Made by a program: the position numbers and the translations under genes. A DNA stretch of 63,895 bases, filler included, from Perkinsus olseni (lineage: Eukaryota): NCBI GenBank assembly GCA_013115125.1. It is 7 parts of 7 records of this genome, joined end to end, with 100 filler letters (N's around TTAATTAATTAA, not from the genome) between each part and the next. Parts side by side here need not be neighbours in the genome. Positions count along the whole stretch, not along the records: positions 60,966 to 63,895 come from JABANN010001476.1; 6 more parts are not named here. One strand, 5' to 3'. A model generated the notes under the pieces. The model did not search any database. It had not been told where the DNA came from and saw only the letters and a program-made list of their open reading frames with translations. Positions 1 to 63,895 of this stretch are shown here, piece after piece. The first letter of the stretch is position 1. The number at the start of each line of letters is the position of its first letter.

Positions 1-331
1 CTACATCTTTTGGGTCATTAGGGGGTTCCTCCGCGGCAAATACGGACCTACTTGCCGTCGGAGGGGAGGGGTTGAGCACTGCTCAACCCCGAAGATTCGC
101 TTTCTGCCCCGTTTCTCCCTTTCCCGCTTTTCTCTTTCTTTTTCCAGCTTGCAGGGCTAACGAAGGGTTCGGGAGCACTCTGAGCGAGCCTCAAATCGTG
201 TGGTTCTGATGAGTTCGGCTGTATCGGGTGGGCACAATGTGGTAGTCTATCCCCTTCCCTGTTGAACCGCCCCATACCGAGTTGCTTGGGCAGTTCAAGA
301 TGTCTGCGTATATAGGAGTCGTCAGTCTGTA

Positions 332-455
332 GTTGTTGCTTCTCCGTTGTTGCTCATAGTCAACGCAAGGCGAGAAGGAGTATGAAGTCTTTTTCTTGCT
401 ACTTCTAAGCGTAGTCTCTCGAGGGGAATAAGCTATGCACGCATGCACAAGACGA
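332..455 (-). repeat. Dispersed repeat A, copy 1 (~120 bp)
   Basis: Reverse complement aligns closely with 23459-23577 (TCGTCTTGTGCATGCGTGCATAGCTTATTCCC...TTGACTATGAGCAACAACGGAGA). Confidence 0.85.
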
Positions 456-2120
456 CACCCAAGAATCTTGGGCCAAGATATCCAGTTATCCGTCATGTGC
501 CGAACCTCGGGGGGACAGGCCTCATCCGCGTTGGGTACTATGTACCATTGCAGTGCATAAGTTGAAGCACCGAATCCGCCAGGACTCGAAGACACGTCGA
601 ACAGTATTCGAGTCACGTTGTTCTGGCGAGCGAAGTCCTGAACTTCTGAGAAGTTCCCAGAGGTCAGCATCACTAATGCTGCCGGCAGTTCCCAAAGTTT
701 CTGGACGGAAATCCGGAAGGCTCACGACTACAGTATCATATAACAAGGAATACTGATAGCCGATTCCCTCGGTCCACTGCGCTGCTTTCTGTGTCGCGGA
801 AGGGCTTGCCGCAAGAGATCTTTTACGCAGCCGACGTCCAGATTTCTCAGTGAGCATGTCGTCCAACATTCCGTCATCGTAGTCGCCAGCTGAGAAGTCT
901 CCAGCAAAATCCCACAGAGTGTCACCCTCCTTCTGGTAGAACTCGGTCTCGAACTTCACCGTCCTCTGGAAGAGAGGATTCCAATTGGTCAGCACATTGT
1001 AGAACTGCGCGGTGATGGCATCGGCTCCAGCGGATTTGCGATAGTCGCTCAACTCGCCTATCCAGAATATGGTCTCTGTGGATCCGTCATCGAAGGTTAC
1101 CCGAATTGGGCCTTCCGGAGGGTGGGAGAACCGAGGGTCCACGGAGATCTCTGGACTCGCGAGGAAGTGCCTATTGAGTCTCTGCAGGGGGCCCTGGTAT
1201 ATCCCCAAATACGGGCCGCTCTCGGAGACAGCATCCTGCATCCACTGAAGAACAGGCTTGCCATCCGCCTCCACGTTAACATCACCCTCCTTATGCTTAG
1301 TCACCGGTGTGCCGTAGATAGCGTAATAGAACTCAGGCAAGTCCTCCGTGAATCCGAGGGTTATCACCTGAGCTCCGTTACGCATATGCGAATTGAAGAG
1401 AATGGGCATAGAATAATATAAGTCTCCGTAAGGCGTATCATACCGTAGATGGCCATCGTTGAGGCGCCTGAACTCACGCTGTAGGGCGAAGTGGAAAGGA
1501 GCCGCTATGATGCTTCCACTGTAGAACTTTCTTCGCTCCGCCGGGGTCATCGGGTCCAACACATCTGCGAACTCCCTTATCTTGTCATCAATGAATTCCT
1601 CAATGTCAACATCGAGAGAATGGAGTTTGAATCCGCAGGTGTTGGACTGAATAGATTTGTTCAGCCCGTTGGCGTCATCCGTGAAGGCGTAAGTCTCAGT
1701 CAAGCCATACTTCAGATTGTGGAGGGTGAAGAGAGCGTTGAAGTTGGTGATGGTCAGACTGTTGAGGCATCTGTTCACATCGTCTGCCTTGGCCCATACG
1801 TAATCCTTTTTGGTATCGTCAGCAAGATGCTCTTGGACTGTCTGACCCCTCGCTGGGTCGAGGAGAGCGCATTCGTCAACAGCAGGAATTAGCGGTGTCG
1901 GTATATTAGACGTGTTCGCAGGGCCACAGGGAATGGGGGGATGACTGCCGTGACACACCGCACCAGGTCCCACCTTGTAGAACATACAGTAGGAGTCATT
2001 ACGCTGCATCACATCGCGGCAGGCTTGGTTCCATTTTTCGGGGTCAGGGGGTTGGCCTTGGACTAGAGACTTCGAGACCCACCAGAAGGTAACCATGAAG
2101 AGGCGAAGCGAGCGCATCAT
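456..2120 (-). pseudogene. Secreted peptidase S41-like protein (tail-specific-protease-like), frameshifted and truncated or interrupted
   Basis: N-terminal signal peptide (MMRSLRLFMVTFWWVSKSLVQG), FRRLNDGHLRY motif and a PDZ-like 'ADGKPV' segment. Similarity continues in another frame from ~658 (VTRILFDVSSSPGG, resembling the 'LIIDLxxNGGG' motif) and then runs into a dispersed repeat at 455. Confidence 0.55.
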
Positions 2121-3901
2121 TGATGGTGAAAACTCTCTGCAATTGGGCCGCGGTACGCTTAGACGATGATCACACCCTCCACCGTGGAAGCTTACCCACG
2201 TACCCGCTGGTCGATAACCTTCTTCGAAGGAGTCCTTAGCTTTGAGCTGATAGTGTGCATGCGTGCGCGTTTAGCCAGTACCTGACCAGTAGCTCCATTG
2301 CTGATGAACTTCATCAGCAGTGGCGACTCTCTCTTCGCCTCCTGCTCGAGCGGAGATCCTGCTCGAGTGTAGAAGCCACACGATTATTCGCTCGAGGAGG
2401 CGACCGCGTGTCGACCCGCTCCGATCAAATCCCAAATATCTGGAAAGAGTCGTGTAGGGGCCGTAGGATTTTGTCTCCGGCTGGTGACGTGGCCGTCCGA
2501 GTGCAAGCATGCGATCGTTGAGGGTGGTGTGCTCTAGAGTGTCAATCCTGCGATATGCAAGAGCTACTTGCCCGTTCAGTACTACCCAGGCTGGGTAACT
2601 GGGTAACCCAGCTACCCGGCCATCATCGCTGCACATTCCTTCACTTCTACTGCATACCACTAGTCCCAAAGTACTATCAGGCCTCACTCTACGCCTCGCA
2701 CTCGCGCGTGTATGCGTTCTTAGCGTCCGTGCGGGAGGGTATGACGTATGCAAGTGGGTTGAGCAGGGTTACGCTAAGTCTCCCTCACCGTAAAAACCTA
2801 TGAAAAACCACACCTTTCCGACCTGCGAGAATTCCCTCTACCTCCGACTCTGGCGTCAGCGTCCATAATGATGAGGACATCACTGGCAGGGTAGAAGAGT
2901 GAAGTGCATTGTTACACTACCTCTGCCCCAGGGTAGTAGTATTGGCGTATTCTGGCACAAGACATGTTTGGTCCCACTTAGCGTAATTCTGGTTCTGAGT
3001 GTTTGAGTATTGATTTTGGGTATTTACATATTTTGGTCCAACATCGGCTTTGTTTTAACTGAGAGTTGGGGTTTCTAAGGCGTGTGGCAATTCGAATCTG
3101 ATGATCCGGTCAGAACTTGTTCTGTTCGGAATAAGACGTACATCAGCGTCGACATTCGGACCTTATACTAGACTGGGAATGGGTTTCGTTGCGGATACGG
3201 CGCACATCGTGCAGTACACTGACAATCATCCTCAACCTGGGAATCTCGCTGCTCAAAACCGCCAATCTCAGCTCGGGCATTCATTGCTTCAACGACGTCC
3301 GACGGTTTTCGCACAAAATCTCTGTTGTCCCAGAGATACCGTCCTCAAGAAAGCGATGCAAAAAATCCAGATGTACAAAAATGAGGCCTCTATTCCACGC
3401 TAATGCCGCGTCAAAGTTCCCCTCCCGCAACGATGACGTCTCCCGATCACGCAAAATCCAAACACCGGAGAACACGGTTCATCGAAAAAGCTGCTCACCA
3501 AGAGAACTTTCATCTTCGCAGGCCGTGACTACCCAAAACCAGTGACAACCCAAGGCCACAATCTACCAAACAACGTTATGACAAAGTATTAACATACAGT
3601 AGATGTTTCTTCATATTAGAGCGTTCCAATGAATCTACGAACTGCTTTCAAGACATTTCCATCTTTGTGGAACTTCCCAGCCGAGGAATCCTAGGCAACC
3701 CAGCCTCCAATTTATGATCACACATTTCAGAAACACTCGGCGCATTACGCGCGAGGGTCAATGATAGCAGTAGCTTACGAGCTCAGAAGACAAGCAAGCT
3801 GCCATTCGCTAAACAATAGTAACTTCATTCTATAGTGGTAAGCTTTGGCCTGCTAATCTTCAAACCAGAGAAAAGATGCACAGTCCTATAGGAATGAACA
3901 T

Positions 3902-5335
3902 TCATTGCAAGTAATAATCAACTACTTGGAAAGCTGCTACAGACGTACCAACGACCAACGTAAAACAGCCAAAGATGAAGATGCCGGTGCGTTTAGCATT
4001 CTCCGGAGCAAGTAACCTTTTACTCTTGGATACCGCTATATTGAAACCACCGGGAGCCAGGAAGCACAGAATCGAGCCCGATATCGCACCAACCACACCC
4101 AGAATGATCGATATATCAGGCAGGCAAGCAGCAATGATGTATGTGAGTAATACAACTACAGTAACAGTGACGACGCCAACGAGCTCAGGTCGTTTGGGCC
4201 TTAAAATGGTAACGACAGCAACTCTGACCGGGTACACTGTGAAAGGATACGTACCGATGTAAGCAACAGCCGAAAGCACGAGACCAATTATGACAACCAC
4301 ATTGCCTTCGGGTATGAATTTATTCATATTAAGGATGATGCTACTTTGTACTTCGCTGCCATAAACAAGCGTGAAACATATTGAAATCAACAAGTAAACG
4401 ACGAGACACACGGAAGACGCCCAAGCCGCGACAATGCGAAATTTCCTCGGGCTTCTATCACTCATCTCCATATAAATATCGGGAATATTGCACTGATTAC
4501 AGAAAGCGAAGATGAAAGTGTTTGCAGCCCCTAGACAGGATACCCAACCAGTAGGAGCATAGAACGTGATATCGTTAGTGGTGAAGTCCGGAGACAAACC
4601 TTCAGTGGCGAGAAGAAAGACTCCTACGAAACCCAAGTAAAATATGCCGAAAATAGACACAAGAGTTAGATACCTCAATGAGCTCATCCTCCTCACAAGG
4701 GAAATAGGGTAGAGGACCACTGCCAAGACAAGAAGCGAAAGATAGACGCGCTTCGTTAGAAGGTTACCGTACCAGGTATCCGACTCGACAACAGCGGCAA
4801 AAAGAGAAGATAAGATATCTGTTACAGTGATGAGGTAACCACTGCCGGCACCAACACAGAAGATCATGATAGGAGCTTGAAACCAATAGCCAACAGCGTT
4901 CCCAAACAAGTAGGGGACGAGCTCCGCGTAGGAAGTCTTTCCGGACACTTCTATCGCAGTCACGATCATCTCCAAAGAATACACCATCAAGATAGCCATC
5001 ATGATGAGTAGAAGAATGCCAAAAATGAAACCACCGTTGACCATCGCGAACGTAGACGACAGAGCTGCAGCTCCCAAAGTAGCCTTGATGACAGCGATTG
5101 TTGCCGTACCAGCCGAGCCAGGCGAGAGGAACCCCTCCGAACTGCCGGGTTGTGGATCGTCCTCCTTTACAAGTTCTTCCTTTGTATCCAGATAACTTCC
5201 ACTGGCCATCCCTTTCACCGGAGAGGCATGCAGGCCAAGATCAGATGCTGGTGTGCAAGTTCTCGAGATGACCAGATCGTCTACGGAGACAGTATCATCG
5301 CCACTATCGTACAGCGTCTTCGGTAATTCCGGCAT
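3902..5335 (-). CDS. Amino acid transporter, AAAP/SLC38-like (Aa_trans), 477 aa, intronless
   Basis: About 11 hydrophobic segments; motifs KATLGAAALS, SSLRYL, FAFCNQCNIPDIY, TYPFTVYPVR. Confidence 0.9.
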   Translation of the reverse strand: MPELPKTLYDSGDDTVSVDDLVISRTCTPASDLGLHASPVKGMASGSYLDTKEELVKEDDPQPGSSEGFLSPGSAGTATIAVIKATLGAAALSSTFAMVNGGFIFGILLLIMMAILMVYSLEMIVTAIEVSGKTSYAELVPYLFGNAVGYWFQAPIMIFCVGAGSGYLITVTDILSSLFAAVVESDTWYGNLLTKRVYLSLLVLAVVLYPISLVRRMSSLRYLTLVSIFGIFYLGFVGVFLLATEGLSPDFTTNDITFYAPTGWVSCLGAANTFIFAFCNQCNIPDIYMEMSDRSPRKFRIVAAWASSVCLVVYLLISICFTLVYGSEVQSSIILNMNKFIPEGNVVVIIGLVLSAVAYIGTYPFTVYPVRVAVVTILRPKRPELVGVVTVTVVVLLTYIIAACLPDISIILGVVGAISGSILCFLAPGGFNIAVSKSKRLLAPENAKRTGIFIFGCFTLVVGTSVAAFQVVDYYLQ

Positions 5336-6021
5336 TTAACGTCGTGGACCCCGGACTAGATGGGATACAACACCCCTGAAAAAAACTGCAAAAAACAAGA
5401 TACTATCCGTCTTAAAGACACACTCGCCTTCAAGTCCGCTCACAAAAGCTTCGCTCCATCTCTAGCCACGGGTGGGATGTGCGGGTCGTCGTCGTTTTGC
5501 GTCCTTACGCTAGAGTAGTACATCCGTTGTGTTCGAGCACCCAGGACAGTTATTTGATCAGCTTGTTGGGATTAGGTCATTAGCTAGCGTTACTTTCTTC
5601 CTCCGTTATTCGACTTGCATTCTGTCCTGTTCAGGGATTGAGTCTCAATCCCAGCGAAGTAGGGTCTTACGATTCAGCGCGGTTGAATCCACGACTTCCT
5701 GCAATGGAGTTGTTGTGTGCTTGGAGTACTCTGGATGGGTGAGGGATTCTCTTCGAGCTCATCCATAAACTAGCAACAACACAACTCGCACTTAGGGTCA
5801 GAAAGAATGGGATATCGCAATTTACAATGAAAGAAACATTGCCAGAAGCAACTACTAACGTCTAACTTATTCGCTAAAATCGTAGTTTCTACTTGACAAC
5901 GGAACCACTGGCAAATTGCGCCCATCACTGAAACCATGTTAACAACTAGTCTTCTATAACCGATATGAGACGCCGTGGCAAGTAATAATATTCTATCCAA
6001 CGCTACTTCCTTCGACCGATG

Positions 6022-7431
6022 TTACTTGCTATAGTACTCGACAATCTGGTAGAAGGATATACAAGTACCCAGAACAAGCGTCAAACAACCGAAAATGAAC
6101 AACAGAGAAGGTTTTATGTTCTCTCGACAGAAGAACTTGAACCTCTTCTCTGATATCGCTAATGCGAAGGCACCGGGGGCGATGAAGCTCAAGATGGAAC
6201 CAGCTATGGCACCAACCAGGCCAAGGATAACAGAAACATCAGGCAGTACGACAGCAACGGCATAAGAGATGGCAATCACTGAAGTGACGATAACGACTCC
6301 CCAGAGATCCGGCCGCTTGGGCTTGGCGGCATTCAGAATTGTAACCTTGATGGGGTGAACGTTGAGAGGATAAGACACGATGAAAGCAATGCCAGAGAAA
6401 ATGAAGCCGGCAATGACCACAGCGTTACCCTCCGGAATCCACGCGCTGAGGTTGAGGATGATGTTGCTCTTCGTATCGTAGCCGAATACGAAAAAGTAGA
6501 TGACACCGATGGAAATGTAGGCTGCGAGTGAAATCACAGCCGACATGACGGCCACCCAGCGCATACGGCCAAGACTGCGAGGATGCATTTCTGCGTAGAT
6601 CTCAGGAATGTTGGCTTGGTTACAGGAGGCGAAGATGAATGTATTTACAGCCTGTAGTAGAAGAATCCAATTCACAGGACCAGCTGCCTGACTGGCGTCG
6701 AAAGAGTCCGAGGGACCATAGCAAATGAGAAGATAGATTGCTACGACGGCTAAGTAACAAACGCCGATGCTGCCACAGAGTGTAAGGTAACGTAAGGAGC
6801 TGATGTTCTTCACAAGAGAGATCGGATAGAGAACAAAGACGGCAAGGACTAGAGAAAGATAGACTCGCTCCGTGAGCATCTTGCCGTACCACGTGTTCTC
6901 TTGGCCGATCAAAATTTGGCTGAACACCGGCGAGAGAATATCGAACATTGTTACCAGATAAGTAGCACAACTACCCAGACTGAAGGCAATGACGGCGAAC
7001 TGGAAGATGTAGCCGACTTTCCGGCCCATCAGATGATCGACGATATCGACATATGATGTCTTGCCGGTCTTTTCGACGACATTCACAATGTACTCAAGAG
7101 ACAGGACGTTGAGAACGGACATGGCAACCAGCAGTACAATACCAGCAACAAAGCCACCAGTGGCCATGGCATACGCCACAGCAAAAGGTGCGGCACCCAG
7201 AGTTGCCTTCACCACTGCTATAGCGGCGGTGACGGGAGAACCGGGGGAGATGAGATGGCAAGTGGCGATGTCCTTCCAGCTCATCATGGCCTTCTCATCG
7301 CCCTCGAGCTTCCCTGGAAAGGTAGTGTCGGGAGCTGAACTCGTGGTGGATCGGCTAGTCGACTGCTGGACTTGCCGCCGGAACATATGGTCATCAGCAG
7401 TGTCGCTGAACGGGTCTGAGGTAGAACTCAT
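6022..7431 (-). CDS. Amino acid transporter, AAAP/SLC38-like, 469 aa, intronless
   Basis: Paralogue of both neighbours: KATLGAA, SSLRYL, CNQANIPEIY, SYPLNVHPIK. Confidence 0.9.
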   Translation of the reverse strand: MSSTSDPFSDTADDHMFRRQVQQSTSRSTTSSAPDTTFPGKLEGDEKAMMSWKDIATCHLISPGSPVTAAIAVVKATLGAAPFAVAYAMATGGFVAGIVLLVAMSVLNVLSLEYIVNVVEKTGKTSYVDIVDHLMGRKVGYIFQFAVIAFSLGSCATYLVTMFDILSPVFSQILIGQENTWYGKMLTERVYLSLVLAVFVLYPISLVKNISSLRYLTLCGSIGVCYLAVVAIYLLICYGPSDSFDASQAAGPVNWILLLQAVNTFIFASCNQANIPEIYAEMHPRSLGRMRWVAVMSAVISLAAYISIGVIYFFVFGYDTKSNIILNLSAWIPEGNAVVIAGFIFSGIAFIVSYPLNVHPIKVTILNAAKPKRPDLWGVVIVTSVIAISYAVAVVLPDVSVILGLVGAIAGSILSFIAPGAFALAISEKRFKFFCRENIKPSLLFIFGCLTLVLGTCISFYQIVEYYSK

Positions 7432-9356
7432 TGTAAACTACTCTGAGGCAGAAAGATAGCCCAAGTTAGAGAACGAGAACTGGGAGAGTCATCGTTCGAC
7501 ACTTAGGGCTCAGTCATTACTCTCAACGCAGCACAACTGACTTGGACAGGAAAAGGGCATAGTACACCAATATAGATATACAATACCAAAGCGCATTCTG
7601 CTAGGAAGAAACTTATCATTGATCGGCAATAGGATGCTCACAGCCACAATAGGTTGGAGCAGCCTAGAGTCATCATCAGTATAGTTGGACCCCCCAGTAA
7701 TCAGCAGTCTCAATCACCGACACGATGGCGATCTCGAGAGCAACCATTGCACAACCTTCGAATGGGTTATCTCTGTTATCTACAGAGCGATGGCCACCTC
7801 GAACATACGACCATGACCGACAAATAGTGGTGATAGCGACAGCAACGAACACAAATGTTGTTGTTGCTGCTGCTACTACCATCGCACAACAGAGACGATG
7901 CTGTTATCAGAGTGCCGTTGCTGTTGAGGGTAGGCAGTGAACGATCGAGAAGTGAATGGTAGTGACAACAGCACTACTAATTCGATCTTACGCCATGAAA
8001 GAGTAGCAACGACATTACAAAGAACAGCAACATAAACAAGCAGAACGAATGCAACCAAGTTACAAGGAAGTAGGTTTTAGTTTCATGTGGTAGCGATAGG
8101 ACTGGTAGTAGGTGATAAGGGCAGAACGAGCTGCCAGAAAGCGGACAGAAGGAACCGAGGTGTAACTTGAGGAACGTGAGCAGGAATTGACGGGATGATG
8201 AGCTCGTGATGAACGCCTTATTATTTAACAGGTCTCAGAATAATGATATCCACGTCATTACTTCAGCGACCAAGGCGAGACCAACGACACCATACATGGT
8301 GCGATGACGACTTCCACTAATTAGCGCTGAGTAAAGCGATACAGCGCAGAATACCAACAGCAACGACAAAGACAGCTGTGACGATGACATCAGGATGAAT
8401 CGATAAGACGTGCTTATCGTTGACACCAATAATGACATCGGCGGATGGTGATGCTGATGGTAGTTAATATAGGGGAGCGCTGCTACTCGAAAGCTGTTAT
8501 TATTTACTTGTGAAAGGGACGAACAACAGCACCATATCTGTGTAATGACAAGACGGATTGCAAAGCAGCAGAGCTGGATGAGAACAGCTGCTGACTAGCG
8601 CAAGACTATCGCTACTGTGTAGGCAATCAATAGCAGCAGATGATAGGATAGAAGCTCGACAAGTAGAGATACAGTAGAAGATCATCATCATCATAACAAT
8701 CATCGAACCACAGCGGTGGCTTCCTTCCTTCAGCAGCGAAAGCTAACTTCCTTGAAGCGACTGCAGTAACTTCGACTGGCACCACTGTGATGGGAATGGA
8801 ATGACTTGCAGCAGCTTTTTATCACGATCTCATCATCAGTACAGTTTCCTGCTCGCGCATCTCGTAAACACCGTTTGATACAATATAATGATGGCAGCTA
8901 TGACCGATACGCCAGTGTTATCAACTCCGTAGGTGTAACGGCAGCAGTCGAGTTAACCTCCGCTCGGCTGCGTCTATGAGTAGGAACATTCACCATACTC
9001 ACTACAAGTTGAAATCGACTGGTAAACCGAGTTCTACACTACTACTACCAGCTCATCACTACTTTAGTATAAATCTGCTATTCGATGGTCCTTATGATAA
9101 TGGAAATGAAACCAATCGGATCCGAAAGCGGAAGGATTGGTCATGACCAGTAGAGCCATCAATAGTTATAGCAGCAGAATGCATCACGACGACGACAACG
9201 TAGAAGAATCAACAGCAGGCTAGAAACATGATAGGAATGCTACTATTCTATTTTTATTATTATTATCAGGAACAACGATAATGACCCTCTAAACAACACC
9301 ATTGTCGTCGTTATAATTCTTCGAGAGATGACGAATGAAGTTGACGACAGCATTCT

Positions 9357-10838
9357 TTAGGACCCCTCAGCGAATTGCAAGATTTCATAGACCGAGATTG
9401 CGGTACCACCGACTAGAGTGATGCAGCCGAGAATGACGAAAGCGGCATATAGCCAGTTTTCGGGGGCGAAGAACTTCTTGCTCTTCGAAGTCGAAATGCA
9501 GAAGTAGCCGGGGGCGATGAAGCAAAGGATCGATCCGGAAATTGCACCAACGATACCCATAAGGATGGATACATCAGGCAAGGCGATATCGATGAGGTAG
9601 GAGATGACAACCGCAAAGGTGACCGCAACCACGCCCCAGAAATCAGCACGCTTGGGCTCGAACGTGTTGACCACGGCAACCCTGACAGGGTAGATCATAA
9701 AGGGGTAGGTGCCAATGAACGAAATGGCCATCCAAATGAACCCGATGATGACGACAACATCACCTTGAGGTAGATAATCGGCCATGTTGAGCAAGACACT
9801 GCTCTGTGAATCGGGACCGAAAACAAGAAGGAACGGGATGGCGATGGCGAAGTAGACAGCAGTGCTGACAATAGCCGACCAGATGGCCACCCATCGAAGC
9901 TTCTTCGGGCTCCTTGGGTTCATCTCCATGTAGATCTCCGGCATGTTGGCTTGATTGCAGTAACCGAAGATGTATGTGGTGACACCTTCCAGACAATCAA
10001 TCCAGTTGATAGGAGCGTATGCTTGACCATACTTGAAGTCAGCAGCCATACCATAGGTGCCGAGGAGGTAGAATGCTACGATGGCCAACCAGAACATACC
10101 GAGGATGCTGACGATGGTGAGGTACCTCAATGAACCGAGGCTCTTGACCAGACAGATGGGGTACATGACAATACCCAACATGATGAGGGAGAGGTAGTAC
10201 CTCGAGGTGAGCATAATGTGGTACCAAGCATGTGGCTCATTGATGGTAAGTTGATTGAACAATGGTGCTAATGAATCGACAACAGTAACCAAATAGGAGG
10301 CGCTGCTACCAAGGCAGAAGACGACCATGGCAATCTGGAAGACATATAATATTTTACGGCCGTAAAGATACTCAATGATGGTGGCATAAGACCTCTTGCC
10401 AGTCTTCTCAACAGTCTTCACGATCATGTCCAAAGAGAGGACATTCAGCACCGCGAATACCATCAACAAGACGATAGCGGAGACATAACCGCCAATTGCC
10501 ATCTCATAGGTATTGGATAGAATAGCACCACCCAGAGTTGCTTTGACGACAGCGATAGTCGCTGTAAACGATGAGCCGGGGGCGAAGGTCCTGCTAGCCC
10601 AGGTCTCCTTCTTCGGTTGCATCTCTTCGACGGAGGAGGTGGCCTCCGAGGCAGTCGATAACTGCGACTGCGATTTGGTCCTTTCATTTGACTGGACCGT
10701 ACCAACACTCTGAGAGACAGAGGCGAGCTCGTCCCGGACAGAGCCTTCAGTGCTGGTACTGCTGGCCGCTTGGGTCGAGATATGGTCAGTAGCAATGACA
10801 CTAGTTGTGTTGGTCGAAGTCATCGTTGTAATAGACAT
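9357..10838 (-). CDS. Amino acid transporter, AAAP/SLC38-like, 493 aa, intronless
   Basis: KATLGGAILS, GSLRYL, CNQANMPEIY, TYPFMIYPVR; Ser/Thr-rich N-terminus. Confidence 0.9.
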   Translation of the reverse strand: MSITTMTSTNTTSVIATDHISTQAASSTSTEGSVRDELASVSQSVGTVQSNERTKSQSQLSTASEATSSVEEMQPKKETWASRTFAPGSSFTATIAVVKATLGGAILSNTYEMAIGGYVSAIVLLMVFAVLNVLSLDMIVKTVEKTGKRSYATIIEYLYGRKILYVFQIAMVVFCLGSSASYLVTVVDSLAPLFNQLTINEPHAWYHIMLTSRYYLSLIMLGIVMYPICLVKSLGSLRYLTIVSILGMFWLAIVAFYLLGTYGMAADFKYGQAYAPINWIDCLEGVTTYIFGYCNQANMPEIYMEMNPRSPKKLRWVAIWSAIVSTAVYFAIAIPFLLVFGPDSQSSVLLNMADYLPQGDVVVIIGFIWMAISFIGTYPFMIYPVRVAVVNTFEPKRADFWGVVAVTFAVVISYLIDIALPDVSILMGIVGAISGSILCFIAPGYFCISTSKSKKFFAPENWLYAAFVILGCITLVGGTAISVYEILQFAEGS

Positions 10839-11301
10839 GGATTATCTTGTAATTATCGGTTAGTTGAGAACACAAGGATGATGGATGGTAACACCGACAT
10901 CAACACTAAAAAGAAAAGGACAGAAATTCATACGGATGATCAACGCCACCGCCCCTCAACGCAAGTCCAATCAACACTTCAACAGGCAGGCCTGATGCTG
11001 TTCATGATGCTCATGCCGACTTTACGAGGAGAACTCGGGTTAGTTACCTCCGTCGTAGTAACTGAGGGAGGGGAGGAGATGATTATGATGCCCTGAGGAG
11101 ATGATTAGTTTACTCCAACAGACCGTGGCGTCCTCGCTTCTTCTCGTCTGATGGTCGGATGGAGCGAATGAGCATCACTAGATGCGCCACAGCCCAGGCG
11201 ATGATCATCTGATCAATCGGAAGAACATTGGAGGAGGCGTTGAACTGAACGGTGGAGGACTACACAAGCCAGAAGGTTGACGAGGAAGGCGAAGGAGACG
11301 G

Positions 11302-11401
11302 NNNNNNNNNNNNNNNNNNNNNNNNNNNNNNNNNNNNNNNNNNNNTTAATTAATTAANNNNNNNNNNNNNNNNNNNNNNNNNNNNNNNNNNNNNNNNNNN
11401 N
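11302..11401. other. Artificial contig linker
   Basis: N-run with central TTAATTAATTAA (stop codons in all six frames). Confidence 0.98.
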
Positions 11402-12323
11402 GCCCTGAGTCACAATCGCTACGGAGAAATTAGAAAAAAACTTCATGTGATATAATTTTGTGGACGGGTTTAGATGCTGCGATCCGAGACCAAGCCTCAA
11501 CCCCGAGTCACTACCTTGAGACGCCCATCAGTTGCGGCGGCATCACTCGCCCAATCAGTATGCCTGCCATATACTACGAAGGCGTGGCCAGCGAGCTTCT
11601 TCAATGACCCAATCACAGGCTCAGTATCTGACGCAGGAAGAGTTGTTCGTCGCGAGCTACACAGTCTCTTCAACTCTACTCATCTCCGGCCTCTCGAAGC
11701 CGCAGCACTTGCAGTTGGGAGGACGCGGCGGAGCGAAATCCACTTTCGGATCGCTCGTCTCCGGCGAGGACGATGTCAATTGCTGGGGGACGCCGACTGA
11801 ACTGCTGCTAGCCATGCGAAGAACGGAACACACAATTCAACGCGCATATCGAGAGAACCGGCATAGCAACGCAACCTTGGGAAACTCCAGTTTATGCTTT
11901 CTACGGTAAGTAAAGGACAATGCCTTGGGCAATATCCCCAACGGTTGACCGAAGAACAAATTAGTCGACATCGCAGCCTCTACTCCTCATCGTTCGGCTT
12001 GACGTCGTCCTAAACGAACGCACAGACTACTGAAGGCGAGTATCGCCCACTATCGAACGATCTCATGAGCTCCCACCCGCTACGTTCATTCCGAGGAGCA
12101 CCAAGTAAGACTGTCACAAGGACTTGAGGAGTCGGGACAGAAGCACCAAGGGCCTTTTCCAGATAACTGTCTACAGGCTTTTCGCCATACTCCGACGTTT
12201 CAAGTCAAACGCGCGCGACCTTAAATTCTCAGAATATGCCCATCGACCAGACAAGGACATCGAATCACCACGAATACTATTGGACCGAGTTTGCCAGCGA
12301 TCTTCTCCCCGTTGATGGGCTAC

Positions 12324-13182
12324 CTTAGTGCAAACGTATATATAGTGAACGTTATCTTTCTCATCACCACCGATAGCGGAAGTCATACCCATCATAGGCT
12401 TGGCCACAGTGTGCACCTAAGACACGCCGTCTCAACCTCATCACGCTACTGCAGTTCAAGGCAGTACTTTAACAGACCACTGAAAGTCCGGCTTCTGCAG
12501 GTATGTGAGACGGTAGCTTTGCTGACCGTGGGATATGCAGATGTACACGCCTTTGGACGGGTTCAGGACCCGGGAAATCTACGAGAGAAAGTCAATAAAT
12601 TCCCAGCATCATAAGCTTCTCATTCAGACCTCGCTCAGCATCTTTTGTGCATTCTGGCTGGATCCCTCACCACACAGTATGGAGTCAAGCGTCCCCTTGT
12701 CGATAACGACATCGAACATGCCATCAGAGAACTCGAGCGCCCTGATCGAGGACGCTCGAGCATTGGCCACTCGCAGGCAGCGACCTACCTGCAGTCAGCC
12801 TGTTTATACACCATACCAGGCTTATCCTGATATCGCTCCTCCATCTGCTTGATGACCACGCCTACAAGGACAACACTCAAGCAAATTTCTTCTAGGCTTG
12901 AGCTCACTTGATATATCCACATTCACAATGTTTTGGTATCCTTCCTCGTACATCTCCTCGGTCAGCTTCGAGTTACCAGCACCGACGTTCAAAATCTTGC
13001 AGTCTGGCTTCACGTACTCCTGAACAACCTGCAAAGCACAGAGTCAGTGATCGGGCCATCCATGCCGTCATCAACAATTCCCCTACGTCTTTGAGTCCTG
13101 CCCACCGCTGGTACCAATCAAACGGCTCGGGGTCACGAGTGTAACGCTCATCCCAGTACTCAGAGCGACCGTACTGCGCCAT
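12324..13182 (-). CDS. SAM-dependent methyltransferase, EEF1AKMT4/METTL13-N-like, multi-exon (3' end uncertain)
   Basis: Exons read MAQYGRSEYWDERY..FDWY, ILNVGAGNSKL (motif I), VNVDIS, FDVVIDKGTLDSILCG, RVLNPSKGVYICIS, HYIYVCTK, separated by short GT-AG introns. Confidence 0.85.
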
Positions 13183-13473
13183 TGGTGACCAATAGACTAC
13201 TGATCGAGGGGAAGTTGCATTGTGACACTCAAACACAATAATTATTCAGGAAGCTGACATCACTCCTTCAGAATCAGTAACACGATCGAATACAGAAAGG
13301 ACACGACGGAACGGTTGCAATCCGTCAGATCATCAGAAAGCTGTGCATTCGTTCGCCTCGGGCATGCCGCAGAAAAATTTGACGACCGAGGCGAGGGATC
13401 CGGCGCCCTTACACTCTCGCACCATGTAGTGATAACCGGGGGTCATTACCACCGACCAGACGCATGGAAGGCC

Positions 13474-14630
13474 TCAAGAGCACATCTCATCATCGGAACT
13501 ACTGGGGTCGTTAATATGACTGAAGAATGCTATACGACCAGTGGGGTTATGCTTGACAATGAAAAAGAATGGCCTGTTGACTATCATCTCGAAGGCATCC
13601 GGCGGTGGCATCACAAAGGCTCGGTTCATAACCATGGCCGTAGCTGCAGCGCCCTCAGTGCCCTCCTCATTCACTTTGAGGACAGCCTTGTGAAAGACGT
13701 TACTAATCTGCAACGGCTCGTCCGACATGCCAGAATAGTCTCCCGCTATCTCGAGGCCTCCCTCAGCGAGGATGCTCGTCAGGTCCTTCACACCGTACTC
13801 TACTTTGAACTTCGGAAACATGAGCACACCTGGCGTCTGTTTCATTCCTGCCAACCAGGATTGATAAGTAACATCGTCGAGTACAGGATTCCCGTTTGGA
13901 GTGGTAGGTAACGCTATGACAGCCGAATACTCGGGATGACTATAGGGTATAGAAGCCACTTGGAAGTCATCATCAGCGTAATACGCAAAGACCTTCATGC
14001 CCCGCTTCTTCTCGGTGCTCTCGGCTACCATCATCGGCACCATCTTCGAGGTGCGGTTGGGAAGGTCAAACTTCATCGGCCTGGTCGAGTAAGGGTTGAA
14101 CTTGTCTTGCCAGGAGTCCTTGAAGTAAGCAGCGTTGACTAGCACAGCACCGTCCGGCGACGGATCATCGTCGAGTATGTGGTCGATGAGATGTCTTGTC
14201 TTGTCATCAACCCAAGCGTTGATTTTACTTGCAGTCGGCGCTTCACAATAAGCAGTGGTACCGGGTAGGCGCTTTTTGACCGCTTCCACATAGTCTTCAC
14301 TAAGCACCTCGGACCAGATAGAGTTGACCAACAGCATAGCATCAGACGAGTAGTCGTCGTCTAGAAGAGCATCGACGGAGGGAACTCCGGTGAGCTTATA
14401 AATCCTGTCCGCAGTAGCACCTAAAAAAGAACACCTTCATGCTGGACAGCCTTTGGTCGGCTTTTGGACTCACCTTTAGCGCCCAGTGCTGCCATAGCCA
14501 GGGTTTGATACACTGATAACGGGCTGATGACGATATTGGACGTGGAGTCATCGGGCTCCGAGTCCAGCAGTTTGCCGAAGAGGAAAAACGCCAATAGATC
14601 CATTGGCATATTAGTTGATAACTGTGACAT
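13474..14630 (-). CDS. Serpin (serine protease inhibitor), 2 exons, intron 14421-14473
   Basis: NIVISPLSV, LVNAAYFKDSW, MFPKFKVE, hinge VNEEGTEGAAAT and signature IVNRPFFFIV. Start could be 14630 or 14609. Confidence 0.92.
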
Positions 14631-15338
14631 AAACCTGACATGAAGGACATGAACTCTCAGTGGTCTACCACTGCCAGTCAAGAACATAGTCCGCGACGGC
14701 GCGCCAAGCGTACCGGTGTCTCCTTCCAACAGTCGCGCGTCACATCGCAATATCGTAGCAACTGACACTACGACTTCGAGCCCGTTACGACTACTCTACC
14801 ACTACTGTATCGGCGTATACTGTTGGATTAAAGGAGGGGACTTCAGACCATGATTAGGATAAGATATCAGTGCGTCGAGGAGGAATCTTGTTCGCTCGTT
14901 TTTTCCTAGCGGAGCGATACCTCGGCTTCGCGGATATACCGACTTCGTGGCCCTCGCCCGACTCTCATTCTGCTCAGTCTCTGGCTACATGTCTCTCAGT
15001 ATAGTAGGGAATACTCTGAAGCCCCTGAGGAGAATCTCAGAGCTTCGTGTGATGGACTTCTCTCATCATACCTACAGCCTGCCTTGTGCTGCCCTTCGCG
15101 TCACCACTCACCGCTCGGCCTGAGCAGTCTTTCATGTAACTATGTACCGATGTGACGGTAGTCAGCCAGCGTCCGTCCTCTACTACATCGAGCCCAACGC
15201 GATGGACTACTGCCCCCACACAGAGCTCTGCGACTGCTCGTGTCACTGTCCATGCCCCTGCCACGAGACGGCTGCGAGGTGAGCGTATCCGCCGGAGACC
15301 TTGCAGCGGTTTATTAGGATTACAGATGCTGTGCTGCA

Positions 15339-15731
15339 GTGGACATAGGGGACAAGCCCTTGATTGATTGCGTTCGGGACGGCCATCCGGCGTGGTGGTT
15401 GAAGATGGCCGTAACGCTGGGCAAGTGGAGGGAGCTCAATCGACAGGAGTCGGACACCCTCGATACCGCCCTGCACGTGGCTTGTAGGGAAGCTCCCTGG
15501 CTGGTGGTGACGCAGGCCGCCCTTTCAGGTCAACCGTCGTATCATGACTCCAGTCTAGTGGAGCACCTTCTCCGTCACGGTGCCAATCCTAATATTACCA
15601 ACGCTAGAGAGGAGACGCCCCTGCACATCGCCGCAGGGTACGTCGGGCGTGGTATCCCGCGCTATTCTCCTGGGTCAGGTCGAATAACTTGTCCTGCACC
15701 AGACTACTGTATAGCTATGGTAGTAGAGTAG
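15339..15731 (+). CDS. Ankyrin-repeat protein (core exons only; gene ends uncertain)
   Basis: DTALHVAC and VEHLLRHGANPNITNAREETPLHIAAG match the ankyrin consensus. Confidence 0.65.
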   Translation: MDIGDKPLIDCVRDGHPAWWLKMAVTLGKWRELNRQESDTLDTALHVACREAPWLVVTQAALSGQPSYHDSSLVEHLLRHGANPNITNAREETPLHIAAGYVGRGIPRYSPGSGRITCPAPDYCIAMVVE

Positions 15732-15974
15732 ATCTGATGGACTATAAGGACCGTTTACCAGAGGATAGAACTCGAGACAGCCGGGTGAGGCTTCATGGGG
15801 TGCTCCGGTCAACTAGCTCTGGTCTTGCAGATACACAGGCTGTTGACATGTTAAATGTGTGAGCAGGGGTGTTCAACTAAAGCAACCATCTGATCATCAG
15901 GAGCTCTCGTGTTTCGGTGAAGCCGGGTGTAGGGTGATTTCAGATTAGTTTTGTTTCATCTCCGCCCACCCCCT

Positions 15975-17168
15975 ATGTTGTCAACAACTGGATTCACGAG
16001 TCGAGCCATGCCACGGGCTCTGACTGCTGCCACTCGGGCGCTGCAGGCGAGGTTCATCGCAGTCTCCGCTGAGGCAACGCCTAACCCTTCTGCCATGATC
16101 TTTACTCTGGAAGGCAGAAAGCCGGTCCTCGGACAGGGTGCAAAAAGCATGTCTTTCGAGAAGACCCACTGTGCCGACTCTCCTTTGGCAGCCAGCCTCT
16201 TCAGGGTACGTTGGGAGGGTCTGTTCCGGCGTTGATGATATTGAACTGTTCAGGTGCACGGGGTGGACAAAGTTCTATTGGCTGCGCGGCACGCTACTGT
16301 TACCAAGTCTCCCGAGACCGATTGGGAACTGCTGAAGCCCAATGTGGAACTGGTCATATCGCAGTTCTTCGACATCCCCAATATCAAGCCCGTAAGTTGT
16401 ATCATCCACCCCTGCTCTCACCAAGATGGCCATTTCGTAAGGTGACTCCCGAGGCTATCGAGTACACGCCAGAGGGCCAGGAACAGCATAATGATGATGT
16501 CATCAACAGCATTCACGAGATTCTGGAGCAACGGATCAAACCATTTGTAACCATTACGGAGGGAGGGGCAGTGCTGTTTTGCAGCACTTGGAGGCTCGTC
16601 ATCCTCAAGAAGTCAGAGAGTAGTTTTTTAACACGGCAAATTCTTATTCCCCCTTGTCCTCTTCGCCCCGTGTTGACTCTTTGGTCTCACTGGTCATTCG
16701 TTCGTGTGTGGCACATTCTTCTAAAAACTGACGATTGGATCCCTAACAATTTCTACATCTTGATCTCATGGAGTACTATGGTTGCCGTGACAAGCGTGAA
16801 AGATGATGTTTACTTTTCCGAGGGGTGTTATTGAGCAGATTGACTCGCACGGGAGTTCTGTCTTACTCGGGTAATATTGCTATCATTTCAGGTGGAGCAA
16901 GATGGAGGTGATGTTGAGTTCGTATCTTTCGACTCCGAATCAGGCGAGCTCAAGATCCGGCTCGTAGGCTCATGTAAGAACTCGGTTGCAATCGGCCAAT
17001 GAGACCGTCGTATCCGCAGGTTCGGGTTGTCCCAAATCCAGCGTGACCTTGAAATTCGGTATCCAACGGATGGTCTGTCACTACATTCCGGAGGTCAAGA
17101 ATGTTATCAACATTGAAGAAGAGGAAGTGGTTGCCGAAGAGGAGGAGACCGCCGAGGCCCAGGCCTGA
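15975..17168 (+). CDS. NFU1: NFU1-type Fe-S cluster carrier (mitochondrial), multi-exon
   Basis: Arg/Ala-rich presequence, [35 protein letters not shown]; spliced [20 protein letters not shown] (CxxC). Confidence 0.9.
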
Positions 17169-17339
17169 AGTGCAAAGGAGGGAGTCTGTCCCGTCGTATG
17201 TAATCATTGAAGTTGCTGTTCCATAAGTCATCATCAGAGCACTACTCAATTCTTGAGGTGCCTGGAGCTTGCGTTAAGCGTGACATAGAGTCGCCTGTAT
17301 TCGACTGCCGCAGCACTTTTGTTGCCTTGTTCCTTTACT

Positions 17340-18449
17340 ATGATCACCACGGCCGTCCCAGGGATATCGAGCCCAATGAGTCGGGTCCTAGCGTCACACG
17401 CTCCCGCTTCACCCTCGCTTTCCTACGAGACCAACGAGTCGACGGCTGACGAGGCTTCTCCCACGTCCAAACAGGAAGTGAAGGTCTCCTCTGCTGCCTC
17501 GGGAGACGCGAACGCCATGATATTCTGGCTGGAGGGCGACAAGACCATCCTTCCGAGTGGGGCCAAAGGGATGACATTTGAAAATAAGGAGGGCTCATCC
17601 AAAGCCCCTCTGGCTTTGAGCCTCTTCAAGGTGGTACGGGACAGGGAAGGCGAGCTGGCTTTACAGGGATAATGCTCATCGACACTCGTATGCTGACCTT
17701 CGAGAAGCGGGAAGAATTTTTTCGAAGCCAGCTAGGTTGAGTGGGAGCGCTTCGTGGCGAAGTTACGCAGCCTCAGTGTGTTCTCGCGGCTGTTGAGTCT
17801 TTTCTCTTCGTCTCCATCGATGATTTTGCAAGCTGTTCAGATTGAGGGTGTTGAGAGAGTCACTCTCTCCCAACACAACGCAGCGGTGTCCAAAGCCTCC
17901 TCGATCGACTGGTGTTTCGTCAAGCCCAAGGTGGAGTCGGTGCTCTGTAGCTTCTTCGCCATAGCAGGGCTCCAGCCGGTACTAGTCCATTAGCACGATG
18001 GTGCCTCTGATCATCGTCGATTCGATCAGGTTTACAAATCCGCCTTGCAGTTCGAAAGCGAAGCGGAGGAAGCCGAAAAGGCTAAGCTGATGGAGCGCAT
18101 CGGAGAGGTCCTGGACGACCGAATTCGGCCAGTGGTAGTAGCGGCAAATAGTGGAGGTTGATCTCGACTGCCGTGTGTCAGCTTCAAGACGATGGTGGGG
18201 ATGTCGATCTCGCTGACTTCGATGAGAAGACGGGAGTCCTCAGCGTTCGACTGAAGGGAGCATGTAATCCGCACGAGTCAGCGGCGTCGTGTCAACACTC
18301 TCTCGTCAGGTGCGGGCTGCCCTATGTCAAGCGTCACTCTTCGCTTTAGAATTGAGAATATGCTGGTTCAAAGCGTTCCTGAGGTGAAGAAGGTCATTAA
18401 TATCGCTTCCACCGATGTCAGCCACAATCCTAAAGAGATGGAGTTTTGA
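17340..18449 (+). CDS. Second NFU1-like paralogue, multi-exon
   Basis: APLALSLFK, RIRPV-LQDDGGDVDL; spliced GACAGCPMSSVTLRFRIENML. Confidence 0.85.
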
Positions 18450-18776
18450 AGGGCGAGGTTGCAGTTCTAAAAAAGAATACCTCCATGGGCGCCTTGCACC
18501 CGGCTCTCATAGTCCTCTGTTGGCTCCTGTGAGCCCATTCCAAATCTGGCTCAGCTCAGGTCCACGGGCCTATTGACTTGACTTGTATCGTATTTGCTTT
18601 ATTCACGCTCTGTATCAACTGTGCAGAGTGTAGCAGTAGTATTCACAACATTAACGATTGTACTATAGTAAGTTCACCCGGGCTTAATCGGGCTGGTAGA
18701 ATGATGCTGCTCGAGACTTGAGTTGTGTTAAGAGTTTTTGAGGCATTCACTTCTGTTCGTAGTTGACTACCACATT

Positions 18777-20608
18777 ATGGGTACCCCCGAGGGCCCTGTT
18801 CCTTCGTCTGCAATGCAGCCCCTGTCAAGATTGGAAGGCTATCGTATACTGTATGTTCCCCTGTCGAAGGGGTCTCCTCTCACACGCCAGCTCATGGTCA
18901 AGCGTAACGATCAGGCGGCTGATCCGGCAGAATGGCCGAATGAGAGTAGGAAATGCTTTCCCACTACCAGCATCTTTCGTGGTTCCCGATAACGCCTTGA
19001 TATCGCTCGTGTCAACGGAATCGCTGGACAGACTTTTCCTTCGTGTCACTACTGTTGCTGGTACGCGGATTGTCTGAATAGTGTTGGTCTCTCTTCAAGG
19101 GACTCTCTTCGTGGCCCATCTGGACTACTGGGTCACTGAGAAGGCTTTGACGCGGCTTTTTGAGGTCTTCGGTGACGTGGAAAGGGTTCGGATAAAGAAG
19201 GCTGTCAAACCAGCACAGACCAGTGCCGATAAAGCGGTAATAGCATACTGAAGCAGCTCCCCCAGCGAGACTCCGGCGCGGTTGCTCTCAGGATGGCATA
19301 GTGAGGGACCTCGTCTTCGGACACGTGCTGTTCGTATCGGAGGACTCCATGAAGAACGTGCTGGAGAGCCCTAGCGCGTCTATGGAGCTGGTAGTGGAGG
19401 CCTTCTATTTCGGCGAAGAGAACGGCTCATTCCTGGCAGGTTCATCGCGGCTTGTGTCTGCCTTTGGCCAGGAGCGTGTTGAAGACCGCGGAGAAGAGTG
19501 CACTGCCTGCGTCCAGTCAGGTGTCTACAACGAAGACCACTATACACGGCACTCCTGTTGTGTAGGGAATGAGGGAGAGCGATCGTTGAGTCCACTGACT
19601 CTGTTATTTGAGGTACTGTGACCCCCTCACTCTCCAGCGGCATGTTGACGTAGCTATGGCTGAGCATGAAGACGAGGAGGCTGCTGAGAAGCGGCGGCAA
19701 CAAGAGGTCCTTCCATTTTCATCGGCTTCTTCAAGCGACTGTCATCCTTGCAGCCCGAAGTCGATGAAGACGGTTTCACAGTTGTCCGTGGCACTGGCGT
19801 CACTCGCTCTGCGGATGGTCTTGCTGTGAAGGGTTATAGAGTGCCTACCGCAGTGAATACGGCCGTGGACTACGGCGAGCTCTTCGGAGGTAGGTCCACT
19901 CCATGGGTCAGCTAATGTGTATTGAAATAGAACCAATCGGATGCTCTCCCTTCCTACCTATAGTGACTAGTTGTCCATTGTAAGATCTTCATTCATTCCT
20001 GAGTTACACCATTTGGGTCGACTTGCGCATCAAACCCGATCGCACTGTAGTTGGATACTGCCTAATCGAAAGTACTCGGTTGTCTAGATCTTTTTCTAGA
20101 GAGTCTAGACATATTGTAAATAATTAGTGAGATGAATTTTAACTACCGTAGAGGTTTTTGGTAATGCCTTCACTCGCTGCTACAGGTATCGGTCATGGGA
20201 CCAGTCAGCAGCGGAAGTTGGAGAAGAAGAAGGCGAAAAAACAGCAGGTGAGGAAAGCCGATCTGGGTTCACAAGTCTGTTATTCAAACTTTAATTTTTT
20301 CCCGTGAAATTTAATGCTCAAATGCCGTAAGACGGTTTGAAAGATCGCAGCGAGCTGAAGTCCCCTATTTACACAGTCCTGAAGAATCTATTCCTGGTCG
20401 GAGGACTGACGTGTATGATCGCCCTGTAGGTGATGGACTTCTATCGATTCCAGCATAGAGAGCGCAAGCGGGCGGAGTTCATGGAAGAACAGAAGAGGAA
20501 TACCAGGGACCAGGAGTACTATCAAGAACGAGTGAATCGGCTGCTGTATTGCTGTTCCTCAGGACCGTATCCGAGATGAAGAGGAGACGCTTGTTCGAGA
20601 TTAGGTGA
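18777..20608 (+). CDS. RRP7: Ribosomal RNA processing protein 7 (RRP7A-like), multi-exon
   Basis: RRM-like TLFVAHLDYWVTE, PEVDEDGFTVV and C-terminal MDFYRFQHRERKR. Confidence 0.8.
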
Positions 20609-20705
20609 TCACCACCACCCGGCTGCTCCACGGGGCAGTAACGTTTCACCACCAGCTGCTGAAGACGTGTTGAGTTTCATGTATCGAGTGGGCTGCAGGC
20701 GTAGT

Positions 20706-22472
20706 TTACTCGCAGAACCTTCTATCGACGACAAGACTGGTGTACGCCCGTCTATGAGGGTTACAATGCAGCCCACCTAAGATAGATGACCTAGCAACAA
20801 GGAAAGCCTTCTTCGACATGAGAGTCTCGATAGAGAATTCTCGGGGCCCATGAAGTCTGGGGTCTCGGGTTCCATCCGGGTTCGATCCGCCGTTATGAAC
20901 GGTGAAAGCATCGGTGTTCGTAAACGGCGAATGCATCGGTCTTCGTAGCCAACCGAGTTCACACTAACGGGCGATATTACCAACGCAACGCTATCGCATT
21001 AAAAACATATTCCTATTATAAACTTGAAAAGGGTAACATATGTTTCGTACAGAACTCGGGTACATCCTCGGACTCCAACATCGCTGCCAACTCTGGCGAG
21101 ATCTCCACCGAGTTCGGCCGCCAGTCTTTGCTAGGCTTCCCGGTGTGATATGTAAACCTAGTGAAGCAAGGGAGGTGTACGGTAACGCTCAAGTATAGTG
21201 AACCAAGGGAGGTGTACGGTAACGCTCAAGTATAGTGAACCAAGGGAGGTGTACGGTAACGCTGAATACTAATGGATCAAAAAATGAACTTCCTGGACTA
21301 ATGAATGCAGTCAGGTGGATCGCAACGATCAATACCCCCGTGTAATACCTGAACTTCCACTTAAGATCCATCGGCTTGTAGATGTCATGTTGGCAGTCAC
21401 CTGGGTACGCTAAGATGATTCTGGAAGGTGTTGAGATGCCCGGGATTGGCCTTGGTTTGATCGGGTACCTGAGCACTCATCCATGTGGCTTCCCCACCTT
21501 CACCGTTCCAACCTGAAGTAGCTCCTCGATAGCCGCCGGGCCCGAGCGGCAATCGCTTCCGGCCCCAGCGAAGCCGCGTTTTGCAGCATAGTGAGGGTGT
21601 GCCACTGGGGAGGGGGTAGTAGCATGATGCCCCCACCGGCTTCGTACCTACTATTAGTCCATCTGCCGACCCAGTACTGCCCTACCTACTCCTTCAAGAT
21701 CTGTGATGGTGACCGCCAGACTAGCTGTGTGGTCTCTCTGCCGTCAGAAATTGCTGCAGCCCGAACGCTCTGGGCAGTCCTACTGTCGCTCTCGAGAGCG
21801 TAAACGTAGAAGCGTGTAATGAAGCCACCTGCCACTTGCAGTTGAAAACCACAGACTCGTCCCACCCAGTACCACCTTTCTTCGTCTTCGCCGCCTCGTA
21901 GTCTGGAGTCTGGAACTGGCATAAATAAACCATCCTAGAGACGGCCTCGGAGACATCCAGATCAATGGAGGTCTCTTCTTTGAGCTCTCGTAGAGCGCAT
22001 CTTCGGAATGCGAGGTCCGTGACGTCCCCCGGGTTACATCGGGAGCAGCAGCAACGACTGACGACAGCCGACGGTGAACTCGCCTTAGGAAGCGGCGAGC
22101 GGGCACCTACTTCGTTCTCCCAGCTAGGTACTCCCTGGCCCATTTCTCATCGTCCTCCTCCAGTTTGCCGCCCGGAAATACCAGAGCATGCGGCATGAAC
22201 CGACTGCTGCCACTACGACGGACCTGGTGAGCAGCCCTAAGGCGGCGAAATCGCCTCTCCCCCAAAACCATCGTATTTCCAGCGCTACTCAGTTCGCCGC
22301 ACTGCGGTCGCACACAAAGTGCGAAGAGCGTAGAATTACGACCAGAGTTCAACAGTTGATTCAAAGCCAGGGCGCCGACTGACTCCCAGCAGCAGCGGCG
22401 GCTTACCATGCATATCTTATCTCCAAGGAATAGGAGTATACTGGCCGACTGACTCCACCGTGGCCTCGACAT
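20706..22472 (-). CDS. Nudix hydrolase, NUDT19-like, multi-exon
   Basis: RFMPHALVFPGGKLEEDD, CALRELKEETSI (Nudix box), FITRFYV, DGRETTQLVW, LLPPQW. Confidence 0.8.
21159..21263 (+). repeat. Tandem repeat, 37-bp unit, ~2.8 copies, intronic
   Basis: TAGTGAACCAAGGGAGGTGTACGGTAACGCTCAAGTA starting at 21159, 21196 and 21233. Confidence 0.95.
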
Positions 22473-22591
22473 CTCCGTGAAGATTGGCAACCACTCAAAA
22501 ATGAACGGAATATGCTTACCGGCGCCCGGAAAATGCTTCCGGCGCCCGAAACTTACTTCGCGCGCCCGAAAATTACTTTCAATGCCCATAA

Positions 22592-22691
22592 NNNNNNNNN
22601 NNNNNNNNNNNNNNNNNNNNNNNNNNNNNNNNNNNTTAATTAATTAANNNNNNNNNNNNNNNNNNNNNNNNNNNNNNNNNNNNNNNNNNNN
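22592..22691. other. Artificial contig linker
   Basis: N-run with TTAATTAATTAA. Confidence 0.98.
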
Positions 22692-23194
22692 ATGAAATTC
22701 GATTTTCCGTGCCCTTTTAAGTCAAACGAAAAAACATTTTATTTGCTCGGGAAAAGGTGTAGAGCACACCACCACCACCCTGCGATAAACCCAGAGAGAA
22801 GAAAGACCAGACGATCATCATATGAACACTCTCAGTCGGCTGCCTCCCCGACGCACCATTGCTTCTATTGCGGCAACTAAGACCTCCCCTAACCACCTCC
22901 ACCAACTTGACTCGACAACGCTGTCCACTCGGAGAAGGCAGTGCAATGGTACACGTCTACGATAATTACAACCATATCGGCTGTTGTCACCGATGCCCTA
23001 TCCGTCGCCGCTTCCCCGCTACTGGGCCGGTGGGAGCGTTCGTTGGGGTCGTACTCCTGAGGAGCAACTCCAATCAACTCTCGGAAAGAGGCGATCCCGT
23101 TCTTCGTGATAGGAAAGCGAAAAATGACGCCACTGGTTCATTGACCGATTCTCTCCGTGTTTCTTAGAAGTCTCAACTCATTATTCGGAAAATC

Positions 23195-23276
23195 CTAGGA
23201 AGTTACCTTAATTCTCGCGATTCGCAGATCAAATTGAGACCCACTGCGATGAAATGAGCAGCATGCCACATACCTC

Positions 23277-23326
<50 letters not shown>

Positions 23327-26300
23327 GCTGCTGCTGCCGTCGTCCATGATCTCATCGTCATCCCCGCCGAAGTCGGCCTCGATCTGCTTCAGCCGAGTGA
23401 ACGCGAACTTTTCTAACTCCCTCGCGCACCTGAACGACTGTTACTCATTATGCGCCGATCGTCTTGTGCATGCGTGCATAGCTTATTCCCATCGAGAGAG
23501 TAAGCTTAGAAAAGTAGAAGACTTTACACTCCTTCTCGCCTTGCATTGACTATGAGCAACAACGGAGAGGCAACAACGACACTAACACTCCCGCCCCTGA
23601 GGGACGCCTTACTTGACGTATATGTTGCCATCATCTCCGTTGTAAAACCGGCAGTTGTCGAAGATCCACATCATCTCTCGTCGGTACTCTCTAATACTCG
23701 TGATTTGATGACCCTGCAATTTCTTCTTGATAGTGGACAGATCGGACGCGTGTTTTATTATCTGATCGCATAAGGAAACTTCACGGCCTTCCGCGCAAGA
23801 AAGGATACCCAGAACGACCCCGTGGAGCACAGCTGGTCGCGAATTCCTTCCCATACTAGGACCAAGCAGGAATTCCCGCTGATGGCCAATCAGCGTCTTC
23901 AGTGATTCATACCCAATTTGCGAGACTGGAGGAGATTTCAGCCCTCTGGGGGTGGTTGGGGATTTACCGTGTGAGCTCGCGTGGCCAGCGAACATTCCGC
24001 GACGCCCAGTGGTGCTGGGCAGTACGTTGCCACGTAGTAGTGAGGCGACTTCTCACAATATCGTGTTCTCGACGTCAGAGGTCCTTTCAGTCTATTCGAT
24101 AAACTTTATATCACCGGAAGAATCTCCCCCACAGCGATGTGGCAGACTCTTCCGGTACACACTCAACCTTAACAATTCGACGTCGATTTACCTGCCCCCC
24201 AAAACACGACGAACGCTCACCATGTAGTAGTCCGGGGCGTCCTTCACGGCAACGGGCATTCTGAAGGGCCAGCTGGACTTATGCTGGAAGCAGGCATCCG
24301 TCAGAGACAGCAGTCGGCTCTGCAGGGACCTGAAGGGCGCCACTACAGCGTGGGTCGGAGAGATTGACCACCCACTCTGTCGAAGAGCTGCTAACGTCGC
24401 CGTCCGCACTGAGTGACTCTCCTGCGGACTTGACCGGGGTCGATTGATGAGCAACGAAATTTGAATGTCCGATCTGCATGAACAATCCGTGCAACAACTT
24501 GCGGTCTCGGGACCACTTGCAATTCCTCAACGGATGCCCAGCGGCCTACTTACCCCAGGAACTTGAGCCAAAGGGAGCGGATCTGGTATTCTGCCGGCCG
24601 ACTCGGACAGGGCGGGCATCTCCACAGGAGGCCTCTCCTCGCTGCAAAAAATTGACATCCTACAGCCGCGAGCCAACCTTGTCTCAACGGTCGAAGAACT
24701 CCGGTTCTGGAAACACCGTCCCCAGTTCGACAAACCCGCACCAATTTTGAAATCCACAAACGCGAAGGTTCCGAGTTCTTCTTCACGCCTAGTAACACCT
24801 ATCCGACTTCAGAACGCTGTCTATAATTCTAAACAATTCCCCCAACTAGTGTCACCGCGCCACGAAGTTCATTTCCAATCTACGGGATCCCCGCCCTTCT
24901 AAGCATTACAGTGCCTCTCGCCAGACCTTCCGTCTCGTATCCGACAGCATGTCCGCAACTCCAAGATAATTAACGTCAAGGGCCAGCTCGACCGACATCA
25001 TATGAGCCCCTTCATACGACTTTATCATCCTGACCCGCAAACCCATCGTCACGCGCCACAAAATTACCCGAGACTCACCCGGACCAGACGTATTTGGGTA
25101 TTTTAACATGCTTGGTGAAGCCCTAAAGGCAGGGCCATAATTAACGGGCGCGCGGTAATTTTCCCCTCACCATCTTACTTGCTTTGCGAAATACCCAACA
25201 GCCGCGTTGTCAGCATAGGTAATAAAGTGCGTTATCGGACGGAACTCCGGGCTGGCGGTCTCAATGTGGGGATTGCACTGTTTAATAAACTCCTTCAACC
25301 GATTCATCAGCCTCGTTCCGTATCCCTGAGTAAGTGCATTCGTCTGCCTGCGAGTCGGAAGCCGCGAGTTTTTTAATCGCAACCGTGAGTTCGGACGAGC
25401 CCGGACGCTGGTCTCTATGAAGGAGAGTCGACCAACTATTCGCAACCTTTCCCGGGGACGAGGCTCGGGCTTCAACAATCCCGTGCAGCAGTAACTTATA
25501 AAGAACGCACCACCGAGGCTGCCACTATGGGGACCGTACGGCGAGGGCCGTCCCGCGCATGTTACCGACTGTGTGATACACTATAAATGCGAGTGAGCAT
25601 CACTCCGGATCCTAGCGCTGCGAAAATAATAAGAAGGGTACTCTACAGAACTTCCCCAAGCAAGTACAACCATTCAAGCAGATCATGCTCATCGACCTGA
25701 TGCTTCGACCGTAGTTTGAATGCTCGAACTTCGCCGAGCAACTGAAGCTGAGGTAAAGCTCCAAGTTCATACTCGCATGATATACTACAAGTCAGGCTGA
25801 GTAAGCTACAAACGTCCCTTCTCAAAAACTATTTTCCCAACCACCACTGATCCCGCCAGCTCCACCAACACCCAGAGACGTACCTTAACTTGCTCATCAC
25901 TCGTTACGGCAAGGAAGGCTATCTCCAGCAGACCGTATTTGAAGTAGCAGCGAAAGCATACAGCTCCGATCAAGGACGCTCCCTTCCACATAGTGTACGT
26001 CGTGTGCCTCCGATCAAATACTAACTTAGCAATGTACCTCGACAAGAAGGCAACTTCCCGAGTCAGAGAAAATATCACAATCGGTGAGATAGGATCTTTC
26101 CCGGCCGTGAGTCACTCCAAAAACGCATAAGAGTCGCTAACGGTCGCGAACCCCGCTCAACCACAAAGACGCTGTTATTGATACAAACCAACCCACGCCG
26201 ATACATGTACAAATCTATCGGTGGGATATCACCGTGTTGGTCAGATATTGAAAGTGACAGGATCGATAGACAAGCACTCGGAGTTGTCCAGTGTGGGCTG

Positions 26301-27320
26301 TAGGTCACTGGACCTATCTCAAGTTGTGCTTGGGAAAACATTAAGAGATGGATTCGATAATGGCACTGCACGTTCGACTAGCGACATACTCAGGGCTCTC
26401 ATAGCGCGAGCAATTCACCGGAATTCTTCTAGGCCAGCTGATACCACACTTTCACCAAATCAGTTGATAGAATAACAATATCCAACCAGTTCCATATGAT
26501 TCAATATCATCACCCCTTGGCAGGAGGTGATGATATTGAATCGGGCGGGGCGGCGGGGGGGCACCCTGCCCGACCACCGTTCCCAACCCAGTACTACTCT
26601 TTCGGCATCTTCGGCAGCTGCCGTGCAAACAGGTTCTTGCAGGCCACCAACTTCTTCAACCGCTCAATCCGCTCCTCGCTGGGATTAACGACGGGCACAT
26701 CGTTGGTGATACACTCGAACGTGATATCGCCAGAATCCTCCTCAGCCGCCACCGCTGAAACGAACCACAACGCACTTCCTCGCTTCCGATTCTCCAACCT
26801 AACACCGCCAACAGAGACAACCGGCATTTCCTGGGCGCTTCCCAAGCGAGAGCGCTGATGACGAGGGATGAAGCTCTGAGGTAGTCGACACCTTGCGCAC
26901 ACCATTCCGGCTACCTCCCTTCGCACCATCACAGCTACTACCACTATTGCGGGCCGCGAAACCAGTAGAATCCTTCCCCTCAGATTCTCTCTCCTTCTTG
27001 CGACTGCCAGAGCGACGAAACAAGTGCAACCAGCAGGGCTTGGTACTGCCAATGACCCACTTCGACCTCTCCACTGCGCGACCTTTACGCTTGAATAAAA
27101 AATCTTGCCCTTCGTCAACGCTACCATCATCCTCCTGAACAACCCTCGGCGTCCACTATGAGCACCGCCCCACCCAGAGTACTACAGACAGCTGCAGCAG
27201 GGCGTCAAGCTCCTGCGACTCCTCCGTAGACGATATAATCGACACCGCTTCGCCGCCGCCGTTCCTCGTTTGGTCCCGATCCGCCAGGAGTGCTTCGGCT
27301 GCTGCTCGCCGGGGACCCAT
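23195..27320 (-). CDS. GCN5: GCN5-family histone acetyltransferase with C-terminal bromodomain, multi-exon (ends approximate)
   Basis: [63 protein letters not shown]; bromodomain [13 protein letters not shown] and IFDNCRFYN. Confidence 0.9.
23277..23336 (+). repeat. Microsatellite (TTG)17(CTG)3
   Basis: Directly visible; reads as Ser3-Asn16 in the GCN5 frame on the minus strand. Confidence 0.95.
23459..23577 (+). repeat. Dispersed repeat A, copy 2, inside GCN5 intron 23430-23612
   Basis: Aligns with the reverse complement of 332-455. Confidence 0.85.
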
Positions 27321-27710
27321 TGGAGCGTGCTCAGACAAGTGAACTCGAATTGAATGGTCTTGCGCTGTTCATAGCCCCTATTTGCCAGTTTGATACCTAA
27401 CGCACTTAACTCTTCTTGAGAAATCTTGCAATTCCTCGACCAGTGAGAAACACCCTCCAATACCAAAATTAATAAACACATCAACGCAAGGTGTCCAAGG
27501 TAAATAAAACTGGCTATTAAGAAGACGCAGTTGACTATCACCAACCTGCTAGGCGGTGACTATGCGTCGGCCACTATTACATTAATAATTCCCTCGATAA
27601 AAAGTTGAATCATCCCCACCTGTGGATTTATATTTCAATTTGAGTTAAGATACAGGGTACATCAACTGCATTCCACCGCGCTGTCGGCGATCCCCGAGGA
27701 GGATTTATCT

Positions 27711-29179
27711 CTACTCCTTCGGGGGCTTGAGGGACGACATGATCTCCTGTGCGATCTCACCAACAGCACCGGGATTGTGAGGAATGAATATAGTCTGGGA
27801 CTTGGACGTCGAGGCAAGATCCTGATGAATACCCGAATTATGCTCTTCCTCGTTACTCTGGTCGGATCGTAACAGTCGAACGGACGATTCTTCTTGACAA
27901 TGTTCAAACGTAGCAAACTTCACTTAGCGGTTCCGAAATACCGCAGATTTCGCGATGAGTGTGGCGGTAGATCGGATACGAGGCCTCGGTTCCGGTTTTC
28001 GATTTCTAGCCACTACTAGACCTCCGGGTAATGAATTGCTCAGCCCAGTTAGTCCAGAGCCGCGGACCGTGGTCCGATAAGCCCATCACGCGCCAAGACA
28101 CTCCCCACAGCCCAACCCGCATCTTCTCACCTTGACTGTGTCGAAGTGCTGCGTTATTAATAGCAGCTCCATAACATCCTTCGAAGATATCCCTTGGGTC
28201 GACTCGGTAAAGCTCTCGACGCTCGTCTTCAACCCCTCAATAATGGCCTAAAAACGGCACTAACGGCGGAGCGAAGCAAAACGGCGTTCTGAAGAATACC
28301 TGTCTCTGTCTGGCGATACCCTGACCAGCCAAAAACTTGGACTCAGCCTCGGCCTCAGCGTTCTTCACCAACATGATCTTCTCCGCCTCCGCCTTCTCTT
28401 GAGCCGCAATACGCATGCGTCGACCTAGGATACGGTCATACGAACGAGTTACACAACCCGCAAGCCACGGACGATAACCATTGGTCATAACGAATGCGCG
28501 CAGCCACGATTAATGAGACCATTCTCATCTGCATGAAAGCCCAGAAGTCAAGCCATGGCTGACAACCACTTACTCGCGTTCTGCTCGTTCATCGCGTCCT
28601 TAACGGTATAGTCGGGCTCGATGTCAACGACCAATGCGTCCAGGATTCGGAAACCAAATTCCGTCATAGCGTCTATCAGTTGATTCTTTATCTGCTCATT
28701 GAGGCAACAGTGATGACGACGTCCGAAGAGCGGCCACAACGCAGCTCACATCAACAGCAATTTTCTGTTTCTCCTCAAAAACTTCATCCAACGCCATCGT
28801 GGGGGCTGACGACCGTACCACGTCGTAAACATAAGAGTTTATTTGACCCGCCGGAGAGGTCAGACGATAGAAGGCGTCATAAGCCTGATCAACGGTAAGA
28901 GAAAATCCGCTCCAACGCCTCACTTCTCTCGGAGTGGGTCATCACCTTATCCGGGATGGCTTCGTACTGTACCGAGACTTCCATGATAATGAAGACGTTA
29001 TCGGAGGTTTTGGTCTCGACTCGGACGTTGAGCTGCCTCACGTTCAGAGGCACCATGCCGGTTACATCAGTCACGCAGGGTATTAGGCAGACGCAGCCTG
29101 GGTGCTCAGTACGGTCGAACTTTCCGAACCTCTCAACGACGCCAATGTGAGCTTCGGGAACGATGGCACAACAGCCCAT
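27711..29179 (-). CDS. SPFH/band-7 protein, HIR-like, multi-exon
   Basis: MGCC N-terminus, [76 protein letters not shown]. Confidence 0.9.
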
Positions 29180-29364
29180 TTATGACGACAAGCCGAGAGA
29201 ATCTTTTACTCTGTGGAATCCTAGGTCGACCTCCCCATCGCAACCACCCCCTCTTTCGCGAAGAGACGCATTGATCACCCAACAACAGAAATGTTCAGAA
29301 GCAAGCAACAGTCCCGTTTCGAGCATCACCCGGAATCTCTAAGCTTCTAGATGGCGCTGGCCAT

Positions 29365-29814
29365 TTAGGCGTGGATCTTCCTGGTGTAGATGAGAGCACG
29401 GGAATGAGGAACGCCAACCCTCTCGATCTGACCGGTGGTCTCGAGGTAACGGATGGCCTGGCGAGCCAAAGAACCGTTGACCTAAAACAAAAACAACAAC
29501 AATCACCCACCCATCCACCGCATCGGACCATCCCTTTTACCTTGATACGCTCGGACACAATGGCAGGGGTGATGAGCTTGGCCTTGGGGATTTCCTTCTG
29601 GAGCTTGCCGACGGTGGCCTTGTCCCAGCAGACAGCGTTGTTAAGCTTCTCCTGGACCTACAGAGGAACAACAGCGAACTTAGAGATAACGAGCCAGGAT
29701 TAACGGAAAAGTTGGTATTACCTTTCCCTTGGACCACTTCTTCTTCTTACCCTTGCCACCGGCCATAGCGGCCTTGGCCTTCGCCTCCTTTGACTTTTGA
29801 ATCTTAGGTCCCAT
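29365..29814 (-). CDS. RPS25: 40S ribosomal protein S25 (eS25), 3 exons
   Basis: [75 protein letters not shown]. Confidence 0.95.
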
Positions 29815-30442
29815 GCCGAAACAGACCTGCTCGCGTTGGACTGAGTTTAAGGGTGCAGCGCCCGCCGCCAAATTAGCTGTAGTCAAATCGATCACTTGGG
29901 CGTGCGGTATTTACACCAAACCACTTCGGCACAGGATTTATAGCGGAGCGATGCGGCCTCCCAGGCCTTAGAAGCACGGTGTAATGAACTTCCTCACGGC
30001 AGTGTGAGACGGATGTCAAGGGCGATACTCTCAATTAGCAGCAGCGAGTTGATGTCGATACGCGTGGGGCGCCGAAAATGCAACTTACGACGAAAATGAG
30101 GCCACTGCGCCACGTTGCTGCATCTGTTGCTTAGTCGATTCTAGGCAGCACTTAGTGCTTCCTCACTGCTTCAGTCGCTCGACCATCGTTCTCACTACGA
30201 GGCATAGTGTCCTCACTGTGGCATGTTACACTCTCTTCGTTACACAATTCATTAATATCATCATTATATGATAGTGCGACTACCGTTCTCGCCCGACGTG
30301 GCACAGTGGCCTCACTCGCATGCTCCATGTTCTTCGTTACAGACTTTAAAAACTCAAAATTGCCAGCGGCGTAGAAACACAGCTAGAGGTGTCAGATAAT
30401 AAATTCATCGTCATTACCATCGCCACCACCGCCAGCCGCCTC

Positions 30443-31510
30443 TTAACTCTGCAGTTCTTCGACTCGCTTCCGTCTGAGGACCACGCAACTGACGGGACGG
30501 GCCAGCGCTCGGGGCCCACCTATCCCGCTCCATCTCGATCTTCTTCAACTCTCTCAGACGTTCTTCTCTCTACAAACAGCCAAATCAAGTATGGGTGATT
30601 ATTTCACAGCGGATTCATTTACCCGAGTAGCCGCCTCCGCCGCCAGACGTTGCTGTTCCTCTTTCGCCCGACGACTGAAAGAAAGCCTCTTCCAACGGCC
30701 CCCCCATCCCTCCTTTACGCGTTGTCTTCCATTATTCGTTCGAGCTCCTCACTACTGCGCAGTTGATCATCCAACTCGGACTTGAACTCGGCTATGAGTC
30801 GTCTCTTCTCGGCCATCACTTCCAGAATCTGACACCCCGGATGATAGAACTAAGCAAAGAACTATGATACGGTGATAATAAGTCAACCAAAAACGGCAAG
30901 TGAACTAAGCAACCCTCGATGAACTTGGCGATGTATCGACCTCGCCAGACAACGCTGACCTCATCCCCGCAAACCCGACAGCTTCCTCTGTGAATCAGTG
31001 TGATCGCTATCTGATGGCTTTCCGGTGGCTTTATAAAACACCTCTCAATGTGCGAGTATTTCCCCGGAAATTTTCCAAATAGGATAATCCCACTGAGACT
31101 ACGGCCCGATCGAGCGCTCTGTCCTTTTCCTTTTTTCGCGCCTCCGCCAGCCTCTCATGGAATCTTCCACTCGCCACGAAATCGTCCAATCGCTTGCGCA
31201 CTTCCTCTTCTAACCTGATAGTAGAGAAGGGATCTCTCAAGCGTGCAGGTCTCAAGTCCACCTCTTCTCCTCTTCGAGCTCAAGGTTCTTTTCTTCGGCT
31301 ATCGGTAGCGCCGAGATCGGCCCTGCAAGAATATCTGGGCATTCACTCAGCATTAATTCAAGACACAGAGAAGCTCAGAGAAGCCCCTCCTGGGTTCGAA
31401 CCCACGACCTTCCGATTCGTCGTCTCTCACCTATTCCCTGGCCACGAGGTTTTCTGCGTTGTTCTTCACTGGGTCGATCCTCTTCCTCTGACTTCTTGCG
31501 TGCTCGCTCT
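30443..31510 (-). CDS. Arg/Glu-rich coiled-coil protein, ARGLU1-like, multi-exon (5' end not located)
   Basis: Exons RLEEEVRKRLDDF, EELERIMEDN, AKEEQQRLAAEAA, REERLRELKKIEMER, RKRVEELQS*. Confidence 0.5.
31383..31451 (-). pseudogene. Degenerate tRNA-Arg(ACG)-like sequence
   Basis: Minus strand AACCTCG-TGGCC-AGGGAAT-AGGT-G-AGAGA-CG-ACG-AA-TCGGA-AGGTC-GTGGG-TTCGAA-CCCAG-GAGGGGC: A-box-like, B-box/T-arm and cloverleaf spacing present; anticodon stem mispaired. Confidence 0.5.
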
Positions 31511-32167
31511 CTAACAACGAGTCCGCCATGCCCGGCACATGTCCGAGACGATCAAGAGAAAGGTTATCCGAGAACCCCGGTCACATAGGAAGTATCGGAT
31601 CCGGACTCCGGACGGGCTACACCTCTTCGTTATCAAAGCGCGCAGTCGGTCGAACGGGATCTCTACGGAAAGCCTACCGTCAAACCATATAATAATCTCT
31701 GTGTAAAGGAGCCCAACTGAGCCGTTACCGCAGTTAGACTATGAATTAACACACAACTGAAGCGGTGCTCGTGCTAAGTCAGGGAGCGCCAGAAGCATCA
31801 CGGAGGCTCTCTACGTTCTACCGACTGACTACCTCCGTCGCTCATCATCATCCGCAGGCCTCCGATGACCAGATCCATCCCATTCTCGATAACCATACCC
31901 AAAAGACCCTTCCTCAGAGTCCCGACTATCCCGCCGTCTATGACGATGCTCCCGAGACCGACTCCGATGGCGGCGTCTGGATTCCGATCCACCCCTAACA
32001 ACAAGACCATGCACTGGGGCAGCAGAGCACGGCTCTCTGCTCTACGATCGCTGCTCTCCTCGGCTCCTGCGCGCCCTAGTACCTCGACCGATGCCCTGCG
32101 TCCTCTCTTTCCCGGCCGCTACGTAAGGACCTGTCATCCGGACACTGATCACTATCCTCTTTTTTGG

Positions 32168-32281
32168 GTGGAAACGGAATTATACGAGTCCGACGCGGTA
32201 GATTATACGAGTCACAAGTGAACCGTTTCTAAACCTTAACCAGGCAAACAGCGGCCGCAAGCACCGGCCAATCAATTATGG
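32168..32281 (+). repeat. Dispersed repeat B, copy 1 (114 bp)
   Basis: Ungapped similarity to 35411-35524 (GTGGAAAC..TCCGAC.CGGTAG.TTATACGAGTCACA.GTGAA..CAAACAGCG..GCAAGCAC..CAATT.TGG). Confidence 0.8.
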
Positions 32282-33865
32282 CTAGTAAGGGCATGCTGGC
32301 CTACACCGGGCGCTGTTCACGACCTTTGGTGGCTCTTCATCTTATACAACACTGGCAGAGCGTCCGACGGTATACGTCCTCACCTTCGGTCCGGGGAGCT
32401 CCTATGCCTCCGGAATGATTCCGAGCGGTAATGATGATCCATCGGAACCACACTGAATTACCTTAAAAACATCATTTGCAATCAACGTCCTTCTTTCTAT
32501 CACCAGCAGGGGAAATTGACCAGCCGAATTTGCCGCTAGGGGCAAGAGGGTCTGTTGAGAATTACATCCTAGCAGCGAACGAGCTGGCAGAGGTGGATGC
32601 CTCGAACCTCATGTTTCATCCGAACACAGCGCAAAAATTTTGTGGCACAAAACTTCGCAACTCAACAGTTGCTCAGGAATGGGAGAACAAACTCAAACAC
32701 GACCCCAGTAGCCTAGAAAGGTCAGTACGAGGGCAGCCGCAGCAATGCCAGTCAACTCCGAGAGAACCAGGGCCCTACCCAGGGGCCCTGCCGATTGGGC
32801 TTCCAACGATCGAGGAAAATTCGCATGCCGCAAATATACGGGCGATTGATGGGGAGTAGTTCACGAATCAGGCCACTTGAAAAATATTTTTTCGGCAATG
32901 CCGAACTGTGAACACTGTCGTCACGGCCCATGACTCATGGGGGGGGTGGGGGGTGCCTCCGCGTCTTTGGTGTGATGGACGAGCGCTCGACTTATAACCC
33001 GTTGTAGGTCTCCCACCGACGTTCAATCCAGGCACACGTCATAGTGTGGTAAAGGACACTTCTCAACGGTTTTACGCCAAACTCCCCTCTGGAAAGGGTG
33101 ACGCAAATGAATCGTTCGAATTTCAAACTTTGGAACAACTGGATTTATCAAGCTGAGGTCCTCAACTTGAACCTCAAGTCTTGAGGATGGTATTGGCGTA
33201 GTTCCGTCGTCGCAGTTGGTATCTCTGCTTCTGTGACAGCACTTACTGTCCCTCGACGGACGTATCACGCTCGGTAGTACGGACTCGGTACGACGACAAT
33301 GTGAGTCATTCATACTTGATACGTCTGGGTCTTAAACGACTTGCAAAATACTGCGCCGAGAACTGCACAGCACGGGAAGGTTGACTGCACCCCTGATGAA
33401 TGCAACTTGACAATCTGTCTGATTGCACTGCATGTTAACGCTAGACTAGCGTCGCTAGTGAAAGTCTCCAACTGAGCAAATTAGCAAGAGTGTAAGTAAA
33501 CAGAAACCGTAAGCGTTGGACAATATACTCTCACACACGGGGAGTCCAAAAGTCGATGACCAAGCGTGCAAGGAGTCTGAAAAAGAGGCCAAGGTGGAGG
33601 GAATATGCTTGCCGAAGGCAAGCATTTTCCGCGCCGGGTCAATTTTTTTCTTCGTCAGGTCAATTTTTTCCTTCGCCTGCGCAACTTTCTTCTCGCGCGC
33701 CTCCCTTGCTACTCTTGCTCCTTTTTCTCCTATCTGACCCTTTCTTGATACTGCGCTCCAGCTCTGTTGCTGCCACAGGGTGCCCTGATGTTCTAAATAT
33801 CCGTGATTCGGCGAAACCACTATTAACCCACCTCGATATTCGTGACCGTTACGAGGGTACTAATA

Positions 33866-33965
33866 NNNNNNNNNNNNNNNNNNNNNNNNNNNNNNNNNNN
33901 NNNNNNNNNTTAATTAATTAANNNNNNNNNNNNNNNNNNNNNNNNNNNNNNNNNNNNNNNNNNNN
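33866..33965. other. Artificial contig linker
   Basis: N-run with TTAATTAATTAA. Confidence 0.98.
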
Positions 33966-35410
33966 TGGGCGAGCGCGTCACGGACCAATGTTTGCACCAC
34001 TCTACACTACACAAGTTTCGTGTAGGGTATCAGACAAGATGGTGGACCAAACGAGCACATCCTTGTCGGTCAAAGAAACTTGAGGCGGAATGAACAATGA
34101 ATCAAACACCTCGACACAGAACAATCCCTCCGGGTATGTCGCGGGTATCACCCTGGACGAAGCGCCCATGGACGAATTTGCACTACAGCGTATTTGCTCG
34201 CGGAAACTAATTTCATCCTTACAGTTGCATTAAATTACACTTGCCACCGCAACGTGCGGCTTGGAATCCAAGGCACAATCGGAACTTTGGATTAGCGGTG
34301 ACGGAGCCGGATTTAGAATCATGACGGCGCGGGTTCAACTCTGACAGATTCATTCTGTGTCGGACAGATTCGAATACACTGGTTCCGGTCACCGGTTCCC
34401 CACCTGTGGGAATCAGTTCCCAAACTCGATTTACCAACTGCCACCGACGGTGCGCTGGGTTATGCCTGAGTCGTGATAGTGAATCACTATCGGTGATTCG
34501 TGTGTGTGCAAGTCAAACGCCGTCGCCGGCATAGTTAGACTTGACGCCGGTGTACTAGCACCTTGACGATGAGCTTTGTGGTGCGTTATTCAGTCAGCCC
34601 GAGCGCTGCCACAACGAGCACAAGGAGCCGACCAGACCATCTCATTCCCTCACGAACGGACCCACTCTCCACCGCGGGGCGGTGCCCAACTACCGAAACA
34701 CTCGTACTGCCGCGGTGATTCATTGATTCTCAAAGTTACTCAGATTCGGGAAAATCAGTCGCAAAATCAGTGGAGCAAGCAATGTATTCTGAGTCAAATT
34801 TCAATCATCGGGATATCGTCACAAAAAAACTGACTTTTGGATCGCCCGCGGGATTTAAACCTGTCACCTTTATCTCGATATTTACCTCTTCAGTTAAAAG
34901 CCAATGGATGAAGACTTCATCATTGTGATTATTTCACATAATTCAGAAGTTTTGAATCAAAACTCACCCTTTGAATCAGTTTACGCATACCGCCTCTCGG
35001 CGCCACAGATAGCACGGCAAAGATCCTCCATAGAAAGGTCCATCGGTGCTAGTCTGATTCAGCCGTACTGTCAGCGTTGGACTTCAAACTCACAAACACG
35101 GCAAAGATATCCCGGCCGAGCTCGCCCGCCCAGCCGGACGGCTTCGCATGAACGCCTTCAGCTTGGGCTACAACTCGGTGCCGCATGAGTACTTCAAAGA
35201 CACTCGTGGCTTAAGAGTGGCATTGATGAGCTCATGCTGCGCTGTAATTAACGGTCGATAGTGTCTTTGGCCCGTGTTCGCGAACTCGCTCACACCCAGC
35301 GCTACTGACGCTCTGATCTGTCTCAGCCGCTATTGCTAAAGATAATTCAACTCTAATTAGTACTCGAGAATCAGGTGTGAATTGCATGAAGATTTACGCT
35401 TATTGTTTCA

Positions 35411-35524
35411 GTGGAAACTGGATTAAACACATCCGACACGGTAGTTTATACGAGTCACACGTGAAACGTTTACCGACCTCAACCAAACAAACAGCGCCTG
35501 CAAGCACAGGCTGAGCAATTGTGG
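35411..35524 (+). repeat. Dispersed repeat B, copy 2 (114 bp)
   Basis: Ungapped similarity to 32168-32281, which is on a different contig. Confidence 0.8.
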
Positions 35525-35600
35525 GTCACGCACAGTGGGTGTATTGGTCCATGATTATTGAAGCAGTACTGCGAGTACCCGGTCAACCACTATGGTCATG

Positions 35601-35625
35601 ACTCGACTCGACTCGACTCGACTCG
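35601..35625 (+). repeat. Pentanucleotide microsatellite (ACTCG)5
   Basis: Directly visible. Confidence 0.9.
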
Positions 35626-36521
35626 AAACTTATTGCCAGGCTTTACGGGCAGGAGCCCATAGCCCTATACACGCCCCGCGCGAGCAGCGCCCGAGAAGGC
35701 ATAACCAGCAGCACAGAGCCTCATAGAATATGGCAATTGTGGGGTCAGCTTTACAATGACTGCTGATGGATGGCTTGGTGACTAAGCAGCGATGCGGCAG
35801 CAGGCTGAGGATCGGCACGGCCCTCGACTCGAAGGAGTGGGCTGCGCCCACTGGGCATTACGGGAAGAAAAAGAAGTGAGAAGAAGGTTAACACACAAGT
35901 TGCCATGGAAACACATTTAAGAGATAGTATGAGGATGTGCAATGATATGGTCGTGCCAATACCGGTCACCAACAAGGGGGACGTGCATGTATGGCAGGTT
36001 CGGTCTATACTTTGTACCGGAGAACCCGGGGTCATGACTCATGTGGTCGACTTTTCTGTTTCGGGCGTGCGCTAAAAATGTTGAGCTAGTCTGTTCCGCG
36101 CTAGCCCCAAGTTGGTCCTGCGTGCAAAGGTCAGGGGATCTTGCCCGGTGACATTTTGTATTACTATTCAAGGCGCATAGGGCGTCCTGCTCCGGAGGTA
36201 CCAGAGTTTAGTAGGGTCAATCGTCTCTACATAACATCAGAGTACATCGGGGCTTGGAATTTGCTGTTTTCTGTTGCTTGGGGAGGGGTTGATTACAACT
36301 GCCAGAAGATCCAGCTGCTCTCTCGGAGAGTGTCTCCTGTTGAGGTATACGCCAATCGCTTACAATCGTCAGGTATAGTGATTTCTGTCTGGGTCGCGCG
36401 TCGTTCTCTTCGTTGGACTAAAGAATTTTGTGACGTTGATCACTTCGGATTGGATTGGTCAATACGGTACCGCCGCTCGGCAACCGCACTGCTCTTCTTG
36501 TCAGTGTTCTGTCATCTACCG

Positions 36522-39500
36522 ATGCCTCACACGGACTCCGAGGAGCCTGGAGTCCTCAACCTTACCCCTTTGACTCTCGCTGGTGGAGCTGCTGCGTTGG
36601 CAGCGGCTGGCGTCTTCACCTATGCCCTGACCAGCAGGAGGCCCAAGTCGTCTGATGAGAAGCTGGGCCCTCCGGTCCCACGGGGCTCGCAAGAAGATCC
36701 GAAGATCTTGGCCGAATTGCAAGAAGCTCGCAACACAGGCATGACGCCCTATGATGGTGCTAGTGCGGCTTCCTTCGTGGCTTATCATCTCTCGGATTCT
36801 GCCTTCATCTATCCCATTACACCTTCCACTCCTCTTGGCGAGAATTGTGACCAATGGTCTGCTGCTGGTGTCAAGAATGCCTTCGGTCAGTGCACTGTGG
36901 TCAGGCAGATGCAGAGTGAGGGAGGGGCTGCCGGTGCAGTCCATGGTGCCCTTGCAGTTGGTGGTATGTCATCCACTTTCACTGCATCTCAAGGGCTTTT
37001 GTTGATGATCCCTAACCTCTACAAGATCGCTGGTGAGCTCATTCCGTGCGTTTTTCACGTACCGGCAAGAGCCATCGCTGGTCAAGCATTGTCAATTTTC
37101 GGCGACCACTCTGACATCATGGCTGTGCGTCAAACTGGTTGGGCTCTCCTCTGTGCCAGCTCCGTCCAGGAGTGTATGGATATGGCTTTGGCTGCTCACA
37201 TAGCCACGTTGAAGTCCTCGGTGCCATTCATCCACTTTTTCGATGGGTTTAGGACTTCCCATGAGATACAGAAGATCAACGATCTCACTGCTGACCAGAT
37301 GAAGTTGGTGGCCCAGATCATGTCCAAGGAGATCGACAAGCATCGCTCTCGGGCCCTCAACCCTAACCACCCGACCGTTCGTGGCACAGCCCAGTCGGCC
37401 GACATCTACTTCCAGAATGTTGAGGCCGCTAATCCCTACTATGATGCCGTGCCCGAGCATCTCTTGGGGGCTCTCGATATGATCAAGGCCTTGACTGGCA
37501 GGGAGTATCAGCTCTTCGACTATGAGGGTGACCCGAATGCTACCCATGTATTCGTCGTTATGGGAGCCGGTTCCTCTACGGTTGCCGAGACTATCGCTTA
37601 CTTGGCAAAGCGACAGCCTCGTTACAAGCTCGGCCTGGTTCGCGTGAGACTCCTGAGGCCATGGTCGGTTCCACACTTTTTGAATGCTCTTCCAGCGACG
37701 GTGCAGCGCATTTGCGTACTGGACCACTGCAAGGAAGCAGGTGCTATTGGAGAGCCCCTCTATGTTGATGTATGCGCTAGTATCCAGAAGTCAAAGAGGC
37801 CCGATATCCTGGTAAGGGGCAGTTCTTCGGCGTTTGTTACCCCGGGAGTTGGGTCTGATCGACCTTTCTTGCTCAGGTGATCGGTGGACGTTTTGGATTG
37901 GCTTCCAAGAACTTCACCCCGGGCCAAGTCTATGCAGCTGTGAGGAATCTCGTCGACGCCCGGGTGCCCAAGTCGCCGTTCACGGTTGGCATCGATGACG
38001 ACGTGAACAACATCTCTCTGGCCGTCTCGGATGAGATTTACGTGTCTGATCCCTCAACTACTCAGTGCATGTTCTGGGGCTTCGGCTCGGATGGCACGGT
38101 GGGCGCCAACAAGAACGCCATCAAGATCATAGCGGACAACACCGATCTCTATGCTCAGGGATTTTTCGCCTACGATGCCCTCAAGGCCGGCGGCGTGACA
38201 GTGTCGCATCTTCGCTTCGGTCCCCGGCCTATAGATTCGCCTTATGAGATCACTAGTGGCTGTGAATACGTCGCCGTGCACAAGAAGGAGTACGTCAAGG
38301 CGTTCGACGCTTCTCTGATCCTCGGTGCCAGCAAACCGGAGAGTATCCTCGTGTTGAACGCCCCTTGGCTGACCGTGGAAGAGCTTGATGAAGAGCTCCC
38401 ATCAAAGTTCAAGCTGATGGTGGCCGAGAAGCGTCTCAAGCTTTTCGTCATCAACGCCTCCTTGGTAGCTAAGGAGTCGGGGATGGGAAGACTCATCAAC
38501 AACATCATGCAAGCTGTGTTCTTCCGTCTCTCTGGTGTCCTCCCTTACGAGCAAGCACTACCACTTTTCGAGGCTGCGATTGAGAAGACTTACAAGAACA
38601 AGGGTGCTGATATCGTGCGCAAGAACATCCTGGCTGTGGGGTATGCCATTGACAACCTTCACAAGATTGACGTCCCGTTCAGCAGATGGATGAAGTGTGA
38701 GCGCTTGGACCACAGCAAGCCCCGTAGTGGTGAGGAGCCGGCATTCGTTCGAGATGTGTTGGATAAAATACATACTCGTCTAGGCGACTCTTTGACCGTG
38801 TCTGCCTTCCAGCCTGGTGGCACTGTCCCATTGGGCATGACGCAGTGGGGTAAGCGTGGTGTGGCTCAGGCAATCCCTGTCGTTGATATGGACAAATGTA
38901 CTCAGTGCAACAAGTGCTCAGCCATCTGCCCTCACGGTGTTATCAGACCATTCCTCGCTTCTCCTCAAGAGCTTGCCAGTGATGCTACTCCTGAAACTTT
39001 CCTGACTAAGCCAGCTACCGGTGGTAATCAAGTATCCGGCCTAGCTTTCCGTATCCAAGCCTCTCCTCTGGATTGCACCGGTTGTGAAGTCTGCGTGAAC
39101 GCTTGCCCCGACAATGCCTTGGCGATGAAGCCTTTGCCTGATGCACTGGCCGAAGGTCACAAGAACAACTGGGACTATGCTATGACTCTAGAGTCTCGTG
39201 GAGACCGCTTCGACGCTCACACCTTGAAGGGATCCCAGTTCCAACAGCCTTTACTAGAGTTCTCGGGCGCGTGTGAGGGTTGTGGCGAGACGCCTTACGC
39301 GAAGCTCCTGACTCAGATGTTCGGTAAGCGCATGGTCATTGCCAATGCTACTGGGTGCAGCTCTATTTGGGGTGCTACTGCTGGTTGGATTCCTTATACT
39401 GTTGACAAGAAGACTGGCAAGGGCCCGGCCTGGGGTAATTCACTTTTTGAAGATAATGCTGAGTACGGTATGGGCATGGCTGTTACTATGCACCACAGGC

Positions 39501-42145
39501 GGCAGCAGCTACGCCTCCGTGTACAAGAGGCGTTGGCAAATGATACCGAGGTTACCGGCGAGATCAGGCTCGTGTTACAGCAGTGGCATGATAACGCCGA
39601 CCATCCCGAGGCCTCGTCACGGTACGGTGAACGAGCTGTTGAGATCATGAATGGGATGACGCCCTTGCCGATGTGCCTCGAGGAGTGCAAGAGGCTCTCT
39701 GACCTCTTCGTTAAGACGTCTATGTGGATGCTCGGTGGTGATGGTTGGGCCAATGATATCGGCTACGGCGGCATAGATCATGTCTTGGCGCTTGGCGAAA
39801 ATGTCAATATTGTGGTATTGGATACTGAGGTCTACTCTAACACTGGTGGCCAGGGCTCGAAGGCTACTCCCATGGGAGCTGTTGCCAAGTTCATGCAGAA
39901 TGGTCGCGCCCTCCAGAAGAAGGACTTGGGTCAACTGGCTATGGCATACCCGAATGTGTATGTAGCTTCCTGCTCCATGGGCGCCAACTACTCTCAGACG
40001 GTTCGGGCTTTCCATGAAGCCGAGAAGCATTCTGGCCCATCACTTGTACTCTGCTACGCCCCCTGTATCGAGCATAGAACTAAGACGGGTCTGACTAGGA
40101 TGTCCGAAGATCAGAAGGCAGCTGTCGAGTCAGGCTACTACCCTCTTTACCGCCATGACCCCGAGCTCGCCAAGACCGGTAAGAATCCATTCCAACTCGA
40201 TTGTAAGAACATCAGGCCGGAGGTTTTGGTCCAGTTCCTGAAGAACCAGAATCGCTATGAACAGCTAGTCAGGCGCATGCCTGAGCACGCTGACGAGTTG
40301 CAAACTGAACTCAAGCACTACATCGAGAAGCGCCACAAGAAGTTGAAGGACATCGCGGCGGAGAAGACTCACTCGGCTGAAGTTCTTACCTCGGGTTTAT
40401 CGGCTGGAGTGAGGATCTACTACGGCTCGGACACTGGCACTACTGAACAGCTCGCTAAGCGGTTGTCCGGCATACTCAAGCGCCGTGGTGTCAGTGTTAA
40501 CGTTTGCACCGGTATGGACGAGTTGGTCCTTGAGGAAGCCACCCAGGCTGAGGATCTACTAGTGCTCATGACGTCTACTTGCGGTGATGGTGATATGCCA
40601 GCAGCAACCCAGGCTTTTTGGGAGCAAATGTCCGCTCTACCGAAGAATAAGAAGCTCGGTGGTCGATTCTGTATGTTCGGCATGGGTGATAGTTCTTACG
40701 AACAGTTCTGTGAAGCTGCTGTGAAGATCGACAACCGCATGGCCGAACTTGGTGTCAGTCGAGTCCTCGATATTGCCAAGGGAGATGACCGGGACGAGGA
40801 TGGCTGGGCTACTGCCTTCGACCAGTGGTTGCCTGTGCTCTGTGAAGAGGTCGGTGCTAAGCCAGAGGAAGAGGAAGAGTACGAGGCCTTGTTTGAGGTT
40901 ACTTGTCTGCCTGTTACTGCTATTGAGAAGCAGTTGCCTTATCACCGTATAGTACCTCCGGGCTCTCATGCCGTCCCTGTGCGGGAGAACCGCCGTATGA
41001 CACCAATGGAGTATGAGCGTGACATTCGTCACATCGTGCTGGACATCAGTGCTGTGGACCTCCCCTTCAGGCTTGGTGATGCCATCACGCTTTATCCACA
41101 GAACCTGAGGGAGGATGTCGACAAGCTCTTCGATGAAGTGTTGGTGCATCTAGACCGTAACGATGTTGTCTCTGTGAAGTGTCTCTCTGAGGACGTACCG
41201 GCACGTCTGCACTCTGCCTTCACGGCCCGGATGCCTACCAAGCAGATCTTCACGGAGCTGCTCGACATCTTTGGTAAGCCCAGTCGGAGCTTCTATAAGC
41301 AACTGGCTCGTATAAGCTGTGATGAGGGAGAATCCAAGCAGCTCAATGATATAGCTAATGATGACGTTAAGTTCAAGAAGTTGTTGGGAAAGAGCGTTTC
41401 TTATGCGGAGGTTCTCAAGATGTTCCCAAAATCTGCCAAGTCCATGACGTTGGTCAACTTCCTCGAGACGGTGCCTCTGTTGAAGCCTCGGCTCTACTCG
41501 ATCGCTAACAGCTCCTTCTATTCGCCTGGCATCGTCGAGCTCACTGTTGTCATCAACAGATGGACCACCTCTGATGGTAGACTTCTCACTGGTACCAGTA
41601 CTAAGTACTTGGGCTTCAGTAACGACACTAAGGTGTGCGTCTCCGTGGCGAGTGGAACCTTCGTCTTCCCTGAGGATGAGCGTACTCCAATGGTTATGTC
41701 TGCCTTGGGAACTGGTATAGCCCCTATGAGAGCCTTTGTTCAGGATCGTATGTACAAGCGGAAGGTCCTCGGGATGGATACTGGTCCAATGATAGTCTTC
41801 TATGGATGTCGTCATGAGAAGGAGGAGTTCTTGTACAGAGATGAGTGGAAGGCCTTTACGGAAGCTGGGGTGTTGACCAAGGTCATCAACGCCTTCTCTC
41901 ATGATCAAGACCATATGATATTCGTGCAGCATAAGATGGCTGAGAACCCTGAGCTATTGTACAAGTATATCCAGCAACTTGGTGGCTACTTCTACTTCTG
42001 TGGACCGTCTGTAGCTGTTCCCGATGTGGAGGCCGCAGTGAAGAATGCGGTACGTACAGTTGGCAAGATGACAGAGGATGAGGTGGAGTTGTGGTTCGAG
42101 AATGACATTAAGGCGAAGAAGAGATACTCCACTGAGGCGTATTAG
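36522..42145 (+). CDS. PNO: Pyruvate:NADP+ oxidoreductase (PFO fused to flavodoxin + FNR, cytochrome P450 reductase-like), ~1852 aa, one intron 37812-37876
   Basis: PFO motifs IYPITPS, QMQSEGGAAG, FTASQGLLLM, FDGFRTSHE, GSDGTVGANK; two CxxCxxCxxxCP ferredoxin motifs; GACEGCGETPY; TPP motif GGDGWANDIG; flavodoxin YGSDTGTT and FGMGDSSY; FNR PRLYSIA, GTGIAPMRAF, YGCR. Confidence 0.97.
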
Positions 42146-42892
42146 AGGCTATCGACGTCCTGACTTAATGATCTAAGGCTGGTGCCGTTGCCCTCCACGG
42201 TGTTCAAGTTGACTGTCTGGTGGGTCATGGTCTCGCCACCAGTTTTTGCCGCAGCTACTGGTAGCCCGTAGCGAGCAACGGTCCACCACCTCCTGTTTGT
42301 CACCAGTGTTTGCCAGAGTTCTGTTACCATCTATGTGGGTATACGCAACCCACCTGAGGATCTGATTTTTATTGAATTTTTCGGCGGCCTTTGTAAGACG
42401 TGGCTGCCCCAGTAGAAGCGGCAGGATAGGGCGTTATGCTGCTAATGGCTGATCTGTCAGCCTAGCTTATTATAAATACTTGCTGCTACTTGGACGTATC
42501 GCATTGGTTGTTGTGTTGTAGTCACGCTGAGGTAACATGAGAGAGTATACACGACGAACGCGACGATTGTTGGTGGGCCTGGATGAGCAGCAGTAGCTAC
42601 AGACCTCCAGTGTAGTTTAGGTCTAGTGTTATGGCCTCCTCGTCGAGTAAGCAGCAGCCTACAGGGTCTCTCCATGCTCAACGGTCTAATGAATGGGCCG
42701 AGAAGTGTAGAATATTGATGGACGAGAATGCAGAGGAAGACAAGCATAAGGCTGATATGGTACTAGTGAGTAGGAGTGTCGCTGTTTAAGCAGTAGAAAT
42801 GATACGAGGGACTTGGTTCACTGTCGCTCCGCTATCTCCTTGAACTGCCGTCGCTTACATAGTGTTGGGAAGCTCAGGTCCTCCAGCGGTAT

Positions 42893-43152
42893 TTGACTCT
42901 AGTCGAGCAACAGTTTGAGGGCATCCTATCCAATATACCAGATGGGGTTCTCAACATGAAAGTGAGAATTACTCTGCCTGTGCATGCCACCATTGTGTGG
43001 GGCTTGGTCCCCGATACCGGGACCTACACCATAGGCTCTTCCGGGTTTGTCATAGGTATCAGAAGTAGATCCGAAGGCACTGAGGCCGATAGCGCGTATA
43101 CTCAGGGCGCGGGACGAGTCACCCGACTCCTCAGAGAACCGAGAGCCTAATA
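42893..43152 (+). CDS. Small spliced hypothetical protein (3' exons), weakly Borealin/Nbl1-N-like
   Basis: QQFEGILSNIPDGVLNMK, a GT-AG intron, then VSEVDPKALRPIARIL. The family resemblance is by eye only. Confidence 0.3.
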
Positions 43153-43876
43153 GGTAATGTAGACGTTTGAGACAGCTATTATGTCTAGCGCCGTTTGACA
43201 GTCTGTGATCTCCAGGCCGGCCGATTTGCCTCCTCGTCCGCAAGCCTCTGGCCCTGTGGTTGCTACTCCTAGAGATGCGAAGCATGAGGTTAGTAGTGAA
43301 TGGAATGGCGGGGGTGGCGGGCTGGTGAGGATCTTTTGACGTCTAATCACCCTGAGTATTCCACATCTTTTCTCAAGGTGTACAGCATGAAGAAACTGTT
43401 TGGTGGCGGAGGAGGCAATAAGACGGATCCTAGCCCAGCACGCGCGTTGAAGCCCCGAGTACTCTAGCGGGTGTAGGAGGCTGAACACGTCGCCGGGCTT
43501 GAGATAATTAGCATTCGTCGCATATGCAGTGGGTTCTTGTGTTGATCACAGCTGATAGAAGATGCTTCTGTCCGAATGCATCCTTCGCGTTATCAACACC
43601 TCCGAAAAGTCGTTTCGTCGAATTGACTTCGTTTGGATGAAGGCACTCAAACCTTGTAGGACAGAAGGATCTCGTGCTCACGCGCCAGATTCCTGCGCAG
43701 CACCAAGGTCATGCTTGGCCAGGAGCAGGAGAGTACGTTCTCAACTTACTTTACGCAAAGGCCTAGCCAACACAAGTGCTAGACTGGTGTGTCCCGTGTG
43801 TTCGGTATTGATTTCTCTTCCTCACTCAATCAGGCTTGCCTCCTACAGTTTGTAGATTGTTGTTCCCCTTAGTCTC

Positions 43877-45090
43877 ATGGCCCTTTGTTGTAAGCGGCGG
43901 CGTACAGCCTCAGCTCCTGGGAGACCAACGACTATATCGTTCTTCAAGCTCTTCAGCCTCGCTTCTAGAACTGACTGGATTCTATTGGCTGTTGGAGTCT
44001 TCGCAGCCTCTATCAACGGCGCCGCCTTCCCAGCGTTCTCTTTGTTCATAGGCGACTTCATGGACGAGGTCGGGACCAGTTTCGCGACGGGAGATGTCAC
44101 GGGTATCCTCAGCAACGTCCGAACGGTTTCGCTGCGACTCGTTGTGGTCGCGGCTGTCGCATTTTGCAGTGCATTTGCCTGGGACGCCATCTTCACCTAC
44201 TGCTCTACCACCATTACTACTCGCATTCGAATTGGGTACTTCCGCGCGGTGCTGAACCAAGATGTGTCTTGGTTTGACCAGGAGACTCCTGCAGCTTTGC
44301 CGTCTAGGATGAACGAAGATATTTTCAAAGTACAGGAGGCCATTGGTTATCGTGTCGGTCTTACCGTGGCCAACTTCTTCCAGTTCGCATTTGGCTACGG
44401 TGTGGGGCTCTACAGAGGCTGGCAACTAGCTCTGGTGATGATGTCGACGATGCCTTTGCTCACTGCATCCATCGCAGTACTATCTAGGAGGATTGCCAAG
44501 AAGACTGCAAGGGCTCAGGATTTCTACGCGGAGGCCGGCGCTGTTGCAGAAGAGGTCGGTAGGGTGAGTGGGATGTCCCACGGACGAGATATTTGCATAA
44601 CTTAACCTGCGCCTCCTGCTACCTTCAGCCGCTAGGCTCAGTAGCAGGCCGGTATCCTAAAGAATTGTTTAATAGTGTATATGGCCCTTCGGTGTATACG
44701 ATACAGTGCCAGGCTGGCGGTGCCAGCCAGCCTGGAGGATAGTGATGTTGCCTTCTATCAGGTACTCTCGGCAATGAAGACCGTTGTTGCTTTCGGTGCC
44801 GAGAAGCGTGAAACTGAGAGGTACGGTGCGAAGCTTGTCGCAGCTCGAGACGGCGAGATTAGGGCTGGATTCCATAGTGGAGTCATGACGGGCATTGTAT
44901 TTCTCTCCATCTTCTTCACCTACGCCCTGGTATTCTGGTATGGTGGCAAACTTATTTACGATGGCACCAACAATCCCTCTACCGGTGAGCCTTACAATGG
45001 AGGTAACGTCATCACCGTCTACTTCGCCTGCATTATGGCGACATTTGCATTGGGGCAGATAGCCCCCAATATATCCTTTTTCATCGAGGG
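43877..45090 (+). CDS. ABCB (MDR/P-glycoprotein) transporter, first TMD, truncated by contig end; intron 44555-44761
   Basis: ISFFKLF, YFRAVLNQDVSWFD, GWQLALVM, YAEAGAVAEE-VLSAMKTVVAFGAEKRE, YALVFWYGG. Confidence 0.92.
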
Positions 45091-45190
45091 NNNNNNNNNN
45101 NNNNNNNNNNNNNNNNNNNNNNNNNNNNNNNNNNTTAATTAATTAANNNNNNNNNNNNNNNNNNNNNNNNNNNNNNNNNNNNNNNNNNNN
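45091..45190. other. Artificial contig linker
   Basis: N-run with TTAATTAATTAA. Confidence 0.98.
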
Positions 45191-46126
45191 ATATGTGACT
45201 GTCGTGTTATCAAGTTGGTTTGAATCTTCTTCACAATATTGAAATGCCGCTGAGGGAGTTTAAACGGCTGAAAGACATTGAAATTCGCAACTCCGGAGCG
45301 CTGTAGAAGAATACATGTCGATTAGAATGGCGTGCGCGGAAATCACGCGCTGACAGCACTACCCTCCATCGCGCTTATTCCTGGCATATTTCTCCACGAG
45401 CGTGAGGGGCATAAACGGGTGCGAAAGGTCTTCGATTGCCACTGTATCCTCTGCGTCCATAGTCTTCATGCTGAAAACGTGAGCAATTCTTACGGTTTCC
45501 ATTTTACAATTAGCTTTTTGGCATTCTATTCCCCACCACCACCTCCACAGCCATGGCTTCGTCATCGACTACCTTTTGGCTGGCCTACATCTTCATATGC
45601 TGGTGGGTGCTTGGCCCAGCTGTGCATGCAGTGAGGGAGGGTTTGGAGGCATTCAGAAGATCTACTGCTCCCCTGTGTGGTGATGCCCCAATTGACATCG
45701 TATCGGGAGGCCTGCTGATTTTCCTGTGGTCAGTCTCATGGTTATGGTTCAACCGTTACTTCTCAGTTCCGTGCACACTCGCTAATTCGAGTACCATAAT
45801 CAGTATCACTTGAACTGCTCTCCGTGATACTATTGTCTGCTGCCCGTCTATCGCTTGAACTGGGGTCCGAGCTCTGAACTCGGGAGCCGAGAACGTTATT
45901 TCCTGTGACAAATTTTTTCTTATCAAATTCATAACCTACGGAAGGCAGGTCTCCCTTTATTCAAGAGTAGATGTTATTGAAGTTTCGTATCGACAGAGCG
46001 GAGGTAGAGCAGTCAATTGGCGGGTATAGGCAATACCCAGCTCTCACGACAAACATGTTCTCTGCTCCAGCCTTGACGGTTCAGACAGAACTAAACCCTA
46101 GCGGTGCGGGATAGTCTTTCCGTCAG

Positions 46127-47880
46127 TTGTTCCATGGCCTGATGAGTCTTCTGGATGATGCCATTGCCCGATACGAAGAGTCCAGAGAGCTGTTGTCAGT
46201 CGACGATGACCCTGTGAACCAGATGGTCATATCTTCACTCTTCGAGAGTGAGGGCTTTGTGGTTCACCAAGCCATGGATGGCTTTGAAGCTCTCGAGCAC
46301 ATGCAGAACAATCCGCTGCCGGACCTTATCCTCCTCGATGTTATGATGCCTGGAATGAGCGGTTATGAAGTACTCGATACCCTCAGAGCCGAGTAATGCC
46401 GCGGAAGCCGAAGGACGGCTACTGTAGCTGCCTGTCAGGTACCCTCCAGATCTGCCGGTGGTCATGATATCCGCTAAGGCCGCTGTTGCTGATAAAGTGG
46501 AGGGTGTCGAACACTTCTGTAGGCTAGGCATGGTCTGACAGTCTCGCATCGCCACTCGCCGGCAGGTAATGATTACCAGACAAAACCTTTTGAAAAGGAG
46601 GAGCTCCTGGCCAGAGTTCGATGCCTCATCATACTGAGGCATATGATAAATGCTCATTTTGCGGGAGGTGTGGGAGGGGGGGACGGCGGAGGAGGAGGGA
46701 GTGATCAAACTTCAAGTAGGAAAGACTAGATAGACGACCAGTGATGCAGCTGCTGAGCTCGTGCTTTTTGGGATAGTGCTGAGCTCCAGTCGGTCCCGGC
46801 TCACATGCTGTCGTCCGTTTAGTGATGAAGGCCTTGCCACCTCACATTGCTGAGAAGATCAAGCAAGGCGAGTCGAATATTAGTGAAAAATACGACAAAG
46901 CCTCCTTCCTTTATGTGGTCTTCGATAAGTAAGACGATGTGGCAGGCCGCCCGTGCTTTATTGGACATCGGCGTTCTAGGTTCGCAGAAGTAGCAGAAGC
47001 CATCCCGTTGCCACAGCTGCTGACGTTACTGAATAAGTTGCAGACATCATTCGAGGAAGCGCGCGAGACCAGTAGGTCATCGCCGATGGGATTTTGCTTG
47101 GCGTTGCCGCGACTTCCGGTCACGAGCTCCTCCGTGTGGTATCACAGTCACGTCTCGTAATCTACACGAACGGACGCGGGAATCACGCCAGTAGCTGTGC
47201 TGTAGACCCACTAGGGAGGTGTCCGGGAACACTGCTGCTGTCTTCAATGATCATCATTAGGCTTTGAAGCGATACACTTGAAGTTTGTGGGTGTCAACAC
47301 AATCGCCGTCGCCGGCTTCGACGACGAGAGTGCGAACTGCGAGGAGCTACTCTGTGGGTTCGGCCAAGAGTGCTTAGCCAGAGCTGCTGAGGTCAGCAGG
47401 ACGCGAGGCCAAGCATCCTACAGTGACTCGCTCTCAGATTATGTTAGGAGATTATCCTATCTCCAAGTTGATGAAGATTGGCATACATACTGGACCAGCA
47501 TTTGCAGGTACTGTGCTCTTCACTCGAAGCAGTGTGTTACGCGACTTCCACACCATTGGGTGCTGGAAACGCCCTGATGCCCGTATGCGTGATGGAGACG
47601 CTCATACTTGCGTGTAGGTCTCATTGGTAGCGCATTCGCCTTCATGGGGTCACCGTCGCAGCTGTCCAGGCAACTGGCATTGGGAGGCGTTTGTGGGTGA
47701 GGGGAGGAAGCTAAGGTGCTGATACGATGGTCGGCACCCGACACTGCTATCAGACACGTCCATGTTTCCAAGCCCACCAAGGAGGGTGCGGAGGCCTCGG
47801 CTCCCGGCTCGTTCCACTTCGGAGAGAGAGGCACCATCAAGATAGGAGATGAGTTCGTGGAGACATTCCTTGTGAAACGG
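46127..47880 (+). CDS. Response-regulator receiver domain plus degenerate class III nucleotide cyclase domain, multi-exon (5' exon possibly at 45553)
   Basis: REC: LSVDDDPVNQ, PDLILLDVMMPGMSGYEV, PVVMISAK, DYQTKPFEKEELLARV. Cyclase-like: LPPHIAEKIKQG, LLTLLNKL, MKIGIHTGPAFAG. Confidence 0.8.
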
Positions 47881-47899
47881 TAAGTGGCCCTTTGAGCAG

Positions 47900-50323
47900 A
47901 AGGCGCTGATGCTTGATGAGCTCAGATCGGAAGATGAAGACTTGTCAGAGTACAAGACAGAGGCCTCGTTGAATAACAGCGGAGGGGATACAGTAGCCTA
48001 CTGGTTGCGGGTGAGGGTATGTGGATGGGGGACAACTGTTCAGGCGGAAGGACTCCAGAAGAGAGTGAAGGAACTGGAGGCTCAGCTCAAAAATATGATG
48101 TCTGGTAGGATTGAGCCTGCGACCTCTCCGCTCCTGCAGCGCTAGTATCTCAGGGGATGGTGGCGATGACGCCGAGGATTCTCTCGCCAAGGACGTAGCG
48201 AAGTCAGGCCAGGTTCCTGTCTGGGCGTGCAATGGTAAGTCAGGGTCTACGTAGAAGTGTTAAAGGTGTTCTCTCGAAAGGTATAGCGGAGCCTTTGGAA
48301 AGTCTCATGGCGGCTTTAGAGGCCACCGTCTGTACTGGAGACAAGGGCAAACAAGACGATGGAGGAGAGGCACCAGTCGTGACCAGCCTAAGAGCTGTTG
48401 AGGTAATGAGCATGTGCGGGTGGGGCTGGGAAGACGGGACGAGATTGTCAGGGCGAGATTGGAAAGCTCTTCGAAGCCATCAACGCCATTGAGGCTGAAT
48501 CGAGGGCGACTCAGAAGACGGTGCAAGATGTGGCATCGGGGAAGGTATCTGGAAGGGGGGAGTCTGGCTGAATTGCTAGTATGGGCTTTGCGTTTCAGGT
48601 GGCATTGAAGGGGGATAATGTGAAGGGAGCTGGTGGATTCAACCTAGCAGATGGTAAGCCACTGTGGGTTACCCGAGCATAACTGCGGCCTTCTCAGAGG
48701 ATCGGGAGACCCTGAACACTATTCTCGAGGGGTTGGACGCTGAATTCACGAAGCTGCAGGATGGAACACCCAAAGCACCAGCTAGCGGCGTTGGTGTGTC
48801 ACCAGGTGGGCATCCTCCCCTCAAGCCCTAGCTGCTCATGCATGGTTTTTGTAGGAGAAGTGGACGCCATCGTGAAAGAGATCGAGACGGTTATGAAGAC
48901 TGTTGGGTCTCTCGAGAAGATCTGTCAGGACAACACTGCAGCTGTAATGTCTATTGCGGAGTCCTGCGCTCCGCTCTCATCGAGTCCGCGTTTGATTCCG
49001 GCAGGTAAAAGAAGCCAAGAGCCTTATAGACGAGAAGCAGAAAGAGATAGAATCCTTCACGGCTGGAGGGGCTTCCGAAGCCGCTAAAGCGAAGGATGAC
49101 GGAACGGACTTCTTCGCTGGTCAGTCAGACGCTTGAGTTCTAGAGGAACATCGTGTATCTTCAGACGCGGCGCTCACGGGCACTGGGGAGGGCCAAGCGG
49201 CAAGCGGAGAGCCGACGGTGCCGGCTTCCGAGCTAGCTGCAGTGAAGAAGGAGCTCGAGGATACCAAAGCCGTAGGGGTGTCGACCTTCATGCTATTCAT
49301 CGATGTCTCCAGGCACTCATCTCGGCCAAGACCGCTGCTGCCACTTCTGGTGGTGGTGGCGGGGTGGAGGCCATGATGGGAATGATGTCGGCCATGATGC
49401 AGCAGCAGAACCATGCGGCACATTCTCAGAAGGTGGGATCCTCATCTATCGGGGGGATATCTAGGGGACCTTCTCAGGAGCCTTCCCGGGGAGCTGACGC
49501 CGGGGCTGGTGGAGGTGGGCACCTCTTGCTGTCGATTATGTAGCCAACTCTGATATTGTGAGGTGCCGGCGGCGTTATCAAGATCCAGCTCGAGGCCTTG
49601 GAGGCGGAATGTGATAGACTTCGCCATGATGCAGCGCAGGCGAAGAGCCTCGCTACTGAGGTGGTGTTTTTGAAGAGGCAGGTTGCCGGTGAGAGGAGGC
49701 ATAGTAGGCGGAGGTCCACTGTGTGATGATTATGCCACGCAGAGCTGGAAATGGAAGGGACGATGAAGAACACAGATGCTGATACTGTGGAGTCGCTGAA
49801 GGTCCAAGCGGAGAACTCAGTGAGGCTCATGGTAGCTTCCGCGCCTCCCTGCCGATGGTGTGCAAACCGGAGGTACTCTCGTCCAGACTGTTACTGATGG
49901 AGAGGCAGATGCTGGATATTAAGGCACGGAACAAGGTGCTCGAGGACAAGCTCGCAGTAGGAGGCGACTGCTCACGGTAGCTGCCCCCTACACATCTCCT
50001 CAGCTTGTCGGGCGAACGGCGAATGACGATAAGATAAAGCAGATCGTCAACGACGCCGATCTTACCTTGAAGGATGACCTGGATGGTGAGGGTGGCTTAC
50101 ACTACAACTCAGGGGAATCTTCCTTGTGACAGTAGATACCCCGACCGTCTCAACTTTGGCCACACTGCTGGCGATGAGCAACAGGGCTCAGGAGGAGATG
50201 CGGCAACAGATGGAGATGCTCATAGAACAATCCAGGGAGTAGGGATTCACGATCATCTGTACCCCTGACGAGCCTCCATCAGGCAGCAGACACAGAGGCC
50301 TGCACTGGGCTTCGCTGGTCTGA
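47900..50323 (+). CDS. Coiled-coil-rich exons, probably the C-terminal part of the REC/cyclase gene
   Basis: Series of short heptad-rich exons (LQKRVKELEAQLK, QLEALEAECDRLR, LLAMSNRAQEEMRQQME) between ~50-nt GT-AG introns; boundaries approximate. Confidence 0.5.
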
Positions 50324-52557
50324 CTCAAGGGAGTCGTCCCTCCAGGGGGATGCCTCTGCCGACCCACTTTGACTCGACTATGTAGGTTCTCACTCAGCCG
50401 AGTTAGAGCGTTAAGTCGACAGCAGCGTGCTTCCGGATGAACATTGGAAGGTTTTCTATCAGGCGATCCACTGGGGGATTCTCCCGGACGATGGGTTGGC
50501 CTCAAGTATCCACCAAGCGCTACCGTCCTATTTACTGATGATCCAGGCTGCCCTTGTCTGTGCTGCGTCGTGTTGGGCTTCCGCCTCTCATGCTCATCCT
50601 GTTGTTGCTCGGCACGATAGCTTTCGACTTGGAGTAGCGAATAAGGCGGGGTCGGTGCTCAGCTCGATTGCAGCATCGGTGAGGATTATGACGAAGCGTC
50701 ATTGACTCTTGAACGATAGAGCTAATCTACATCCGTGATCTTGGACTGTGCTTGACTGTATAGTCCTGCGCTGCAGATTCTGCGGAAGCTGCTACCGATC
50801 TGATCTGGTGGTGTGATACAGAAGCTGCTAATAGTGTTGGCGATCAGATTCATGGTGAAGTGGTAACACTATCGCGACTGTGGTTGCCACAGTCACTCGG
50901 CTGGTAACCACAGTTTTCTCGCTCTGTTGCTGAGCTTGTGTCACACGGACTCAGCAACAATGCAAGGGAATACCTCACGCAAATCATGTGACCTGCGATT
51001 CGTAGCGGCAAGACCTCTCGCGTGGCCGAAGTTGATACCCAAAATTGATGTCCTGGCAGCAATCCTGCACAGGAGGATCGGCGTGCAAAGGGTCATCCAG
51101 GTACTTCTGTTGTTCCCAGAGGGAACATCCTCCCGACGCACAAGAGCAAGTTGCTGTCAGCAAGTTGGAACACAAACCACCAGCCTGGTGGTTTGCGTTC
51201 CCTGGTGGCACAAGGTGGTTCAAGGAACTACGGTGGTTCCTGGTAGGCTCGCGTTTTGCGGTAGAGGTAGGGAAATGGTGAGTTTGTGCGTCACTGACGC
51301 CGTTACAGCGTTCAATCAACGCAAGAAGTAGGCATGATAAGTTATCATTGATAACGAAGCATGCATGCTCAATGAATTGCCACGTTGTTCTGCGATGATC
51401 TATGTGCTGCCTGATAGTATCCTCCGCAGGCTACACTTCCATATATCGAAAGCGGCCTCTAACAGTGTTAGACTAACACGGACTCTATCTCTCGGGCCTT
51501 GTCTGAGTCATCTCTCGGCCGCTCCTGTTCCTGGAACAGGAGTGGACCATCACACCTGGGAAGTCTGGGGCTCTTGTGGCTATACGCACCACTTGGCCCA
51601 GCCTCTCGGATTTGAGCCCTCGCCGTAGTGATGTAGAGGCCCTAGTGAACTCGAGGAACAACGCTCACAGCTCACTGAGCCGAGCGGGTATGTGGCGAAA
51701 GTCGGCGACAGCGTAATGTAGCGTAAGCCCGACGTTGGCTGCTTCCTCAGGAGGCCGCCGAACTCCGGAGGCCGGAGGAATCTGATGATGATATCCGTTT
51801 TCTCTCTGTAGATTCGCCGCACGATTCGTGTCGTGTGACACGAGCCGCTGGGCGGCTGCCTCTCACTCATGGTTATGATCCTTTCTCCCGTGATCGTTCG
51901 CTTCTCTTCCGTCATTGCGAGTTTGACAGGCACTGACTCAGTGCCACTGAGCCAGCCTGAGCCATTTTGTTGGCCTCATTGACACTGTTGAACAGTGACT
52001 GTTCACATGACTTGGGCCACGTGTGCATTCCACATCATTTCATTGATCCCCATGAACATGAGAAATTCAGTGAAAAGAGTATACTGCATTACTGCATGAA
52101 GGCTTCAAGAGACTTGTTGATTTCATGCGTGACGTGTTCCTCAAGTTATGTATGTATCACACATAATGTACGTATGGGATGGAATCAAGTACGCGTTGTA
52201 TCAGGTGCGCTCTGTCACTATTGCGTGACGATGCAATCGTCGATTGCGTCGACGATGTAATCATCTCGTTGGAATGAAAGAAAAGCAGTTTTTGATTCAA
52301 TTTTGCCATCTTTACCCAACCTGCTTGGGCCAAGCATCTATGACGGGTTCTTCAGAATCTAGTATCGACGACGCCGGCCAGAAGAAGAGGTCACCTTCGT
52401 CTATAAGTAGTCGAGTTCAAAAACCAGAATGCATCACGGAGGCTGAGTGGAGAACGCGTCCAAGAAGTTCACATACGTGGACTAAATTTTTGAGTAGTCA
52501 AGGACTGCCTCCCAATGAGAATGTGTGCCATGACTGAGGCTCAACAAGGGATGAGGG

Positions 52558-55500
52558 TGTTGTAACAGCTCACACAAGAGCGTAATCCATGGTGGAATCG
52601 CACAAGAGGGTTAGAGGATCGAGTAAGAGAGCAAGTGACCAAGGTATTGGTCAACATCCTCCCCCCCTTTCAAAAAAGTGTGTATACATCGTTAAAGGCA
52701 TGTGAAGCGTGATTAATCATCAAAATGGAGTGGATGTAAAAGGCGTATACATAGCAGGTAATGGAGAAAAAGGTTTACAACATGTCGTGTAAGAAGAATG
52801 CAGAGTGAAAGTATACAGCAGATACTAACACGTAAAAGTGAATTAAGATGACTCGGTCGCAGTGTCGTTGAGTAGATCATTATCATCGTCGTCTGTGGGC
52901 TGAAAGTCTGCGTAGGTGTCGTCGATGAGGGGTTTGATGTTCTTGGTATGAACATGTCTCCCATCAGTAAGGAGAACTCTGTTGTCTCCTAGTACTTCTT
53001 GTATCTGAATGGGTTCGCTCCAGCGAGGTTGGTCTTTACGTGGTTGGTGTTCGCGAACCAAGACGGACATTCCGGCTTGTAGGGGAACGAGTATCTCGGA
53101 CACAGGAATGTGTGAGGTAGATCGTTGTTGTGCACGTTGTCGATGTTGTCGCCAAATAGAGTCCTTGTCGTCGACGGTATGGTACTGAGTGAAGGAGACC
53201 AAATCATGCGCCGGGAAGTTATAAATAAGATCTCGTGGGCACAAACCATGAGCACTAGGAGACATCATCAAGTTGACGTGCATAGTAGCCAGCTGGACGA
53301 TATGAGTCCATGTGCGATGGGCAGGACGTGATGTTATCGGTGGAGTAGACTGTAGAAAGCCAAGACGGATGAAGCGAGCGAGATCTCGATGTTTACGCTC
53401 ATGTCCACCATTGGAGACTGAGGCATACGTGGGAGTGAACTCCCAATCAACAGTGGGTAGTTGATGAGCAGCCCTGCAAAAAATGCTCCCGTTATCAGAG
53501 CGGATACGTTCTGGGATAATGCCGTACGTGCAGGTGAGTGAGTTCAGGAACTCGATGACGTCAGATGTTAACGGAGCAGTAGATAAGGGCTTGCAGATGA
53601 GGTAAGTCGTTAGTCGGCAAGTGCACGTAAGGACATAGAGGTTGCCGAAGTACGGACCATGTACGTCTAACGCGATGTCAGAGAAAGGTTGTCGGGGTAG
53701 TGCTGGTGGTGTAGGGCGTTGTTTCCATGCCAGATCACCAGCGTTAGTGAGTACCCTGGCACACAGAAGACACGTACGGGTAGCAGCCGAAATCGTATCG
53801 AGCATCTTCGGCCAATGGTAGAAGGCTTTCATACGGGTGTACGTAGCCTGGGTCCCCTCGTGGTATGTGTCGTGATACAATGCAGTGAGAGTGTGTTGAA
53901 GATCGGCATCAGGGACCTGTGTAATACCATCGATAACTTCCAGAGCGCGAAGGCGCAAGATCAGATCATCAGGAAGTCGAGTAAAGGCGTACTCGACGAG
54001 ACGAGTAGAAGGTAGGTCGTCAGTGGTTTTCTCAGATCGAGTGGAAGATGAGCTTGTGCTAGCAGCAGCCGTGGGATGTGCATCTAGAGAAGCTGGCGAG
54101 TGACAGCGGTGTAGGCCTTGGGGGGAGTGTTGTGAGTCGCGGGGGTCGCAACCAGGTGGGAGATCTGGATGTGGATTATCGCGTTGAGCAGACCGGCGTT
54201 GGCGAACACGTTTAGCAATGCTATCATCAGCGAAGGAGTCATCGCGCTTGCGCACCGGGAAGGCAGTGTGACCCGAGGGAGGAGGGGCGTCCTGTTCTGC
54301 GCGCTTCTGCTCGCGGCCGAGGTCGTCGTAGGTTGCACGAACTTTGCAGATGTTGTCGATGAGGTCGGAGCGAGTGCCAAGGTCAGCAGGGTTGTCCTGG
54401 CCTTTGACATGGACGTAGGTGATCGGGTGGGTGCCGGAGATGGCGACAATGAGTTCGAGATACTTGCGAGTTAAGGCTTCGTGGAGACCAGCAGGGACTC
54501 GGCGATCGCGAGCGATCGCGACAGCGGTGAGAGAGTCGCAGTAAACCCTGATGTCGGAGAACTTCATCTTAGTGTCGAACTCGATAAGGCGGACCCGTGC
54601 AAGGGCAAAGTAGATGCCAATGAGCTCTAGCGCGTTGATGTGGAGGTTCTGCTGAGAAGACGTGAGCGGCAGCTGTCCGCGGATTACGGTACGACCGAAC
54701 TGACGACCATCGTAGGCAACCATGGTCTTAGAGGCGTCAACATAGAGGTGGAGTGGTTCGGTGGCATGGATACGGCGAGGGATCGGTTGTGGTTGATGGT
54801 CGCGTAAAGAGGAGACCCATGCACATAGTAAATCCTGTACCTCAGGTGGAAGAGGCGAGTTCCAGGAGTGCTTGAGCACAGCTCGGGCTTTGCTGACCAA
54901 ACCAACGAGTAAGTTCTTGGCCGGAATGATGTGGTAGTCGAAGAGGTCAGGTTCTTGTAGTAGAGTACCGAGAAGGCTGAGAGAGTCCGTGTAGGTGAGG
55001 GGATGGTCGAGTGGCCAGGCAAGGACAGTAGCAATAGCTGTAGGGGGATAACGAAGGGAGTCGCCACCGTCAACGAGCTCGAGGCCCAAAACAGGGATAG
55101 GGTGATCCGCGGAAGCATCCGAGAGCGCTTGAGTCTTGAGGGGTAGGTCGTGTGCGGTGTACTTGTCGATGAGAGGGGCAGGCTCGTCAGTAGGTTGGGT
55201 AAAGTCGAGAATGTCGTCCATAAAGGAGCATTGGTCCGGCTCGTCGCGGTCGGAATCGAGAACGTGGTCGACGTACAGATCAAGACTACCAGCAGTATCC
55301 AAGTTTGGGAGGGGTAGAGGGCGCTCGACAGTAGGGAGGAGGTGCTGCTCGACGTGTCCCATGCCGCCCTCGAGGCAGGACGGGGCGATAGAGCTACCAT
55401 AAATCATGCGGCTAAACTGGTAGTAGCCGTTGCGCCAGTAGAATTGAAAGAAGGACCCTAGGGCTGACGATACGCGGAACTTCATAAAAGCATCGGACAC

Positions 55501-56312
55501 ATCGTGGAGAGTCACCGTGGTAGCCAGACGCAGTCGCGACAGGCAAGTCTTGAGCTTAAGCTGCTTGTTGGGGATCGGATCGCACCGCATAAGGGCCCGC
55601 AAGAAGGTGTTGGTATTGATCAATGGCAGAACGGGGCGCCACCGTTTGCGCCCGCGGACTCCGTAAAAATCGGTAGTAAAACGCGTGACAGCAGAAGAGT
55701 CGATACGGTGCATTTGGCCGGAGTCGGGGAAGGCCTGTAGCTTGGCCTCGCAGTCGAGACGACCCTCCGGTGGGCACTGGAGCCACTTGTAGTGAAACTT
55801 GCGACAGGGCTTAGGGTGTAAGGTTTGGGCGTGAGCGTGGACTTGCTGTGAGATGTCGACGTAGAAGAAGGACTCGGCGGTAGCAGTTGTGACTAGAGCA
55901 AGACGGAGCCAGCGGTTCTGGAAGACGACGCTCGTGATGGACCAGCCAGATGGCAGAGGGTGGAAGGAGGGCTCGGCAGCAAGAACCTGGCGTAGTGTAG
56001 ACTCGTCGATGAAAGTGGTACGGCCGCGTTTGGGTTGGTGTGGGGTAATAGTGAGAGACGTGTTGAGAGACTGTGCTGGCACGGCGGAAGAGTCGTCGCT
56101 GTGACAGAGCAAAGAGGAGGCAGGGTGGTTACCAGTAGAAGTGGCCACGACTAATGTGCAGGTCGCATCGAAAGCAACGATATCGCGACCTAGCAGACCA
56201 TCTGTAGTTGCAGCCAAGGGGGTGTAGGTGACGTAGGGAGACCTAGCAACACTCGCAGCTGAGCTGCTAGAAGTGTAACACAAGATCCGGAGATATTGGG
56301 CTGCGATGGAGA
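52558..56312 (-). mobile_element. LTR retrotransposon, 3' part (pol, PPT, 3' LTR), cut by contig end
   Basis: pol ORF, then polypurine tract GAAAG(G)nAGGA at 52657-52671 abutting TGTTGA at 52656. Confidence 0.88.
52843..56310 (-). CDS. pol: Pol polyprotein (end of PR, RT, RNase H, integrase), 5'-partial
   Basis: LLGRD (protease end); DVSDAF, MIYG and FMDD (RT); YVDAS, HINALEL, YCDS, NPADLGTR (RNase H); HHCC zinc finger; DVHGP, SDNG, GGHER (DDE integrase). The frame is open to the contig edge. Confidence 0.9.
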   Translation of the reverse strand, partial: SIAAQYLRILCYTSSSSAASVARSPYVTYTPLAATTDGLLGRDIVAFDATCTLVVATSTGNHPASSLLCHSDDSSAVPAQSLNTSLTITPHQPKRGRTTFIDESTLRQVLAAEPSFHPLPSGWSITSVVFQNRWLRLALVTTATAESFFYVDISQQVHAHAQTLHPKPCRKFHYKWLQCPPEGRLDCEAKLQAFPDSGQMHRIDSSAVTRFTTDFYGVRGRKRWRPVLPLINTNTFLRALMRCDPIPNKQLKLKTCLSRLRLATTVTLHDVSDAFMKFRVSSALGSFFQFYWRNGYYQFSRMIYGSSIAPSCLEGGMGHVEQHLLPTVERPLPLPNLDTAGSLDLYVDHVLDSDRDEPDQCSFMDDILDFTQPTDEPAPLIDKYTAHDLPLKTQALSDASADHPIPVLGLELVDGGDSLRYPPTAIATVLAWPLDHPLTYTDSLSLLGTLLQEPDLFDYHIIPAKNLLVGLVSKARAVLKHSWNSPLPPEVQDLLCAWVSSLRDHQPQPIPRRIHATEPLHLYVDASKTMVAYDGRQFGRTVIRGQLPLTSSQQNLHINALELIGIYFALARVRLIEFDTKMKFSDIRVYCDSLTAVAIARDRRVPAGLHEALTRKYLELIVAISGTHPITYVHVKGQDNPADLGTRSDLIDNICKVRATYDDLGREQKRAEQDAPPPSGHTAFPVRKRDDSFADDSIAKRVRQRRSAQRDNPHPDLPPGCDPRDSQHSPQGLHRCHSPASLDAHPTAAASTSSSSTRSEKTTDDLPSTRLVEYAFTRLPDDLILRLRALEVIDGITQVPDADLQHTLTALYHDTYHEGTQATYTRMKAFYHWPKMLDTISAATRTCLLCARVLTNAGDLAWKQRPTPPALPRQPFSDIALDVHGPYFGNLYVLTCTCRLTTYLICKPLSTAPLTSDVIEFLNSLTCTYGIIPERIRSDNGSIFCRAAHQLPTVDWEFTPTYASVSNGGHERKHRDLARFIRLGFLQSTPPITSRPAHRTWTHIVQLATMHVNLMMSPSAHGLCPRDLIYNFPAHDLVSFTQYHTVDDKDSIWRQHRQRAQQRSTSHIPVSEILVPLQAGMSVLVREHQPRKDQPRWSEPIQIQEVLGDNRVLLTDGRHVHTKNIKPLIDDTYADFQPTDDDDNDLLNDTATESS

Positions 56313-56412
56313 NNNNNNNNNNNNNNNNNNNNNNNNNNNNNNNNNNNNNNNNNNNNTTAATTAATTAANNNNNNNNNNNNNNNNNNNNNNNNNNNNNNNN
56401 NNNNNNNNNNNN
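56313..56412. other. Artificial contig linker
   Basis: N-run with TTAATTAATTAA. Confidence 0.98.
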
Positions 56413-56483
56413 TACATTATTATAACGATATAATAGATTATTAATAGTAAATATATACAATACTAGATATTAATATATATAAT

Positions 56484-56540
56484 AACCCAGCATTTATACC
56501 ATATAGATATATTATAGTATTAATTATTGTATGCTGGGTT
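56484..56540. repeat. GC-clamped inverted repeat
   Basis: AACCCAGCAT ...37 nt... ATGCTGGGTT. Confidence 0.85.
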
Positions 56541-57654
56541 TATAAGGTATATATAGATATAATGAATACATACACTATAATATTATATATAAATAACTAT
56601 ATCTATTAGTTAGGTTTATCTATTATTATATATTTATTGGTTATATTATATTTATAAATATGTATATAGTGTATTATTATATAATGATTATATATTATGA
56701 AATAACCTATATTAGTATATATTATAAAGATTACCATATATTGTATATTAATATCAAGATAATACCTTAGTTTATAATATATTATAGTATATCATATAGG
56801 TTTATATAAAGATAACTAATATTATATCCATATTATACTATTATTACCATCATTTAATACATATTTAGGTTAATATAATATTAAGTATAAAATATATCAT
56901 AAAATATCATATAAATTATATATATAATGATCTGTATAATAGTATATAACAATAATATCACATTAAATATATATTTATCAAAGGTTGGCATTTATATATT
57001 TTAATATAGTATAATATATTGTAAAGGTCTAGGTTTTATCTCTGGTTGGTAATTAAATATTATATTATATGCTGTGGGATACTATTTAATATTTATTATA
57101 TATATATTGTAATAATGTCCCTCTAAATACAGTATATATTATATTTACTATCTATTAATAATAAATTACATTAGGATATATTTATATCTCCATGCTAAAG
57201 CTTATATATACATATAGTAAATATAGAATTATATATATACAGTACATTATTAACCATAGATTTATTAATATATTATTTCCTATTTATATGGTATTAGGAT
57301 TATTATAAATTAATATGGTATAATACCCTTTAATATTAATAAATATCTATAATGTCCTAATAATACCTATTAGATAAATAATTATATATATATTATGTAT
57401 TCAATAGACTATCTTAATAACCATACAGTATTTCAATATAATATATATTATAGGTATATGATGGTATTATATATAACTAAATATTATATTTATATAACTT
57501 ATACTATACTTTATCATAATAGATTACTAAGTAATATTTATAGTATTATCTATTTATAAGGTATTATATTATTAATAGACTATTATAACCTAAATATGAT
57601 TATTATTGCCTATATGAATAAATTATAGATAATATATAAACTAATGAAATATAC

Positions 57655-57745
57655 TAACAATATATAATAAACTGCCATTAGACGCTATTAACCCAGCTAA
57701 TATATCTTATATTATAATGAACTATTATCTCTAATTATTATATTT
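57655..57745 (-). rRNA. Mitochondrial LSU rRNA fragment, LSUG-like (H92 A-loop and H93 of the peptidyl transferase centre); ends approximate
   Basis: Minus strand ATAAT-AGTTC-ATTAT (A-loop hairpin, 57714-57728), then AGCTGGGTTAATAGCGTCTAATGGCAGTT (57670-57698), matching bacterial 23S AGCUGGGUUUAGAACGUCGUGAGACAGUU. Confidence 0.85.
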
Positions 57746-59701
57746 TATATTATGAATATTGATAGGTTATTATAATGATATTAACTACTATATGGATACA
57801 TTATATATATATTAATATGACCTTAATATCCCTATAGGTATATACTCTATGGATAAATATGTTATTAATAATACCTATCTTATAATATCATACTATACCT
57901 TAAAATATGGTATTATTTATATGTATTTTATAATTATAATAGTTTTATGATTGTATTTTGGTATTATAACACTTTTATAGATATCATTTATTAAAGGTTT
58001 AGAGAATATAATCTATAGTATATTTATTAATAATAAATAATATATATTAATAATGGATATTTAAATAAAGGGAGACCTATTATATGTATATCTATATATT
58101 ATAAAATAGTGTAAATACTGATATCATATTATAAATATAAGTATATATGGTTAATTAATAGTAAATATACCCTTATTAATAATTAATATAGTATATAACC
58201 ACCATAGTATAAGGTAATAACATAATATAGTATATACTAATAATTTAATACCATAGATAATATATATTATAATCCACTAATAATAAATATAGTAATTAAG
58301 TATAAATAATAACATGTGGCCTTGGTTTTATCTAACTAGATATTATATGATCTAATTATATCGATAGGTATTATACTGGTACATAATATATTATAATATA
58401 ACCTATCTATATGGATAAATATAATATATAAACCTATAGTGTTTACTAATATCATGATTTAATACTAATATCTAATTATATCATATTATCATATATATTA
58501 AATCTATATTTATATAACTTTATTATATAATATATTATATCATGGTATATTTCATTATTAATTTAATATCACTATATTATATTTACTTATTATTAATTTC
58601 TATCACTATTTCATATTAATTTAGACCCTATTATTCATATATAATATCTATTTTAATGTAACATCATTTATTATCATATATTATACTATAGTATTATATT
58701 TGATCTAATATTATTTATAGATATGGTATAGTATTATTTATATATAGTTTATTATACATATTTATAATATTATCAATATTAATACCAGATAAAGTCTATT
58801 ATTTAATATATTATTAGTTTAAGGGCTAGGTATATTATTATAGTATAAATATCTATATATTATAAATAGGTAATATTAGGCCATAGATTTAAAGGTGATA
58901 TTATACTAAATAGATCTATAGAGATAAATAATGATATAATAATATAATGTATGGTAATAAATAGAATATAATATAATAACCTTATCATATATATAAACTA
59001 ATATACCCTCACTAGATATAATTATAATATAATGATTACTATTTAATGTGATATTGATAATATCCAAGATAATATATATTACTATGTTAATCTAGTTAGT
59101 ATATCTCCATGGTTTACTGATATTATATACTATATAGATATATATATGGCTTTTATCATAATAGAATAGATTATATATAGCCTTTCCTTCATATATATTT
59201 ATGGTATTGCTATCGATAATATAATAGTAATAAAATACACATTTAATTAGATATTATTAGTTAATCAAATAATGGATATTAGTATCATTAAAACTATCTA
59301 TTAATAATATATATTATATCCTATAGTAATAGGTTTATATAATAGTAATATAATTATAATTATATATAGATATACTGTATTTTATATCTTAATAATATAT
59401 ACTAGATTTATAGGATCTTATTATATAGTTTATATTATACTAACCCCATTGATCTATTAATATTGGGTATTTATTTATATTTACTTATATCTAGTGAGTA
59501 TAATTAATAATAAATCTATAGTATTAAATATTAACTTTATGATAAGTATATATTAATAAACTTTATGATGATTAGACCTTATATTTCCTATTAAGATTAT
59601 ATACTATTTATTAGTTATAATCAATAGGTTAAGGTAAAGTGTTAATACTTTAAGATATCTCTATATAATTATTACTATATGTACTTATTTATATATTAAG
59701 A

Positions 59702-59755
59702 TATAGCCCATCAATACTATTAGGATATAATATTATAAATACAGGATGGGCTATA
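59702..59755. repeat. GC-clamped inverted repeat
   Basis: TATAGCCCATC ...32 nt... GATGGGCTATA. Confidence 0.85.
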
Positions 59756-60345
59756 AATACATTATCAGGATATTAATATACTTTATATAATATTATACCT
59801 AATGTAATATATATTAATACATTTATATAGTTATCTTATTATTATATGTAATATACTATATTTATACGTTATATACCAGTAAATATTATTATGTTATATA
59901 TTATGGTAATACTATCAATATGGTATATAATTTATTATATTAATATGGAATATCCTATATAATGCCATACTCCAGGATCTATACTTTATCATTAATTTCA
60001 TATTATCTTAATATTATATCTATTAATATTATCATATTTATTAAGGATTACCATATTATTATAATTATTAGTATTAGATAAAATTACCAATCTATATAAA
60101 TATCCTTATAATATCTATATCCCTGGATCCCTATACCCATATAAAGGATATAATATTAACATTCCTAGGTTAGGGATATCTATAGATATAGTATTATTAT
60201 AGTGATCCTGTATAGTAATATTTAACCTAATATTTAGTATATTTATAAAGGGATATAATTACTATTTAATATGGTATATGATTATATTATAGTAACATAA
60301 GGTATACATAGATATTATCAATAATAATAATATTACAATGTGATA

Positions 60346-60402
60346 ACCCAGCCTTTAATAAATATAATAATAGTTAATATCTTAATAAACATAAGGCTGG
60401 GT
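60346..60402. repeat. GC-clamped inverted repeat
   Basis: ACCCAGCCTT ...37 nt... AAGGCTGGGT. Confidence 0.85.
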
Positions 60403-60710
60403 AATAATATAATCTATATTATACTAAGTATATATTTATAAGTTTATCTATGGAGTATTGGTATTTATAGATCTAGTTAGTCTTTTATATCCTTTATTAA
60501 TTAGTAATATTATTGATTTATATATAAGATAATAAATATAGTCTTATTAATAATATATATATTAGTAGTTAGATAGACATATAAATCTGTATTGTATAAA
60601 TATTAAATATTAAATATTAATTATATTATATTAATATGAGGTTATATTAGTGATATTATTAATGGTATAATTATATAAAACAAGGTAAATTATATTTATT
60701 ATGCCCCTAT

Positions 60711-60769
60711 ACCATGCCCTCCATATTATATAAGTATATTTAGTATTAATTTATAGTTAAGGGCATGGT
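60711..60769. repeat. GC-clamped inverted repeat
   Basis: ACCATGCCCT ...39 nt... AGGGCATGGT. Confidence 0.85.
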
Positions 60770-60865
60770 TTTATCAATGGAGAGTATAATACTATTTTAT
60801 CACTATAGATTAATAGGGTATATTATAAGTTAGTAATAGATTATTAATATTATATATATATATTA

Positions 60866-60965
60866 NNNNNNNNNNNNNNNNNNNNNNNNNNNNNNNNNNN
60901 NNNNNNNNNTTAATTAATTAANNNNNNNNNNNNNNNNNNNNNNNNNNNNNNNNNNNNNNNNNNNN
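60866..60965. other. Artificial contig linker
   Basis: N-run with TTAATTAATTAA. Confidence 0.98.
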
Positions 60966-61544
60966 TATTGTTTATTAATAGTTTAGAGAGTAATATATAT
61001 ATTATAAATATAAGTTAGTATTATATAGTAATTATAGTATATTAATATAGGATATAGTATACATTATAATATAGTTATCTATATATTGATCTGTTAATAC
61101 ATTTATATATATATAATTATATACTCCATTGACTTTATTTATTATTAACCTCTCCATGATATAATATTATATCACTAAGATCCTATAATATAATGTAATT
61201 ATATATATTATTGTATACCTATAGATAGTAATAACCTATAAATAGTAATAATCTATATATATAATATATGTACTATCCTTTATAATGATATTAATAATAA
61301 TATAAAATATATAGTCCTTTATAAATCTATAGTGTATAATTATAATTATTAATAAATCTATATATCTATAGTGTAGTTCTAATTATAAATATTATTAATA
61401 TATTCTATCAATATCGATATTATAGGTTATATTACCAAGATATATTTATATTATTACATTATTAACTAGTGGGCCCATATATAATACTATCAATATTATA
61501 TTAATACCTAAATATACTATATTATCTTATAAATTATATTATTA

Positions 61545-61591
61545 ACACCCGCTATATTCTAGTATAAATATAAATATATTACTGCGGGTGT
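61545..61591. repeat. GC-clamped inverted repeat
   Basis: ACACCCGC ...31 nt... GCGGGTGT. Confidence 0.8.
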
Positions 61592-62720
61592 ATATTATAC
61601 ATGTAATCATATTATTAATAGTATATAAACACATATATATAGTAATAAATAATAAAAATAACCTTATTATTAGTATTAAGTATATATCATATTATATTTT
61701 TGTGGGCATGTTAAGGTATTGATCAATTAGGTATTAAATGATAAATATATTAATTTATACTTATTAGTATATATATATTTATGTAATAGTATTTATATTG
61801 TATACTAACATATGATATAAGATATTATTTAAATATAGATTATCATAATAGATTAATATATTCTATAGAGGATATCATATAATTATATATAATCATGGAT
61901 ATTATATTGTCTGTTATATTATTATAACAGATTCTTATGTATCAATCTCTAGGGCCTATATTAATATAATCAATATCCTTATTTTATTATAATATTACAT
62001 TATTTATATCGCCAGAGACCTTATTTATTATTGTATATCTAGTTATAATACTATGTATAAATATATTATTGTAATCTATGGTGGGTTATTAATATAATAT
62101 AGCCCTTCAGATATAAATTATAGTAAACTATGATATTAATAATAATTATACCTATAATAATAATATTTATAAATAAACTTAGGAATTATAATAATATATA
62201 ACTGAGTCTCTATTTTATAATAAGGTAATATAAATATGATTGAGACCCTTATAAATAATTAGTGATAATATAGATAATATAATAATATCTATTACAATAA
62301 GATAAAGACTATATATATAATATAATACATAATATCCTATATATATAAATAAGGGCCCTTAATATAAATTAATGTATTATATCACATACAATATTTACTA
62401 TTATTTTATTATTGGATCATAGTATACCTAAGATATATATTTATATAACCTAATATGCTAGATTACTATATATTATTAAACCTATACTTATATTTATAAA
62501 TTATATTATTAGTTATTCCATATTATATCAATATTAGATCTATAGGATATATAAATAATAATAATGGTGCCCTATAAATAGACATATACTATATATAAGA
62601 TCCATAACATATTAATACAATATCAGGATTAAAGGTATATAGTAATAACAATAATAATGGATATAATATGTACCTATTTATACTATAATATAGGATATTA
62701 GATTATTAATAATGGTATAA

Positions 62721-63435
62721 TTATAAGTATAATAATATTGATATTATAATATATAATACTTCTATTAAATGATAATAGATATTTATATTTATATAATAAT
62801 TATTTATATTTTTATAATTTACATAATTATATACTACTATTAATATTATACTATAATATATATGTATATAATGTAATAATATAATATAGAAATAACTAGT
62901 CATATATACACTATCATTTGTATAATTACTATTATTTTTGTATTCTAATATAATTTTATTATTAAACATATAATTATTATAATATATTAAATAACTTAAT
63001 ATATATTTATAATATGATAATATATAGTTATAATATTTTATATTTACAATTGTGGATAATAATGTTAATAATATAATATTATTATATACTATGTTATAAG
63101 AATTTAATATTAATATATTTACATGATAATAATTTATATAATTATGATAATATATTCAGTAGAAACTTACAAATAATAATATTTCATTACTAATAATTAT
63201 TACTACTATCCATAATAATATTTTATAATCTAATACATTTAAATTTAACATATCTAATATATTATATTTCATTCATATATTAATATTTATTAATAATAAG
63301 TTACTATTATATACTGATATTATATTGCTATTATTATATATATATATTGATATTATTACAGTTATTATTATACCTAATATAGTTATAATTGATAATGTTT
63401 ATATTTAATTCAAATGTATTATTGTTATATATTAT
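62721..63435 (-). CDS. cox3: Cytochrome c oxidase subunit 3 (mitochondrial, highly divergent; TGA=Trp; candidate +1 frameshift at AGGT 63375-63372; start uncertain)
   Basis: Hand translation is open from 63398 to TAA at 62721 apart from two TGA codons (63275-63273 and 63158-63156). Motifs ISNEILLFVSFYWIYYH (cf. LSEVxFFxSFFWAFFH), NDSVYMTSYFYIILLHYIH (cf. DSVYGSTFFxxTGFHGLH) and YYHLIEVLY (cf. YWHFVDVVW). Confidence 0.88.
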
Positions 63436-63779
63436 ATGTTATTATTTTGATTATTATTACTATTGTTATGAATACTTTTTATTGTTATTCTTTAATATTA
63501 ATTATTATAGTATTATATCATATATTAGTTTATGGCTGGAATTATATAATATAATATAATTTATTAATGATAATAATATTAGTTTAAATCCTATATATAA
63601 TATCTATAACTAATAATAAATAGAATATTAGATTAAAATAAATATATTTATAATAATAGATAGATATATAATATAATATTAATATTTACATTACATATAA
63701 TTATATAATAGTATATAGATTTATAGATATATCAATATTAAGGCCATATAATAGATTATACCTTGATATAGTATTATTA

Positions 63780-63832
63780 ACCCACCAGTTATTGTATTAT
63801 ATATTAATTTATTATTATTTGTACTGGTGGGT
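63780..63832. repeat. GC-clamped inverted repeat
   Basis: ACCCACCAGT ...33 nt... ACTGGTGGGT. Confidence 0.85.
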
Positions 63833-63895
63833 ATATCTGTATTAACCTATATTTAATGGTGTCTATAGGTATCAGTATAATATTAATAAAGGGTA

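Follow-up and report, generated by a model that had tools for sequence, protein, structure and literature searches.

Introduction

Frameshifting by +1 at a hungry codon is known from the yeast elements Ty1 and Ty3, where a rare AGG (Ty1) or AGU (Ty3) stands in the A site and no RNA structure is needed. In Ty1, the P-site Leu-tRNA slips on CUU-A and the next codon read after the shift is a Gly codon, GGC; the efficiency is modest, and it sets the ratio between the protein products.

For the mitochondrial genes of Perkinsus, Masuda et al. (2010; PMC2952869) defined a UAGGY motif in cox1 and put forward two mechanisms, which are the skipping of the A of AGG, or decoding by a tRNA that reads four bases. 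The mitochondrial DNAs of four Perkinsus species, of 40.9–95.1 kb and 82–86% AT (GenBank ON035645–ON035649), are described by Gornik et al. (2022, Mol Biol Evol; PMC9550989), who count ten shifts in cox1 and eight in cob, often at conserved Gly or Pro, and one in cox3. The divergent Perkinsus cox3 was identified in that work, after having been missed by BLASTx with 74,641 COX3 proteins, and it is reported to have a single AGGY shift and no further codons for Gly or Pro. TGA for Trp and the TAA stop are described as conserved and ATG as absent, with conserved Phe and semi-conserved Asn codons as the candidates for the initiator. Other COX3 proteins do not conserve the Gly at the cox3 shift, which comes so early in the gene that the growing peptide is still inside the ribosome (PMC9550989). 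The same article reports that Cys (TGT) is absent from all Perkinsus mitochondrial genes, and gives mRNA ends from circular RT-PCR for cob and cox1 alone. In 2024, a cryo-EM preprint (10.1101/2024.05.25.595893) found one COX3 frameshift independently, from the density, and places chain 40 among the chains that needed manual shifts.

Few known cases of obligatory translational frameshifting are as extreme as that of Perkinsus, which bears on what ribosomes do when they face codons that they cannot read. The gene, its code, the single AGGY shift, the paucity of Gly and Pro and the odd start were already published in 2022, and the cox3 locus that we describe here is a correct rediscovery of them. 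The instance itself adds nothing new; its practical value is that reading the raw sequence recovered a gene that had been missed by BLAST-type and Pfam searches.

Results

Composition of the window and the AT-rich contigs

The window, i.e. the whole stretch of DNA that was analysed (63,895 bases), is not one molecule, as the listing of its N runs reveals seven contigs joined end to end. Twelve runs of 44 N, paired around TTAATTAATTAA, form six identical joins of 100 bases (Table 1). These joins are artificial, so that neighbourhood across them carries no meaning. The last two contigs are AT-rich organellar DNA, and cox3 is found on the second of these, where the 300-nt windows wholly within the gene have a GC content of 9–12%. 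We considered that cox3 could be a nuclear copy of mitochondrial DNA (NUMT), and dropped this reading because the AT-rich DNA forms a contig of its own beyond an artificial linker, with no junction to nuclear DNA, and because cox3 is intact.

None of the 43 other ORFs of at least 35 aa on the two AT-rich contigs has a Pfam match, and cox1 and cob are absent from the window. No tRNA genes were found on these two contigs, and no Rfam match at E up to 1 was obtained across 56413–63895. Among 17 sequencing runs listed, 15 contain all or part of the stretch and 10 contain at least half of its words. The runs containing it span eight studies, four are marked as a possible source, and no RNA run is listed as containing it.

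Table 1 Features of the cox3 locus and of the window that contains it (positions along the window)
Feature	Position	Strand	Remarks
TAA, 5′ boundary of the upstream frame	63439–63441	-	
Upstream-frame block, at most 21 sense codons (HIIYNNNTFELNINIINYNYI)	63376–63438	-	no ATG
TAA closing the main frame, 8 codons 5′ of the Gly	63399–63401	-	none of the 8 codons is ATG
+1 frameshift site AGGT	63372–63375	-	preceded by T (UAGGY motif)
Downstream-frame block, 217 codons, Gly (GGT) to last Leu	62724–63374	-	214/217 identical to 9fq7 chain 40
TAA ending the unshifted upstream frame, 12 codons past AGG	63334–63336	-	
In-frame TGA (Trp), residue 55 of the 238-aa reading	63273–63275	-	Trp in the solved chain
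In-frame TGA (Trp), residue 94	63156–63158	-	invariant FFW-motif Trp (alignments)
cox3 stop TAA	62721–62723	-	
cox3-bearing AT-rich contig	60966–63895		2930 bases, 9–18% GC (300-nt windows)
Contigs 6–7, AT-rich	56413–60865, 60966–63895		9–19% GC in 300-nt windows
Contigs 1–5	1–11301, 11402–22591, 22692–33865, 33966–45090, 45191–56312		~47–57% GC
Artificial linkers (44 N, TTAATTAATTAA, 44 N)	11302–11401, 22592–22691, 33866–33965, 45091–45190, 56313–56412, 60866–60965		

Reading frames of cox3

The main frame of cox3 lies on the minus strand and comprises 225 sense codons (63398–62724, genetic code table 4), directly followed by the TAA stop. It is open only when two TGA codons are read as Trp, and its sole TGG is at 63212–63210. 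Under table 11, the region shows only ORF pieces of 82 aa and 38 aa. These results uphold the first-pass annotation, which had noted that the ORF track was limited to the last 82 aa, and that with two TGA codons read as Trp the frame stays open to 63398; its other boundary, 62721, corresponds to the final base of the TAA stop.

To relate the length of this frame to its surroundings, stop-to-stop runs were counted on the two AT-rich contigs with TAA and TAG alone as stops. The next longest of these runs (n = 1444) has 69 codons, and none of 2000 composition-matched shuffles reached 225 codons, the maximum being 93. The 225-codon frame is thus far beyond chance.

The 5′ end of the gene involves a second frame. 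The codon listing bears out that the main frame is closed by a TAA eight codons before its Gly, with no ATG in between, and that an overlapping frame, with AGG as one of its codons (63375–63373), is open for 21 codons back to a TAA, both of which had been claimed at the outset. One base further on, the downstream frame has its Gly codon, GGT (63374–63372). The upstream frame, with 22 codons, is matched in length by ~11% of the runs in the AT-rich contigs and so is within chance alone; its weight comes instead from its translation, which matches the N-terminus of a solved protein (see below). Past the AGG, the unshifted upstream frame continues for 12 codons, one of them TGT (Cys), before its TAA.

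Identity of the encoded protein

The shifted product (table 4, AGGT read as Gly, 238 aa) matches chain 40 of PDB entry 9fq7, labelled ‘Cytochrome c oxidase subunit 3’, with E 1.2e-118 and 226 of 230 residues identical. All 230 residues of the chain align end to end with residues 9–238 of the query. The title of the entry is ‘Perkinsus marinus Respiratory supercomplex CII2CIII2CIV2 in c1 state’, and the structure shows the P. marinus orthologue as a physical subunit of complex IV. We link it to the preprint 10.1101/2024.05.25.595893 through this title and the chain label ‘40’. The window protein differs from the chain in four residues and in nothing else: Ile/Leu at 63378–63376, Tyr/Phe at 63035–63033, Tyr/Asp at 62855–62853 and Ile/Val at 62747–62745 (window/chain). 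On account of these differences, the window probably stems from a different strain or species of Perkinsus. Like the cox3 genes reported from Perkinsus species (PMC9550989) and the 9fq7 chain, the window gene encodes a divergent COX3 of the kind that BLAST-type searches miss.

Two other solved COX3 chains were matched, 8c8q_C (E 0.0035) and 7jro_c (E 0.0064), and the motifs FFW, EY, DSVY, H..H and H..E/D.V are aligned with both of them. The second TGA pairs with the FFW Trp of these two chains, and it is found at a Trp that is invariant in all four aligned COX3 sequences, in agreement with the earlier proposal that one TGA falls at the conserved Trp of the SFFW motif.

In a full HMMER search of 1.84 billion representative proteins, three matches were obtained at E up to 0.001, and all three score above the cut-off of the Pfam COX3 family PF00510 (32.7, 90.8 and 81.5 bits). 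The window protein shares with these three Pfam-positive COX3 proteins the invariant Glu, Trp, His, Asn-Asp and His..His positions. When it is itself compared with the PF00510 profile, as the first-pass annotation had suggested for the full translation, the outcome is divided: the alignment is colinear, with residues 7–224 on profile positions 19–254 of 258, whereas the score of 8.4 bits (E 2.4) is under the 23.8-bit gathering cut-off, because of the extreme composition bias of the protein. Colinearity with the profile is what it has in common with canonical COX3, and it may share the seven helices as well, which are predicted with low confidence (see below). It differs from canonical COX3 in having other residues where Gly and Pro are widely conserved.

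The best library match (P0002, 251 aa) is a low-complexity, Ile/Leu-rich COX3 that is 45% identical to the query over the matched stretches, the best-scoring of which covers query residues 54–194. It has a Pfam COX3 score of 32.7 bits and keeps several Gly, Pro and Cys. This protein could come from a relative outside Perkinsus.

The single-sequence AlphaFold2 model has seven helices and low confidence (pLDDT 60.5, pTM 0.40). With this low-confidence model, the only COX3 chain returned by Foldseek was 9fq7_40, which was matched through sequence (99% identity, TM 0.25); there were no further matches. No orthologous protein was found among 2697 candidates with the 238-aa query, nor among two with the 82-aa ORF as query. 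Related loci were sought in metagenome contigs, with none confirmed out of 436 pattern matches, and in viral contigs, with none out of 30. Eight metagenome loci, retrieved with a degenerate DNA pattern for FYWIYYHNY that includes the TGA, were rejected as chance matches, since they match at the pattern alone or as low-complexity noise (tblastn with table 4, 21–31% GC).

Amino acid composition

Fifteen kinds of amino acid make up the 238-residue COX3, and codons for Pro, Cys, Ala, Arg and Gln are missing. Ile (55), Tyr (43), Asn (42) and Leu (30) account for 71% of the residues, followed by Ser (15), Val (14), Lys (7), His (6), Thr (6), Phe (5), Glu (4), Met (4), Trp (3), Asp (3) and Gly (1). 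The single Gly codon of the gene is the GGT of the shift site, as the first-pass annotation had it. AGG is used nowhere else among the 238 decoded codons of cox3, and neither is any other Arg codon. Gornik et al. (PMC9550989) stress Gly, Pro and Cys, and in the parts of the article consulted the absence of Ala, Arg and Gln from COX3 was not seen mentioned.

Evidence for the frameshift

Chain 40 of 9fq7 starts with FELNINIINYNY, and these 12 residues are all identical (12/12) to the translation of the upstream frame from TTT 63414–63412. From residue 14 (Gly) on, the chain corresponds to the downstream frame, with 214 of 217 residues identical. The P. marinus chain is therefore a product that joins both frames; its residue 13, at the junction, is Leu, and the window DNA gives Ile there.

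These data bear directly on the possibility of a cox3 with no shift at all, which would start in the main frame at a non-ATG codon (TTA, ATT or ATA) just past the TAA at 63401–63399, the upstream frame being a chance run. NCBI table 4 permits starts at TTA, ATT and ATA. ATG is missing at the cox3 5′ end in both frames, and the upstream frame is, as noted above, of a length that about one run in nine attains in this DNA. The N-terminus expected from such a start, TLSIITILG, which the first-pass annotation had kept as its alternative, is not the one in the solved chain: the 12 N-terminal residues of chain 40 are absent from the main frame and exist only in the upstream frame, which rules out an unshifted start for that protein. 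In addition, the preprint (10.1101/2024.05.25.595893) fitted the frameshifts to density without prior information, and nucleotide conservation in four species covers the region that requires the shift (PMC9550989). An unshifted start of the window gene is, on these grounds, very improbable.

We regard as extremely improbable that the change of frame is a one-base error of the assembly, or that it is removed by RNA editing, so that the mRNA would be one continuous frame. Homopolymer-poor, extremely AT-rich DNA is error-prone in some assemblies, but Gornik et al. (PMC9550989) report that RNA-seq reads, transcripts and Sanger cDNA clones equal the genomic sequence, and that the shift site is present in all four taxa. 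The P. marinus chain, which was built independently, implies the same extra base.

All support for the frameshifted product comes from the P. marinus orthologue and from the published papers. Taken together with the reading frames, it makes us highly confident that the locus is a Perkinsus mitochondrial cox3 in which TGA encodes Trp, and which has a non-AUG start and a +1 shift at AGGT. The initial proposal of a cox3 that starts at a non-ATG codon of the upstream frame and shifts at this site is thus supported by the identity to chain 40.

Sequence and structure around the shift site

The site reads ATT AGG T (63378–63372), with AGG in frame, a U before it and a Y after it, and the GGT is followed by 216 open codons. 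It fits the Perkinsus-type UAGGY sites in that AGG is otherwise unused and that the unshifted frame runs into TGT and TAA. The likeness to the UAGGY and CCCCU sites of Perkinsus cox1 and cob (PMC2952869, PMC9550989) extends to the arrangement U-AGG-Y, with +1 movement to GGY (Gly), and to the lack of a slippery heptamer or a downstream structure in the sites as described there. The RNA from 63445 to 63300 is less structured than 200 of 200 shuffles (z +2.83); since the RNA around the shift site folds worse than the shuffles, there is no stimulatory hairpin.

A flanking consensus of 26 nt, WWWTAWWWWYTAGGTWTAWHAKTWAT, was published for these sites (Gornik et al. 2022, PMC9550989). The cox3 site agrees with it at 22 of 26 positions, i.e. 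with four mismatches. Among the 66 AGGY sites of the AT-rich contigs, one has three mismatches and three, the cox3 site included, have four. The consensus therefore does not single out the cox3 site, and sequence context alone is no proof of a frameshift.

The site with three mismatches, at 60214–60239 on the minus strand, is the only fit in the window with at most three, and was rejected as a shift site. Its GGT is directly followed by TAA and there is no coding frame around it, so that we take it as a chance match in AT-rich DNA.

Proposed course of translation

The two coding blocks one base apart, the AGG at their junction, the UGA codons for Trp, the UAA stop and the joined product can all be taken from the sequence or from the orthologous structure, and the published model suggests how they may be connected. 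Translation would start at a non-AUG codon of the upstream frame, between 63438 and 63412. Candidate initiators are two ATA codons (63435–63430) and Asn or Phe codons; in the solved orthologue the first residue is the Phe of TTT 63414–63412, upstream of which the open frame contains the two ATA and three Asn codons. The ribosome would then translate up to the ATT at 63378–63376 and meet the in-frame AGG. With no cognate tRNA for AGG it would stall, until a Gly-tRNA enters on the GGU that lies one base downstream, in the +1 frame. Another 216 codons, with the two UGA read as Trp, would lead to the UAA at 62723–62721 and yield a COX3 of ~230 residues.

The shift would have to be close to complete, because complex IV contains COX3 in stoichiometric amounts and there is no useful unshifted product. 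Its near-obligatory character sets it apart from the shift of Ty1, as does its P-site codon, AUU, on which slippage would mispair.

The frame could instead change with no stalling, if a tRNA of its own decoded the four bases AGGU as Gly, which is one of the two mechanisms of Masuda et al. (PMC2952869). By sequence alone, this cannot be separated from stalling, as both yield Ile-Gly. We consider it unlikely, since Gornik et al. (PMC9550989) state under a heading of their own that all tRNAs are imported and that none is predicted to decode codons of four or five nucleotides, and report no mitochondrial tRNA genes, in line with the AT-rich contigs of the window. Moreover, the pattern of unused codons also accounts for the +2 sites and for the TAA site of cob.

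The position before the Gly allows for a further variant. The chain has Leu there, whereas in the window DNA the upstream frame reads ATT (Ile), and a Leu codon (TTA) is present in the downstream frame alone. The likeliest origin of this mismatch is a substitution in P. marinus, or a choice made in stitching the two frames together during model building. The ribosome could, however, shift one codon before the AGG, by reading UAU, skipping an A, and continuing with UUA (Leu) and GGU (Gly), so that AGG never enters the A site. The chain does read Tyr-Leu-Gly, where skipping the A of AGG would give Tyr-Ile-Gly, and TTA is the +1-frame codon at exactly this point. The published YTAGGT consensus (PMC9550989) would, by our reading, make the +1-frame codon always Leu. 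Against such an earlier shift, the P. marinus DNA may differ here, as three other residues of the chain differ from the window protein, and the Leu may be the stitching choice of the modellers. Furthermore, ATT is a common codon in cox3 (nine uses), so that nothing would stall the ribosome before it. The earlier shift is in our view quite unlikely. If it were true, for which the P. marinus DNA would have to be identical at this site and the density would have to show Leu, it would contradict both the skipping of the A of AGG and the AGGY quadruplet, and the conserved YTA of YTAGGT would be the Leu codon of the new frame. We retain the stall at AGG, with GGU read next, as the preferred course.

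Other features of the window

Six perfect inverted repeats are present on the AT-rich contigs (56484–56540, 59702–59755, 60346–60402, 60711–60769, 61545–61591 and 63780–63832), whereas 300 shuffles contained 0.01 on average and never more than one. They have G+C-containing stems of 8–11 bp, three of which start with ACCC and one with ACCA, and AT-rich loops of 31–39 nt, with predicted hairpin energies from −14.7 to −19.6 kcal/mol. They may be signals for processing, replication or recombination, or short structured RNAs. When the main text of Gornik et al. (PMC9550989) was searched by terms, inverted repeats in Perkinsus mitochondrial DNA were not mentioned there.

On the fifth contig, which is nuclear, a long ORF on the minus strand (52846–56310) encodes a Pao/BEL-type retrotransposon polyprotein and reaches the contig end. 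Its domains score 24.8 bits for Peptidase_A17, 42.4 bits for Integrase_H2C2 and 29.2 bits for the rve core.
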